Shown here piece by piece: positions 1 through 64,000 of a stretch of DNA of 64,000 nucleotides (the first letter of the stretch is position 1; the number at the start of each line of letters is the position of its first letter). Below the pieces are notes generated by a model. It did no database searches, had not been told where the DNA came from, and was given only the letters and a program-made list of their open reading frames with translations. The stretch is from positions 558,001 to 622,000 of the forward strand of contig RSEE01000002.1 in the NCBI GenBank assembly GCA_003971905.1. Direction: 5' to 3'. Position numbers and translations under genes: made by a program. The DNA comes from Moniliella sp. 'wahieum' (lineage: Eukaryota).

Positions 1-1176
1 TAGCTGCCGCTGGCTAGCATTACCCCACCAATGTGACCTATAGTTCACTCTGAGTCTACTAGTATGCCACCCTTGCTCAAGCCATGCATCATGCACCCCG
101 CCCATTTCTCCTCTACGCTTGCCGCCGAGGTGTTCGACGACTTCGGCACCTCTCGTAACACTAAGAAAATCCAAGACTGTTGGCTCGCGTTTGATTTGAT
201 CTATATGCCCCTCAAAGTCCAAGATCATAGACGCCGCTGACGCACTGCAAGCCCATAATCCTGTCAGCGCCGCCACAAAGTGGCCTTTGTGTGGTGGACC
301 ATGAGTGGCAGGATCGAGTTTGATTTCACCTCCCTATGGCTTCGCTCCCTTGAGATTTGCAGTGGCGGGAACCTTCATATGACTGGCAATGATCCAGTCG
401 CGGCGTACCCAACTGTGTGCACCAATAATATATTATTGCTCAACAATAAGAGCATTGGAGAGCGAGGTACTTTGCTGGGGTAGTAGAGACGGCATACTAG
501 GGAGAAGTAAGCCACACGGACGAGGTTAGGATCAGACTATAACTCCAGCAGAGGCAGCATGACTGGTGTGTGTTGGTCTTTTAAGTCAAAAATAGGAAGA
601 GAAACAGGGTATAAAAGTGATGAGAAACCAAGAGGGGGGCGCGATCCTGGCTGCGTGCAGCCCCATCTCACAACCGGACGAATGCATGTCCGCTATAGGT
701 TTGGTGAAGAGCAGGGGTGTGGGGGAGAGAAAGAGAGGGGGGGGTTGGTAACAAAACACACACTGATTGTGCTTGAGCAATTTTTGCCCTTCCCTCTCTC
801 ATCCAGGAGCATCTAACACATGTCATGGCCTTTTTGTGGCAAAAAAAAGACTCCTTTTAAACCGTCGTTTCAGTCAAATATGATCGTTAGCGAAAGCTTA
901 GTAGTATGTGCGCTGCCATTGTACTGCTGGTCGAAACGATCAAAGTGTTCTCGACTGATCATATGCAGCACAGATAGGGTATTCTATCAATATCTTGTAA
1001 TTAGAGGAAGGGGCAACTAACCTCTCTTTTCTCTTGAGAGTACGGTTAACGGTTACAATATTATTTAGTCTACCAATCCTACTATGTCTACCCATCCTTC
1101 TTATCACCTGCATCAACCTCCCATTCCACTCTCTCAACAGATCTCAACCCCTCTGATTCAACACAATAAAGTAGCA

Positions 1177-3834
1177 TCACGAGAGAGTGCTTCGACCGAA
1201 GGTAGGTGGAATGCGGAGAACCTTGCCTCTGGCATCAAGGGATTGAGCCACCGGATCCGGGTCAAGAGAAAGCATGCTCGATAAAGCAAAGTCCCAAATC
1301 CGGAGGACAAAGGAACTTCCAACTGTGGTCGTGAGGGCGCGTGTGGGGTCGCGAGAGGCATCCGCCAGTGCAGCAGCGGCTCGTGGGCTTCCGGGTGTAC
1401 CCAAAGGACTGATGCCGCTCCGACCTGGCAAAAAGTAACTGCCCCCTCGGTCATATAGGGGGGTACTGAACCGACTCCGCGAACTGAAATGGAGAAGCAC
1501 ATAAGCGCAGCTCGGGGTCAGCGCGACTGCCACGGGCAAGGTCAGCCCGTTCCGAAGCAGAATGAGAAGCATGCGCGCGGTATTGGCGCGGTATACTTCC
1601 ACCTTGGTCTGGGGATCATTGGGATCAAAACTACGCTTGATTCCTGAACGAGAGACGCGAGGCGAGCGCGGGGAGGCAGGCATATCCGTGACCTGGGCTG
1701 CTCCCATCATGTCGGTGATGGACTCGATACTGTCTTCGTCCGGCACCTCCGAAAGGGCCCCGAGAGAAGCAGGGCTTGCCCTGCCCTTGCCCTTGTCCTT
1801 GCCTTTGTCTGTTCATCCTCATAAAACATCGCAGTGTCACCATAGACCTTTTCCGGGTGGAGGATGGGGTCAAACTGAGCAACTAACGCAGGTGCTCGGG
1901 CAGCAGCTAGGTCCGTCACGTGAATCAAGTCTAGGCGGTTTTCTCCTTGAGTAGATGCCAGGGCGGCAGCGGTGAAGTTGATGAGAAAAGGGGGGTGAGA
2001 GGAGGCCCAGATGCTGGAAGCAAAGAAGGGGGAGGACTTCGTTGTGGTTGCGGCCCCCTCTGGTTTGGAGAATTGGAACAATGCATGCTCCGGAGCGCTG
2101 TACGAACCAGTTGGACTCGTATCTGGTGGCGGGATGAGAATAGCAAACAGTGCAGGTTGAGACAATGGGAATCCTGGTTGAACCACCTGCCGGGGAACCG
2201 GGGCGTCACCATGGTGAACATGAGGCGGAGAAGGTGAAGAGGCATAGGAACGGATGGATGCAAAGTATGATGTATAATCCGCCATGACCAGCAGTTTGTC
2301 CCCATGAGCAGCAACCAAGGTACCGGGCCCACCAGGAGGAGATGAGCAGCTGAGGACGTCCCAGTTGCCCCAGGCAGGTTTTCTAGGAGTGGAATTTTGA
2401 TGAGCAAAGCCCGGACGTGCGCCAGAAATGCCTCTCAGGATAGGAAACAAATGACCCACTCTGGGTTGGCCGTAGGAGGAGCCGGCAGGCCAGTTAATGG
2501 TCCACTCGCTGGCACGAGGAGGGATGGTTAAGGCATCCTCCATCCCCTCCGCAAAAGGAAGCGCTCCATGATGCAGAGACCAGACGACCGTGTTGGAATC
2601 CATGTGAATGGCCCAGATGTTGGTCAATTTGCTGTCTGGATCGGGAACATCGTTGGTTTGGTTGAACTGGCCCGTGGGTTCGGGGATGTTGCGAGCGTCC
2701 TCGGTGATGAAAAAGTACGTGTCATCAAACGTATAGTGAGCGGACCAAGGCCGGCGTATCAAGGATCGAGGAAAGACGACGAGGTCCAAGGTGCGGTAAT
2801 GGCGCATGGTGGAGACGTCCCAGAAGAGCACATCCCCCACGCCTGTAAGAGCAGCGACGATTGACCCCCGCATTTGCAATCCATACAAGCCTGAAGGAAT
2901 ATCCGAGTAGGGCAGGGTGCCCATACCGACGTACACGCCCTTGCGAGGACATGGATGCCCTAGTATTGCTTCTGACTTCCAGACCCCCAGATTTTGTGAG
3001 CCCAGTTTGCGGACTGAACGAAAGATGGGGTTAGCGGCGAAAAAGGAAGAGAGACGATCAAACAAACATACTGTGTCTGTTGATCACAATGAAGCCATTC
3101 TCAGCCACAACCCCATGTTCTGTTTCGCCCACTTGGCGACGGCCCCAGAGAAAGGCGCCCGACTGCGCATCAAGTGTCCAAATGGCCTTCGGGCTCCATA
3201 CCACGATGGTGCCATCATGCGGGAGAGGAATGGCAACTTCATTACTCGAACTAAACGAGTCCATATTCGAGCCGGAGAAGATGGAGTGATAGAGTGCTAC
3301 GCGCTCCTGCTCATGGGCGGAAGTGTAGGCGTCGTCGTTGTCGTCATTGTCGTCGAACGGACGGCTGTGCTGACCAGGCCTAGAGAGCGGGTTTGGCATG
3401 GTGGCAGGGGATGGCTTGGTGGGCATGACATGCTGAATGAGAGGCAACCTTGGCGCGACGGGATGCCACGGGCCCAAGTAGGAGCCATGAAAAGCGGCGC
3501 GTCGGTCCTGGGTCAGGACCCAGGTCTTCCAACTGGTGGTGCGGTCCAGCACGCCCGACTCGTCGTCGGTGGCGGGTGGCGGGGCAGGAGCTGGGGGGGC
3601 ATCGACGGGCGCAAGGGCGAGGCGGCGGGCGAGTTGGCGCCAGATCCAGGGGTCGCTGATGCGAGCGTTCCAGCCGGCGCTCACTGCCGACAGCGCCGCC
3701 ACCTCGTGCGGGGCCAGCACGCCCGCGACAAAAACCGCATGGCCCACCTCAAGCGGCAAGCTGGTGATTGGGTCCCGGAGCGGAGGTGCAGCGGCGAGAT
3801 CAGCGGGCGCGTCGAGCCCAGGCAAGCGCGGCAT
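1177..3834 (-). CDS. F-box domain protein (split over 3 ORFs by frameshifts)
   Basis: The N-terminal DPITSLPLEVGHAVF...EVAALSAVSAGWNARISDPWIWRQL matches the F-box pattern (LP.E...V.+.W......+W). ORFs 3058..3978, 1707..3065 and 1177..1746 overlap end to end on the same strand. The likely ATG is at 3834. Confidence 0.7.
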
Positions 3835-5006
3835 CGCCAGCAAGAGAGCGGTGGTGGCGGCCCCGCGAGTATGCTGTGTGTGGGGCCCGTGCTTGGGGTG
3901 GAGAGGCGCCTGCGTCGGTCCAACCCCATCACGTGGTCCACGTGACCCAATCGACACAAGCATCATCTGGTGGGGCACTCCTGATCACTACCCCGCGGCC
4001 GCGCCCTCGACGTATGATACCTGTAGTCTTCAACCAGGCCTCTCTCCTTCGGTCCCGTTTGCTTCTTTATCTGGATGGACCCAGTCTTCTCCTCGGACCC
4101 CACGATAACGTGGACTGGCAGCCCTACTTCGGATAAGGAGGCTGTTGTCGACAATAAGGGATCTGAAACTATTGCTCGTTTTGGCCTTGCATGTCTCTTC
4201 CCCATTTTCGGTTTTCAATCAGTATGCAACGATCTGTCTCATTCGTTGTTTATTCGGATATGTGTCCTTTCCTATGTACCGGGATAAGCCCCCTGTCGTA
4301 CCAAGCAATTCAAAGAAACAGGATGCCGTTTATCATAGTATGTTGGGCCAAAACGCAGTCCTCCAGAAGCCAAACAAACAACTTCCTTGTGACCCCTTTC
4401 GCCAGCTCAGACTCTAGACGTCGTTGACATGGAACGAATGCGATTGCTGTCCTTTTGCCTCTTTGCTCTTGCTATTGCTACCGTAGCTTAGTACGTTCAC
4501 CGGCCACTCCCCATGCTCATCAGGAGGAACGAACGTCAACGACCCGCCCGATGCCTCCTGACCCCTTCGTTTGGTTGAACGTTGATCCGCCTCCATTGCA
4601 CCATCCATACTACACGTTACACAATGGGGATGCAAGGCAACAACGCGAATGAGATCGGCAGCGAGATGTCTGGCCCTCGGGAAGTGTGTCGAGACCATCA
4701 GCGCAACCGTGGTACTGGCGGAGAGATTGTGCTCGACGCAAAAACCGATAACAGCAATGGATAAGTTAGAAGCCCAGTTGAACTGATGGTGGCTATCGCC
4801 CGATTCGAGGGGCCTCTACAGGCCTAATTATCCTACCCCGCTTGACACGCAACACCCGCGCGTACCAGCCTACTGTATCTCTTCAGGCCTCGGCCTCGTT
4901 GTTCGCCGCGCCTCAAACAAAAAAATCACGGCGTTGGATAAAAAGCGAGCGCGGGCATACAGAGCACCACGGGTGGCAAAGCTTGCCGCTTTCCGCACCA
5001 CATGCG

Positions 5007-6053
5007 TCATAGATGTTCCTCCTCCTCCTGCGGTCTACGTTCCTGCAATGGCATCTCGGTCAAAGGCGGTGCGGGCGAGCGTACCCGAGGCGACCCCACT
5101 GGAGAATTGTGAAGCGAGCCCAGTAACGCTTCGCGCGATTGACCGGGAGGGAACGGGGGGTAGGAACCGCCGACGCGCAACGGAGCCGAAGAGGTATGCG
5201 AGGAAAAGTGATGATGACCGCTCCATCCGGACCCGCGCCATGGCTGGGTGGCGGGGGAGCGGGCGGACGGGTCGTGGCCCAAGAGGACAGTGTTGCGCCT
5301 ACGCGCCTGGGCGGAAGCTTGTGACCGGCGTACGACAGCGACCAAACGCAAAGCTTGGACCATGTTGCGAACAATAAGCAACACTGAATCGATCCGTTCC
5401 TCGTTATCCGCCGCATCTCGTGGTGGTGGCGATGGCTGGCTGGTTGGCGGACAAGCGTGGTGCACGCCCAATACGATAAGCGTCACAATACACATCACCA
5501 CCAAAGCCAGATCCACAATGTTGAGACGAGATGCCCAGAAGCCTTTGCCAAATGCAGCCAGACGCAATCCCACCTCAAAAATCAGTAGGACATTGATACT
5601 CCCCTCCAGGACAAAGAAGGCGACCGCCCTACTGTTTCGGTGTGCCTGTCCATCGGGAGAAGGGGTGCAGTCCAAATGTGACGCGCCTCCAAAGGATAAA
5701 AAGGCAGCGACAAGCGAAGCGAGTGCCATGCCCCCATAAAGCCAAAGGTAAGCTTGACTGTGGACAAAGCGGTTGGCCGCGCCCTTGAGGGCCTCTTGGC
5801 GGGTAAGACGGTACGTGTACTGCGTGCTGTGTCCATGCACCGAACATGGTCAGTGCTATTCTTAGAGAAAGGGGGAGCGGGGGTATAACACTTGCCCTCG
5901 TGGGCCAGGGGATGGCGTGGGCATGAGCAGTGCCACGTCGGAGCTGTCGGGAGCGACGGACATAGTGGGTTCGTGGCGATGGGCGCGGCGTGAGCCCCGC
6001 ACAGAGCTGGCGGCGGGATAGGACCCGGTCGATTGGGGCGCGTACGAAGCCAT
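5007..6053 (-). CDS. Fungal 4-TM Ion_trans / voltage-sensor-like membrane protein; intron ~5827-5895
   Basis: Four hydrophobic segments carry S2 'E..IN.LL.FEV.LR', S3 'FW.S..N..D..LV' and S4-like 'LLIVRN..Q..RL..VVRR'. The upstream ORF 5862..6059 joins in frame through an intron with an ACTGAC branch site. Confidence 0.7.
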
Positions 6054-8756
6054 GGGCACTCACGCCAGACAGAGGCGTGAGCGGAGGAGGACAATGTCAA
6101 TGGCGACGGCGATGATGACGACGTCGACGATGCAGATGATGGTCCATGACCTGCAGGGTAGTGGGGCAACCTTACGCAAGCCATCAGTGACGGGTGATGT
6201 GTGATGTGTGATGAGCGCTGAGCGTTGGCGACGTGGGACGGAGGCCTGGTCCGTGCACGCACCTATCCAGCTGGACTCATCCACGTTTCCTGTCTACCGC
6301 GAGCAGGCAGAAGGGCGGGGCGACGGGCTTCACCACCAATAATGAGGGCGATGCGATGGACCCAGCTAATGGTTCCAGCTATCGACAATAGAGATGGCAC
6401 TGGGGAAGCTACTACGGTGTTTAGGCCCGCTGGTCTTTTCCGAGAGGCCGGAGAAGAGGATTGGAAGGCGGATGGACGGGCGGATTGGGGGACACCGGCG
6501 CCGCCCACCACACGGCATAGAGGGTTAAGGCTCAGGATCGCTAGCGAAGGTCAGCTATCAGATCCAGAACTACTCCTGCAGCAAGTCCAGCGAGCTGCGC
6601 TGTCGTGTTGACGAAGGCGCTCTTGGTTCCTTCCTGCGCAGTGTCCTTCATCCAAGTTATGCCGCAAGAAGAACACAGAGACGTATCCGGTAGGGGAAGT
6701 TGAGGAAAGCTTGTCCCTCCTCAACCACTTTCGTACCGTCAAGCACATGCGTCACGCTGGTAGAGGATGCAAAAACTTCTGGGTAGTCTCTTTTTGTACA
6801 AGCCCACCTAGACAATCCACCGTCCCTCTTGGTGGGCACCACACCCCAGACGTCTGGCAAAGCAGGAAAAGCCAGCGCATCCCCAGATCTATCGGTGCCA
6901 AGTGGCAGCCGGCTTCAAGCTGGGATTCCAAACGGAGGAGACGCGCCCAGGGAATCCCACATCTCTTCTGCAAAGCGAACGCAACGTGTAATAGCTTCTC
7001 CCGATGGTGTTCGCCACTCTTCTGCCACAGGTACAGTCCATGTCGCATCCATTTCTCCCGCCCCTCAGTACTGAGACTCAGTAAACTGAGTACTCAATGG
7101 AGTCCGACTCCTAGTTACCTTCCGGAGTTCAGTTGTCGAGGGTACATCTCGTTGTGGGGGGTGACCCGATGACGAGGGCCGAGGCAGTGAGGACAGCAGG
7201 GCGGGTGAAGGCACAGCGGGTGCGGGGCGACGTTGGTGGAAGCAGAAGAACGAGGCAAGTGTTTGAGAAGGTGGTATGGCGAGGACGCCTGAAGTGGCAG
7301 GAGGCGCTCGGGGCTGGAGGATGGAGACGGCTGGCCCTGTGCCTGTCGGCTGTCACATGTCACATGCATCACATGTGATGGCATGTGTCGCATGGATGTC
7401 ACATGTCACATGTCACTCTCAAGCTCCAAGGTACTCACTTTGTATTGAGTACGGAGCGAGTAGCGAGTACGTATAGTAATGAGCTAGTGAGCACGAAGTA
7501 CCGAGCACACTGGGTGGCTAGAGAACTGGCGTGCTAGGCGCTGGGCGCAAGTGAGCTAGTGAAGCTAGTGAGAGTGACTCGTATTTTTAAGCGGTGGCCG
7601 GTGGCAAGGGACATGGTGTGGGATGGCTGCGGAGCACGTGCGCTTTGGTACTGGGACGCAGTACTCAGTGGTAGACGGATGGACAGCAGTCTGGATTTTC
7701 CCAGCTCCATTGCCCATCGGACGGGGCCAGACTGGGCCAGAACCCTAGGACTACTATGATATATGACGCCCGCTCCCATGGGGTCTGGTAGGATCTGCGG
7801 CAAGCGTCAAGCTTCACTACTTTCGCTCTGCTTTACTAGTTACTAGTTACTAGTTACTTCGCTTCGGGTCTGCTTCCGGTCTGGTCCGACCTGGGTCAGT
7901 ACTGAACCTCAGTCTGCTGTGCCCTGCGTTGCGGCATCGATGACTTGGCTAGTTCAGACCGATATGTGCCCTCTGATGCAGAGGTACACCCTTGTATACC
8001 CTTGTCTGCCCCCTTGTACTGCCTGTGCCAAGAGCGAGGTGTGTTGCCAGCAGTGCGCCAGTATGGCCGCTCCAAGCTCCATCCCCCTTTGTCCAGCCCC
8101 AGAAGCCAGAAGAGCCCCGGCGGCGGCGTGGGGAACGGGGGCGGAGGATGCTAGTTGCTAGATATATAGATGCTAGGTATTCTAAGAGTCGCTAGTTGCC
8201 GGCTGCCGGATACCATATGTACTCGCTTCCCCGAGTGCCCAGTCCCAGTGCCGTTGAGTACCTGACGCGTCACGCATCACGGTTCAGGCAGAGTACGTAG
8301 CGTAGGCTCTTCGGTACCTGGCCAGCGAGGCGTCGCTACACCGAGCACTCAGTACTCCGTTGGTACTCATACTCTTCAACGTACTCACCCGCCTCGCGGC
8401 CGCGTAGGCTCCATATAAGCTTCACACGCCCCCAGGCCCCCCCGTCCTGGAGCACTCGCCCGGCGCCATGGAGATAGCTTGCGATAGCTCGCCTACCTCG
8501 TGGGGGCCTGAGTGCAGCAATCGGATCGTGCCCAGTATGTATCAACCAACAGTAATACAGTAGCTGCCCTGACCACCAGGCCTCAGACCGGAGCCTCAGG
8601 CCGCAGGCCCGCCGCTCCATTCAACGTATCGCCGTTGCCGGCATCCGTCCTCTTGTCACGCTCGCCACCACCTTCTTGCCCCCCCCCCAACCTCACCGGT
8701 CATCTGGGCGCTCATCCCCACTTCCGCCTCTCCCCCCAATCCAATCCAAGACTTAC

Positions 8757-11037
8757 ATGTCTTCCCTCGACTCCCCCTCCCACGCCTCGGCCGAGCTTGC
8801 CTCGGCCGACGTGGTGACTGCCGGCTCGTTTCTAGCCCGCGCGCTTGCTCGCCATCTCCCCGCGAGTCTCCGCTCCGACACCGCCCTCAGTCCCACCCCA
8901 GCACCAGCAGCAGCAGCCTTGGCAACTCTTTCCCTCCCGGCCCCATCCCTGGCCCTGTGTCCGGTCCCAATCCCGACCCCAACCCCTTCCGTCAAGCCAA
9001 CTCCACCATCACCGAGCGGCCGTGGAAGAGCAGCGAGATTGACCCCCTGACTCGCTCGTCCGACGAGATGCCTGCTTTGGCCTCTTCCCTCCCTCCGGAG
9101 CATGCCCGTGCCCATTCTGTCTCCGTCGCCGATATTTGGCGGGAACAAGAAACAGCTCATCTTTCTCCCTCTGCGCGGACCAAGTCGGCCAGCAGCAGCA
9201 ACAAGCCAACACGGCCCCAAACGTACGTTCCCCCCACTCAATCCCTGTCCCGCAGCAGCCATACCACCCGTGGGTCCCGCCGCGCATCCCAAGCGAGGGG
9301 TATGCCCATCCCCATCGCCAGCACCACCACCGCAGCACGCCAAGCTGGGTCTCACCCTTCCTCCTCTCCTCTTCGCCATCCTATTCGACTCGGCTTCCCA
9401 GTTCATCCATCCAGGCGCTTGCCACGTTACATCTTAGTGGCTCGGGCGGGCCACCACCAACAACGAGAGCGTCCGTGCCGGCCGTATCTACGCGCACCAG
9501 TGTCAGCACCAACCGCCCCCCTCCCTCGACTCACTTTAGCTCGGCCGATCCTGTCTTGGTTCGACCACTGCGACGACCGGGATCCATCGCTTCGACCGGC
9601 ACGACGACCTCGACCAGCTCCAATTCGAGTGTTGCCAATCCGCTTCTCACCTCGTTGAGCAATACCAGTGCCACACCCTCCCCCAACCCGCCTCGCCGGA
9701 TCTCGGAGACAGCTACGTTGTCCCCTCGGGCAGCGACCGAGTTGGCCATCTGGATGTTGAATGGCTCGCCGAAAATTACAGGCCAACCCCAGTCCCCCCG
9801 TCGGACGTCGACGGGGAAAGATCCGGTTGGCCCGAGTTCCAAGGGGGAGTCGCTCCGTCCCCTTGGTTCTGGTCCTTCCAAATCGGCTGGCAGCCCAAGC
9901 TTCCGTCCTTCTGGGGATCTGGTTACGCCAAGGAGCGTGCCCGGCGGGAGTCTGGAAGGGGACTGGTCCCTTGGTTCGCCGGCGGTGCCTCTTGAACAGG
10001 GCCAGTGGGCGCCCGATGAGGAAGTGGAAGAAGAAGACGATGAAGAGGAGGAGGAGGAGGCGAGATTCTGGTCCGAGCAACGAAACGAAAGTTCCTTGTT
10101 GCCCATTGCAGCGCCTTCAAACGTAACGCGGCAAGATTCGATTTGCACCATCGGTTCGGGTCCGGTCCATGTTGGTTCCTCGTTCCCGCCGCCGCGAACG
10201 TCGAAACGGCATCAATTGTTGCGCAAGCATGGTCCGGCTTGGCCAGCGTATTCGGCCAATAGTCACCAACACTATCATATGGCAGTGGCGGTGCTCAACT
10301 CGGAACTGGCCCGGTCTCCTCTGCCTGCATGGGAGGAGGCAGTGGGTGCGTCGGTGGTCAAGTCGTTGTCAAAGGAAGAGGTTGTGCGACAGAGCACCAT
10401 GTACGAGCTGTTACAGACGCAACACCAACTGGTGGTGGATTTGCGTGTGATTTCGGATGTGGTGATTCCGGCGTTGCTCAATGGCTCGGTTCCCCTGTCA
10501 GAGATGAGCGATCCCACGCGTCGTTTTTCTTCGGTCGGGCACGACATTGGTCTGGGGGATGCATCGGAACGAAGTGCGTTTGTGGAGCGGGTGCTTGGCA
10601 CGGTATTTGAGCTGGACCGTCAATCGCGCCAGCTGTTGGCCTTGTTGAAGAAACGGTTTGTCAAGACGGGACCGCAACGCGTGGTGTCCGGCGTGGGAGA
10701 TATCATGTTGCAAACGTTGTTGAACTACGAGTTTGGACGAGCGTTTGAGCTGTACATGCTTTCCTACAGTGGTGGCAAAGCGCGGATCGATCGTGAACTC
10801 AAGACGAATGCGCGGTTCAAGGCGTTTTGGGACGACTTGTGCGAGTACCCGGCGCTGCGTAAGTTGGGCTGGAACCATTTCCACCAAAAGCCCTCGGTCC
10901 ACTTTCAACGCTACGCGTTACAACTGGAAAAACTAATTGAGCGGACCAAAGATGCTGAGGAACTGGGCAACCTACAAACAGCGCTCACCTTGGCCAGGGA
11001 CATTACATTTCGGATCAACGCCAAGATCGACCCATAA
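8757..11037 (+). CDS. RhoGEF (Dbl-homology domain, Rom/Rgf-like) with long Ser/Pro-rich N-terminus
   Basis: SLSKEEVVRQSTMYELLQT...DL, GVGDIML, LRKLGW..F..KP..HFQRYALQLEKL and a terminal ..IN match a fungal DH domain. The 5' part is frameshifted, so the start is approximate. Confidence 0.75.
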
Positions 11038-12389
11038 GCTATCTCGTCGGTCATGGAAGATCCCCTCTAAGATCTGATATCGTTTCATTGGCTCTTTGGA
11101 GAGGCAATATTGGCGGAGGGGCTACTTTGGAATGGGAGGGACCGCACGCGCTGCCTTTTATACACTGTGAATTATGGATCCCTCGACTCTCGCTTTTGCT
11201 CCTAATTAATGGTCGACGCTGCCTCACACGCCGATCACCACGCCCCCTCAAGTATTCACTCGTTCTCTCCTCGAGCGCAACTCGCGCAACACCTCCTTGT
11301 TGTCTCTTTCGTTTCGTTTCCATTAATGCCTTTACATACGGGTCACACGCCTGGCACGGATATGCAGAGTGCCTACGCTCATGCGACCCAACAGTTTGTT
11401 TCTACTGTATATGCCCGGTAATTGGCGCGTGAGCGTGCAAGGGTACTGCGACCAAGAAAGAAGTTTGTGTACGATGTTGTGCATGGAATACCCAACCGCG
11501 CTGAAGCTGAAGCTGGAAACTTTGGACACTTGAGTTCAAGCTTGAGACTTTTTGGTGAGCAGACGTGTGGGCTTGTAAAACATGGGGATTCACCAATTAA
11601 TACTACTACTTGGTAGCCATAGAGGGAGAATTGGATCTACAGCATGCGTATAGGTTACCCCCCATAGGCGCTATAGGCGACGAGAGCGCTTCTTCCGTCC
11701 TCTGCTGGTATGTGGAACTGTTGGCTGGGCATTCTTTCCATCGGGGAGAAGTTGCGATACATGAAAAGGCCGGGTCTTACTGGTTGTTGTGCTCATCTCT
11801 GCCTCTGTCCTCGGAGATATGAAAGCGGGGAGCAAGCCGGGGGTCCGTTAGTACTACGACCGAGTATAGCCAGTGGCTGGAGCTAAAATCGGATCTAACC
11901 GTTGTCAGACGTCAGGGTAACCCCACAGAGAGGGGGCCTGAGGCACGGCATTGGCAGGACTATCTCCCCGGCCTGTCAGGAATCTCAGCACGATGCACCC
12001 ACCAGTGTCAGGAGGACTTGGGGCGATTGCGAGAGCCTGAGCAATCGATAGATCGATAAGCGATACTGGGATTAGCCCCGCAGTCCAAACCACATGCTAC
12101 TCCGTGGCATTCCAATCGCACCACAGACCTCCCCCAAGGCCCAAACGCAATCCGAGGACCGTGTTCAACTTGGGTCATTCAACGTTCAACGTTCCGTCAA
12201 TTTAACGCCGGCTGCGCTTGCTCGGCGCCTCACAGCGCGGATAAATCATCCGTCACCGCGTCACTGTCACCGGTCACCAGTCACTCACTAGTCACGAGCA
12301 CTTGATATCACGAGCAATCCAATCCCGTCCCAGGGATCCCTATCGTCCTCCTCCTCTCTCTCCACCTCCACCTCCACATCCGCATCACC

Positions 12390-14243
12390 ATGGCCGAGAA
12401 GGACGAGCTGCCTGTTCCTCCTGGTGTGCGCCCCCCCTCCTCAGCCGCACCAAGCGCGTGTGGCCTCTACTGGCGCTGGGGGGCCTGTTGGTGTACTACA
12501 CCAACTCAATTGTGCCTTCCAGCTTGGTGCCCAACGTGCTACTCCCCAACGCGGCCCCGCCCTCTGCCCAAGTGGACTGGGACTCGTATTGTCCCCAAGT
12601 GCCGGCGTATGAGCACAAGCGCCCTCCTCCGGCTGCTGCGAGCTCCGACGCAAGACGAGCTGGCGCACCTGCTCACGGGTGCCTTGAAAGTAGACAATCG
12701 GTGCAAGATGCGATGCCGCATGTGTCGGATGCGCCCGAGGTGTGGGCCAAGATCTTTGATCCGTTCCTTGCGTATGTGCAATCGGCTTGGCCTGTGTTGC
12801 ATGCCCCTACTTCGCCTGTCACGCTCGAGAAGGTGAATGGACACGGTCTGTTGTACGAGTGGAAAGGGACCGATGAGGAGCTCAAGCCGCTGCTTCTCAT
12901 GGCCCACCAAGACGTGGTACCCGTGTTGGAGGAAACACGGGACTTGTGGGTGCACGACCCCTTTGGTGGGTTCTACAACCGTACCAGTGGTCTGATCTGG
13001 GGCCGCGGGGCACAGGATACCAAAGCCTCCTTGACGGCCATCTTGACTGCAGTGCAGTCGCTGCTGGAGGCTGGGTATCGCCCCAAACGCACCCTTCTTC
13101 TCAGTTTTGGATTCGATGAGGAGCGGGGCGGGTTCGAGGGCGCGGGCCACTTTGCGCCGGTGATTGAAAAGCGATATGGAAAGGATGGGGTGGCGATGGT
13201 GGTGGATGAAGGAGGTGCGTTTGCCGTGCCGGACATTGGCAGTGGGGTAGGGTACAGCATTGCTCCCGCCACAGCGGAAAAGGGCAAGTTGAACATCAAG
13301 GCCACGGTGCAGACGCAAGGCGGGCACTCGTCTGTGCCCCCCCCCACACGGGGATCGGATACGTTAGTCAGCTCGTGGTTGCGCTCGAGGCGAGTCCCGA
13401 ATTGCCCGTGCTCGACACTACGGCGCACAACCCGTCGTGGGGCCGGCTGCTGTGCGACGTGGCGCGGGGCGAAGTACAAGGTGCGCTGCGCGAGGCGCTA
13501 ACCGAGGTTGTCACGTTGGAGCAGGTGACCACTAGTTGTCCCATGCACGCCCGGCATGTTGAAAAAGCCAAGGCGAAAGCGCTGGGGCTCATGTCGGTAG
13601 TGCAGCGTGCAGCGTTCCAAACGACGCAGGCCACCGATCTGATCCATGGAGGGGTCAAGGTCAATGCGCTGCCCGAGGAAGTGGAGGTGATTGTGAATTA
13701 CCGAATTGGGACTTCCTCCTCTGCCAAGGCGCTGCGCGAGCATGTGGCCAACGTTGTTCTTTCTGTGGCCAAGGAGAACGGTCTGAAGCTGGATGCATGG
13801 TCGGAGGCTGGGCTAAGCTACACCCCCCCCGCTCCGGCAACGGGCACCATTGTGCTCCGCGATGCGTTTGAGAGTGCGCTCGAGCCAGCGCCGGTGACGC
13901 CTCTGACGGGACCAAAGTCCAAGCCTTGGCAACTTCTCAGCGGGGTGATCCGTTCGGTGTGGGAGCCATCCCACTCGCCCAATGCCGGAGACAAGGACGC
14001 CAAGCTGTACGTGTCGGGCGGCACGAGTTTGGGCAACACCGACACGCGCTATGTGCATGGAAGTTCCTCGGCCGTCTTCCGCTTAGTCCCCGCTCCCTCC
14101 ACGCCCCGACGGAGGAGGAGCTGGCGATTGAGGGCCGCTGGGGTGCGCATACGGTCAACGAGCACATCCATGCCAGCACCCTGACTGATGCCTGGGCCTT
14201 TTACACACAGCTTATCCGAGCCAGTGATGAGACGGACCTGTAA
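12390..14243 (+). CDS. CPS1: Gly-Xaa carboxypeptidase (peptidase M20A, carboxypeptidase S)
   Basis: N-terminal TM anchor; KPLLLMAHQDVVP, WGRGAQDTK, SFGFDEE, VDEGG, GGHSS, GGVKVNALPE, GNTDTRY and AHTVNEHI motifs. Several frameshifts. Confidence 0.9.
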
Positions 14244-14764
14244 GAGTCATTCTGGGCTGCCCAACATGCGTGCTTGGATCGGAAAATGGATTGCGAGACG
14301 TTTTGCCGCTGCTGCTGCTTCTACAGAGGCGCCTTGGCTGCGCTGAGCAGGATACTCTGGAAAGGAGTCACGCGGCTATATGGGAGTCTTAGGGGCGGGA
14401 GGACTGGACAGGGCTAGGCTGGAGATCGGATGGACACGGAAGGAGGGGTAGATAAGGGAGTAAGAGTGGTTGTGCTGGGTCCTAAGCTCAGGCGCCAATG
14501 TGCCTGGGATGGAGTCGATACGAGGGGAACAGGGAACTACGCATATATAAGAGGGTTGTTATATACCGAAAGCAAGGAGCGAAGGCGCAGCACAACGCCC
14601 ACAGACTGCCCCTGTGCCCGGCGGGCAGGGGCTGTGGACCCGAGGACCAGTGCACCACAAAAGTCGAGTGCCGGCTGATGGGTGGGGGCGGCACAGACCA
14701 GAGCTGTTTGCCACCTGAAAGGGGGCTAGTATACCACCTCCATCTCCACCTCATCTCCACCTCC

Positions 14765-17700
14765 ATGTCCTCAACCCCGCCCCCCCCGACCCCCACCCAC
14801 ACCCCGCCCTTATTGGGGTACCAGGCACGCATCCTTCATCGCACCACCGCCCCAGGCACCCCCAACAGCACCCCCGACCATTTACGTCCCACCAGCTCCC
14901 TGCGACGCATCCACCTCCCCCGCCCTCGTGCGCCCTCTGCTGCCTCTTCTTCCCTTGCGCCCGATACGTCCACACCAAATGACAGCTTAGCCAGCCTGGT
15001 CCGCCATCGCCGGCACGTGAGCCCCCGCCCGTTGACATTGGCACCCCCCAAGGCAGCTACAGTTCCTCTCCCAGCAGCCACAGTCCCGCTCCCTTTACCA
15101 GCACGGCACATCTCCCTTCCATGGCCGACTTTGTTCCTCGCATGCCAGCGACGGGCGCAAAAACTGATCTGATGTTGCATCCCTCTCCCAACATCAGTCC
15201 TAGTAGTTCGCGCCACCATACCACACTATCGCTCGACGGAGTAGGGGATCTATCGCGGTCGTCGGTTTCAGGGCTCAAGTCACTAGGTTCGTACGCGGCT
15301 TTGGAAGACCAAGCACCGTCGGTTGCCCAACTTTCGCTTCCGGGCATCACGGACGACTTGGCGCAAGATGTGACTGGACTTGCAGGGCGGGTACGTCTGG
15401 CCAAGTTGGACGAGACATCAGGGGGCGCGCCGAATCCAAGAATGTCCTATACAGCCTCGCTGCAGTGGATGGACACTCAGCGGCACCTGCTGCAAGCGTA
15501 CGAGTATCTGTGTCACTGTGGTGAGGCGCGCGATTGGATGAGTTCCGTTCTTTCCCACGGCAGTACGTCGGAAGAGGTTGTGCTGCCAGCGATTGTGGAG
15601 ATGGAGGAGCGAATGCGAGATGGGGTGTTGGTAGCCCGTGTGGCGCAAACGTTTGCCCCGCAATGTGTTCCGCGCATCTTTACCCATCCTCGTCTCCAGT
15701 TCAAACATACCGACAATATCAACTACTTTTTGCTGCTGTCCGCAGCGTTGCCTTACCGGACGTGTTCCTGTTTGAACTGACGGATTTGTACGAAAAGAAA
15801 AACTTCCCCAAGGTGATATACTGTCTGCATGCCTTGAGGTACGTCTCGCTAGTCTCCTTTCCCTTTTTCTTTTGCCACATCTCCTCTGTGCGAAAGGCCT
15901 GAAGACTGACCACACAGTACGTCCTACCTCTACCCGCCCACTCACACAGCCACGTTCTCGCGCGCGATGGCACATTCGCCTTCCGTGTGGGCAACCTCTA
16001 TGGTCAACTGGAGTTCACCCAAGCCGAGCTTGAGCAAACCAACAAGAACCTTGAGGGCAAACCCATGCCGAAATTTGGGCGATTGGACCAACAACTCTTG
16101 GCCATGCAACCGGCCCCTCCTCTGTCTCCCCAAGCCAAACAGGATCGAGAACGAGAGGAGGAAGAAGAACAAAGACGAGAACGTGAACGTGAACGAGAAC
16201 GGATCAAAGAAGAACTTCGCCTCGCTGCTCCCGAATACATTATCACCTCGATTGTCCAGTGCCAAAGTATCGCTCGGACGTACTTGGTCCAACGTGACCT
16301 CTTACCGCACCTGCACCACCTGCACACCTGCAGCAAGCCCAACTTGACGCCCGCCTCATACGTACCTGGGCACCCAACGTGCAACGTCAGATCCGGGGCA
16401 GCCTAACCCGTCGTGCGCTCGACCAACAGCGTGACCTCCTGATCAAGGCAACGGGGGAGGTGACTCAAGTGCAAGCGTTGGCACGGGGTGTGCTCGCGCG
16501 GCGAGCGACAGCGGCCTGGCTGCAAGTGCTCGACGCAAGTGCGCGAGAGGGCGGGCTGGTATGGCAGGTACAAGCGGCGGTACGGGGTGGGCGGTGCGTT
16601 CCCATCTCCACGAACTCAAGAAACAGTTGCAAGTGCAAGCCCAAGCCCAAGATGGGGGAGGTAGTACCCCGCTCTTGCAATCTGTGTGCCGGGGTGTGCT
16701 CGTCCGTCGAGCGCAGCGTGGGACATTGGTTCGTCTCCAGCAGAACGAGGATGAAGTGAGGGCGTTGCAAGCACGTCTTCGAGGTGTCTTGGTGCGTCGC
16801 GAAACCCGTGCTAAGCAAGCGGCGCTCCACCAGGTAGAGGTACAAGAGGCGGTAGTGTCGCTGCAGTCGTACGTGCGGGCAGCGCGGGAAACGAAAGGCG
16901 AGGGAGGAACAGTCGGCGGAAATTGCGTTGGTTGATCCCAAGAATGTGAAAGGCATCCAAGCCCAAGTCCGCGGCGTCCTCGTCCGCGCGTCGTACCGGT
17001 GGTGGCAACGGCATCTGCGTGTATCTGAACTGGTTGCTGTCTTTCTCCAAGCCCTGGTGCGCGGGGCGATGGTACGCAAAAAGTGGCGTGAACGACAGCG
17101 ATGTGGTGGAAAGAACATGAACGACGAATTTGTCTTGTTCAAGCACGGTGGCGGGGAAAACATCAAGCACAACTCTATCGAGCGCTCATGCAAGGGACCG
17201 GAGTGACCGTCGAAGTAGTGCAAGCCTTTGCTCATCTCCTTTCCGATTCCAACGGCGATTGGGCCAAGGAAATTGAGGTGGGCCGATTGCGTCGGTTGGT
17301 CATCCGTTCCTCCACTGAACTCACCTCGATGCAACGCGACTTGTCCGATTTGGACCGCAAGATTGCGCTGTTGGTCAAGAATGCGATGGGGCTGGAAGAG
17401 GTGGAGAGACTGAAACATGAACGCGGGCTGTTGGGCATGGTTCCGTCTCTTCTGGCTCGCTCACCCGACGGCACACGCGTACCTCTTCTTCCTTGCGCCT
17501 GGCTGCCTCGGGGGATCCATTTGCCGAACAACAGTATGGCTTGCCCCTGGGTCGTCGTGCGCAAAGCCAACTCGAGTTGTACCAAACCCTCTTTTACCTA
17601 TTGCAGTCCAATCCGGTGTACCTGGCGCGCTTGCATGTCACTCTGTGCCACCGCCCATCCCAACACGGTACGGGCCAAGGCGGGGCCGAGTTGGTGGAAC

Positions 17701-19729
17701 GGATGATCCTTATGCTTTGGGTACGGACAAGACGAGAGAGACGAGGTGCTGCTACTTCGTCTGATGGAGGAGTGTGCGCGGCAAGAGGGTCTGCGCACCT
17801 CGACCAGCGTCCCCGAGTTGATGGGACGAATGGGGACGGCAACCAAGGTCGTGGGAAGCAAGTATCTGGTCACCTCGGTTACCCAGCTCTTGGCACCTGC
17901 CTTTCAATGGGTGCTGGACCATCCTGACGAGGACCTAGATACGGACCCACGACGGATTTGGACGGTAGGTAATTCGCCTGCCTTGCCTCCCCCGCCTCCT
18001 CCTCCTCCGGAGGAGACGATGTGCGGGAACTGCTTCAAGACCGTACGACGCGTACGACGTACATTGAGCATCTGCAGGCGCTGCGTGCGCTTACCGACGA
18101 CTTTGTGCAGGCCATCACGTCGTCGGCTGCCCGTCTGCCCTACGGATTGCGCTACCTTGGTCGCACGTTGCTGCGTACCGCCCAAAGCCAGTTTCCACAA
18201 ACAGAGGAAGCCGACTTGCTGCCTCCCCTGGCCCACGCCCTCTTCCGTCTCATCTTCCACCCCGCCTTGCTCTTTCCGTTTGAACATGGTCTGCTCCCTC
18301 TGGGGCAGAACTTGACCCCAAGCCAAAAATCGGTCGTGGGGAGGTAGTGTAGTGTGCTCCTATCCGACGCGGCGCGGGGCAAAGTGTACGATGGTGCAAA
18401 CGCACGGCACGAGCGGGTGCATGAACCGTTGAATGCGTTCTTGCAGGATGCGAAGGATCGTCTGTCCCGCTGGGCGGGGGAGGTGGTGGCGGTAGCCGAG
18501 CTGGATGCGCGCTTTGCCCTGGTGGATGGGGTCGGGGCAACGGAGCAGCTGACCCGAGCGATCGATGTGGCTCCATCGGACGTGTATGGATTGCACGCCT
18601 TGTTAGCCCGCAACCTCCCGTCGGTCGTGAGTGGGGAACAGGATGCACTGCAAGGGGTGATGGACAAGTTGGGTGCTGCGCCTCCAGTGGTGGGACGGAG
18701 CAAGACTGGTCTGGTCACGTCGGGCAACGAGGAATGACGTTGGAACTGGCTCCCCACGACCTTCCCGACCCGGGGGCGGAAGAACGAGCTTGTGGGTCGA
18801 GACAAAGCGGTTGGTACTGAATGTGGTGCGGGTCCAGTCGGCCGGTCCCACCTTATTTTCCGTCCTGCTGAAAGATGGACGGAGGAAGACGAGGTGCGAT
18901 GGCGCGAGCTCGCCTCAGAGGAGCGCGAGCAAGAAGAAAAGAATGCGATGGCCAGCCGGATTGGACGACGTCCGGTACCTGCCGAACTGCGCGCGCAGCA
19001 ACAGCCCCATGAACTGCCGCTCGAAGACCTGCGCCAAATGAGTTTTGCCGACCTCAAGCTCCACACGCTGCAGCATGTGCAACAGCTCGAGGCGGCCGGC
19101 CGGATCACGCGGGACCATGGGTTCCAAGACTGCTGGACGCGTTGGCGCATGACATTCGGCTCAAACGAGTGCTGCGCACGCAGCGGGCCGCGCAGCTAGG
19201 CACTCTTTCGGCCTCGCTGGTCGACCTAGCTGGGCGGAAAGATCGGGTGGGGCGAGCAGCTGGTTAGCTATACCTCGGTCCTAAACCAGTCTCTCACCGA
19301 GACCCAGCGGCGAGGAGGCAGCCACAAGCGACGCACGGGCCGGAGCCTGCTGGGCGCCTCAAACCCATGGTCGGTACAAGCGAAACATGTACGGAACCTA
19401 GCCAAAGCAGCTGCCGCGCTACGGATCGTTTTTGTACCCGGTCTCGAAGCTGGTCCAGCGCGGCATCCTCGTCTCGTACCAAGGCCACACCGACCCGCAG
19501 GACGCAGTGTTGCGGGGCTGGAGGTGAGCATGTCGTCGGACGGGCAGGGGAGTTTAAGGTGGAGCTGTCGCGCGCGGGGGGGGGCGGCGGCGGTGGGGAG
19601 GATGCGGTGGCGCTGGAGCAGCTGCTGGAGATGCAGCTGAATGGGGAGGAGAGGGGTGGTGGTGGCGGGGACGCTGGAGGCGAATGTGGGTGCGCTGGTG
19701 GATCTGCTCAACCAGAAGTTCCTGCGTGA
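14765..19729 (+). CDS. IQG1: IQGAP family scaffold (CH domain, IQ repeats, RasGAP-like domain, RasGAP_C); intron 15839-15949
   Basis: RHLLQAYEYLCHCGEA..W, LQFKHTDNINYF and FELTDLYEKKNFPKVIYCLHAL|SH mark the CH domain. Many xQAxxRGxxxR IQ motifs follow, then FYLLQSNPVYLARL, LPYGLRYL and a terminal LLNQKF. Many frameshifts. Confidence 0.9.
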
Positions 19730-20191
19730 GTGTGTCTGTCATTTACCGCGTGGCGTAACGAGCAACGATTGAAGATTGATTGAATACGAATTGGACGGCG
19801 AATGATAATGACGCTGGCATTGAAATTGAAACGAGTGGTGGTGGTAGTCGGTAGTGGGTAGTCGGAATCGGCAGCGGTCGTGCTGGATCAGCCGTCGGAA
19901 TCGATGGGCGCCCAGCACCGCCATGCTGAGATCTGCGAGGCTGCGAGGCGCGGGCAGTGGCGCCGTGCCGCTGCGCACCGGCTGCCCGGCCACGCGGCCT
20001 GGCTGCAAGGGGGCTGGCCCGCTGCCAGCCACGCACGGACCAGAACACCCCGCTACTGGCGCCATGCCGCCACGCAACCCTACCGCTGCTGCCCAACGCA
20101 CCAACCGCATGTATCCATGGTTGCTGATAATCCACCAGCCCAGCTGCAACCGGGCCCCCCTCCCCCACCGCTCCCCCCCACCCCAGTCCCC

Positions 20192-22105
20192 ATGCGCAAC
20201 TCCCACCTCGCCAGCCTCGTGGCCTGCGCGCCACCCTCGCCTCGGCCTCCCCGTGCGCACCGACGACGAGCTCAGCTTCGATGCGCTGGGCAAATGGTGT
20301 GGCAGCACGCCGGCGCTGTCGCCGACGCTGCCCGCCACGCCTGGCCCCAGCCCCCAGCCTCGGCCGCCCCGATTTTGCTGCCGCCCAGGCCGGCGCCGCC
20401 AGGCCACGGAAGAGATGGCCGACTGCTCGCCCGCATCGGTGCCCAGATGCAGGCACAGCACAAGAAGCTCACCAGCACCACCCGCAAGAACCTGGCCCAG
20501 ATGGCCTCCCAACCTGACCAGGCCCACAAGGTGGCCTCGGGCTTCCTCGTCGAGGGTAAGACCCAGATTGGCAATGTCGTCTACGACAAGCTGTCCACCC
20601 GCTCTTCGGAGTATGCGCTGCGCATCACTCGGACCAGGCGGGCATCGAGAACTGCCCGCCGAGACCATGGAGGCCGTGACTAAGGCCAAGGGCAGCGGCG
20701 CGTTCTGCGACCCCGACGTCAAGTCTGTCTCGGGGTACCTCGACGTGTCGGAGAGCCGCCACCTCTGGTTCATCTTCTTCGAGTCACGCAACAAGCCCGG
20801 GTCCGACCCGCTCGTGGTACGTCTCTCCTCCTACCTCTTTCCTCCTTCCTCCCTGCTCTCACGAACGCTGGCTAACGCATACGACAGCTCTGGCTCAACG
20901 GTGGTCCTGGCTGCTCGAGCTCGACCGGGTTGCTCTTTGAGCTTGGTCCCTGCCGGATCGCCAACGAGACTGGTGTCGAGCCCAACCCGCACTCGTGGAC
21001 CAATGTGGCCAACATGATCTTCCTCGACCAGCCCGCCACGGGCGTCGGGTACTCGTACAGTGACGAACCAGGTGTGATCAACAACACGCCCGAGGCTGCT
21101 GAGGACGTCTACGCGTTCCTCCAGCTCTTCTTTGCCAAGTTCCCGCACTATGCCACGCTGGACTTTAGCATTGCGGCCGAGTCGTACGGCGGGATTTATG
21201 CGCCGCACTTTAGCAACTACATTTGGAAGAAGAACCAGGAGCTGGAATCGGCCAGCAGCACGTCGGCGCCGCAGCCGTTGCTGATCAACCTGGAGAGTGT
21301 AGTGATTGGCAATGGGCTGACTGCGCCCGCGGTGCAATTCCCTGCGGTGGTTGACTTTGCCTGTGGAGCGGAGAACAAGTACCACGTCTTTGACCCTGAC
21401 AGCCAGACGTGCGTTGACCTGGCCAAGAAGGCGGAACGGTGTGAGTCGCTGATTCAACAGTGCTACAAGTACGATTCGCCATTTTTGTGCACGCCCGCTG
21501 CGCTCGTGTGCTGGTCGGGGCTTTACTCGCCGCTGCAGCAGACGGGATTGAACTTGTACGACGTGCGGCAATCGTGCGACCGGTCGCCCGAGAAGGATGG
21601 GCCGTTGTGCTACAAGCAGATGGAGCACATTGAGACGTTCCTGAACCAGGAGGATGTCAAGGCTTCGCTCGGTGTGCCAAGCTCGGTGGACTTCCAGAGC
21701 TGCAACACGAAGGTCAACGGTGCCTTCCTCTTGCACGGGGACAGCATGCACGATGCGTCGGAGCTGTTGTTGTTGCCGTTGGTGGAGGATGGGATCCGGG
21801 TGCTGATCTATGCCGGTGTGACGGATGCGATGTGTTCGGCGATTGGCAATGAGCGGTGGATGGACGGGTTCCCGTCGGTGCTGCAGCCGCAGTATGCGAG
21901 CAACCCGAAGCAAGATTGGCTCGTGGGCAAGAAGACGGTGGGCACGGTCCGCACCGCCAGCCACTCGCCGTCGAACAGCACGTTTGGCGACCTGGCCTAT
22001 GTCAATGTATTTGACGCTGGCCACATGGTGCCGTTTGATGCGCCCGAGGCGTCGCTGGACCTGTTCAGCAAGTGGCTCAGCAACAAGGCGCTCAAGACAG
22101 CGTAA
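20192..22105 (+). CDS. PRC1: Serine carboxypeptidase S10 (carboxypeptidase Y-like); intron 20817-20887
   Basis: Signal-peptide-like MRNSHLASLVAC; CDPDVKSVSGYLD, FFESRN.P..DP, WLNGGPGCSS, FLDQP, catalytic AESYGG, IGNGLT and AGHMVP. Confidence 0.92.
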
Positions 22106-22455
22106 GCGTGTCCCTCATTGTGCCTGCTCTGTTTCTGTATTGTCCCGAAAGGGAATGCCAGTGTTTGTCTAGTGTTTGCTGTTGGCGGAGAGCCTTACAA
22201 TCAATCCAATCTATGCCATTCGCCCATTTAGAAGGAAGACAAGCGGCGCTCTGCAAGTCCAACTGGGCCAACCCAGCCTCTGCCTTCAGTATTCAGTAGC
22301 TTCAATGTGCAACGTTCCATGTGCAATTTCAACTTTTACAGGGCATGCGCCGATCCGATGGCTGAGTCAGCCGGCGCTGGAAATGTTCACATTGGGCGGG
22401 GCGCGCACAGGCGCCTCCTCCGCCAGAAGAACAGCCTGCCAAGCCCCTCCACACC

Positions 22456-24600
22456 ATGCCTCCTGCCCCGGTTGTCGTCTCAGCGCCCGGCAAGGTTCTT
22501 CTGGCCGGCGGCTACCTCGTCCTCGACCCTGCCTACCCCGGCGTGGTCGTCGCCACCCAGGCCCGCTTCCACACTGTTGTCCGCCCTGCGCCCGCCGATC
22601 AATCTGTCCCGCTCCGCGTCCGCTCGCCGCAGTTTGTCAATGCCAATGGGAGTACACCATTCGCCTCGTCGCCCCTACCGACGCGCAGCCCGCCAAGGTC
22701 GATCTTTTCCAGACCGACCATTCCTTCCACCAGGCAGGCCCCAACCCTTTCGTCGCACTGGCTTTGCTTACCGTCCACCGTCTGGCCCTGGACACCCTGG
22801 GTTCTCTACCTACCAAGCCCGCATCCAGTCCGCCGTCGAGCTCACAATTGTAGGCGACAATGACTTTTACAGTCACCGGGAACCTACTGATGAAGCTACT
22901 GGCTCGTCTGTGCCTGCACCTGCGCCGTCAGCTGCCGATCTGGCCCAGTTACCTCCTTTTGCCCCGCTGGGCGTACCCATCGCGGCTGTGCACAAAACGG
23001 GCTTGGGTTCGTCGGCAGCGATGACCACGTCGGTAGTGGGTGCGCTGCTGGTTCATCTTGGTCTGGTAGGTGACTCGGGCACGTTGACGACATGGGACCG
23101 GGCGTTAGTGCACAACACGGCGCAATTGGCGCATTGCTCGGCCCAAGGTAAGATTGGATCTGGGTTTGACGTGTCGTCAGCTACGTGGGGCAGTCAACTC
23201 TTCCGCCGCTTTAGCCCTTCTGTGTTGGCTCCAGTGTTGTTGGAGAAGAGCGAGGTGCAGCGGGAAGGAATGGCAGATCCTGAACACAGCGCCGAGGGGA
23301 ACAAGTGTCTCCCTGTGGCGCGTTGCGGGATGCCTTGTCGCCTAGCAACCCTGCTTGGATCCCGCCCTCACGAGCGGCGGATAGCGGTAACTCGACTGCC
23401 GTTGAAGGTCTGGCCGAGCTGGGTGTCACTTTACACCAGAGCGTCAGCGTCGCGTCTCCGTCCCCGACCCAGACCCCGACCCAGACCCAGACCCAAGACG
23501 AGTCCAAGACGGAGCAAGTGGCGCACCAACCTGCCTTGCTTCAACTCCCCCCCCGCCTCCGGCTCGTGTTGGCCGATGTAGATGCTGGGTCCAACACGCC
23601 GTCACTTGTATCGCGAGTGCTTGCGTGGCGTGCGGCGCAGCCGGAATGGGCAGATCAAATGTACAAGGTCCTGAATGCGAGCAACCAAGGTTTGGCCGAC
23701 ACGCTCTTGGCGTTGACGTTGGAAGCGCTGAAAGACCAAGGGCAGTACAACCGTGCTCTGGACTTGGTTGCCGCCCAGAAGAGTTCCGAGGTACGTTACG
23801 TTTCGACCTGACGATTCTCTGGCCTGGATTCGTGGGCGGGGCGGATACCTTATATGTGTCCCGCCGCGTCCTGGGCCAAGCCAAACGAAGGAACCAGGAA
23901 CCTGGAACCTGGAACGACCACAATCAACTGAAGTTGAGTACTGACCCTACTTGTGCTACCTTCTCATGGGACGCACTTCTTCGCTCTCTGTCCAACGCAG
24001 ACCACCCCTCGCACCACCTAAGCGGGACGATCGAGCTACTGATCAGTCTGCGCAACGCGCTACGGAGCGTGCGGGCCGGGATGCGCGAGCTGGGCAAGTT
24101 GACTCAAACGCCCATTGAGCCAGACGAGATGGGCAACCTGATCCGGCACACCGTCGAAGCAGCACCTGGCGTGGTGAGGGGCAGTCCCAGGTGCCGGGGG
24201 GTACGATGCATTGTACCTGCTGTACGTTGCGCCGTCGGGATCGTCCGATTCGAACGATGGGACCGATGGAATGGGAACGATGGGAACGATGCGACGGATG
24301 CGACGCGGGATGCGATCCATGCGTTCTGGGCGGGGTGGAAGCAAGCGGATGGGTTGAGTGTGGGGCCATTGTTGACTGACGCTGAGAGTGCCGAGGTGGA
24401 AGACACCGTATTGGCCGAAGCGGATGCCAAGGCGCAAACCAAAGCTCGCACGCCGCTTCATCCCGACTTGCCCAACGCAGCCTTATTCCTCCAATCGGCC
24501 TTGGCCGCAGGCGCGAGTGGCTCAGGGTCAGGTTGGCTCAAGTTGAGCAGGTGCCTGGGCTGGCGAATGTGCTGGCGTGAGCAATGTGCAATGAGCAATG
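22456..24600 (+). CDS. ERG8: Phosphomevalonate kinase; intron from 23791 to ~23966
   Basis: VSAPGKVLLAGGYLVLD, KTGLGSSAA, AHCSAQGKIGSGFDVS, DVDAGSNTPSLV, PIEP and PGAGGYDA GHMP motifs. The 3' end is approximate. Confidence 0.92.
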
Positions 24601-25329
24601 AGCATGAGCAATAGCTACAGCGCTCAAGGATAACTAGCACATAGTCATTGACACAGGCTAGTGCGCCAGAGAGCCTGCTGCACTCAAGGATGAATCATCG
24701 ATGACAGTCGCATTCTCCTCGATGCGGACTATTTCAGGGTGTGGGCAGGCGCTGGGGGGTATTAGCCTCCTCACAGGCTAATTGGGTAGAGGCGAGCCAG
24801 GTGGCCTATTACATTGGGCCTATTACATTCAATGTCGTGAGGTGCCTGCAGTGCCTGTGGATTCATGAAAAAGGGTGTACAAAATCCCTGGCGGAGAACT
24901 GTTCGGCCTGCTACACTGGTTTTTTATCATTGGACGGGGGGGGTGGATGGGAACGGGACTAGTAGTAGTACGGTCACGGTGTGGTTCAACTCGGATCCCC
25001 GTTCAGGCGTCTGCCTGCGTTGGAGCCAGGCTACATAGGCCTACTAGGCTTACTGGGCAGCAGTTCCGTGTGGTTGGTCGTTTGTATCCGCCTTAGGGGG
25101 GGATGAGGAGATGTTGTGGGTAGTATAGTGGAGGAGCCTGCGTAGACTTGGAATGAGACTGATGAGACTCTCTTGTGGGATCGGGGAAGAAAATTACCAG
25201 TGGGCGCGCAACTGGAACTGTGAGAATTCTCTAAATACGCATGAGTACCCAAGCGAGAAGTGGGAGAGTGACTAGTATAGAAGACGGGATGCTGGAAGGT
25301 AGTGAGGCCTGAGGAGAGAAGAGAGCAAC

Positions 25330-27140
25330 TACTAAGGAGACAGAAGTGGCCTGAATCCCGATTGATTGAGGGGAAAAATAACTCGAACCGTGGAAAGGGT
25401 GGAAGGGAACACAGCGGTCTCTACTATAACACCCATACTGGCACTGTCTCCAGACCTGCACCAGATACTCTGGAAGATTAATCGGAAAGAATGCCCTGAC
25501 GGGACTGCCGAATCCAAGTTGCGATATCCCGAATTAACGGTGGAAGTTTCTGCCCATCCGTCGAGAACTGAAGGAAGCCGGCGCACTACCGACCCCTTTT
25601 TGATAGTGTACACGTCATCAATATCTATCGTGGCCTTGATGTCGCTGATGTCAGAAACCTTATTTATTCTGACATCCAGGATGTCAGCGCCATCTCTGCT
25701 CTCCCTAGCTATCCTCGTGTCAAGGACGCGAGTGAGGTCAAATCTGTTGTCGGTGATCACAACGACATCAGTGCCATCAGTCTTCAAGCTTCAACGTTCA
25801 AAAGCAAAGGCAATGGTCCCTGGATCTGCTTATGCAACGTCGATGGTGGCGGTCAGAGGGGCAGGCACCCTCGCATCGTATCTTTGTGCGGGGCGATGGT
25901 CCCGTGTTCCACCGCTGTTCCGCCCTTGGGTGTGTTTGCCGCGTATTCGCTGCTTCGCCACAGTTGACCAGCGATAGGCCAGGCATTCATCAATCACACC
26001 ACTACTTTTCTTTGCATCTCGTCCAACTAAGCGATCTGTGGGCAACCGCTATGCGCCTCATAGGAAACCACCGGGCCCACGGCCCGGTCTGCTGAGGCTT
26101 CACCCCAGCCTGTTGGGCTGGGTTACCGTTGCCACCGTAGCCGCCGTTCCACTGCTCCCCGGTCCACCATTCCACGCTGGAACCCTTCCACGCTGGAGAG
26201 ACAAAATAATATCACCAACGAGGAGACCACCGGGCCTACGGCCCGGTCAGCTCTTCGCCCCAGCTCGGTGCTTGGCCGCCACCTTAGTCACCGTTCCCCC
26301 TAGAGATACGCGCTGGCTGGGTGGACTGGAACGTGGCACACGTTAGCTGATGTAAAAGTGTACAGGGGTGTTTCCCATTTCCCATTTTTTCACCCGGCCT
26401 CATGTAGTACGAAGTGTACTAGAGTACTGGTGGAGCTAGTGCCTAGCGGCTAGTGAAGCTTGAAGCTTGAAGAGCTAGTGAAGCGAAGCTTGAAGAGATT
26501 ATCGATTGGCATGGGATCTGAGAATCGCAGTAGGCGATCAGTCGACGGCGCCGCAGGCAGCAGGGCTGTACTGGTGCTCCCATGCGGCCCCGTGCGCCGC
26601 CAGCACAGGGGCTGTGTAGTGTAAGGTGCATCCCAAAGCATCTAAATACGATGGGCGTGAGAAAAATGGTCTCGTCGGCCTGAGCAAACGAGCAACTCAT
26701 GTAACGCCGCAGCGTACCGGAAGGCGGTACATGAGAGCACCGCGACGCCTTTAAAGCTCTGTCAATGATAGGGATGCAGTATAGAGAATACTAGTAACTC
26801 CACTCCTCTGAGTGGTATGGTTCGGTGTAATCGTCATCTAATGTCCTTTTGACCCAAGTTGCAGCACGGTGTTGAGCAACCGGATACCTCCTTTGTTTTG
26901 GCCAACGTCTCCAATCGCCAAGTGGCGCCCCAGTATAGGGTAAAGGCGTAGTGTAAAAGCGCGGAACCTTCCTGGTCATTCCTTCCAATACTCGTTTTCC
27001 TGGAAGGCACAGGAGTATTCTCTATAGTCTCTGTATTTTCTTGACTCTTGTTACGAGGCGCTCCGGTGTCTCCCGACGCAGAGCCCCGTATGTCATAGGC
27101 ATCTCTTACTAGCACGTCAGTCTCTACATAGGCTAGCAAG
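25330..27140 (-). mobile_element. Possible decayed Ty3/gypsy-like gag-protease relic
   Basis: Broken minus-strand frames read, in order, 'RKVPRFY..DW..W', a Gly/Asn-rich stretch, 'LVNCGEAAN' (zinc-knuckle-like remnant) and 'IKATIDIDD' (resembles retropepsin ALIDSG but lacks D-S/T-G). The resemblance was judged by eye only. Confidence 0.25.
26061..26310. repeat. Diverged ~159-bp tandem duplication, each copy with an ACCGGGCC-YAC-GGCCCGGT hairpin
   Basis: Hairpins at 26070-26088 and 26229-26247, with similar flanks (ga[a/g]acc before; ccccagc..gccacc.tag.c.ccgttcc after). Confidence 0.75.
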
Positions 27141-28997
27141 AGAGAGTTATCTATCGACTATCCATGCAGCTGGCATCCTTCGCAGCCCGCTCAATATGGG
27201 CGCATGGGTACTGTTATGCATTATGGGGCGCTCCGGTCATCGATCATCTCTCTCCGGACACCGAGCCCCACATGTCGTATAGAACCCTCATCGACGCACA
27301 CGCCATTCCCACGACTGTGAGTAAGAGCCAGCACGGACGACTTGCCACGGATGTTTTCCGCGGAGTGCCAGGAGAGGACCGGACTTAACGGTACGAAGCT
27401 TCGTATCCGCGGGGCATCCGGTCTTGATAGAACTCCACATCGACTGCGGCACACCGGCTCGCAGTCTGGACAGAACATGCCGCCCTTTGCCGTTTACTAC
27501 TGTAGATTCCCCTTCCTTCTGTTGACGCCTGTTGTGATGTTACGATATATAAGCAGTCCGGTCTGAGGCTTGCTGGCGGTGATCCTCACCGCCCAACCCC
27601 GTCAACCCCCGTCTCTATACTCCCGACTTCCCTCTTCACTCTTCACCCTTATACGCTTACGAATTTACGCCTTACGTCGAGCACTCTGCAAGTCGCGGTT
27701 ACTATCAGTAGCGCTTGCTCTTCTTTAGGACTCTATCTGTCCCCGCCAACTATAGCGTACCAACAAGTGTGGTAACGCCGCGAGGAACGGAGTAATTCCC
27801 GAGATCCTGGACCCTGCAATTGGTCTTACGACTTGCGAACACGGCTCCTACCTCGGAGGGTCTGAGCTGCGGCCTTTGCACGCAGGCAGCCACCCAAACT
27901 AGAGGGTCTCTCCCTTGCCTCTACACCCGCTCGGTTCAACCAGGATCTGAAGCAGGACCTAACGTACGTAACTCTAATGCCATGTCCAAGGGCTTTCACC
28001 CCTAAATGCCTGGGTCGAGCTCCGTCTCGGGGCTCGCCCCATGTGCATGACATTTGTAGGGTAAAAATCTTCCTCGTAATAGTGTGGGAGTTTTTGTAGG
28101 TGCGCGAATACCCTGCACTTAAGGGATCCCGCACTAGGACAGTCGGGGTGACACCGTAGGAGGAAAGCTTCCTGGTCACAGCCCCCTGCGAACCCTCTGC
28201 CGTACGGGTGTGGGGCGCAGCTGGAAACGCTCCTGTATTCGCTCTTCCTCGACTCGGTTCTCGCTTGCAGCCGTCGGCTGGGCCATTACACACAGGATTC
28301 ATCGATTCATCCTCCGCTCGCAGGTCACTAGGGTCACTGTCGCACTCTGGTCCGCATATATCCTCCCAACCCTGATTGCAGCCCGCGCGGCACAGTTCCA
28401 TACTACATAACCGCGCGCAGACATGAAGGCCATGTGCTCACTGCTCATTTCTGTGCCACTGGTTGTTCAGTGTTCAACCTTCAGTCCTCTTCGCCACCAC
28501 CTCTCCTCCCTCCTCCCCCCTTCTTCCCCTTCTTCTCGCTCACCTCGTTACTTGATTATTACTCGTTGATCGTCTGTGGTTTTGAGAATAAGTATCTCCA
28601 GGTCAGAACCTTCAAGCTTCACGCGTCGCGACACGGTATTCACTTTGAGGAAGGGTTCAAATCCACGTTGGTCGGAACCGATGCAACTGGGGAGTTATAT
28701 AGTCGATCAGGCTAACCCGTAGGTGGGGAGGCGTGAATTAATCGATAATAGTACTAGGTGAAGAGGGAACGACCGTACGTATGCTTGGGGTTTTCGCGCT
28801 CCTGCGGCTAGGCGTTGCATTCCCTTGGCGCAGCTGGGATGCGTTGCTGTCATTCGCCTCTATGCGCGAGCTCACACAAGAGCATGATATGAGCGGGACA
28901 GCGAAGAAAGGAGCACTTGATAACCTGCGAGTCGGAACGGTGTTGGGACAACGACCTCTGATAGTATAAATGCAAGCTCAACTCACAATCACTGTGA

Positions 28998-29045
28998 TTC
29001 ACCACCACCACCACCAACACCAACAACAACAACAACAACAAGAAC
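28998..29045 (+). repeat. (CAC)n/(CAA)n microsatellite upstream of the OPT start
   Basis: caccaccaccaccaccaacaccaacaacaacaacaacaac is seen directly. Confidence 0.9.
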
Positions 29046-29095
29046 ACCGAGAGCACTAACACCAACACAACAAGCAAAACAAAAGGCTAGACATC

Positions 29096-31837
29096 ATGTC
29101 GACTCCTCGTTCGAACGGGCTCAACGAAGCAGATGGGGAACGGACCGACCCACTGTCCAAAGACTCAGGCCTTCCGTCCACGCCGGATGCCATCGACTCT
29201 CTTCAGCCCTCACAAGTGATAGCATAGCCTCAACAAATCACGCGACGTACAAGAACACTACCCCGTTTTCGTTCAAAAACACAGTCGAGCACGACAACGA
29301 GAATGGGATGGAAACAGAGTCACTCTTGGAAAACACGCTCTATCACAACGACCGACTGCTGAATCCACATGATGAACCCTCTGCGACACGACCCGCGACA
29401 AACGAAACCGAGGATCGGGCCAGTGGGGTGAAGGCGCCAACAATGGATATGAAAACGACACAGACGAAGAGAAGGTTCTGGACTTGGCTGATGCGCGGGT
29501 GCGCGCAATTGTGCCTAACGAAGACGACCCAGATATGCCATGCAACACGATCCGCACCTGGCTGCTTTCCATGATCCTGGCCCTCGGCCTCACCACCGCC
29601 CTCATGGCTATGGAGATCCGAGGAGACTCGACCGAACCACAGACCTTTGTGTCTACAAGTGCGGTGTTGGTACAGCCATTCACCTACTGTTTGGGTTTCG
29701 CGCTATCGAAAATACCGTACCCATCGCATTGGCCCCTGGCTTGGTTCCTCAACCCGGGCCCATTTAACCTCAAGGAACATGCGTGCGTTCCAACTTCCGG
29801 GAAGTTGCGGTTGCTGTGAAAGAGATATCTGGCTGACACGTGTGATTCTTTCGCGCAAGATCTGCACCATCGTCGCTGCGATTGCCATGGGCCCCAACCT
29901 AACCTTGCAATCCTTGGCCGGAATGTCTCAATTGACGAATGGTCAATGGACGACGGATGGCACACAAAAAGAGACCAGATTCCCACCCGGCTTCCTCTTT
30001 CTCATTTACCTCTCGACCCCATTCTTGGATTTGCCTTGGCCGGTCTTGCCACGTCTTCTCATTTGGCCTGGTGAGTTGATTTATCCTCAGCAGCTTCAGA
30101 CCAGTGCAATGTTGACGGCCTTACACGGGGTTCGGCGTGGCAACTGGAACCGTCGTCTCGTCTTCTGGATTGTGGCGACGGTCATGTTCTTCTGGCACTG
30201 GATCCCGCTATTTTTCTATCAACCTATGGCAAGGTTCGAGTGGCCGACGTGGATGGCTCCGTCCAACTTTGTGGTCAATCTATTGTTTGATTCAAAGGGT
30301 GGCATGGGCTGGTCTTTTGGTCCCTGGACTGGACTACAGTGATCACAGCGTTGAATTCACCCTTGATCGTACCGTGGGGCGCGCTGGTCAACGTATTTTG
30401 TGGCTTCGCTGTTGCCATGTGGGTCATTGCCCTCCCGATCTTTTCACTAACAAGAACCTAGCGGCCTGCATTCCCTACGCGGTTATGAACGTGATTTGGT
30501 ACCCACGGCTGCATGCCACCGACATGCATATCAACCCCTTGCCCCAAGACATGAATCTAGATCTCTCCCAATTTGATTCGCCCGACCCACCCCAGGGCTA
30601 CTTTTCTGCCACACGTCATGTCCTGGGCGTTTTCCTATGCTGCCTGCACCGCCTTGCTCGTGCACACCGCTTTTCCTGGCGGCGACCTACGCCGCTGGTG
30701 GAAAGTGTCCAAGGTAGCTGATTCTCCTGATCCCCACGCCCGCCAACTCGCCCGCTACCCGGCTGTTCCCACCTGGTGGTACCTGTGTTTATTTCTGGTT
30801 GCCTTTCTTTGCCATCCCCATGGTGCACGTGTACCACACCTCGGTACCGGTTTGGGCGATTGTGCTTGCCCTCGCGCTGGCTGCAATCTTCATTGTTCCA
30901 GTGGGCATTGCATTGGTCGGACGTCGGTGGAGCTGAAGTGTGGAGCCCTTGGCGACGTTGATTGCTAGTGCTTCTCTGCCTGGGCACACGACCATCCCCG
31001 CTCTTTCAGATATGCTGCGGGGGAAGCATCACACAAGCGATGCTCTACTGTGGCTGCTCCAAACTGGCAGTCTACTTAAGATCCCACCACGAACCACCTT
31101 CTTTGTAATCGTGGGAACCCAATTGGCCTGCTCAGTGTTGCAAAGTGGAATCTGGGTGGGGTGGAGTGATGCGCTGCAAATCAGCATCATTACCAAAGCG
31201 CGGGTTGTAGGTTTGTACGATCCCATATATTGGACTGGCGTCGGGCTTCACAAGAACGGCTTCCTGCATCAATACCAGTGGACTTTGTACTTTTTCCTTA
31301 TTGGCGCAGTCGCGCCACTGCTCTTGTACCTTGTCGGACGCATGTCCCCTCGCTTGAATCACTTTGCTCACCTCCGCTCGCTCCATTGGCCGCTCTTCTT
31401 TGGTGGTGTATCGCAAGTCTCACTTTATTCACGATTTGCTGGACCGCTGGTTTTTGGGGGGCTGTCACTCACCTACTGTTCTCCCGTCGTCGGCAGTGAA
31501 TTATGGATTGCAGTACGTCCACTACTCTATCTTTCCTTTGTATTGTTCACGGGATGAATGTGGCTAACTCTCTTCTCTAACAAAATCTCTGGATCGGCTA
31601 TCGCCAGGATGAATTACGTTCTCTCTGCCGCCGCTTCTGTGGGAAGTTCGCTTGTTCAACCATCATCGCGGCCATGGAGTATAGTACGGATGACACTGAC
31701 ACCCGCTTTTCCCGCTTCGTCAACCACCTGAACAACCTTGGGCCCCAGAACGACTACGGCGATACCCTGGAAAAACTCTGGTCTGGAACGACACGCTTTT
31801 TCCCAACAGGAACGCGCCTCCCAACGCGGTCTAGTTG
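29096..31837 (+). CDS. Oligopeptide transporter (OPT family), divergent copy
   Basis: VRAIVPNEDDPDMPCNTIRTW, NPGPFNLKEH, LIWPGELIYPQ.L, DPHARQLARYPAVPTWWYL, KIPPRTTF and HWPLFFG. It has introns and several frameshifts, so both ends are approximate. Confidence 0.85.
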
Positions 31838-33162
31838 ACCCCTTGCCAATCCAGCCGGAGACCGTCGGCAGATGTCAGCGTCAACGACGGAATCCCTTTT
31901 CCCTGCCTTTCCTTTTCCATATGCTCATCCATTGCAATCGCGATATGGCATCTGTCGGGATCAGACTCACTTGATCACGTTCTTTGTCACCAAGTTGTCT
32001 GGCCCCCTTGATTTATTCTAGGCCCTGTTTTCCCCCTTTGGATTGTGCGCCCTTTGCCCTCCACGGCTGCGGGGTTGGTATGGGATAAAGTATGATCGAT
32101 AAACCCAGGTTTCCGGAAGAAGTTCACATCCCTCTCGTTACATAGGAAAAAGCCGTGCCAGAAAGTTCCCGGAACAACTGGCTTAAAAGCACGGCCATAA
32201 ACTTAATTGCGCTTGGCCATTATCCATATCTCGCTATAATAGAAGTACTTAGCTTAACCTCGTGTTTGCGCCAGGGGTATAAATCCGAGAAATTTGCACC
32301 TGTTTAATCCTATGTTCGATCAAATGCATTTTTGGATGGGTTAGGGTGTCCATTCTGGCCTGCGGTCACATCAACTTTCGTTGTCGTGGCCTTAAACGTT
32401 GCGCTTCAAACTTGATGCCCCTTCCGCACCCAGGGCCACACATCCACCATCTCTCCTGTGGCCACCTTCTCCTCCAAAGCAATGGGTTAGGTTAGGGGGT
32501 GCAAGGTCTGATGACCAGTGTAAGCATAAAAACGTACCGCCAAATCGAAAATGCGACGCCGCACATGCTCGACCAAGTCGGCTTCAGGAACACCGTCAAC
32601 AGAACTTGGATAAACTTTTTGACACACGACCGCTATGGGCCAGAAGTTGTCCCGGGTCAAAAGTGAACTCTTCCAGACCTTGAGGGGAACAAGCCGCTTG
32701 CGGACGGAAAACCAAGCTTAAATCCTTATTGTTGCCGATCCTGCTCTCGGGATGCAGACAAACCCATACTGCGAACCATTTGTACCATTTCTGTCAGTGG
32801 TGATAGCGAGTGACGACGGAGAAAGACTGACGGTAAATATTATAGCCGTGTGAAGTCGGGATAATACCAGCAGATTTGGCTGATGCAGAACAAGGGAAAC
32901 AGACAGAGAAGCGAGAAAACGTTGGCTCTAGTGCGTCTGAAGAGTAGCCAGCGAAAAACGGACGTGGGCCAAATGTGCAATAAAGTAGATGCACTGTATA
33001 TCAAGGAGAAGATCGATGTGCTCTCTGGACTACACTCGCTTCGTTGCACCAATTATATAAGAGCGTGCATGGGCGACGACTAAGCCCCTTGTCCGGTGCT
33101 ATTACCCCGAGTTGGATTCGCTTGTGTTGGAGCACGTTGTCATCGCTGCTGAACTAGTGGCA

Positions 33163-33208
33163 TTAGTAGTAATAGAAGTAGTAATAGTAGTATAGTAGTA
33201 ATGATAGT
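33163..33208 (+). repeat. Imperfect (AGT/AAT)n microsatellite
   Basis: tagtagtaatagaagtagtaatagtagtatagtagtaatgatag. Confidence 0.7.
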
Positions 33209-35981
33209 CGAGCAGGACTCCCTCTCTACTGATGAACGTGATGCCTTTTTATCGATTATCGCAGGAGCGCGATTTCTTCCCCGCTAAGGCGGACAAACTA
33301 GCCAACTAGAATGCAGAGAACCCAAACCGACTTCATCGGGCTGTAAGCTGTACCATTCTACACACAATCTCCTACCCCCATGGTTTCATAAGAACCAATA
33401 ATAGCGAGACGTTTCTCATCGCTTTGGCGCGGCATGATGCATGAAGTCGTTTCCCAGCGATAAGAAAGACCATGACCGAGCATGACGACGTGCGCACAAA
33501 ACATAATACATGTGTCTCTTACATACGGCAATGGTCTGTCCATGTTACATGTTATGAGAAACGCCAGCACAACTCACAACTCATCGATGCTCAACAAGTA
33601 CTTAGGAACTCACACTGGTTCGAAATGATTGCGCTTGCCGATGAGCGGGGCAACTTCACTGTCGGATCAACGTTCAACCGAGAGCATCGCTAACCAGAGG
33701 GTCTCACGAGCGAGAAAACGTGTCGGGTTGTTTGATCGAGGAGCGCCACATCCTTGCTGAACGTTGAACACTGGGATGCCCTCGTCCTAGACCGCGGCAG
33801 AAACATCTCATCGAAAAAACCACGCTGTCGCTGCGGCATTTGTTGGCCCGCGTATTCTCCACGGTGCCGAAGGAAGACAACTGGCGAGCATATATATGCC
33901 TTGGGTCTGCAACATCAGTGCCAGGTACACTCAAGTCGTACTCAGTACAGTACTGCCGCCCTCAAAACCCTCCTGTTTGAGCGCAACGTGTGCTGGGTCT
34001 GTTTCACTGCGACCATTTAGCGCTTAGCTACGCTCTCAAAACGTCTCAAAAGATTCAAGGTGCGAGTCAACGGGTGACTCGTGTGCGGACTCGGTACTGA
34101 ACTCAGTACACTCACTGTCCTATCCCTCACGCGTCATATATTGGCACGTCTTGAATTCAGTTGTCGGCTTCAACACATCGATCGATCATTGGTATCAGAT
34201 AATCCCCCCGTCCAATTGCGCGGGTGCGGTATCTTCCCGCCTTCTTCCCCGCAGTACAACCGGATGGCCGCCTTTCGTTTTAGTGGAGACGTCCAAGCCG
34301 GCCTCGTTCGACCTCCGAGCCGACTCTTCCGACCCCCGACTCGGAGGACGAGCACGGTAACCGAGGTAAGGCCCACCGACCGGGCCTCACCACCGTCTTG
34401 ACTACTTGTGCGGACACCAGCAGTGGTTTCCCTGCGGGTTTTCCCTGCTGCCGGCGTAGGTACCGCCCGCGTCACGCGGGGCTGCACAGGGTGGCGGTTG
34501 TCGGCCCCGCGCTTACGGTTTCGCGATGCCTGTGATCATCGATCATCATCTTTCCACGAAAAGCACTGACGCTCTAACTCCAGTATGGTGGGATTCCCAG
34601 AGCCGCACGCGCTCTTCTTAGTTCCCTCGTTCCCTCATTTACCGCCGGCAGTCCACGCACATCACTCGTTTTGTTTCCAGAATTAGGCGTGCAATACGCG
34701 TGCATGCGTGCGTCGTTGGGTTTAGTGCGTGCCCTCTCCTTTCCGGAATAGCAGACGTTAGTAGTAGGCGTTAGAAAAGTTTTGAATCTCTCCTCGCTTG
34801 TTGCTTAGTATGCTCCGACCCCACCCTTTTCGTTTCGGCAGCTTTACGCGACCGAGTTCCATCCAGATAAGAGCCGGGGCCGAAAAAGCAGCGCACGGAT
34901 CACCTCGGTCGGATTACGGAGGAGGCTTTCGAAGCGACCATCGCTGCACACTGAGGTTGCAAAGATAAGGCCTAAGATGGAAGAGAACGTGTTTCGCTTC
35001 CACAAACGGCGTACATATGTGGATTTAGTTTGTTCAACGTTCCGATCGTTCGGCTCGATGAGCCACAGCCAGTGGAGCCAGCCTGACATGGTTGTCTAAT
35101 CAGGGAGACAGAGGGGAAGTGGGTGGGGGCGGCTTTGGGGGTTGCCCGCCCGCCTTTGGCCTGTCGGAGCTGGGCGGCCCTGGTCCGATACGCCCACGGC
35201 TCTTCCCACGAGGTTGGTGGGGCCGCTGACGAGCTGGCACGGCACACTAGTTCCGTGCCAAGCATAGTGTCACCCTTTCTTCCGCCTCGTCCGAATGCGG
35301 TGGCGGAGGGGGGGCTGGTCAAGCTCAACTCATGGTGGGGCCAGCGGCATCACGCACCGAAGTGCTCGTGTACGTGTATCCGCCGGACGTGGCCTCGGCT
35401 AGGAGGCGCCTTGGCCAGGGCTCTGAACTCTGAACGCATACATGTCGGTCGTTCTCTTGGGATAGCTGATAGCCTTGCGGGCGGGGAAGCCGGCAGTGGC
35501 GGAGCGCTGACGTGGCGCTGCGGGCTGTCACATCATGGACGTGTCCTGTCATGTGATGCCTGTCACATGTGCGTCACAGGGGACGCCCCCTGTCACACTT
35601 CAGTATGAAGCGGAAGCTTGAAGCTTGAAGCTTGATAGCCACCCGCTCAGCCCGGCGTCGCACCGGGGCGCATCCCGCGCACCAGGCACCCCCTGGCAGC
35701 ATCCCCCACCCCCTGGCAGCGCAGCAAAAATGATCGATGGGAGAGGGACCGATTAGGGAACTGGCGACTGCTTGGGCGTAACGCGTAATTAGGCCTTACC
35801 CGCAGCTCGCCGCTGTCTCGCATCTGCTCTGAAATTTCAACCGGACGCCGTGCTGGGCCTCCGCCACACCCGCCTGTCTGCCTTTTTCGGTCTGCCTGCG
35901 CGTCTGCTTCCCTGCCTTGGCTCGCCGCCCCGCCTCCTCCCGTCTCCCACAGCCGCCCCTCTGCGGCTGCCCACCACCGCC

Positions 35982-37953
35982 ATGGCCAGCCTCGTGTCGC
36001 ACCTGCACGAGCCACCGCCATCCTACTTTGCCGCCCTCCGCCCCCCTCGCCCTCTGTCTCCGCCTCCCCGTCCGCCTCTCCTTCCGCGTCCGACTCCGAG
36101 TCCGATGCCCCCTCCTCCCCGTTCCCCGCCTCCTCCGACCCACGCCCCAGCACCGCCCCAGCGCCAGCGCCTGCGACACCCGCTCCTTCTCCACCCACCC
36201 GACTCCCACCGTCCTCGTCCCCTCCTCTTCCCAGTTCCAGCCAGCAGCGCTCCTCTGACCGCCACGTTCGTCGTGCCTCCCACCACCGTCTTGCCAACAC
36301 CGACGACTCTGCCGCATCTGAGCACAGGCCGTCTCGTTCGTCTGTTGCCTCCCTGCCATCGGCCCGCACGCAGCCCCCACGAGCCTCCATCAACAGGCTG
36401 CCCCCGCTCCCCTGGATGCCGGTCAGGAGATCAGGGACGAAGGGGTGCAGGATCGTTTCCTGTCGCGGAACCGCCTAGCGATTCAGCCTTTGGATTCACC
36501 AGTGGCGATGGCGAAACTGATCCGGAGCATGAGTGGGACGGGGATGCTGTTGCTCCCTTTTCGCGCAGCAAGCAAAGAGAGAAAGATGCGAAACGAAAAG
36601 AAGAAGACAAAGAAGCACTGTTGTTCTTATTTTTGCTCTACCCGCTTCGGTTGTTGGCGATTGTACCTGAAGTTCTTGCGGCCCACACATTGTTGCGCAA
36701 GAGCATCATCCTCGCCTTGTCCCAACAGGACTTGCGGCGTGTTGGTTTACGCCGAGATCCCGGTCCGCTGGAACTGTTCATGGCGATTTTCTGGGTACGT
36801 TTTTGAGTCGGGGGTCTGGGGTGCCTAGGTGCCTACTCCTTTTTTGTACTTGTGTGTATGCGATGAGCGACGAGCGACTGACCGACCGAGGCGGGATGTT
36901 GGTGGGGTGCTTGTGTATTCGGTACAGATCATGAGTTCTGCCTTCCATGCACTGTCGTTTACGACACTTTTACTGCGACGCTGGCTGTTGTACTATGCCA
37001 TCTTCCCTTCGCTCGTGAGGCTGGTACTGCTACAAGCGCTCTGCTGGACCTTGGTGCATACCACGCTCTGGTGGTTTGGTCCCAACCAAGATTTGCCCGC
37101 TTGGATCGTGATTAGCGTCACGACGGCGTTTAGCGACATTGTGACGCGTTGGATGACGAGCAACATTGCCGATATGCCGCCTCCTTCCTCGCGTGCGCTC
37201 ACGGCTAGTTCGCAAGGCGTCGGGTTTTGGGACCGGAGAGGACGGACGTGGAAGAAGGGTATGCGCTGGTGATCAAGCTCATCATGGGCGACCCGATACA
37301 GCATGGGGAAGACGGGTGGGACGAGGAGCAAATGGAAGAGATGGATGGGTGGGCCGAGACAGGTGCAGGCACTGGTACTGGTGCCTCCCCTTCCGGTTCC
37401 CCATCTTCATCCTTATCCCCTTCCCCCTCCCCACCCCCAACCTCATCCCTCCGCACCCAACAAGCGCGACAACAACAACACCTCTTATCTGCATTGACGC
37501 GCGAACTGTTCCAAGCCGAAACGGAGCTGCATAATTTGCAGCACGCCAGTCCCGGTGCGTGGGACCGGTCCGAACCCAGCGCTCGACAGAGCCGGGTCAG
37601 TGCCGCGCGCGCTCAAGCCCAAGCCGAGTTGACCACTACCATCCAAGCGATCCAAGCGGCCATCCGACAAACCACGTCACCCTCGGCTCGAGGCTTGGGA
37701 TGGGACCGAGCAAGCGAACCTACTCGACTTCCTCAGGGGGAATGCGAATGGTCCCGGGCTGAAGAAGCGGACGGTTGTTCCTTCTGGGCGGGGTAAGACG
37801 GCCCAAGTCCGTTCGGACCGGCCGAGGGGATTGAAGCGGCGTATGATGGGCCGGAGGGTGTTCCATTGGCACGTTGCGCTGTTGCGCAACGGATTGCCCG
37901 TTGCCCTCTTGAGTTTTGTCACACTTTGGGTACTGCTGATTGATGGCATGTAA
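35982..37953 (+). CDS. EOS1: Eos1-family ER membrane / N-glycosylation protein; intron ~36795-36928
   Basis: MASLVSHLHEPPPSY.., RLLAIVP, ELFMAIFW|..SAFHALSFTTLLLRRWLLYYAIFPSLVRLVLLQALCW and WMTSNI match the Eos1 family. The C-terminus RRVFHW..TM is frameshifted. Confidence 0.75.
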
Positions 37954-38473
37954 CATGCAACATATGCACTAAGGTTTCCGCAGTTCCTCTTCCGAGTTTC
38001 TAGGCGTTTCTAGGATCTTCCTACGTCCCAGGTTTAGGTTTGGGCTTGGGTTTGGGCTTCTGCTGCATCAGGTTCGTAGGAGGAACAATGGCAGTTCTGG
38101 ATTGCCCCATCCTTTCTCTCTCAGCGGGGCACAAGGGGTATACAGTAGTAGTAGAGTGGCGGGGCTTGAGGGGTAGAGGAGCGAGAGATGGGATGGGTGT
38201 TGATTGGCCTGGGACAGTCTACAGAAGCTAGGAGGGAAAGAGCAACTGACGCAATGGGAGACGAAGCGCTACGACTCGTCTGTTCCGCTTCCTGTTGTCC
38301 AACTCCTGTCCAGCCACTGTGGTGAAAGGCGACGCCACCTCGCCCAAGCGGTGACCGTCACCCGTCACGTGCCCGCACGGAAGCTTTTAATTTAGTTTTC
38401 GTTCTGACGGCGGGGGGCTTGTTCGTGTTCTTTTCTCTTAGCTGGCCAACCGCTTCGCCCACCACCACCCCCC

Positions 38474-41400
38474 ATGCTTCTTCTGTCGCACCGGTTGGCG
38501 CGCTTGCGCCCGGCGAGGCCATTGTGGAAGCATGCTTCGCCTGTGCTTTCTCGACCCTGTCCTTCCCCAGCTCGTGTCCTTCGTTCCCCCCCCTCCCCCC
38601 CGCCTGGGCACGCACGCGCCACTCACCACCTCCTGCTCGGCCAGCGTGGCAGCGGCCCAGGTCCGCTCACCCCCCAGTCAAATACCGCCGGCTCAGCCAG
38701 CACCAACATATTCTCCAACGCCCTGATATTACATTGGGTCGACGCAGTTGCAGCCGATGCAGCAGTGGGTCGTCTCGTCCCGCGGGGACCTGGAAGTTCG
38801 GGAGATCCGTGCCGCGCCTGGGTTCCAGAAGATTGTGGATGAGATCCTGGTGAATGCGGCGGACAATAAGGCGCGAGACGGGACGATGAGTTACTTGTCT
38901 GTCGACCTCGATGCAGCAAAGGGCACGATCACCATTGAGAATGACGGGGCAGGGATTCCGATTGAGCAGCACCATGGTGAGGGGGTGTGGATTCCCGAGC
39001 TGATTTTTGGCAACTTTATGACATCGAGCAACTACGATGACTTGGAAGCCAAAGTGACCGGTGGACGCAATGGGTTTGGTGCCAAACTGACCAACGTCTA
39101 CTCGACGCAATTTGACTGCACATCGTCTCGAACGGAAAGCCTACACCCAAACTTTTAGCAACAACATGCAGACCACTTTGCCGCCGAAGATCAGCCCGAG
39201 CCGAGCCAAGCCCTTTACCCGCATCACCTTTCACCCTGATTATGCGCGGTTTGGCATGACGGGCTTGGATGAGGATGCGTTGGCGTTGCTCCGGAGGAGG
39301 GTGTACGATTTGGCGGGTAGTGTGGGGTGGAGGTACGGTTGAATGGGAAAGCGTTGGACGTACGTGGATTCCGTTCCTATGTGACCAAGTACCTTACTTC
39401 GCCCGATGCGGCTGGCAGTGGTACGTGCGCCAGTGGCATTCGAGTCGGTGAGGTGGATGGGAAACGATGGGAGGTGGCGGTGGCGCCATCGCCGCAAGGG
39501 CAGTTTGACCAAGTTTCCTTCGTCAACAACATTGCCACCACCTCGGGCGGTCGACATGTGGAGTACGTAGAGCGCAAGGGGTAGAAGCCGTGGTGGAGAC
39601 GGCAGCGCGGAAGAGCGAGGGACACCTCAAGACGGCTCTCAAGGCCAACATGTGGCTCTTTCTCAATTGCCAAATTGTCAATCCTGCATTTGAGTCCCAG
39701 ACCAAAGAGAGCTTGACCACGCCTGCCTCCAAGTTTGGCAGCCATGGGCTCCCTCTGCCTCCTTTGTCCGATCGCTCGTCAAGTCGGACATTCTTTCTCG
39801 CGCCCAGGCCCAAGAGGCCGAACGGCTGCGCAAGCAGGAACAGCGCAAACTCCGCAAGACCGATGGGAGCAAGACGCAAAGGTACGGTTTTGTTTGTGTT
39901 TCCCTTGTGAGGCTGATGAAGCCGGTAGCCGCCGGAACGAACCTGACCCTTGTCCTTTATCTTTACTCTTTGCTTTGAACCAACAGGATCATTGGCATCC
40001 CCAAGCTCGAGGATGCCAACAATGCCGGCGGGCCCAAGAGCAGTGAATGCACCCTGATCCTAACCGAGGGTGACTCGGCCAAAGCGTTGGCTGTGGCGGG
40101 TCTGACGGTGGTGGGGCGGGACAACTATGGTGTTTCCCCTTACGAGGCAAGGTGCTCAACGTGCGTTCGGAAGCGGCCGAAAAAGTCGCCAAGAACCCAG
40201 AAATTACGGCAATCAAGGAAATTTTGGGTCTCAAGCACGGGGTGACATACAAGTCTACCGATTCGTTGCGGTACGGACGGGTGATGCTGATGACGGACCA
40301 AGATCACGATGGGGCTCACATCAAAGGTCTATTGCTCAACTACTTTGCGCTACTTTTTACCCTTCGCTCCTGGCGCTGCCCAACTTCCTTGTCCAATTCA
40401 TCACACCCATCATCCGGGCCTCGCAGGGCAACAAAAAGTCGACTTTTTCTCCATGGATCAATATGCCTCTTGGGCCGCAAGAACGAACGACGCGCGGATG
40501 GAAGATCAAGTACTACAAGGTACGTCGTGCTTGGCCCCTTCTGATAGCGTGAGGCAGGAAACGAATTGACAGGGGCATGTTTGTGTTTGTGTATTGTTTT
40601 GTGTTTGCGTTGCACATGTGTAGGGTCTCGGTACCAGCAACTCGGCCGACATTAAGGAGTACTTTCGTCGGATGGATACGCATGTCAAGCCTTTTGTTGC
40701 GACCAGTAAAAGGGAGCAACTCGCTGGACCTTGCCTTTAATCGGGATCGTGCTGAGGACCGCAAGAGCTGGTTGGACCAGTACGATGGAAAGGGGTGGAC
40801 CTGACCCTGCCGACGGTGAAAGTGGAAGATTTTGTCAACAAGGAGCTGATTCAATTTTCTCTTGCCCACCTCAAGCGGTCCATCCCTAGTTTGGTCGATG
40901 GTCTGAAACCGGGACAACGCAAGATCCTCTTTGCGTGTTTCCGTCGTGGTCTGTCGCCCAAGGACGAAGTCAAGGTGGCCCAGCTGGGCGGGTACGTTTC
41001 GGAGCACACGGCCTACCATCACGGCGAGGCGAATCTGAACGATACAATCGTTGGGTTGGCCAGCACTTTGTTGGTGCGAACAATATGAACCTGTTGATGC
41101 CCATTGGTCAATTTGGTTCGCGCGCAACGGGCGGGCAAGACGCAGCGGCGGTACGGTACATTTTTACCACTCTTAGTCCTATTGCGCGGACTGTGTTTCC
41201 CGAAGCGGACGATGCATTGTTGAACTACCTTGATGAAGAGGGACAAAGTGTGGAACCCGAGTGGTACATGCCCATCTTGCCAATGGTGCTCATCAATGGT
41301 GCCGAGGGAATCGGAACAGGGTGGTCCACCTTTATTCCCAACTACAACCCGATTGATGTGATGGACAACCTAAGCCGCTTGCTCAACAAGGAAAAGATGC

Positions 41401-42308
41401 GGCCGATGGTACCCTGGTTCCGGGGTTCCGCGGTCCCGTACGTGTTGTGGACGAGAGCAAGTTCCAGACAGTGGGGTTGGCGAGCCGGGTGCGCGGGAGC
41501 AAAACCAGTTGGGAAATCACCGAGTTGCCCGTCCACAAGTGGACAGCGACTTACAAGGCGTGGCTGGATGGCCAATTGGTCTTGGCGGATCCGTGGTTGA
41601 AAGATTACCAAGAGTACCACACCGAGTCGCACGTCAAGTTTGTCCTCCACCTCACGCCGAGCGGGGTGAAGGCCTTGGCCCGATCAACCTCGCCCGAAAC
41701 GTTTTTCAAGTTGGTTTCGAACCATTCGACCAACAATATGGTCCTGTTCAGTCCTTCGGGGCGAATTGCTCGGTACCAGTCGCCACTGGACATTCTGCAC
41801 GATTTCTTTGGAGTGCGACTGACGTTTTACCAGCGACGCAAGACGTACCTTGTGCAGCGGCTCGGAGCTGAGGTGGCACGACTGGAAATGCAAGCGCGCT
41901 TTGTTCAGCAGGTGGCCGACGGGCAACTGCAAGTTTCCGGACGGAAACACGAGGCCGTGGTAGCCGACTTGAGCCAGCGTGGGTTCTCTCCCGAAGCACC
42001 CAGCTACCCGGAAGGGGAGAGCAAGCGTACGCGCGCAGCAGCCAAGCGTTTGACTATCTGTTGAACATGCCGCTGCGCTCGCTGACGCAGGAAAGGTGGC
42101 GCGGCTGCAGGAGCAGTGGCGGAGAAGCAGGCGTTGGCTGCGCAACTGGAGGCGACCTCGCCCGAGGATATGGCGGACCGACCTGGGCGAGCTGCGCACT
42201 GGTGCGCACTGCTGCGACAGGACTTGGAGCAAAACTAGCACAATGGATGCAAGCAGAATGGTGCTGGCTATGAGCGTGTGCCTTGATAGGAGATGGAGAT
42301 GGAGATGA
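38474..42308 (+). CDS. TOP2: DNA topoisomerase II (type IIA), short form without C-terminal domain; introns 39882-39986 and 40520-40623
   Basis: YRRLSQHQHILQRPD, DEILVNAADNK, TSSNYDD, GGRNGFGAKL, TEGDSA, PLRGK, MTDQDHDG, YYK|GLGTS, RSIPSLVDGLKPGQRK, YHHGE, catalytic RYIFT, GIGTGWST and IWRTDL. The stop position is uncertain. Confidence 0.93.
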
Positions 42309-42376
42309 GATGGAGATGGAGATGGATGGAGATGGAGATGGAGATGGAGATGGAGATGGAGATGGAGATGGAGATG
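42290..42376 (+). repeat. (GAGATG)n hexanucleotide microsatellite
   Basis: About 14 near-perfect GAGATG units. Confidence 0.95.
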
Positions 42377-42824
42377 GGGAGGATAACAAGGGGCGATGGT
42401 TGGGTAGGCCAGGAGAGAAAGGAGAATATACTCGCTGGCTGGCGTGTGGAGACGCATGCATGCATGCGTGTGGGCAGGGTCTGGCCGGAGCTTAAGCAGG
42501 CTTAGACAGGCGCAGTGCCCATCGCGTGGGCCCTCTCTTCCCTCGGCCCAGACACTGCCCCAGCGCCCCCGCCGCTGCCCGCATGTAGTAATGCCTGGCC
42601 TCGCTACCGTCGTCTGCGAACGGTGCCTCCCATCTCGCCAGTCTTGCTCCGGCCGTGTACGGTTCTGCTCGCTACTACAGCCTCTCTCGCACCCACCCCC
42701 GTCTCTCTGCCCCTCCTTCCATCCTCCAAGCGTCTTTGCGCAGTCGCAACGCCTCCCTTCTGCACTCCCCACGGCGCCGCGGTTCCTCTTCTCTGCCCCA
42801 CCCCCACACACCACACCACCGGCC

Positions 42825-44675
42825 ATGCTCAGCTCCAACGGCGCCAGCCCCGCCCCCTTGCTCGCTCGCCCCTCCCTCCCCGGCGTCAGCGCCCTAATGC
42901 TGCTGCGCCTCCGCCTGACAGTTTGGATCCCACCCGGTTCTGCCACCTCTCCAAAACACGCATTCCCCACCGCCATACGCTGCTACAACCTACCCTCACG
43001 TCCAGCCTTCTTCCACCGGAGCCTTCAACTGCAACGCTATGAGGACCTTTCAGCCACTCCTTGGGCTGGCTTCTCCAATGAAGCCAGCACGCCGGGATCT
43101 TTCGTCACTCCCTTTGGCCCAGAGAACGCTCTCCTTCCCTTTACACCTGGAACGACGGAAGAGCAGGGCAGAGCTTGACAGTAGCTGCAGCAGCTACATT
43201 AATAGCGGCAGAGGGAGCAGATCATGCCAGAGCCACAACTGGCAGAGACATGGGGGGCTTCTATTTCCGAGCCCCACTTGGCCCTCCCCCACTCCCACCC
43301 CGACCCGACGGGTCCAGCTTACCCTACCCCCCGTCTTTTCTTCCGTGAGTAAACTATACGGTAGTCTTCGCCCGGCCCTCTTTTACCGCGGACGGATTTT
43401 AGCCTCCCCTGGTTCGCACTCGGTGCTTTGGACCACGGTAGCATCTGTTCTCCTCGCGATCCATGGGGGAGGACTCGATCGAAGAAGAGTGATGTGGACG
43501 CCCCCTTCATCAATGTACTGATGGCTATTCAACCTCCGCCTACCCCAGTTTTGTCCCTAATCTGCCAGGACGCCTCCATAACCCTCACATCTCTGCTATT
43601 ACGCCAATATCCTTCACTCGACACCACAGGTACGGTCACAACAGACAGAGCAGGCTTCCGATACGGCGGCATCCCCTACTGCAGCATCGGTGCCCACAAC
43701 AGTGTTCCCTGCAGCAACGGGCCCCACAACAGAGTCCCCTGCAGCCCCACACCCAGCCTCTGCAGTCGATTCACTCTCTGCTTCCGTGTCAGGAGATGGA
43801 AGCGCTGTGGACAAACCGGCTGCTGGTCGCGTTCCTGGGATGAGGACGATACGGCAGAAAAAGTTCACGCGCAGCCGCACCGGCTGTCTGACATGCCGCA
43901 ATCGCAAGATCAAGTGTCCACAAGATGGAACACCGTGCACGAAATGTGTTCAGGGCCGCCGTTCTTGTTTTACGGACCGAACCCTCCCCCGGGGCGACGG
44001 ACCAAAAGCGGATGAACCGAGAACTCAAGGCTCTGATGGCTTCGGCCCAAGGACAAATCGCTCAAAGCAGGCAATCAGCAAAGTAGCCAAATCCGCCAAA
44101 ACAGGAAAAGCAGGCAAAGCAAACAAAGCGGTCAAAGGAGACAAAGAAGCCAAGGATATCGGGCATCACACTCTTCCCTTATCCTCCATGGACACAGGTC
44201 ATGGCTATGCTACGAAGATGTACTACGCTGTTCTGCCTTGGGGAAAGTCTCTTCCTGGTTTGACCAACAGTAAGGGTCTGTCTCCCCTCTCGGGTACCAC
44301 ATGGACGGACCCCCAGGCCGACATATCTCCAACGCGGCACCAATCAGGAAAGGAATCTGACTTGGATTGTAACACCCTCAACACTCTATCCCTTTCCACC
44401 CTCCTCCCGCTACGGTGACCAGTGCATTTGGCAACAGATATTTTCAACACGGCCCCCGCCTTCCCTTTTTCATCAGAACCGATTACAGTAACACGTCTTC
44501 CATTTTCCGGCGAAAAGGGGTGGGGTACGCAGGTGCTGGCTGTTATCTAGCATCCAGTCCGACCACAGGAACCAGAGCCTCAGGAGATGAGAATCACCTC
44601 CAAAGGATGAACGAGAAGGCACCCCTAATCCTACCTCTCCTGCACATGAGGAAAGTGACGATTCGTCTACCCTGA
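42825..44675 (+). CDS. Zn(II)2Cys6 fungal transcription factor (cluster at ~43860-43970)
   Basis: KKFTRSRTGCLTCRNRKIKCPQDGTPCTKCVQGRRSC is a C-x2-C-x6-C-x6-C-x2-C-x6-C cluster. The flanks are low-complexity and frameshifted, so the boundaries are uncertain. Confidence 0.75.
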
Positions 44676-45939
44676 GACTTGACTGAGGTACGCTGGCCCT
44701 TTGCGATTGCCACTTTTCCCCGGCTTTTGTCTTCATTCTTTCTTCGCCCATTGCTCTTCCACGAGCAGTACCTTACAAAAGAGTGTCTCCTTTTTACATT
44801 GCTGTCGGCACTGTGCGCTACATTCATATTATCCTGTCGTCCTATCGTACCATGACTCTGTCGGCTTCGTCCAGCACGTACTACTACGCACTGTATGTTG
44901 TGACCAAATCGAAGACTGACTCCCCGCCGCCTGCTTATCTGCATGCGGTTTCTTTCTTTCGGGTGCACGCATAACTGCATACCGGTAGCTTAACTGGCGC
45001 GGTAACAATTTCCCCGTGCTTGACCGTTTTGACCACATCGCCTTCATCGTTTTGTTCTTTCACTTGTCCCTTGTCTTTTGCCTTTTGCTGTGTTACTGTG
45101 TACTTTCTGTCGAAAAACTAAAAAAAAAACTTGTGACTATATCCATAATTCTCTCGCGCCCTTACTCTTCCTCCCTTCGGGTCCTTACGCTCCATGCGAT
45201 ATACTTTTCAATTGTATCGCCCTAATATGGGCCTATTATGTTGTCTCATGGCCTCCTCACACCTCGTATTTGGGCCTGCTCGACACGTCGAGAGCAATGA
45301 AGGTACTGTAGAACTGGGTGCAGACTAACTTAGTACAGCGCACATTCTCCACTCACCATACTCTCAACAGTTAACCGCGGTTTGGCCTGTGGAACCCAAA
45401 GACCACACCTTGTCTTCTCCCCTCTCTGGGGCCACACAAGTATCCACAACACATATTCATAGTAAGTTGTCTAGATACCAATTTTTGGTACAAACCCCGA
45501 AGTGAGGTTACTGTTTTGGGGGCACTTTTTGAACGTCCAAGGTGAAAAGTAGAGGGCGACATGAGGATCCTAAGCTGCCAAGCGTGTGCTGGCTCTCTTG
45601 CTAGAACCAGTGGTGGGTTCGGTCGTACCTCTCCAAAGGCCCAAACGTGGCCTTAAGGCCTCATGGCCGTCATTGCCCTCATGGCCTCAATGGCACTTTC
45701 GGAACTCGGGAAGATCGATGATCGATGATCGATAATCGATAATCGATGATCATACAAGCTGGATTAGGTATTTGGTCGACCAGTCGCGGATCACGTGATC
45801 TGACGATGACCTGGAGGAGCGGAGTTTGCCCTTCTCTTTTCCGCCTGATTGTTGAGGCTGGTTTTTGGGCGATTGGAGAGCGCGTTCGGCTAGGTCAAGC
45901 AAGTGGTGCGACGCCACCATCGATTTGTGGATTGGAGTG

Positions 45940-47088
45940 ATGGGTACGTCTGGTTCTTGTTCTTTCTTGCTCTTGTTCCCCTCTCCCGCTGCCTCCCAAT
46001 CCTGTTCCCTCTGCTTATTCTGTCCTACTGACACATTCTCTCGTTGCGCTTGCGTTTGTTTGGTTTGCTGGAACCAGACTACCAAAACCGTGCGGGGTAA
46101 AAGGGAGCCGGCGTGGCCGGCGACTCGGAGGCGAATGTGCATCGCCGTGACCGGCTGCGCAAGTTAGCGTTGGAGTCGATTGATTTGAGCAAGGTACGTT
46201 TGGGTTTCAGTGGGGGTTCCTTTCCTGTTCTGGGCCCTACTGGCCCTCTTTGCTGGCACATCCGAATTCTTTGATTCTGACCCATGGTTCTGACTTGTCG
46301 TTTGGCTGTCGTTTGGCTTGTGTGCGACCCAGGATCCGTACATTCTGCGCAACCATCTAGGCGGGATCGATTGTAGGTTATGTTTGACGCAGCACCCCAA
46401 CGAAAACTCCTACCTCGCCATACGCAGGGGAAAAAACACCAGACCAACCTGGCCATGCGCGCTGCCAAAGATCAAAAAAGCCAAGCCCGGTTCACGCCGC
46501 AACTGCTGTTGACAGACCGAGACCGACGGCAAGACAAGCCCAAGAAAGTGTTTGTCAAGATTGGCAAGCCGGGATTCAGCATCACCAAAATCCGGGAACT
46601 TACACCTTTGCCTCCGGTAGGCGTGACCGAATCGGAATCGGAACGCGCTGTGCGTCTGCAACAAGGGGGTCGGTTGGGCTTGTTGTTCAAGATCCCCTTA
46701 CCACAAATCAAACCGGGTGTTCGCCCGTTGTACCGCATCCTCTCCTCATTTGAGCAGCACATTGAGCCGCAAGATCGCGCATGGCAGTACCTCGTCGTGG
46801 CGGCTGAGCCGTACGAGAGTATTGCATTTAAGTTGGAATCGCGTGAGGCGGATCGGACGCCGTTGGTGTTAACCTCCTCGGCTGCTTTGGCACGAGCAAA
46901 GCACGAGACGGGTACATGGTCGTATTGGGATCCGGACACTAAAACTTACAGTACGTTTTCTCCCTCTTGATCATCCTTTTTGTTCTTTCTTGCCGTGTCC
47001 TTTGACTGGCTGCAACATGGTTAGGACGCGAGTGCTGACATTGGTTGTTGGGTGCTGCAGCTATCCAGGTGTGTTCAAGCGTTCGTGA
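45940..47088 (+). CDS. PRP11: Splicing factor 3A subunit 2 (SF3a66/Sap62); introns 45944-46077, 46194-46332, 46951-47060
   Basis: The spliced product reads MDYQNRAG..RRDRLRKLALESIDLSK|DPYILRNHLGGIDCRLCLTQHPNENSYL.HTQGKKHQTNL, KIGKPG, FEQ..E and QYLVVAAEPYESIAFK. Confidence 0.93.
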
Positions 47089-48483
47089 AGGATGGATGGA
47101 GGCCGTTGGTACCGTATTTACCTTTGTGCATATTCGTTTAGTTGTGCGGGTGGGTATGTGCGGCCGTGGTCGTAGGATGCGGTTTTGCAAGCGAGACAGG
47201 CAAGGGGGAAGTTCAAGTTGAACTTCAATGCTGCCAGTTGAACTCAACGTTTAGGCTTACACATACTTGCGTGTGTTCATATTTCGGGCTATTATGATCG
47301 ACCGGCGCACATCACCCTTTCTGTCGTCGACCCTCGAGCACCACATGCTTGCTCCATCACTATATCTCCATCACTACCCCACTCCCGATTGCCCTGACGA
47401 GGTAGGCATTGACAGTGTGACAAAAATAGAGGCCGCATGAACTACACCAGCATATTTGGCGGAAAAATCGACCCTGAGAGACACAAGACACATGTACCCA
47501 AAGACCGGAGACGAAACGCAGCACGCACAACCCAAGTCTTGACGTATTTATATACACAAAGAGCCACGGGGTCAAACACTTCGTCGTCAGAGTCCATCTT
47601 TGAATCCCATATTTTTTCTCTCGTGTTGAGCTCTACTATCGTTCTCTCCCCTCTCCTCCTGGTTGGGCTCATTCAAAAGGACGCACTGGATCTAAAGTTG
47701 GACGATATGGGGGTAACGTGGACCTGGGGGACTTAGACACCACTGAGACGCATGGAATAATTGGGAGTATAGGAGGCACAGGAGCGGAAGGGTATCGCAC
47801 CCTACCCATTCTAGCCATCTCTTCATCCACAAGACGACATTCACACCGAATAGCATCACATTTTGCCAAGGAAGAAAACGACTCCCGAAGTGGGAATGGA
47901 TTGGTTCCCCTATGCTATACTACTTCACTGTTGTGAACTGGCACAAAATTGTGCATGCCTATGCAACTCTGCTCTAATAATACCGGAACAAACATGGCGT
48001 CTTGCTGTGTCCCAACTTGAGTCTACATTCCCCATGGAACCCACTCTAATGACAGTATTCTGTCCGTATGCACCGTGCACCGTGACTACAACTCAAAGCA
48101 GACTGAGTGGCCGCAATCCAAGCAATAGCACCAAGCCCCACTTAACTAACCCGCATTAACGACGCGTCACGTGGGGACCTAAACCCCAGTCGGGTCCGTA
48201 CGACAAACGCTACTAGCATTCTTGTGCAATATATGCATGTACCACCAGTCATCAATCTATCGCATTGGAACAGACTATGGCACCGTTCGGCTGTAGTGGG
48301 AAAAACAAGTTGACGTTAACATTGATAACGTGCCTAATCTGCTCGTGAGTCATTTGCCGAGAGCGGAGGATATGGACAACTCAAACGTGGGAGAGCTCGG
48401 CACAGAGAGCAGGAACCCGTCACTGAAAACAAGGATTGACAAAACAAAAGCCCATACAGTGACAGTGTGGTAGCAGGAGAGCA

Positions 48484-51127
48484 TCAGCTCGATCCCGACG
48501 AAGCAATTGGGTTGGGCAGCCACAGGCCATTGGGCGCCGGCGCAAAGCCATTGGGAGGAATATCCTTCATGGTGAGGATTCCGGAGCCCTGCAGGTTGTT
48601 GGTTCCACCTTGTTGCCCCACCACAAGTTTTCACCGTTGAAGGGATTGTCAACAGCGAGGAGGCGCGTGTTGGGTACCTCAAGAATAAGTGAGATGAGGA
48701 ACGACATGATCGCTGCACCGCAGTCAAAGCCGGCAGAGATAATATAGTTGTAGTCGGTCCAGAACTCGAAGTAGTGGTGACGGAGGAAGTACTGGAAGAA
48801 CCAGCCGACAAGGAACCAGGAAGTAAAGTTGATTCCAGTCGCAGGAGGCATCATACCCGTCGCAGAGAAGAAGACGGGCCAATTGATGAGACGGACCCAC
48901 GAGTTGGGGTACTTCTTGGCCAAGTACCACGTCGGCACAGGAATTACAGCGCCAACGATGAACATGATGTCAGAGCACCGTACGTCTGCCCTACAGCAAA
49001 CGTCCGGGCGGGTCCGATAAGGCCCCAAATAATACTCGCTTTAAACGAAATAGAGTCAGCATCAGAGTCTAGTCAGGTAAACAAGAAGAGGAGAAACGTA
49101 CCCGAGTAGAAAGTGTGTTGGTACTGGCACGTAAAATGCGCGGGGCTGATCTTTTCGTTGGGGTTGGCACCGCAGAGGTTGTGAGTGGAGCCAAAGAGGA
49201 AAGCAGTGACAGCAACTTGCACCAGGCAGGCCCAGATGGTGGAAATCATCTGGCCCCAGAACATGTCGCGAGGTGGGACCTTCATGTAATGACCCAACTT
49301 CAGATCCTGAACAAACGTAACAGCTTGGGCCATGGAAATGTAGCCAAATGTCTTGAAAATCATCATGGCCACCGGCTTGCCGGGATGGCGTACCCGACAA
49401 TCATTTCACTAATGACGTTGAGACCTGGTTCGTTGGCCGTCACAGCGACAATGATACCGATAGGAATCGTGTAGAGGGCACTCATAAGGATGGCAATGAT
49501 GAACATCCAAATAGGCAGCTGGGTCTTGTAAACGTAAATGGCAGGGATGGCCATCGCAAACGAGGCCAAGAAGGTAGCCAAGTACCACAGGTATGGCACC
49601 TCCTTGTAGCGCGACATGAGACGAGCGTGAATGTCAGGCTCTTCGTGCAGAGAGCGCTTAACTTGCTGGACAATCTGAGGGCCATAGTACAAGGCGACGT
49701 GACTCAGAGTCGATGTGATGGCCCCAAAACCAACACAGTAGCTAATGATGAACGTCTGGTGTTACACCTTGTCAGTGATAATTCGCTACGGAGGGAAAAA
49801 TTACATACGGCACTGAGGTACTCCTTCGAGTAACTGTCGTAGGCGGTTTGATCCAACACATAGTCGGGAGTAACCACATGGCTGACGGAGTAAGGCTGAC
49901 CGAAACGGTCGAAAATGCCGGAGTCAGAGAAGGTGAGGTAGCCCGTGTACTTGGTGTTCGTTGCCCACATGATGGGTGCCACGAAAGCAATGATGATTAG
50001 GTAGCCCACCATGGTGTTAGCAATAGCAAACCATGGCACAAAGATGGGGGATCCAAGGCCACTGATAACCTGCAGCCAATCGAGAGAGATCACGTTGAAG
50101 CCAATGCCACCAGAACCACCAAAGACGAGGTTGACGCCCTTGTTCTTGGGTGCAGCCCAAGCCGGCCATGAGAAGACCGATAGTCCAGTAAAGAGGTACG
50201 AGGGAACAATCTCCCACACAAACATGAACAATGCCGTGACGGAGAACATCTTGAAACGAGACCAACCACGGAAACTCCCGATCTTCTTGTTCTCATGCAT
50301 CGACGTAAGGAACGCCGTGTTGGTCAAGTTGGCAGGCCAAATCATGGACGCAGGCCACACCAAAACCTGACGGCAGAAGCCTGCATAGGAGAAGCCAATG
50401 AGTTGGGTCGAAAGCGTGAGGAGAATCATGTACCCAGCGGTAATGTGTTGACCGTAGTAAGCGTGCTGGGTAATGAAAATGTCGGTGGAGTATGCCGACC
50501 CCACTCCGACGGTGGCCATGACAGTAATCATGGTGTGCTCTTTAATTTGAACGGGCCAGGGTTGAACCAGTCAGCGAGTGGCCAGTTGCGCGGGTAAGGG
50601 ATCTTGGCCATGGCGACACCAATGGGATAAGCAAACAGTTGCACTGCAATGGACGGGAATGTAACCATAGGCCACTGTGGGAACGAGAGGTACAACCATT
50701 AGCAGTGCCCAGTGAGCAAATGCATGACACAATGAAGACGTACCTGGGCAGAGAAGTACATGTTGATACCACTAAGCACCGTGCAGGCAATCATGCCCAT
50801 GGACCATGAGCGGAACGTGTTGGCCTTCATGGTGGGGTCATCGATATTGCTGACGGCGGCACGAACTTCAGGGTAGATGGAATCGTCGCCGATTACATCC
50901 TCAAGACGCAGTTCGGCCTTCTGGTCCCCCTTGTGCAGCGCCTGGTCAGCCTCGTGCAGCAGGGCTGGGTCCAGGTTGGGATCGTTGATGCGGCCGCTGG
51001 TGATCTCATGACGGATGTCGTTCTCAATAGCACCAAAAGCAGCTTCGTGGTCTAGGACATAGGCGGGCTCTTGGACGTCAGGCGCAAGGTCCTTCGTCAC
51101 GTCCTCCTTCTCCAAAGGGCTAGCCAT
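48484..51127 (-). CDS. Oligopeptide transporter (OPT family, Isp4/Opt-like), multi-exon
   Basis: DSIYPEVRAAVSNIDDP..ANTFRSW, NPGPF..KEHTMITVMA, LVWPASMIWPANL, DIHARLMSRYKEVP, NEPGLNVISE, DLKLGHYMKVPPR and YNYIISAGFDCG. Confidence 0.93.
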
Positions 51128-51249
51128 GGTGGTGGCGGGGGGTAGGATGTGGGAAAGACAAGACAGGGAGAGAACGGTTTGTTAAAAGGAACGCAGGTTG
51201 GGGGCTCTACGTAAAAGCGCGCTGGGCTTTGTACCGGCCAGAACTAGTG

Positions 51250-54200
51250 CCTAGTGGCTCGTCACGCGTTAGTAACTCGATAATCGATCATTGATAATCG
51301 ATAACGGCGGTGGCGTGGAGGATAATCGAGAGATACTCAGTACTCAGTGCCAGACAGGCCCCATCCCTCGGGCCCAGCACGCACTGCGCCACTGTGTGTG
51401 CATCCAGCGTACGATGGCGGGGGCGTCACACGTCACATGTCACACCAGGAACAACACCAGGGTGGGGTGCCCGGGTGCCCGAGTGGCTGCTTGATGCATG
51501 ATTGTCGAGTACTTCGAGGAGCTCAAGTGACTCCATACCGGTGCTGCCGAGCCGCCGCCTGCCGCCGAGCCGCCGAACCGAGCACACTCAGATTCACGTC
51601 GAACGTACTTGATTGAGGCGTTGAAGGATCATCGGTCAGCGCTCAGCTCTCCGTTTCTCTCGGCTCGGCAAACCCCAGGCGGATCTGCCGGTGCTTCTCA
51701 AGCAGTGCTGCCACTAACGCGCTAACATGTAACACAAGAGGACGGCCAGATGATAGTTGGACCCTGCCAATGTGAAGACCACGTGGATTTGTACTTGGGG
51801 CCATCTCTCCTGGTCTTTGTCCCTCGACGGGCCTGGACCTGATCGAGCTTGAAGCTTGAAGCTTGATCGATGATCTCCCCAGCAGCCACTGGCCCTGCCT
51901 TTTGGCCTGTTTGGTCCGCTCCAAACTTCAAAAGCTCCAGCTTCACATGTTGCACCACGGGCCTTCCCCAGTGTTGAGTGAATTGAGTGTACTATCTTGT
52001 ACCTCCTTCCACAAACGTACTGAGTATTATCGGTATTCAACGTACTCAACGTTCAACACACCACATTAAGTACGTTCGGTACGTTGAACGTTGAACGTAC
52101 TTGTCAGCCGGTGTACCTGGATATCGCTAGCTCCTGGCTTGTGTGTCGATACGTTACGCGTATTAGCCAGCCATTCTTATCGACAAGTGATATTCCGATT
52201 ACCGATTATCTCGGTTTGATAGGAAAGAAAGAAAACGTTTAGACAAAAAGTACGTATACGCGACAATGGCGGCTGGCGCTATGCGAAGAGATGCGCTGAC
52301 TGATGCCAAGAACCATCACATGCATCACCATCAATTCGAACAGCTTTCGAAGTGCTATGGGTCAATGACCACGCATCATGCATCATGCATCATGCATCAT
52401 GGGGCTTTTCCCAGGCTTCCCCACAGGCTCCCCCACAGATATTGACACGAGCATCCCGGGCACCCCATAGTATCCAGAACAAAAAAGGAAGAAAATGGGT
52501 ATGCTATGTGCCGATACCCCGAGAACCGTTTTTTTGCCGTGGGGTAGTTCGATGGCATACGTCCTCACATGCCTCACAGTCATGAAGCTGTGCGGTATAA
52601 TTGAACAGGGAGAAGTCACCCAGCCTTAGGCCTTAGGCCTTACTGCTTGCATCTTAGAGCAGTGACTAGTGACTGGTGATGCATGATGGTTAGACGCTAG
52701 ACCTTCGACCTTAGGCCTTAGGGCCTTAGGCCTTAATGAAGCTTGAAGCTTGAAGCTTGAAGCTTGAAGCGCTTGAAGCTTGAAGAGAGCACGCACAGCA
52801 GCATAATCATTAATCACCAATCATTGATCATGATGCATGATGAATGAACGCGTGAACCGGCCCGAGGCTGAGCTCCTGAGGGCCTGAGGGCCTGAGCCCT
52901 GAGCCCTGAGCGCCTGAGCCCTCGCCGTTCCCGCACACCGTCAGGCCTCCAGCCCCTCACCCTCACCCGACCGCTGACCCACTGAGCTTATCGCTTATCT
53001 GCCGCATGCCAAGAGCTCAAGAACGTGCTCGCACTCTCAGTCTTTCAGACCTCAGCACTGGCACACTGACGACGCGCGCGCGGAGAGCCTCTAGAGGCTC
53101 AGGCTGAGCAGTACGACTAGTAGGACTAGTAGTAGGTCGATCGCAGGGTTATTCGGTTCTATCAACGCGCGCTCAGCCACTCCGCGCTGTTTGTCGCGCT
53201 CATGGAAATCGTTCAATTTGCAGCGCAAATATAGACAGAGATATAGACAGAGATAGCATCGATTACTTTCGTTACTCCAAGAGACTCCGACATCCTCGCT
53301 GCTACTCCCTACTGCTCGCTGCTACCACTCTGACTGACGGCAAGGATGCATGATGTGTGATGAGCATGTGAGACGAAGTCATCGATGCCTTTTCCCGTTC
53401 CCCGCTCTGTCATGCACATGCATGTCACATGTCACATGGCTGTAGGTGGCAGTCATCGAAGTCACTAGTCATCGATCACCACGTCGTAACAGGATCATCG
53501 ATCAGGCCTCTGAAGCTTGAAGCTTGAAGCTTGAAGCTCGATCTGAAGGGCCTACGCGCTTACGCGCCTACGGTCGATCTGTGGCAATGACAACATGTGA
53601 CCATGTGGCCCCTGAAACCCTGTCTCAGACCCTGAGGCGACACTATGCGGGGGAGACGAGGGACAGGCATATTGCACCCAGCCGAAAGAGCAGCAGCTTT
53701 TGTCCAAGTGTTGGGGCACCGTTGGGACCTGTTTATGGTTTTGCCCGACGGACTCGCATGCCAACTAACGCGGCCTCAGGCCTCAGGCCTGATTATTTCC
53801 CTGGGTTCCCCTAAGGCCTAAGGCCCAAGTGCCGGAGCCTCAAGCCTAAAAGAGGTCCTGAGGAATCATCGAATCACTAATATACTCGCAAGCCTCGTCA
53901 CGCGTCAGGGCAGCCTAATTACTCTATGGCTTTTTCCTGATTCCACACGTCCTCGCGTTCTCCCCATCACCTTATCGAGCGCTTGAAAAGCTCTTGAAGC
54001 TTAGCTTGAAGCTTGAGCTTGAGGAGATTGAAGCTTCAAGCTTCAAGCACACCCCTGAGCCTGAGGCCTGACGAAGGCGTAGGCACCGTGACGCGTGATG
54101 CGAGCATTATGGTGCATGAGATCGTGAGAGAGAAAACCAAATTAATCTCTCCTCCCCCTCTCTCTCTTTCCTCCGAAGACCGGTTCCATCCGTCATTTTA

Positions 54201-54380
54201 CCAAATCTCTGTCGAGACTGAGGACTGAGTTCATCAGTGTTCGGTACTGAGGGGCGCGAGGCTCAGCTCAGGCCTGAGGTACCGAACGGTCCTGAAGCAC
54301 CGGGACATCAGGATTCAATTGAATATTCATGTGAGCCGCTGAGGAAGGACAGTTGCATGATGCATTATGACGCGTGATGC
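51250..54380. repeat. Dense cluster of 7-bp-period palindromic micro-arrays (A-NNNN-T + 1 nt)
   Basis: (AAGCTTG)4 at 52739-52765, (ATGCATC)3 at 52378-52397, AGGCCT-T/C arrays at ~52628, ~52713 and ~53772, AACGTT-G at ~52080, ACATGT-C at ~53420, and mixed ACTAGT-C-ATCGAT at 53464-53476. Confidence 0.85.
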
Positions 54381-57300
54381 GGAACCATATGCACAGATGA
54401 CCTGGGCGCGCGTTACACGCTTGGCAGGCACGCTGTTGAGAATTGATATGTATAGTCTTCCCCCAATCAGCCTGTTTACGTGTTACAAGAAAGCGTGGTA
54501 GCTCCAAACTTTTCCATCCGTTCTTAAAGAGAGAAAGTTTGGACTACGAGAGGCAAACACGCGTGGTGCAACTTTTTTGCGAACGAATACCCCACAATAT
54601 GCCTCCTTTTTGTAAAAAAGAGAAACAAGGCCTACAGAGAGAGAGAGAGAGAGAGGAGGAGGGGGTGATGGATCTAGATTGATCTATTCACAGAGAGGAG
54701 CCCGTTAGGGACAGAACATAGAGGAGAGTCGGATACATAGAGAACAGTGCCATGTGTGATGTGTGATCGGCTGCGTGTTGCATGCCTTCGTTCCCGAGTC
54801 GCTACTGGAGTGTATGGTCCCCCTCCACTCCGCCGCTACAGGAGTAATAGCCCCTCCCTCGCACATTTGCACCCTGCCCGCCGTGTGCTCCATTACATAT
54901 TCCCCCGTGGTACTCTTGATTAATGATTCGTACGCATCCGATGTTCACGTTCATGGCTGTGTTCACGGACTGTAAGAGAGGACTGGGGTGGGAGACGACA
55001 CGACCACGCCTTTTCTCGTTCTGTGACGGGAGTTGTGATATTTAGTCTGACCTTGGCGCCTTCGTCTATACTGTACCTTTTTGGCTTCCACTAATATTTG
55101 GCCGCTTCCGAGGCGGAGAAGTGACTGTCGTTAGGGAGAAGGTGCCTGATTCGCCTACTTCTTGTTGGTTGAGCTGTGTGGGTGCCATCTTGTCGTTACT
55201 CCCCCGAAACACCCTTGATTTCTGTACGACTCGGCTGTGTGACCTTATATCTCTACTCGCATTCTCGTACTATTCTTCAAGTCAAGCTATATTGGCCGTC
55301 ACCGTCATATGAACAACCTCATATCGCATCGCGAGAGGTCCAAGGCCTTGGGATTGAGAAGCCGACTTTGGTGCACACCATCACTACTAAAGTATCGATT
55401 ATCGGCTATCGGAATGTGCCTCGTGGAGTGTCCTGAGAAGGCTGGACTTTGATTGGACACTTTTAGGGGAGAGGCTAGTACGTGGCCCACAACGGTGGTA
55501 TTTGTCCCTCGCCAAACAGTTGCACTGGTAACGCGGTAACGAGAGAGGAGGGAACTGCTCGCGGAGTTGCAGAGTTCAATCTGAATTTACCTTTGTAAGT
55601 ATATATGTCAGTGAGCTCAAAGTTAGCGATAGAGATGGCAGATAATCACGATAAGCATATGTACCTCACTGAACGCAGCCGTGCTCAAAGTGTTTTTGTG
55701 TTCGTTGCACTTCTTGACTTGAGTTCAAGTTTTGGAGGATAGTTCAAAGTTCGTACCAGCACTCTCTCCATGTTCATTTACCTCTTCAACGTACTGGTTT
55801 ACACTTCCAACCTCACAAGCGCTGTGGATAGGGACCCTGGGGATCCACACGAAAGTGGGTAGGATGATATATACCCCTTATTCGTTTCAACATAGGAGAG
55901 GCCGTGGAGGGAACTTGACGTGCCTTAGTACTTGTGGGAGTGTAAGTGGACAGTTACATCCTCCTAGGAGAAAGAGGGATTGATCAACAACGCTTGTTAA
56001 CCGAATCGCTCACTTTCCACGAGTCTCCGCTTCACGGCGCGGATTCAGTAGCAGAACCTCTCAAACAGAGAGGAAGGCGCACAGCATTTCCGATTACACC
56101 GTATATGTCTCCCCTTCAAACGGAATGGAACGTAGCAGAGGGGAGAGTATCTATGACGGTGCTGCACACAAAAGGAGATTCACACACCTCTTATTGTCTT
56201 ATCACAACTTTCCTGTTTATCGTCCAATTTCTGTTTATCGTCCAATTGCTATATTTGCTCGGCTTCAACTACTATGCGTTCATCGCACAATCTCTCTTCT
56301 CAGATCTCAACGTCCATCTCGCTTATCTTCCCCGACCTTATTTTCGCTCTATTCACTCTTTCGCCTCAGTCCTCCGGCTTCAAGCTTCATCTCTATACTG
56401 CATCCATATCATTGACAGAGCGTAAGGCTGCTGGGACAGGGAAACGCTACGCCTAAACCGAACCGTTCATCTTGCGTGAGTTATTTGGTAGCGCCACCAG
56501 TGTTAAGGAACCGGGGGATTACCAGGACATCAGGAACCCCTGGTGCTCGCTATTCGGTGCCGTACCCTATAGGTAGCGCGTGTGGACACGGATGAACGTG
56601 GTAGACATCTGAGCAAGGAACCATTTCCGTTGAGAGTCAGTAGAGCCGCATCTTGCCCGCTGTCTTGGTGCCGTAGTATTCTCGCGTAGTCAAACCAGGG
56701 GGGAAAACGGCTCTTGAGTGCGTCCCTGGTACTTGGCGTTCTTGTCGCATTCTGCTTGTTCCAGCAGCTGAAGGAGCTCCTTCTCCCGGCGTTCCAGGGG
56801 GTCGCGGTGCTCTCATGCACCACCCTCCGGTACGCACTCTGCATCTCCTGCGATCTCATGTCGCGCAACGCATGGTTCACCTCCATTCCTGATCCTCCGA
56901 TTGATCCAGGCTCCATCGCGTGGTAGTTAGTACGCATTGCCTTCCTCCCGCACCTCATCCCATCATCGTTCTCCACAGTGAGCTCGTTGTGGATGTGTGT
57001 GTCGGGATTGACCGCACGAGCAGGAGAATGGGCTCCCGTACTGCCTCATTCTATGCACCAAACTTGGACTGGGTGCAGGTGCAGGCCATGATGCACTTAA
57101 GCGAGGGCATGACGCCACACTTGCACATACTGTGCACATGGCGCAGCACAGCGTGCGGAGTTGGAGACCAATCTGAACCCGCATGTCAGAGAGTCGGAGG
57201 CACGGGCGGATGGAATGGAGGAGAGCCACAATTGTGGCTCAGCGAGTTGCTACGCTCGACCACACGTTGCGACTATCGGCATCGTCAGGCTTCTGAAGCA

Positions 57301-58715
57301 GTTCTTGTCGGCTCTTCTCCCACATCTTCCTATACTCTGAATAACAGTGCCTGTTTGTCGATCTCGAATATGTTGCCCGCAAGACGCCAACCATTCCTAT
57401 TATACGACTCGCTCTCTGGAGCAGACCCTTAACCTGCCGATATATACTAGACTCTGATGCCACACACCCTTCCTATCGGGCGAACTATATACTTTCTCTC
57501 CGCAGCCTCCACTTATGTTCAATGACCTTTCTCCATCACTCTTTTTCCTCTTGGTCAATAGAGGGGTTACTCGTTACATATTTAGTAGCCATTTTGATAC
57601 GACGCCGTGACTTTATGGACAACTTTTGATGTTCGCCCCCCAAAGACACATCTCTCCTCGCCCACTCACAAAATCCGTGGCTTGACTTCAGGCACAACAA
57701 CTTCTTGGATCCAAAGTCTCTACTATGAGGCTTGGAGTTGCTCCTGCTGGTGGTGACCCATCCTGATTGTCAAAAAGGAGCACCAGGCGGAACTCCCAGA
57801 CACAGAGCAGTAGCCAAGAGACTGGGGCTTGCCATCCATCCTCAACCCAGGCCTCTCTCTGCATTGCCAAGCACGAAATGCGCTCTGAAGCTGTACAGCC
57901 CTTCAGCCACCTCATCCTCTGGGTGTGACATGTGACACACCAGCAATGATTTACTTTCCTGATACTGACTCCGCAACGGCGTAGGACGACACCACACTGA
58001 TTTTGAATATGAGGACGGAATATGTTGTATGCTAGGACTGTGGATAGTAGCGTGTGTGGACGAGGAACGGTAGACATGGAACGGTGGACGAGGGAGGAAA
58101 GATGGCTATCAGCGGGATGACAGGAAGTGGGACGACTCAAGCCCAAACAGATCGGATCATGACTGAGTGGTCTCCTCAGTCGTTATATACGAGGAAGTAG
58201 TGAGTAGTAGTGAGCAGTGGTCAGTGGAGCAAAGCGCGAGGGTGGTTAGCTGTGGTCGCGACACCGGAGGAAGAAAAGGACAAGGGGAGGCCGCGCGTGT
58301 GAGCAGGCTGCCCGCAGTACGCCTCAGCCGCTGTGCCGGTCCGAGCAATCTCGACTAGTACTGTCCCAGATCCGTGGACGGCGCGACGGCAACGGATCCT
58401 CGCGGGATATGCCGTGTTTTAAATTATAAAAAAATTCCTGCCGGCCCAGATCCTACACTCGCTCCTACGAGTTGCGGCAGCGGTGTTTCTCGGCCACAGC
58501 TGCCGGCGCCTCCGGGAGCACATCATGTCACACATACGAACTGCGCCAAAAGGATTGCGCCTGACATGTGACAAGCTATCGGGGTCCGCTATACGTTTCC
58601 CCGCATACTAAACGAATTGGTTGGACCAATCATAGTCTCATTATTTGATGTTGGGTGGGGCGAAGAAGCACAGTCGTGAGGCAGATAATACGAATAAGAA
58701 CGCATTACAGCACAC

Positions 58716-59094
58716 TTAGTTGTAGCCGTACTGGTTGAAAGCCTCCTGCTCGGCGTGGCGCTTGGCGCGCTCACGGTCAATGAAGTCAAGACCCTTGGTC
58801 TCCACCAGACGGTCCACTCCGGCGCCGATAAAGCCAGCGAGGATCTCCTTTGCCTTGGCGTGGTCGTCGGGCTCGCCGTTGCGAGCCTTGTGCTCCTCGT
58901 AGGCTGTGCGTGTCACTGTTAGGTTTTCCATGGGATGTAATGAAAAAAATGAAAGAGAATGACTGAGGCGTACCCTTAGTAGCCTCGTAGGCCACACCGC
59001 CGCCGAGCAGCTCGTGGGAAAGCTTGGCCCTGTGCTCGTCCGAGCCGTCGTAGGCGTTGATCTGGTTGTAGCTGTCCTCGCCGAAGAAGCCCAT
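58716..59094 (-). CDS. cipC: CipC-like small protein (DUF3759); intron 58904-58973
   Basis: The spliced product is MGFFGEDSYNQ..EHRAKLSHELLGGGVAYEATK|AYEEHKARNGEPDDHAKAKEILAGFIGAGVDRLVETKGLDFIDRERAKRHA. The GTACGC..CTAAC..CAG intron restores the frame. Confidence 0.92.
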
Positions 59095-60687
59095 TGTTGT
59101 GAAGAGTTGGTGGAGAGGTGAAGGGAAAGGGAGGACCGGTGGGTGGAGTGTAGGTGGGACGGAAAATAGGATGCGAGGTACAACAGAGCCCTTTTGTACC
59201 TCTGGCCATCCACGGGAAACAAGCCGGTGGGGGAGGGACGGGCGAGGGGGGCGCAATGGGACGCGCACGGACCCTCCACGGATCCAGCATATTGCCTGTG
59301 GGGAGGGTGGTCGACATGCCAGGTTCCAGCCCTATCGACTGTCTGCCCATCTGGGTGGAGCAAGGCACCAGTGAGACCCACAATCCCTGTGCATAGGTGT
59401 TGCAGGACTGTACACATGTAGGGTCGTGTATTAGTTGCCTGCGGTTTCCTGCGGCTGTGATCCGCAGCGACCACACCCGGCACGCCGCGCAGCAACGTGG
59501 CACGTGTCACAGAAGGCTCTGCCTTAATTTTCCTCTCGCAGGCGCCACCGCAAAGGCCTTCCATGGCGTTCGTTCCTTAATTCTTCCGGTGTCCAGCGCC
59601 TCCCAACACCCATCCATCGATCACGCGCAGGGGGGTGTCGCGCTTCAAGCTTCAGGCACATATGCAATCGTCATTAACATTGGTTCCATACGTTTCAGGC
59701 TCTCACCAAGCGTGCCTTCTCCGCTCTCACACGCGCACATCAGCCCACACACACCCGCGCAACAACCAACACATCAGTGCATCAGAAGGGTATGATCCCT
59801 GTTTCATGAAGCTTGTAAAACCCTCTGCCCAGTCCACCGTTTTCCACTTTGGTTCACCACCCCTTTGAGACGCAACCGTGTGTGGCACAATGCACGTGGC
59901 TTACACTGGCCGACGGAAAGGGGCATCCTATACCCGTTACAACCCACAGCGCACTGGGACTGTATCGAGTCTCCGCGCATTTTAATATGCACGAAGAGAG
60001 ACGTGTGGGAGCGCGCCCCCCACCGTGTTACTGAGTGTTACTCTAGTTACCTAGTTACCGGTTACCATTGACTAGTGACTATTGGCTTGAATTATAAGGT
60101 GTAACCGGTGGCTGGTGGCCGGTGGCCACAGAGGGAGATGCCGGGGACGCTGGTGGCGGCCACCACTTTCCATCCCGAACCCACCCTGAGATGCCTCTCC
60201 GGATGTGGCTCCGTGGGGAAAAGGCGCGGAGTGTGGCGCCGAAGCTTCCAGTGGGGAGTTTGGAGTGTTGGACGCGTTGCTCTACAATCTTTCAATTTGT
60301 GTATTGCACCGGTCAAGGCTCAGGGTGTTGAAGCCGACCGACGTTGCAGAAGACACAGCTGGTCACCACAGAGATCTTGCTATAATAATGGCTAGTTGAT
60401 TGAGCCACCGGCTGGCTCGTGCTTTGGCCAACGTCCCTCCAGTTCCTCCTCAGGCCTAGGAGCTCCGTTGTTTTCTCTCTGCTCCTCTTTTCCTTGTTCC
60501 ACAATTTAGCCCCTGGTGACGATTCGCTGCTTGATGTTCCACTGTAGGCGATTGCTGTTTGGCTTGGAGACTACCACGAACCACCGGTGCGATTGCATCA
60601 CCCTCAAGGGCCATCAGGCCTCAGGCCTCAGGACTTCAGGTCTCATCATCGTTCTACTGAGGATACACTGTGGTACCGACGAACAAT

Positions 60688-60741
60688 TCTTTCCGGTGGG
60701 CAAAATGCTTTCCGGTGGGCAATGCTTTCCGGTGGGGGCAA
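60688..60741 (+). repeat. Three tandem copies of ~18-bp (ATG)CTTTCCGGTGGG(G)CAA
   Basis: ctttccggtgggcaaaatgctttccggtgggcaatgctttccggtggggcaa. Confidence 0.85.
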
Positions 60742-63700
60742 TGAAGTGTAGCGCGGGCGGGTTGGGTGGATGCTCGCAACAAGAATACAATTCTAAGGGG
60801 GTCCCCTGCAAATTGAAGGGGCGTCAATGAGAAGTTGTAATACTGTGCTTGCGACGTGTGAGATGCATTGTTTTGTTGGTTGCATCATGATGTGCATCAT
60901 CGACATCATCTACACCATGCATCTCATCGGCAGATGATATCATCTTCATGTATCAACCGGCGGATGGACTGGACAATTAAAAGGGGTATCGATAGCACGA
61001 ACTATCATGTACCACTCACACCTTAAGATGCGTGTCGTAAGGCGAGAGCCAACAGAGGATATTGATGTCTGCGACCCTGGGATAGTCGATATTTTAGAGG
61101 CGCTTTCCCAAGGAGGAGAGGACGGACCACACTCTCACGGCTGATCGATCCTATTGAGACTTTTATCGGGGGGGGGTACGACGACGTGGCAAGGTGTAGT
61201 GTGAATTCACCGAGACTAAGGCAAAAGACAAAAGCGTGTCCGGAGTCCGTCCTGGAGAATTGCCTGGGAAGGCCGCGGTGCAGGTCTCGGTATGTAGGTT
61301 TGAGCAAGCCCGCGGCCATTGGACCAACTCAATCATTGTAAGATCGCAACCTGATCCATACACGGTGGTGAGAAGCATATGGAGAGACGCATATATACTT
61401 TTCGCGCTGGACTACGGCGGCAACGGCTGTGATCGAGAGGAAACTGGACATGAACGGTAATATATGTATATAGGAGGGTCCGCAGGGAGGGCAAGCGAGC
61501 TGATCGGAACCGTGTTTCTTCTAGACTGATGGAGTTTGCCTAGAAGAAAGATGAAGGGGAAAGAGAGATGACACGGAGTCAGAAAGGTGGGCGGCTTCAA
61601 TGGGCCATCACAATTATATCTAAGAACAGCAAGTTTTATATAGAAGAGAAAGGGAACAAAGGGAAGGCCCACAGGTCTACCACAAAAAGGGGAAACGAGT
61701 CAAAGGGAAAACGTGAGGACCAAGCGCGAGAGGCACGAGGTGAGAGACGAGGCGAGAGAGCGAATCAACCTTGTGTAGTGTTTTGTATTTTAGACGAGTA
61801 TGAGCGGAGAAGAGACGATTTGTTATGAGTTTGTAGATGGGTCGAGAATCCGAGTCTCACGAGAGCGAAAGACACAGAAACCTTGAGTGGCAATAGGGAG
61901 AGAAGCCGAGAAGCGAGCGCGACGATGAGGAAGTGGAGGTAGCGCGATTTAATCGTCGCCCCGTGGTAGTATGGATACCCGCCGTCGAGAGAAATCGATT
62001 AGAATACCGAAAGTGATGGTCACTGTAAGTTCGACTGGGATACTATATGGTAGTGTTGAGAGCTGTGTTATGGGGAGAGGGACGTACTGGCACATCCGAA
62101 CGGAGCTAGAGACGCGGTGGGGGGCCTCCCAATCTTGAGATGTCGGATCGCATGGCAATGTTGTGTGTGTGCCGGAATGGGCAGGATAGTAGCACGCCTA
62201 TCGTGGTCCGTGGTCCTGAAGGGTTGTGGCCTGACGGTTGACGCAGGCAAAGGTAGGGTAGGACAGGTCCTATCACACTAATACAACCCGTCTCTTGTAG
62301 AATCACCGCAGGATCCGGACAGAGGGAACTAAAAGGAAGGTGGATATCGACGGCACGTGATGCCCGCGGTCGAAGGGATACTGGAAGACCGAGATGTGGG
62401 GTCACTGGAAGCAGGTCCGTAGGACTGCTGTGGTGAACTAGGAGGAAGGCAGGAGTTGCCTGCAGTGGTGGGTCAAGTATGGAATTGCAAAGGATGACAG
62501 GTATTACATATGATGAAGGATGAAAGGAAGAGACAAAATGTAGACGAGGAAGAAGACGAAATGACCCGTTAGAGAGAAAAAACATGGATCAAAGGTCATA
62601 TATCCGACGTACCGGCAGGTTCTATAAGGAATAGACAACACAACGAAGAAAGTGGAAAGGAATGGAGATCAGTGGGCCTCAGAAAGGCAGTAAGGAAAAC
62701 GTCCCCACTCAGCCAGAAACGGGAACACAGCCAAAACCAGAAAGTCCCAAAGTATATATGTAAAGGCCAGGTTCTCCACCCTCAGCGTGCCTCAGCCAGA
62801 AACGGAAAAGGTAGCGGGAGAGGGGGAAAATCTCACATCTCATAACGAGAACGAGGCGCACACAGATCAGGAAACTGATGTCCAGATCCTGAGGCTCAAC
62901 TTGGAGCTCACTTGCGTCCAAGACCAACGACCAAATAATGATTGATGTATTAGGGTGAAGTCACAGGGGGATTCAGAAGCTCACGCACGGACCACCTCAG
63001 CCGCAACAAAAAATGACTTGCCGCTGGATCCTAGTATAGTAGTTCATAAATCGATGGGAACATGCTCCGTTTGGACACAACAAGGAGCACACGGGTTGCT
63101 CAAGGTTCAGGCAAGCCAACCTAGCCTTGACGTAGGCCTAACCTAGGCAAGGGAGACAGGGGGAGAGGATTGGCTCGGCTGGGCCCGGCCACCCCGCCGT
63201 CGCCCGTAAGAGGAACCACAGCCTCGGGAGAGGGTTATACTGTCGATAAAGTCTTTTTCCCAAACGCCATCCGAGTCTCAAAACCCACATCTCTCGTCCA
63301 TTACTTACATCCGGTGCACTCATCTATTGAACCCCAGATCTTCGTGGACTTCCGGTGCACTGGAAGGATGGTTTGGGCCCTCCTGTCGACGGGTGTGTGG
63401 AGGTCGTCGGTGACATGTGACATGTTGGCGGACTACCAACAAAACAGGTATCCGCAAAAGTCCCCATATCATCCCAAGCTGTCTTGAACGTCCTGAGCGA
63501 ATTGAACGTTGAACGTAAGAGGCCCTGCAACTTTCATGGGGAGCGATGCGTAACTTGGTTGGCGTAATTGACACGCTGGATGGGGAGGGAAATGGAGGGG
63601 TGCAACCCAATCAACGTAATCAACACATTGAAGGAGGATCGGGGGGTGCTTTTCACACTGCCCGCTTCTTGTTGTCACGTATCACGTCACACGACACGCA

Positions 63701-64000
63701 TCATGCATCATGCATGTCATGCGTCACGGTGTTCTTTCAAATTTCAGTTGACTCTTCCCCCCGCTCTTTCCCCCTCTCTTCCCCTCTTTTTTCCTTCTTT
63801 CTTGCAGCGCATCTTGGAAACAGAAGCCCAGAAGCAACTGTCGGGGAATTGCAAGAACGAGACGATAGGGCCTGATCTGATGCCTGCATATAGGGAGCGG
63901 CCAACACATGAAGGCGAAGCAGCTGGCTCCAAAAGGCAATACAAATCGAGTTTGAAATTGAAAAGGGGGCGGCCCAATGCGCCAACGCGGGGAATTATAG

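Follow-up and report, generated by a model that had tools for sequence, protein, structure and literature searches.

Besides an ordinary TOP2, the genome of Moniliella sp. 'wahieum' carries a second TOP2 gene, which combines a full catalytic core with the lack of a C-terminal tail and a presequence-like start, and which has been kept in two other lineages. It probably encodes a type IIA topoisomerase dedicated to mitochondria, and this nuclear gene would have arisen within one branch of the Ustilaginomycotina, when the single TOP2 there was duplicated. A first-pass annotation made from the DNA alone had proposed such a mitochondrial paralog, and the presence of a second TOP2, the absence of the tail and the character of the N-terminus all support this reading at the sequence level. 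The gene lies in a window of 64,000 nucleotides (positions 558001-622000 of contig C2, in a 69.5-Mb assembly of 223 contigs), and positions given below are those of this window, hence the term window gene.

Structure of the window gene and of its relatives

The closer relatives form three clusters of Logan proteins, P0001 (4 members), P0002 (1) and P0063 (3), retrieved in two protein searches (42 matches among 2914 candidates in one, 5335 among 5640 in the other, of which the best 120 were listed). P0063 covers exon 1 and P0001 covers exon 3 of the same ortholog (A), their members lying on equally long contigs, and P0002 corresponds to exon 3 of a second ortholog (B); identity to the window protein is 73% for ortholog A and 63% for ortholog B. 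The features of the window gene and of its surroundings are as follows:

36829 to 37953, + strand: upstream neighbour, EOS1 family (Pfam)
38474 to 38679, + strand: presequence-like N-terminal extension, about 68 codons (first 30 residues with 5 R, 1 K and no D or E; counterpart of 91 residues in ortholog P0063)
38680 to 39881, + strand: remainder of exon 1, GHKL ATPase and transducer domains (exon 1 70% identical to P0063)
39882 to 39986, + strand: intron 1, 105 nt, GT-AG, phase 2, after KTQ-R
39987 to 40519, + strand: exon 2, TOPRIM domain (EGDSA, PLRGK, DQDHDG, KYYK)
40520 to 40623, + strand: intron 2, 104 nt, GT-AG, phase 0, between KYYK and GLG
40624 to 42238, + strand: exon 3, TOPRIM-C, winged helix, tower, coiled coil and C-gate, with no C-terminal tail (71% identical to P0001)
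40954 to 40959, + strand: two-residue winged-helix insertion, common to the genome's own nuclear TOP2
41154 to 41159, + strand: catalytic Arg-Tyr codons (DAAAVRYI)
42236 to 42238, + strand: stop codon TAG
42290 to 42380, no strand: (GAGATG)n microsatellite, 3' of the stop and outside the Top2 coding sequence, with many genomic copies
43582 to 44418, + strand: downstream neighbour, ORF of a Zn2Cys6 transcription factor (Pfam)

One chain holds the GHKL ATPase, transducer, TOPRIM, winged-helix (WHD), tower and C-gate, as seen in the spliced model, in Pfam matches (PF02518, PF00204, PF01751, PF16898 and PF00521, the first two matched on P0063) and in alignments to the S. cerevisiae Top2 structures 4GFH and 3L4J, with which the layout and the catalytic motifs are shared. 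The yeast enzyme differs from the window protein in having a C-terminal tail and in lacking the Arg-rich leader of about 70-90 residues that precedes the point aligned to yeast residue 3, and the window gene is a second gene standing beside an ordinary TOP2. All 13 catalytic motif patterns tested (including the ATP lid, EGDSA, DxD and RY) were recovered, as the first-pass annotation had claimed, and the catalytic residues of Top2 in the N-box, ATP lid, QTK, EGDSA, DxD and RY are all in place. By its sequence the gene is a member of the Top2 family, and ATP-dependent decatenation is predicted for its product. It is no DNA gyrase, an enzyme of two subunits with a beta-pinwheel at the C-terminus of GyrA: the window protein is a single chain ending at the C-gate, and no PF03989 match was found on P0001 or P0002.

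The ATG at 38474 yields the Arg/Leu/Ser-rich N-terminus described earlier, with no in-frame Met upstream, and D and E are indeed absent from all three frames bridging to the start of the ATPase domain (K-Y-R-R-L-S-Q at 38680); one or two assembly frame breaks, near 38590-38660, must be crossed between this ATG and the core. A second candidate, the ATG at 38513 in another reading frame, was set aside, since the ortholog agrees with a start at 38474. Both GT-AG introns stand as annotated, and their positions recur in the relatives, the P0063 ORF reaching an intron at KTQR, where intron 1 lies in the window gene, and the P0001 and P0002 ORFs both opening at the first Met past the position of intron 2.

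At the 3' end, homology had been said to stop at IWRTDL, which is wrong: following one more frame break it continues as HWCALLRQDLEQN to the TAG, this end segment being identical to ortholog P0001 at 11 of 13 residues, and the end of the gene is corrected from 42308 to 42238. The sequence past a weak donor at 42202 is conserved as protein, and this donor was therefore rejected. Nor does a recognisable gene follow within about 600 bp: a 117-aa ORF at 42825 has no Pfam match, and the first recognisable gene is the Zn2Cys6 factor at 43582, with SF3A2 as a further one downstream.

The missing tail and the N-terminal extension

The absence of a C-terminal domain, previously argued from the closeness of the next gene, is established by two relatives whose stops agree with that of the window gene: P0001 and P0002 both end 18 residues past the last W..[DE]L, compared with a median tail of 274 among 225 proteins. 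The alignment of P0001 to the yeast chain 3L4J (757 residues) runs to residue 755, which is the end of the folded core. A hidden downstream exon encoding a tail, which the first annotation had named as a finding that would refute it, is unlikely given that both relatives stop at the same aligned position. The long charged C-terminal domain with an NLS, a trait of nuclear Top2, is absent from the window gene (stop at 42238).

A tail-bearing TOP2 does exist elsewhere in the genome, as the first-pass annotation had suggested looking for, and the window gene is not the sole TOP2. The profile search of the assembly with PF00521 gave three TOP2 loci, of which those on contigs C37 and C92 are two haplotypes of an ordinary TOP2, with an acidic start (MSDESDF), a Lys/Ala/Asp-rich tail of 325 codons and introns at positions other than those of the window gene. 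The window protein is 53-56% identical to this nuclear TOP2, and the two genes are identical at 44% of fourfold sites over 200 codons; the split between the paralogs is therefore old.

The first 30 residues of the window protein carry a net charge of +6 and no acid, with a hydrophobic moment of 0.73, the corresponding values being +4 and 0.65 for the genome's own Hsp60 start and +5 and 0.70 for its own Pol-gamma. The extension, a putative presequence, resembles the presequences of both these proteins. It is Pro-rich, and the reading frame of its middle is uncertain. P0063, the one relative for which the N-terminus was found, has 91 residues ahead of the ATPase start, Arg/Leu-rich and nearly acid-free; over its first 30 residues the net charge is +5, no acid occurs before position 51 and the next Met is at 160, while homology to yeast 4GFH starts at its residue 83. 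In this relative, which is free of sequencing errors, the extension is in frame, and this answers in part the proviso of the first-pass annotation that the presequence might prove out of frame or untranslated. The extensions of the window protein and of P0063 share weak similarity in two of the three frames (p 0.049 and 0.006; 1000 shuffles), and a search of the ESM Atlas returned no usable match for either N-terminus. Composition criteria that are simple and were set after the sequence was seen, in GC-rich DNA that favours R, P and A, were satisfied by 6 of 1455 local ATG-opened frames of 40 or more codons, the window gene included. We infer mitochondrial targeting of the window protein from these sequence features.

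Judged at their AUG starts, the genome's own TOP1, TOP2 and TOP3 are without a presequence: TOP1 (two copies) and TOP2 begin acidic (net -3 over the first 30 residues), and TOP3 begins at its domain, with a stop upstream. An ATG located 123 nt upstream of the nuclear TOP2 was considered as a start; the C37 allele has it in frame with the gene, and the C92 allele does not. Since the frame differs and the alleles are separated there by 3- and 5-base gaps, the stretch following this ATG is probably untranslated.

Integrity, location and origin of the paralog

About 20-25 frame breaks, absent from the first-pass annotation, interrupt the 3.55 kb of the window gene (10 in exon 1, 4-6 in exon 2 and 6-9 in exon 3, the number varying with the template), and the gene has one copy in the assembly, compared with two each for TOP2 and TOP1. 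Both facts would suit a pseudogene in this strain, in which the breaks reflect true decay of a redundant copy. This is nevertheless very improbable: with a common template, the window gene shows 17 breaks (5.1 per kb), and the alleles of the essential TOP2 show 18 on C92 (3.4 kb; 5.3 per kb) and 5 on C37, these two alleles differing from each other by 36 substitutions and 26 gaps, each of 1-2 bases, over 3369 aligned bases. Because the rate matches that of an essential gene, the alleles differ by gaps of this size and the reading of the window gene needs no in-frame stop, its breaks are best read as assembly errors. All its motifs are intact, its end branch measures 0.21, compared with 0.16 for the ortholog, and its flanks and TOP3 are likewise single-copy (the copy number of the flanks being taken from 43300-48300, as 28000-38300 is swamped by repeats). 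A functional protein acting elsewhere has also to be weighed, namely a specialised nuclear or dual-located tail-less paralog (e.g. a meiotic enzyme, or one brought in by forming a heterodimer with the tail-bearing Top2), whose N-terminal extension would be a leader of low complexity or a basic signal for nuclear entry. Tail-less TOP2s do exist (tails of at most 30 residues in 9 of 220 proteins outside the family), PMC6429393 reports complementation by a yeast Top2 cut at 1209, and among 162 distinct TOP2 N-termini there are 19 that are basic and poor in acidic residues. Most of these 19, however, are Lys/Ala-rich with a low moment, and at least 4 Arg are found in only 5 of the 162, one being the ortholog; the window protein ends near yeast residue 1175, short of 1209, its core contains no 7-residue window with 5 K/R, and its leader matches the cell's own mitochondrial presequences, all of which makes a nuclear or dual location unlikely.

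A mitochondrial Top2 could also have been acquired sideways, from a giant virus, as envisaged in the first-pass annotation, or from a protist lineage of tail-less mitochondrial TOP2. The Topo IIA of Nucleocytoviricota (described in part of PMC9752973; references L031-L036, L037 being left out of the trees) is a single chain with no long tail, as is the window protein (1153-1268 aa for L032-L036), and a deep placement of the paralog was obtained in some trees: FastTree puts it outside Fungi, beside a protist protein (96), one quick tree at the base of eukaryotes, and another as sister to Fungi (93). These contrary results are weighted below the careful trees because the stem of the paralog clade is long (about 1.0-1.2 changes per column). 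In the two careful trees (LG+C20), the paralog falls inside Fungi, both with 23 rows and no viruses (100/99) and with 22 rows that include two viral and four protist-type tail-less TOP2s (99/99), where it groups with Ustilaginomycotina (92/96) and stands apart from the four protist-type sequences, which are tail-less, presequence-bearing stand-ins for named kinetoplastid, red-algal or Dictyostelium sequences. The genome's own nuclear TOP2 groups within Ustilaginomycotina, separately from the named genera included in the trees. Forcing the paralog and this TOP2 into one clade is not rejected (p 0.49) and gains 14.7 lnL over the free quick tree. Placing the paralog outside Fungi costs 12.9 lnL (AU p 0.18) or, in the forced grouping that bears on the viral and protist-type TOP2s, 30.2 lnL (p 0.054), neither of which amounts to formal rejection. 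The window protein shares most identity with the own TOP2 (53%), compared with 39-42% for viral and 42-44% for protist-type proteins, and the viral enzymes have neither a presequence nor the fungal insertions. Of 313 proteins, redundant cluster members being counted, 288 have a spacer of 14 after QRK; a spacer of 16 occurs in the own TOP2 and seven others, five from the paralog family and two with unrelated sequence; a three-residue insertion before WEV is common to the paralog and Ustilaginomycotina. The gene has introns, ordinary fungal genes as neighbours and a GC3 of 0.68, compared with 0.73 in the own TOP2, and shows neither a place on the viral branch nor a viral gene context, with a borderline AU test. 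A sideways origin is thus disfavoured by insertions, introns and careful trees and seems quite unlikely, and duplication of a fungal TOP2 within the lineage is the best reading of the sequence data, since the shared insertions and both careful trees point there.

The paralog family looks narrow. Among the best 150 HMMER matches to 1.84 billion 50%-identity representatives, the P0001 cluster alone stood out (1200 bits) and no further cluster of the family was seen, although full-length members may hide under other representatives. The next match, P0219, owes its score to a duplicated domain. A metagenome scan gave one relative among 383 pattern matches, 29% identical and outside the paralog family, and a viral scan gave seven loci with 31-40% identity.

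Predicted role and comparison with known enzymes

Under the preferred reading of a mitochondrion-dedicated enzyme, a precursor of about 1190 residues would reach the matrix through the presequence route (TOM/TIM23), be trimmed by MPP, and dimerise as the mature protein. ATP-driven strand passage without gyrase-type supercoiling would then decatenate and unknot the products of mtDNA replication and recombination, and relax transcription supercoils in mtDNA. The tail, whose functions are nuclear import and chromatin binding and not catalysis, may have been dropped for that reason; the sister gene on C37/C92 would have retained it together with the nuclear role, much as functions are divided between vertebrate TOP1 and TOP1MT. 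A search of the assembly for cox1 gave no match, mtDNA being absent from it. A search with PF00476 also came back blank, and Pol-gamma was then found with PF18136; the blank is therefore a sensitivity miss.

A dedicated mitochondrial Top2 exists in Dictyostelium. Kinetoplastids (sections of PMC4266802 and PMC6514783) and Cyanidioschyzon merolae (CML330C; part of PMC4166229) likewise have a mitochondrial TOP2 encoded by a separate nuclear gene beside nuclear Top2, and would match the window gene in the way they work; the paralog differs from these protist enzymes, compared in the trees through the stand-ins, by an apparently separate fungal descent. In vertebrates, the same duplication into nuclear and mitochondrial paralogs, with a faster-evolving mitochondrial one, is described for TOP1/TOP1MT in portions of PMC10081982 and PMC2770673. 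The faster copy is also the putative mitochondrial one here (stem of about 1.0 vs 0.31 for the nuclear copy), TOP1 and TOP1MT differing in being type IB enzymes of vertebrates. A tail-less Top2 has been reported in bovine heart mitochondria, the truncated TOP2B of Low et al. (cited in the excerpted PMC6514783), which according to the same excerpt is a shortened product of the nuclear gene and was later disputed, whereas tail loss is gene-encoded here.

Type II enzymes use ATP to relax, decatenate and unknot DNA (PMC4266802, in the part considered), and the tail of human TOP2A is described, in the excerpt of PMC6429393, as dispensable for catalysis and as carrying the NLS and a chromatin tether. 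No fungal mitochondrion-dedicated TOP2 was reported in the portions of the open-access literature covered. Extra eukaryotic copies of Topo IIA are noted in the excerpted text of PMC9752973, where 'fung' does not occur, and a 2024 review of fungal topoisomerases (PMC11432948) contains no occurrence of 'mitochond'. The window gene may encode the type II enzyme for mtDNA that has so far been hard to find in fungi. It would represent an independent case of the protist design, in which a presequence is gained and the tail dropped, and a type II parallel to TOP1MT. Deletion or tagging of a gene that serves the organelle alone leaves the essential nuclear enzyme unaffected, and the role of Top2 in fungal mtDNA would therefore become directly testable.

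More tentatively, the single TOP2 of smut relatives may have been dual-targeted via an upstream start and then split in this lineage into nuclear and mitochondrial genes. The mitochondrial copy, having changed fast, would today be the cell's sole topoisomerase with a presequence, and its mtDNA substrate may be multipartite or catenated to an unusual degree. Were such a dual-targeted ancestor real, fungal mitochondria would use Top2 far more widely than recognised.

A hint of a dual-start ancestral TOP2 comes from Arg-rich stretches upstream of the usual Met in the ordinary TOP2 of relatives, and these suggest where to look in other fungi. Most of the other TOP2 models examined have no such stretch, and gene callers extend frames in GC-rich DNA. 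The stretches concerned measure 75 aa in Tilletia maclaganii (NCBI model P0377 and P0009; 2 of 4 cluster members), 37 aa in the Malassezia sympodialis/equina cluster (4 of 12 members) and 40 aa in P0130.

Tail-less and ordinary TOP2s of other organisms

Four tail-less TOP2 proteins recovered by the searches (P0280, P0339, P0331 and P0350) have presequence-like starts and group in the tree as a single clade outside the nuclear TOP2s sampled (support 99/95), with long branches in all four. The clade may represent an ancient lineage of mitochondrial TOP2s from protists. Two viral-looking TOP2s, P0034 and P0037, carry the homing-endonuclease/intein domains PF05203 and PF05204 (Pfam). An Arg-rich, presequence-like stretch also precedes the usual Met in ordinary TOP2 models (P0377/P0009, the P0147 cluster and P0130), which come from Tilletia maclaganii and Malassezia-type fungi; judging from these sequences, a dual start is possible in the TOP2 of these fungi.

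Surroundings of the two TOP2 genes

Window ~28550-31950: gene encoding an OPT oligopeptide transporter (PF03169)
Window ~32160-32800: repeat of ~640 bp, distinct from the OPT gene, with DNA matches across the assembly
Window 42825-43178: 117-aa ORF, between the tail-less paralog and the Zn2Cys6 transcription factor gene
L012:1389-2400: gene upstream of the nuclear, tail-bearing TOP2

Across the assembly, the OPT gene has at least 24 matches (79-89% DNA identity), and such transporters have undergone a large expansion in this genome. The repeat is present in at least 15 copies (87-93% identity), and is possibly a solo LTR. The 117-aa ORF had no match in a Pfam search and may be non-coding, and the gene beside the nuclear TOP2 presumably resembles a divergent NAC-alpha-type protein.

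Hsp60 copies and ploidy

Since Hsp60 is found at four or more loci (L060 on C20, L061 on C13, L062 on C59 and L065 on C1), and the Cpn60/TCP1 family at about 30, gene content suggests that the assembly contains several haplotypes, or represents a hybrid or duplicated genome. The Hsp60 presequences differ slightly among these four loci.

Follow-up and report, generated by a model that had tools for sequence, protein, structure and literature searches.

In the fungal window analysed here, a single stretch of 64 kb to which all counts refer except those from control contigs, the DNA outside open reading frames (ORFs) carries many copies of one elementary object. It is a 12-mer of the form T-N-A-x-y / y'-x' / T-N-A-x-y, in which a direct repeat of 5 nt is combined with an inverted copy of 2 nt. 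The perfect 12-mer occurs 115 times, at 61 loci, against 0.6 and 0.0 per shuffle in two shuffle tests. We give an even chance to the proposal that these repeats are scars of a stereotyped, lineage-specific templated insertion of 7 nt at T-N-A, and not binding sites, and that arrays grow from them by reiteration or by hairpin-aided slippage.

Palindromes with a period of 7 bp

A sequence-only reading of the window had described hexameric palindromes starting with A and ending with T that recur at 7-bp spacing, and this pattern turned out to be stronger than first stated. The window holds 1015 hexamer palindromes, of which 337 are of the A..T type, 261 G..C, 240 C..G and 177 T..A. Pairs of A..T palindromes number 32 at lag 7, with none at lag 6, three at lag 8 and 16 at lag 14, whereas the other classes give two (C..G), one (G..C) and zero (T..A) pairs at lag 7; the periodicity is a property of the A..T class only. 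Exact period-7 arrays of at least two copies amount to 63 and reach 4.9 head-to-tail copies, while 20 dinucleotide shuffles gave a mean of 3.1 and a maximum of 6, in agreement with the excess over shuffled DNA that had been put forward for checking. In 34 of the 63 arrays the unit consists of a 6-bp palindrome plus one base, and the supposed bias to A..T over other palindromes is clear, with 32 such units against two of the G..C type. The spacer base of these 34 arrays is G in 15, C in 12, T in five and A in two. Altogether, period-7 runs of at least 12 bp cover 4.4% of the window.

The equivalent description, a T-N-A triplet recurring every 7 bp around a 4-bp palindrome, holds as well. At lag 7 there are 233 pairs of T-N-A, more than at lag 6 (148) or lag 8 (92). 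A palindromic core is present in 117 of these 233 T-N-A-N4-T-N-A units, whereas the 15 other X-N-Y classes reach 3-7% and all 4-mers of the window 5.8%. Both T-N-A triplets have the same middle base in 161 of these units; the repeated block, however, is 5 nt long and not 3. Of the 16 palindromic 4-mers that could serve as core, 15 do so. Relative to the supply of corresponding T-N-A-x-y 5-mers, core use ranges from 0 to 2.7-fold and is uneven (chi-square about 36 with 15 df, hand calculation). Chains of mixed cores mostly keep one spacer base, 11 of 19 being fully homogeneous as read by eye from the list.

The elementary 12-mer and the ends of the arrays

The period-7 palindrome grammar of the sequence-only reading is thus retained, but the hexamer plus one base, which had been taken as the elementary unit, has to give way to the 12-mer. 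With an inverted part of 2 nt the window yields 115 matches, with 3 nt two and with 4 nt none; an inverted part of 0 nt gives 82 matches against 87.8 in shuffles, and one of 1 nt gives six against 3.8. The dinucleotide y'x' is the reverse complement of the adjacent xy, and xy comes again after the next T-N-A, the palindromic bases being derived from the flank. The triplet is restricted too, with 115 matches for T-N-A versus 38 for the 15 other a-N-c classes summed. Sites with one violation of the rule form a decay series (95 against 9.6 in shuffles), and a mirror form, T-N-A-x-y-N'-A-T-N-A-x-y, matches nine times, only where it coincides with the main form. Single 12-mers make up most loci (1.7 copies), at about 200 times the chance frequency, and their flanks show no further conservation in the window. 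Several of the 38 matches outside T-N-A are other phases of T-N-A arrays.

The ends of the arrays repeat the same geometry. Among 80 arrays, 68 run at least 2 nt past T-N-A at one or both ends, for which chance accounts in about 12%. The boundary classes (0,2) and (2,0) together comprise 26 arrays, class (0,0) seven and class (2,2) five, and the run length equals 5 modulo 7 in 28 of the 80. One-sided extensions measure exactly 2 nt in 30 cases, 3 nt in 12, 4 nt in six and 5-6 nt in three, counts that agree with a boundary lying exactly 2 nt out and longer extensions arising by chance.

These boundaries bear on the view that the repeats are transposon excision footprints, in which a 3-bp T-N-A target would be duplicated in a PIF/Harbinger-like manner and 2 nt of each terminal repeat left behind in a Tc1/mariner-like manner, giving the scar T-N-A-xyy'x'-T-N-A, with further cycles building arrays. 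A T-N-A with a free middle base is the PIF/Harbinger target format, the geometry of an enzyme would fix the period at 3 + 4 = 7, fitting the strict stereotypy, and spacers are identical within chains despite their differing cores. GGCC, the usual end of PIF/Harbinger elements, is among the common cores. Footprints of mariner type retain both duplications plus bases of the element end in the part of the source drawn on here (PMC4561436). The bare 10-mer that this view predicts, however, is class (0,0), and the 68 extended arrays also repeat xy or y'x' outside T-N-A; element ends cannot depend on the flank, and these outside repeats therefore count against footprints. In addition, to account for 15 cores, about 15 element families would be required, each with its own terminal dinucleotide, and T-N-A flanks were found in none of the 44 inverted-repeat pairs of the window (9-bp seed, 40-6000 bp apart, matching 3-bp flanks). 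No transposase family was detected with Pfam among its 98 ORFs of at least 150 aa, nor any dispersed repeat family in the window beyond the arrays themselves. PIF/Harbinger excision is, moreover, precise as a rule in the portion of the same source used (PMC4561436). We consider an origin from footprints quite unlikely.

Outside period-7 runs, A..T hexamer palindromes are not in excess (172 versus 149-220 in other classes), and neither are 7-bp palindromes centred on T-N-A (5.6% versus 5.9-7.7%). Since palindromes are not in excess outside the period-7 repeats, palindrome and duplication arise together, and pre-existing palindromes were ruled out as precursors. Three further schemes were discarded. 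Duplication of a 7-bp palindromic target predicts class (2,2), seen in just five of the 80 arrays. If a 4-bp palindrome were the target and T-S-A the footprint, G and C spacers should be mixed within arrays, whereas spacers are homogeneous. If the inverted copy ran through T-N-A, the spacers should be complementary, which is the case in six 12-mers against 115 with the same spacer.

As a control, 528 kb of metagenome contig DNA around an AAGCTTG array were used, comprising the flanks of 80 of at least 120 loci, a sample and not a census. Arrays of (TGAAGCT)n occur in at least 120 unrelated metagenome contigs, which would suit ordinary heptanucleotide microsatellites, where slippage expands any 7-mer, those with hairpin units best, and no founding event is required. 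The same view gains from the palindromic units of eight of the nine arrays with at least three copies and from the lengths reached, up to 4.9 exact copies. DNA fold prediction gives -6 to -11 kcal/mol with T-N-A triloops for palindromic arrays, while two of the three non-palindromic 7-mer arrays tested barely fold (0 and -0.3 kcal/mol; the third, at 23889, gives -4.1 kcal/mol). Yet most loci are minimal 12-mers, which slippage is unable to found, single-copy A..T palindromes are not in excess, and hairpins would favour G..C and C..G closing pairs instead of the A..T pairs found in nearly all units. In the control, 12-mers with cores other than AGCT occur at 0.034 per kb, compared with 1.33 per kb here. 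Among the matches listed there, the palindrome-plus-one unit accounts for 13 of 179 other period-7 arrays, three of them A..T, and the boundary phases of 119 AAGCTTG arrays are spread, with 13-29 per class, whereas arrays in the window end at T and at the core centre. The multi-core grammar is likewise absent from the control contigs among the matches listed, except from Lactarius-like ones. The grammar is not a general property of DNA, and microsatellite slippage as the whole explanation appears unlikely.

Distribution and the dense block beside the OPT gene

The 12-mer loci avoid coding DNA, as had been anticipated. When every ORF of 150 aa or more is masked as coding, a crude criterion, 54 of the 61 loci remain outside, at 2.04 per kb compared with 0.19 per kb inside, an 11-fold difference. 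They are spread through all non-ORF stretches at about 2 per kb, also beyond the dense block of Table 1. Within 50-56 kb lie 26 of the 61, and the density at 51-55 kb is about 5-fold above that of other non-ORF DNA. The block itself contains 68 T-N-A-N4-T-N-A units, 49 of them palindromic with 12 distinct cores, and 21.7% of its bases are in period-7 runs of at least 12 bp. The count of 17 exact A..T-type arrays agrees with the earlier estimate of more than a dozen. All ten hexamers named in the sequence-only reading are present in the block, nine of them in the context T-N-[hexamer]-N-A; for ACCGGT this context occurs only elsewhere in the window. The gene placed beside the block was correctly taken as an OPT gene, since its ORFs match PF03169; the start codon (ATG at 51127, ORF 50699..51127 on the minus strand) faces the block.

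Table 1. Coordinates of the dense block, the neighbouring gene and individual arrays
Feature	Position	Strand	Remarks
Flagged block, densest zone of the grammar	51250..54380		5' of the minus-strand OPT gene
OPT oligopeptide transporter gene, split ORFs	48570..51127	-	PF03169, E 2.8e-61 and 3.1e-22
Longest array: (TGA-AGCT) x4.9, period-9 variant TGA-AGCGCT (52762-52779), then (TGA-AGCT) x2	52737..52785	+	Fold -11 kcal/mol, T-G-A triloop
(TCA-TGCA) x4.1, unit ATGCAT+C	52373..52401	+	
(TGA-AGCT) x4.0	53511..53538	+	Fold -7.8 kcal/mol, z -3.85
Mixed chain TCA-CTAG-TCA-TCGA-TCA	53462..53478	+	Two different palindromic cores, one spacer base in common
(AGCT-TGA) x3 straight into TCGA-TGA-TC	51846..51875	+	Two cores, all spacers G
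(TTA-GGCC) x2.9, spacer T	52623..52642	+	More copies at 52709-52735
AAGCTT array, G spacers changing to C spacers	54003..54048	+	Makes the perfect palindrome TTGAAGCTTCAA
Degenerate relative, periods 7 and 8	52868..52919	+	TGA followed by GGGCC, GCCC or GCGCC
TCA-CATG arrays	7351..7416	+	Outside the block, in another inter-ORF gap
(TTA-CTAG) x3.7	7833..7858	+	Exactly 7k+5 bases: start at T, end at core centre
(TGA/TAA-TCGA) array	45713..45751	+	Mixed G and A spacers
(AAGCTT+G) x3.3	35613..35635	+	
(TCA-GGCC) x2.7	60614..60632	+	

Upstream of the OPT gene, loci are concentrated within 4 kb, as would be expected of selected elements, whether bound by a protein or structural (promoter, origin or chromatin organiser), or serving to stop all three reading frames through a TGA or TAA at 7-bp intervals. 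The larger number of perfect than of one-mismatch copies (115 versus 95) could reflect conservation, and the orientation of the 12-mers shifts near 53 kb, from six plus and three minus on the left to one plus and seven minus on the right (hand count). But loci are found over all non-ORF stretches, the only fixed bases are T and A, with flanks not conserved, and what the core keeps is self-complementarity and the repetition of an arbitrary xy, not base identity, which proteins do not read. A stem of 2-3 bp is also too short for a stable structure at single 12-mers, and Rfam and tRNA scans of the window gave no matches. Selection for such elements is, in our judgement, very unlikely. Nevertheless some local or functional bias may exist, because core use is uneven and the density at 51-55 kb is raised.

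An artefact of assembly or sequencing is extremely improbable, since it would not shun ORFs 11-fold, leave a series of point-mutated copies or follow a base-specific rule; similar T-N-A units are also present in independent Lactarius-like metagenome contigs.

A proposed templated insertion at T-N-A and its relatives

The sequence-only reading had offered two alternatives, a protein reading the spacing and symmetry of T-N-A-N4-T-N-A, or a mutational process of template switching. Taking into account that: (i) the cores covary; (ii) 15 of the 16 cores are used, and (iii) palindrome and duplication occur only together, the second alternative fits. Covariation and the breadth of core use speak for a process of copying, as opposed to a protein that reads the sequence, and the first alternative is left unsupported: base identity in the core is not conserved and single 12-mers are scattered over non-ORF DNA.

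In the proposed event, exactly 7 nt would be inserted at a T-N-A followed by any xy, converting T-N-A-x-y into T-N-A-x-y / y'-x' / T-N-A-x-y; that the direction was one of insertion is suggested by the anatomy of the repeat. The added heptamer, y'x'-TNA-xy, would be identical on both strands save for its middle base, and this near-symmetry yields the A-xyy'x'-T hexamer, the single spacer base and the 7-bp period at once. The likely route is a very short double template switch, with forward copying, a turn-back of 2-3 nt and a restart at T; alternatively, a break could be repaired via a hairpin-like intermediate of P-nucleotide type. If either copy, or the opposite side of the same T-N-A, underwent the event again, arrays and mixed-core chains would result. 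Ordinary slippage, aided by the hairpins of the units, may lengthen the arrays further, and point mutations would later erode them. The scars are probably neutral and would persist only outside coding DNA, because an insertion of 7 nt shifts the reading frame.

Some observations run against the insertion model. Insert lengths usually vary when templates are switched stochastically, and here the geometry is fixed; the microhomology for the return switch is a single T. Neither the fixed geometry nor the use of T-N-A alone, and not of C-N-G, G-N-C or A-N-T, is predicted by a plain polymerase-error model. The paralogous pair of blocks at 26.7 and 56.4 kb, which adjoins a 12-mer, could not be aligned past the junction and gave no ancestral/derived pair.

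The strict 5+2 geometry hints at an enzyme with a fixed reach. A more specific form of this idea, which we hold to be rather doubtful, is that a resident T-N-A-specific enzyme of fixed geometry keeps breaking or nicking the genome and that each repair writes one 7-nt mini-hairpin unit (y'x'-TNA-xy). Such a process would feed itself and build hairpin arrays de novo, because every unit makes a new T-N-A. To our knowledge, the only eukaryotic enzymes with a T-N-A target format are PIF/Harbinger-type transposases and derived nucleases. If a resident enzyme were at work, the rule in Lactarius-like contigs would imply a mutational system common across Basidiomycota, and dense zones such as 51-55 kb would mark its action (open chromatin, origins or recombination hotspots).

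Bacterial genomes contain intergenic heptamer repeats, such as the cyanobacterial STRR, Xanthomonas GGGAATC and Beggiatoa TAACTGA. Compared by description, they share with the present repeats the 7-nt-period arrays between genes and, often, the capacity to form hairpins. They are, however, prokaryotic, with one or few fixed and mostly non-palindromic units, and their hairpins derive from inverted pairs of arrays, whereas here, in a fungus that protein similarity places in the Ustilaginomycotina, each unit is itself palindromic, 15 cores are in use and the T-N-A rule applies.

Among eukaryotic processes, small human insertions create pseudo-palindromes by a single template switch of FoSTeS/MMBIR type (Montgomery et al. 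2013, PMC3638132). In the part of that paper drawn on here, the insertions resemble ours in that a portion is a reverse-complement copy of the neighbouring sequence, the original strand is regained at once and a short palindrome appears in non-repetitive DNA; they differ in their variable length and site, whereas here 7 nt (5 direct plus 2 inverted) are always added, always at T-N-A, at about 2 loci per kb of non-ORF DNA, and arrays are seeded. Of the marks of template switching, the reverse-complement insert and the return to the original template are thus found in the window, and variable length and site with microhomology junctions are not. Fold-back inverted insertions of 5-34 bp at yeast double-strand breaks (Yu et al. 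2024, PMC11724301) and small inverted triplications of about 150 bp (Lei et al. 2026, PMC13334657) have the same direct / inverted / direct layout and arise from repair or replication. As described in the portions of these two papers considered, though, they use nearby microhomologies with no fixed site or size and occur in mutants or cancers, with no germline genome-wide class.

Footprints of hAT (Ac/Ds), Tc1/mariner and PIF/Harbinger transposons are similar in that a direct duplication brackets a few palindromic extra bases of fixed size, and in hAT Ac/Ds footprints these palindromic bases are flank-derived, as here; the duplicated block measures 8 nt in hAT, 2 in mariner and 3 in PIF, against 5 nt here (PMC4561436, in the part used). 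Inverted bases lie here only on the side away from T-N-A, whereas palindromic bases are possible at both flanks in hAT-type footprints, and neither element nor transposase was found within the window.

A literature search covering main texts and few subscription journals found no description of the grammar, and the 7-bp TCACG/CGTGA motif of Ustilago maydis mentioned in the sequence-only reading was not found in it. If the pattern is genome-wide, it would be a mutational signature of unusual exactness, in which thousands of scars obey a single site rule and share a single length, and would indicate that basidiomycete fungi have an undescribed activity in repair or linked to a transposase. The founding of hairpin-forming arrays from non-repetitive DNA, an open point for the birth of microsatellites, would be illustrated as well. 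The loci would serve as dense strain markers, and their local density might report hotspots of breaks or replication problems. Promoters would be shaped on a large scale: such repeats make up about one fifth of the 3 kb upstream of the transporter gene, and a stop codon and a restriction-type palindrome come with each unit.

Period-7 arrays across the window and upstream of the OPT gene

Unless control DNA is named, the counts given here refer to one 64-kb window. It contains 1015 hexamer palindromes, of which 337 have the outer bases A..T, 261 G..C, 240 C..G and 177 T..A. Pairs of A..T palindromes number 32 at a lag of 7 bp and 16 at a lag of 14 bp, against none at lag 6 and 3 at lag 8, whereas each of the other classes gives 0-2 pairs at lag 7, the periodicity being confined to A..T. 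There are 63 exact arrays of period 7 with two copies or more, compared with a mean of 3.1 in 20 dinucleotide-preserving shuffles; the unit is a hexamer palindrome plus one base in 34 of them, and this palindrome is A..T in 32 of the 34. T-N-A triplets, whose free middle base is termed here the spacer, pair 148 times at lag 6, 233 times at lag 7 and 92 times at lag 8, and the 4-mer core is palindromic in 117 of the 233 T-N-A-N4-T-N-A units, against 3-7% in the 15 other X-N-Y classes and a background of 5.8%. Therefore, the observation made in the sequence-only reading, that A..T palindromes or, equivalently, T-N-A triplets around a 4-bp palindrome recur every 7 bp, is confirmed and extends window-wide.

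The block from which that observation was drawn is the densest part of the pattern. Inspection of its sequence reveals TGA-AGCT, TCA-TGCA, TTA-GGCC, TCA-CATG and TGA-TCGA units, run upon run, and Tandem Repeats Finder returned many short period-7 arrays there and in other inter-ORF gaps. Of the 68 T-N-A-N4-T-N-A units in the block, 49 are palindromic; 12 distinct cores are represented, and period-7 runs occupy 21.7% of its bases versus 4.4% of those of the window. No ORF of at least 100 aa is present between 51181 and 55946. Two OPT oligopeptide transporter genes lie within 20 kb of each other on opposite strands.

Positions of features in the window
Feature	Position	Strand	Remarks
Block	51250-54380		lies 5′ of the OPT gene with start codon 51127
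OPT transporter gene	48570-51127 (start codon 51127)	minus	PF03169 matches in its ORFs
OPT transporter gene	28924-31554	plus	
Mixed-core, single-spacer chain	53462-53478		TCA-CTAG-TCA-TCGA-TCA
Mixed-core, single-spacer chain	51846-51875		
Rare relative, period 9	52762-52779		TGA + 6-bp palindrome AGCGCT
Rare relatives, period 8	52868-52919		TGA + GGGCC or GCGCC
Rare relative, other period	51465-51481		GGGTGCCC x2
Conserved 38/32-nt blocks, first locus	26712-26787		
Conserved 38/32-nt blocks, second locus	56390-56421 / 56798-56835		inverted, 30 kb from the first
(GGAGAT) x15 array	42289-42377		overlaps ORFs on both strands

Anatomy and distribution of the 12-mer

The extent of period-7 identity around each unit gives a repeated block of 5 nt, neither 3 nor 7, and the elementary object is the 12-mer T-N-A-x-y / y′-x′ / T-N-A-x-y, in which y′ and x′ are the complements of y and x. 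Most loci are single units, not arrays. At least two extra matching bases flank the T-N-A on one or both sides in 68 of 80 arrays (about 12% expected by chance), and run length equals 5 modulo 7 in 28. Classed by the matching bases beyond T-N-A at each end, 26 of the 80 are (0,2) or (2,0), 7 are the bare 10-mer (0,0) and 5 comprise two complete copies (2,2). Where the extension is one-sided, it measures exactly 2 bases in 30 cases, 3 in 12, 4 in 6 and more in 3, as a boundary at exactly two bases plus chance matches would yield.

Counted over both strands, the perfect 12-mer has 115 occurrences, at 61 loci, against 0.6 or 0.0 per shuffle in two shuffle runs. The rule is strict in length and triplet: with an inverted part of 0, 1, 3 or 4 nt there are 82 (shuffles 87.8), 6 (3.8), 2 and 0 matches, and the outer triplets C-N-G, G-N-C and A-N-T give 5, 0 and 0. 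The 15 non-T-N-A classes pooled give 38 12-mers, partly the same arrays read in another phase. A mirror form would carry the inverted dinucleotide on the T-N side; in the window it is seen only at sites that fit the main form as well. No further conservation was found in the flanks, and neither strand orientation predominates (20 and 17). Plain slippage is unlikely: it cannot account for the founding of 12-mers some 200 times above chance, and it predicts no preference of A..T over G..C.

Conservation concerns how the positions relate to one another: y′x′ complements xy, and xy recurs. Palindromic cores of 15 of the 16 possible kinds are used; relative to the supply of matching T-N-A-x-y 5-mers, their use ranges from 0 to 2.7, and 53 of 65 loci have G or C as the spacer (background 64%). 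A free core with a conserved positional relation is a copying signature, which protein recognition would not leave. Hence, although unit density is 5-fold higher at 51-55 kb, core use is uneven and orientation switches near 53 kb, a functional reading of the units is very unlikely. Between the copying process and the protein proposed by the sequence-only reading, the complementarity and the breadth of cores favour copying; its template switch, as such, leaves the length and T-N-A rule unexplained. As to the change of orientation near 53 kb, a hand count of one-sided 12-mers at 51290-56400 gave 6 plus and 3 minus to its left and 1 plus and 7 minus to its right; the numbers are small, but a divide in replication or transcription might lie there.

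Outside period-7 runs neither A..T hexamer palindromes (172 versus 149-220 in other classes) nor T-N-A-centred 7-bp palindromes (5.6% versus 5.9-7.7%) are in excess; therefore, palindrome and duplication arise in one event, without a precursor pool. Sites with one violation number 95, against 9.6 expected, and a single transition separates degenerate cores such as ttga, cacg, cgca and ccag from a palindrome. Long ORFs (at least 150 aa, a crude coding mask) contain 7 of the 12-mer loci, against 54 elsewhere; at 0.19 versus 2.04 per kb this is an 11-fold depletion, as frameshifting insertions would produce. Because of this avoidance and the decay series of mutated copies, an artefact is extremely improbable. 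Many decayed cores across the window depart from a palindrome by a CpG-to-TpG or CpG-to-CpA change (TCGA to ttga, CGCG to cgca, CCGG to ccag), which fits CpG as a mutational hot spot in this DNA.

Origin of the 12-mer

Beyond the anatomy and specificity of the 12-mer, which the counts demonstrate, we infer a route by template switch or an equivalent. Each 12-mer would be the scar of a 7-nt insertion beside a pre-existing T-N-A-x-y, the direction of the event being deduced from the sequence. The added heptamer y′x′-TNA-xy would read the same on both strands except for its centre base, and events on both sides of one T-N-A would give mixed-core chains with a common spacer; by our own reading of the chain list, the spacer is uniform in 11 of 19 mixed chains. 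Reiteration or slippage would then turn 12-mers into arrays. Units are palindromic in 8 of 9 arrays of at least three copies, and palindromic arrays have predicted DNA hairpins of −6 to −11 kcal/mol with the T-N-A triplets as loops, against 0, −0.3 and, at 23889, −4.1 kcal/mol for the three non-palindromic 7-mer arrays.

The direct / inverted / direct layout is a miniature of known template-switch products. Human small insertions creating pseudo-palindromes are ascribed to one template switch with the original strand regained at once (PMC3638132), fold-back inverted insertions of 5-34 bp are described at yeast breaks (PMC11724301), and FEN1 has been linked to inverted triplications of about 150 bp (PMC13334657). 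Forward copying through T-N-A-x-y would be followed by a turn-round for y′-x′-(T) and a return at T; equivalently, a break with a 5-nt overlap would acquire two P-nucleotide-like bases from a hairpin intermediate. The fixed length and the T-N-A restriction fall outside such models and look like the reach of an enzyme. PIF/Harbinger transposases duplicate as target exactly T-N-A, with the middle base free (PMC4561436), and for these two reasons we keep, as the most far-reaching option, a nuclease-driven version of the insertion, itself rather unlikely.

A transposon footprint, that is, a 3-bp duplication plus 2+2 element bases, accounts for period 7 and identical spacers, but is quite unlikely: it predicts the bare 10-mer, which is rare here (7 of 80), requires about 15 element families and leaves unexplained the match of the core to xy outside the duplication. 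Moreover, none of 44 candidate elements within the window has T-N-A flanks, and no transposase was found among its 98 ORFs of at least 150 aa.

The literature searched, Ustilago work included and most subscription journals outside it, yielded neither a description of this grammar nor the 7-bp-period Ustilago motif mentioned in the sequence-only reading. We class the grammar with templated small insertions or tandem repeats, among which its rule is exact to an unusual degree.

Control DNA, taxonomic reach and other features

Metagenome contigs carrying the window's commonest array, AAGCTTG, served as control (at least 120 loci, 528 kb among the matches listed). Among these matches, non-AGCT 12-mers occur at 0.034 per kb versus 1.33 in the window, palindrome-plus-one units make up 13 of 179 other period-7 arrays (A..T 3, C..G 5, G..C 4, T..A 1), and the 119 shared arrays have boundaries in every phase, with 13-29 arrays per class.

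By protein similarity, the host is a fungus of the Ustilaginomycotina: among named proteins, a carboxypeptidase ORF comes closest to that of Tilletiaria anomala (65% identity), and it shares 87% identity with an unnamed protein. Control contig L038 (WNGR01000687.1, 12 kb), whose helicase fragment matches Lactarius proteins at 84% identity, has AGATCT+G and ACCGGT+A units beside several AAGCTT arrays. With four other contigs, joined to it by two common record-name prefixes alone, it forms a 35-kb group in which, among the matches listed, 9 of 15 non-seed 12-mers are T-N-A, against 7 T-N-A 12-mers in the other 493 kb, where several other classes are far commoner. To judge from these few loci, the rule may therefore extend, at lower density, to Agaricomycetes. 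T-N-A/palindromic-core heptamers of the types AGATCT+G, ACCGGT+A and AAGCTT were seen in the Lactarius-like control loci L038, L060, L021, L047 and L023, less densely than in the window.

Two loci of the window share a block of 38 nt (89% conserved) and one of 32 nt (97%), which lie 7 nt apart at the first locus and about 377 nt apart at the second, in unalignable surroundings; the blocks may represent a small RNA gene or tiny exons, and Rfam gave no match. The top-scoring tandem repeat of the window, a (GGAGAT) hexamer array, lies in an ORF-dense stretch with a topoisomerase II gene.

Follow-up and report, generated by a model that had tools for sequence, protein, structure and literature searches.

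At positions 53464-53509 of the window (the whole 64,000 nt stretch analysed here, positions 558001-622000 of contig C2 in an assembly of 69.5 Mb and 223 contigs), different palindromic hexamers are chained in a 7-bp phase, in the intergenic region that precedes an OPT gene. This raises the question of how neighbouring units can differ in sequence and still share symmetry and spacing. The genes of the window have Pfam matches to a fungal Zn cluster, an OPT transporter, a carboxypeptidase and topoisomerase II, and a search with a window protein gave Tilletiaria anomala as the best named match (64%). Judged by these protein matches, the host genome belongs to the smut-related basidiomycetes. Two OPT transporter genes were recognised by Pfam matches at 29647-30342 and 48567-51127, and members of the OPT family are numerous throughout the assembly. 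The intergenic hot zone that holds the chained palindromes (51128-55900, no strand assigned) is located upstream of the minus-strand OPT oligopeptide transporter gene. A member of a dispersed repeat family with relatives on many contigs lies at 54614-54778; by eye it resembles the terminal part of a polymorphic insert of 273 bp in locus L018.

The initial annotation listed five strings of such mixed pairs, all of which are present where it had placed them. It argued that mixed pairs cannot come from slippage, which copies identical units, and proposed selection on symmetry and spacing or a symmetry-restoring mechanism. Palindromic hexamers as such are not enriched in the window (1015 versus 1000 under uniform expectation). 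At a start offset of 7, i.e., with a single spacer base, the window holds 25 identical pairs, all of them of the A..T type, and seven mixed A..T pairs, while each of the other offsets from 2 to 30 holds 0-6 mixed A..T pairs (6 at offset 14). The seven pairs represent a modest excess over the 2.5 obtained by permutation (p = 0.014). For 264 kb of C2 we counted 21 mixed A..T pairs at spacer 1 versus 7.0 when positions were shuffled inside 500-bp bins, and none of 2000 permutations reached 21. The numbers for spacers 0, 1, 2 and 3 were 3, 21, 3 and 10 in C2, 1, 10, 0 and 2 in contig C37, and 1, 14, 1 and 2 in contig C92. Mixed pairs that are not both of the A..T type formed no spacer-1 peak in C2 (67 versus 45-80). 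In a genome-wide search covering spacers 1-7, one mixed pair type was found 95 times at spacer 1 and 98 times in total over spacers 2-7 (16 per spacer); one identical pair type was found 3208 times. Mixed A..T pairs are clearly more frequent at spacer 1 than at spacers 0, 2 and 3 or after permutation, contrary to the condition named in the initial annotation as refuting its proposal; roughly between one fifth and one third of the raw mixed pairs are expected from chance.

In order to understand these pairs, the single unit has to be considered. It consists of a T-N-A triad and a 4-base palindrome that is mirrored from a flank. A site uv-TNA-ab gains seven bases: in the left type these are TNA and rc(uv)+uv, in the right type TNA and ab+rc(ab). 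Both types are equally common, with 286 left and 278 right units in 664 kb of C2, C37 and C92. In the same 664 kb the 4-base filler between two identical T-N-A triads was palindromic in 528/1043 cases versus 65 expected. No strong enrichment was seen there for T-N-A fillers of 2, 3 and 6 bases (palindromic ratios of 1.0, 0.95 and 1.5), and none for 4-base fillers between AnT, CnG or GnC triads (0.6-0.7). The match at period 7, measured where the opposite side breaks the period at once, is about 0.8 for exactly two flank bases and about 0.35-0.4 from the third base on; non-palindromic fillers have no such step at the third flank base. Our data demonstrate that the filler follows its flank over two bases and not further. 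All 16 palindromic cores are used, at 0.4-1.7 times the flank background. Local density is high, and up to a third of the T-N-A triads are filled in a 2-kb intergenic bin. In positions 52001-54000 of the window, units obeying the rule hold 47 of the 150 triads, and in most coding bins they hold none. We also considered whether the target preference extends further out (A at −5, T at +7) and rejected this: the frequencies of T at −7 and of A at +9 are raised as well, and the signal is due to neighbouring in-phase triads.

If one triad receives a left and a right filler, the left core should mirror the left flank, the right core the right flank, chains should have the order X..XY..Y, and the two cores should differ like random draws. 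For the mixed pairs of C2 the left core fits the left flank in 13/18 and the right core the right flank in 8/12 cases, compared with 1/18 and 0/12 for swapped controls. Smaller samples gave 5/5 (left) and 2/5 (right) in C37, and 3/5 (left) and 6/9 (right) in C92. In strict chains, counted in 564 kb with one copy of each homeolog pair, 13/16 left and 10/16 right cores fit, against 1 and 0 after swapping. Several mixed pairs fit neither flank. All nine mixed chains of three or more units have the order X..XY..Y, and none reads X-Y-X or X-Y-Z. Genome-wide, X-Y-X occurs at six loci; Y is palindromic in two of these, and both are perfect 20-base palindromes. X-X-Y has 174 genome-wide matches, and among the first 100 listed Y was palindromic, by eye, in about 69. 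The mixed fraction for chains of 2, 3 and 4 units was 11/39, 4/13 and 1/2, as compared to 0.23, 0.35 and 0.43 in a repeat-visit model. The cores of mixed pairs differ at two positions in 22/45 and at four positions in 23/45 cases (40:60 for random draws), and lack the excess of two-position differences that stepwise compensation would give. The range of 2-4 differences stated in the initial annotation is indeed seen but carries no weight, since palindromic 4-mers can differ only at two or four positions. All this strongly supports the view that a mixed pair results from two flank-templated insertions at one site, one left and one right, and we hold this with high confidence.

Collinear contig pairs of about 85-94% identity (C37/C92 and C53/C29) served as natural allele pairs. 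Including C19/C14 and C17/C62, four contig pairs have 85-94% mutual identity and 70-80% identity to C2. Three sets of genes seem to be present, as would be expected for a hybrid, polyploid or mixed assembly, and the heptamer rule operates in each of them. For the window itself, a similarity search of the assembly returned no close homeolog (best matches 76-80%). Homeolog indels were scored in 170 kb plus 101 kb of alignment (271 kb), allowing at most two mismatches in 20 flanking columns and excluding a 21-bp indel that represents an expansion at a symmetric site. Non-tandem insertions following the flank rule account for 13/44 (170 kb) and 8/31 (101 kb), i.e., 21/75 of the 7-bp indels; 17/75 are plain tandem duplications and 37/75 are other. 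Analogous insertions of 5, 9 and 11 bp were not found (0/33, 0/22 and 0/14 indels). A whole mixed pair (CGCG + AGCT, 14 bases) is missing in the other homeolog, which reads exactly the predicted empty site CG-TGA-AG, and for three further mixed pairs one member is missing. Units are hence present in one homeolog and absent from the other; as a comparison of two alleles, this could also reflect deletion between 5-bp repeats, and we infer insertion, not deletion, as the polarity.

These indels bear directly on slippage. The 17 tandem duplications indicate that slippage also acts in this genome, and long identical arrays exist. The rule insertions, however, hold two bases that have no direct copy in the other allele, so that 21/75 of the 7-bp indels back the argument that copying of identical units does not make mixed pairs. 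Slippage as the sole cause is refuted, and together with the enrichment at spacer 1 this leaves next to no probability for slippage followed by point mutation, or for chance.

The homeologs also allowed us to compare the fate of cores and flanks. Cores differ at 31/564 positions (5.5%) and flanks at 162/3741 (4.3%), with gapped sites (125/266) left out, so the cores are not conserved. Of 28 changed cores 25 were broken by a single change, and all three cores with a double change kept their palindrome. Opposite a motif, the homeolog has a gap of 5-7 columns in 57/355 cases, compared with 10/625 for nearby 10-mers. The homeologs hold three palindrome-to-palindrome differences, one of which reads as independent insertions at neighbouring triads; the other two are CpG-type transitions, are not explained by insertion and, by their sequence, may be real symmetric swaps. 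These double changes, and the location of the motifs, which occur only in non-coding DNA and cluster upstream of a gene, would fit sites of general regulatory factors that are selected for symmetry and spacing and whose cores are swapped by slippage or compensation. We consider such selection very improbable. Cores follow their flanks instead of a code and use all 16 sequences, X-Y-X is nearly absent, cores diverge as fast as flanks and are mostly broken when changed, gaps are frequent, and the intergenic DNA of the window does not align to its 76-80% contigs; ahead of the closest OPT homologs, nothing could be aligned to the region of the chained palindromes. The absence of the motifs from exons is explained by purging of frameshifts. 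Selection on symmetry and spacing is therefore without support. The proposal of a symmetry-restoring mechanism comes close but needs rewording; the symmetry arises at insertion, when two flank bases are copied inverted, and not by restoration after mutation.

Directly before the first mixed pair, at 53451-53459, lies a complete copy of its 7-bp site with two mirrored (P) bases, and this led us to test for a duplication plus P-base class. This count was made in 894 kb, including both copies of each homeolog pair. In intact 7-bp duplications centred on T-N-A, a single intervening base was mirrored in 76/96 cases (+8 class; controls 12/38, 27/81 and 34/73), and two intervening bases were mirrored in 64/89 (+9 class; controls 5/19, 4/102 and 6/134). 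Maximal duplicated words of seven bases had P bases in 23/33 cases when centred on T-N-A versus 11/134 without T-N-A, and among maximal words of nine bases there was none (0/1). Four of the 27 homeolog indels of 9 bp are of the T-N-A duplication plus P-base kind, and none is for control triads. The +8 and +9 classes exist as distinct products. Plain 7-bp duplications at asymmetric T-N-A sites showed no clear enrichment (80 versus 84-114 for control triads). Among duplications of six bases, one mirrored base was present in 101/186 cases with T-N-A and in 103/285 without it, which suggests further trimmed scar classes. The combination of a fixed duplication, P bases and forms trimmed at microhomology is the pattern of excision with flank hairpins (PMC5873905).

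These classes also bear on a switch of template during replication, in which a nascent T-N-A end would pair anew with the opposite strand, be extended by two inverted bases and return 5 bases upstream. Short-range switches do yield short inverted copies of neighbouring bases, as described in the accessible text of PMC9435742, T-N-A is pseudo-symmetric, and the left and right forms are equally frequent. In the same source, as far as accessible, such mutations vary in length (mean 11.56 bp) and have no fixed anchor, whereas here there is one length and one anchor, and only the 2-base arm is enriched. AnT, CnG and GnC triads show nothing, and template switching does not predict the +8 and +9 classes, in which a centred 7-bp duplication is intact. 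We regard it as improbable.

Returning to the locus with these rules, a +9 scar can be recognised on the plus strand at 53451-53464, with an AG-TCA-TC copy at 53451-53457, the mirrored GA at 53458-53459 and the start of the second copy; we suggest that it may be read as one event. The first mixed pair (53460-53480, plus strand) is located at this very site and reads AG, TCA, CTAG (left), TCA, TCGA (right), TCA, CC. Its right flank is CC where TC is expected, and TC is retained in the upstream copy of the site. In the second mixed pair (53493-53511, plus strand; GA, TCA, TCGA (left), TCA, GGCC, TCT) the left side obeys the flank rule, the third triad is TCT and the right flank is mismatched. 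Its GGCC palindrome may be decayed filler or chance. The second pair is followed by a homologous array of four TGA + AGCT copies (53511-53538, plus strand) of the right type with flank AG.

The other sites, all on the plus strand, are similar. An X-X-Y chain at 51848-51875 has the flank CT, two AGCT, one TCGA and the flank TC, and both flanks match. The AGCT + ACGT pair with TCA triads at 25782-25802 matches its left flank and one of two bases on the right, and the AGCT + CGCG pair at 28610-28630 matches both flanks, with one mismatch in the third triad. The scan at offset 7 revealed a further mixed A..T pair at 7364-7376, absent from the initial annotation, whose flanks break the rule and which lies inside a longer palindrome. 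Two full 7-bp duplications at 28297-28338 (triads at 28299 and 28325) have one and two mirrored bases between their copies.

What kind of process could strike the same T-N-A site repeatedly with fixed geometry and leave such pairs as by-products? We favour the view that the mixed pairs are scars of the excision of a cut-and-paste DNA transposon, which we hold to be probable. Insertion of the transposon would duplicate its 7-bp target uv-TNA-ab, and excision would leave hairpins on both flanks, the opening of which adds mirrored bases. Even P-base palindromes copied from the outermost bases of the flank, as seen here, are also formed at RAG coding ends. End joining that keeps both target copies and one or two P bases would result in the +8 and +9 scars. 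Most often, the ends would be joined via the pseudo-symmetry of T-N-A, giving a +7 scar with a filler mirrored from the right or the left flank. When one triad is visited again, the other filler type would be added in about one of four cases, leading to X-Y, and later visits would lead to X-X-Y or X-Y-Y, never to X-Y-X. For the hairpin intermediates, the transposon as the agent and the cause of the frequent strikes on some intergenic zones, we infer from the products. Rice excisions are mostly untidy, with 8/94 clean in the accessible part of PMC4423477, so the regularity found here is unusual. The scars of this genome are far denser and more uniform than those of rice, which counts against the transposon reading.

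We searched for the element itself. No element with a 7-bp duplication centred on T-N-A was found in the roughly 0.9 Mb examined of the 69.5 Mb. Large insertions between homeologs (271 kb) were LTR, SINE-like and non-LTR elements only. Scans for terminal inverted repeats (TIRs) plus duplications in two Transposase_21 loci and in 664 kb of C2, C37 and C92 gave matches at chance level, and the ends of dispersed repeats in the sampled DNA of this genome belonged to solo LTRs and a non-LTR element, without a 7-bp duplication centred on T-N-A. Copies of a 5′-truncated non-LTR retrotransposon (L018:4061-5679, L015:1-2215, L006:6720-7065 and L009:8543-8877) have a common 3′ end and differ in presence between homeologs; one copy has a duplication of nine bases. 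A 147-bp insertion (L005:8766-8912), which contains a tRNA-like segment and has a duplication of four bases, is missing in the homeolog and appears SINE-like by eye. The first Transposase_21-like gene is single-copy (L064:3259-6872 on contig C34, minus strand; frames of 446, 251 and 543 aa) and its locus has no clear inverted ends or duplication; from its sequence it is possibly a domesticated transposase. The second locus is common to both homeologs (L063:4181-7237 on C17 and C62:280654-285052, 92%), likewise with no clear ends or duplication. A 440-bp high-copy repeat is located inside the C17 copy only. A family search for KDZ transposases in this genome gave 0 matches, which, as the search had no positive control, does not show absence.

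The same scars could be left without a mobile element, if a transposase-like nuclease, domesticated or free, cut T-N-A with a 7-nt stagger in open intergenic DNA, and fill-in, fold-back and end joining repaired the break. No element came out of the indel, TIR and dispersed-repeat scans, the two transposase-like genes have no recognisable ends, and the local density of motifs is very high, all of which would suit such an enzyme. The 7-bp duplication with P bases, however, takes two steps, which are natural for insertion and excision, and the plain duplications at asymmetric sites stay at the level of the control triads. We consider the nuclease unlikely, and prefer the excision of a transposon.

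Matches to the pattern are also found outside this genome. The fully flank-matched mixed pattern, scanned alone, was present in nine metagenome stretches (L087-L095), eight of them independent. In all eight the three triads share a single spacer base (chance 1 in 4 each), and two of them are prolonged to X-X-Y and X-X-X-Y. Prokaryote genomes gave two matches to the flank-matched pattern, one with mixed spacers. A KDZ transposase frame (L095:2805-3716) lies about 1.5 kb from one of the metagenome mixed pairs, which may be coincidence. In its most far-reaching form, a nuclease that forms hairpins and cuts T-N-A with a 7-nt stagger, possibly free of any element, would be a standing mutator that writes palindromic microsatellites in open promoter DNA, also in unrelated fungi; we offer this as a speculation that is rather unlikely to hold. 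What appeared to be a regulatory code becomes a record of mutation, in which the filler shows the source flank, the site before insertion and the number of visits. This would be a route to new microsatellites that starts without slippage and, considering the density, a major source of promoter variation in this lineage. An undescribed enzyme geometry is predicted, a 7-bp target centred on T-N-A with even P bases, for which searches can be made. There is also a warning here, as an enrichment of intergenic palindromes in fungi does not by itself indicate binding sites.

No description of this system was found in the literature searched, which covered few subscription papers. The present work covers the test of mixed pairs, the empty alleles, the +8 and +9 classes, and the matches outside this genome. 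An intergenic motif is also known from Ustilago maydis. The (A)n-(T)n microsatellites of Fusarium mitochondria are likewise optional palindromic intergenic repeats in a fungus, but differ by mononucleotide arms, mitochondrial location, 14-16 copies and, in the available part of PMC7218506, by the lack of a flank rule. CMCT/EnSpm elements, in which a Transposase_21 gene lies between CA..TG inverted ends, share Transposase_21 genes with this genome (two loci), but have duplications of 2-5 bp in the text accessible of PMC12730594 versus the 7 bp deduced here. In Cryptococcus, as far as the accessible parts of the sources report, duplications of KDZ elements have 8 or 4-8 bp, those of EnSpm-like elements 2-3 bp (10.1101/2024.08.15.608186, PMC12810828), and those of CNIRT6 and CNEST 3 bp and 2 bp (PMC12810828). 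Fungal target duplications of 7 bp are reported for Kyakuja, a KDZ element without TIRs, and for hAT7 in the available part of PMC12730594; both have basidiomycete hosts and resemble the deduced element, as compared by duplication length. Without TIRs, Kyakuja would escape TIR scans; the KDZ search of this genome, made without a positive control, gave no match. Excision of Pack-CACTA leaves varied footprints, according to the accessible part of PMC6379663. A close parallel in products is Ac/Ds, a hAT element studied in Candida albicans, yeast and plants, whose excision footprints in fungi contain P bases and microhomology. Duplication remnants, P bases from flank hairpins, joining at microhomology and few dominant footprints are common to both, as far as PMC5873905 is accessible. 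The Ac/Ds palindromes described there are odd, centred on the complement of the base beside the element, whereas those found here are even, and the odd class is not enriched (12 and 11 fillers versus about 10 expected, for the microhomology-joined form only). Compared to Ac/Ds, the system described here has a 7-bp target centred on T-N-A, and its scars are iterated into chains throughout the genome.
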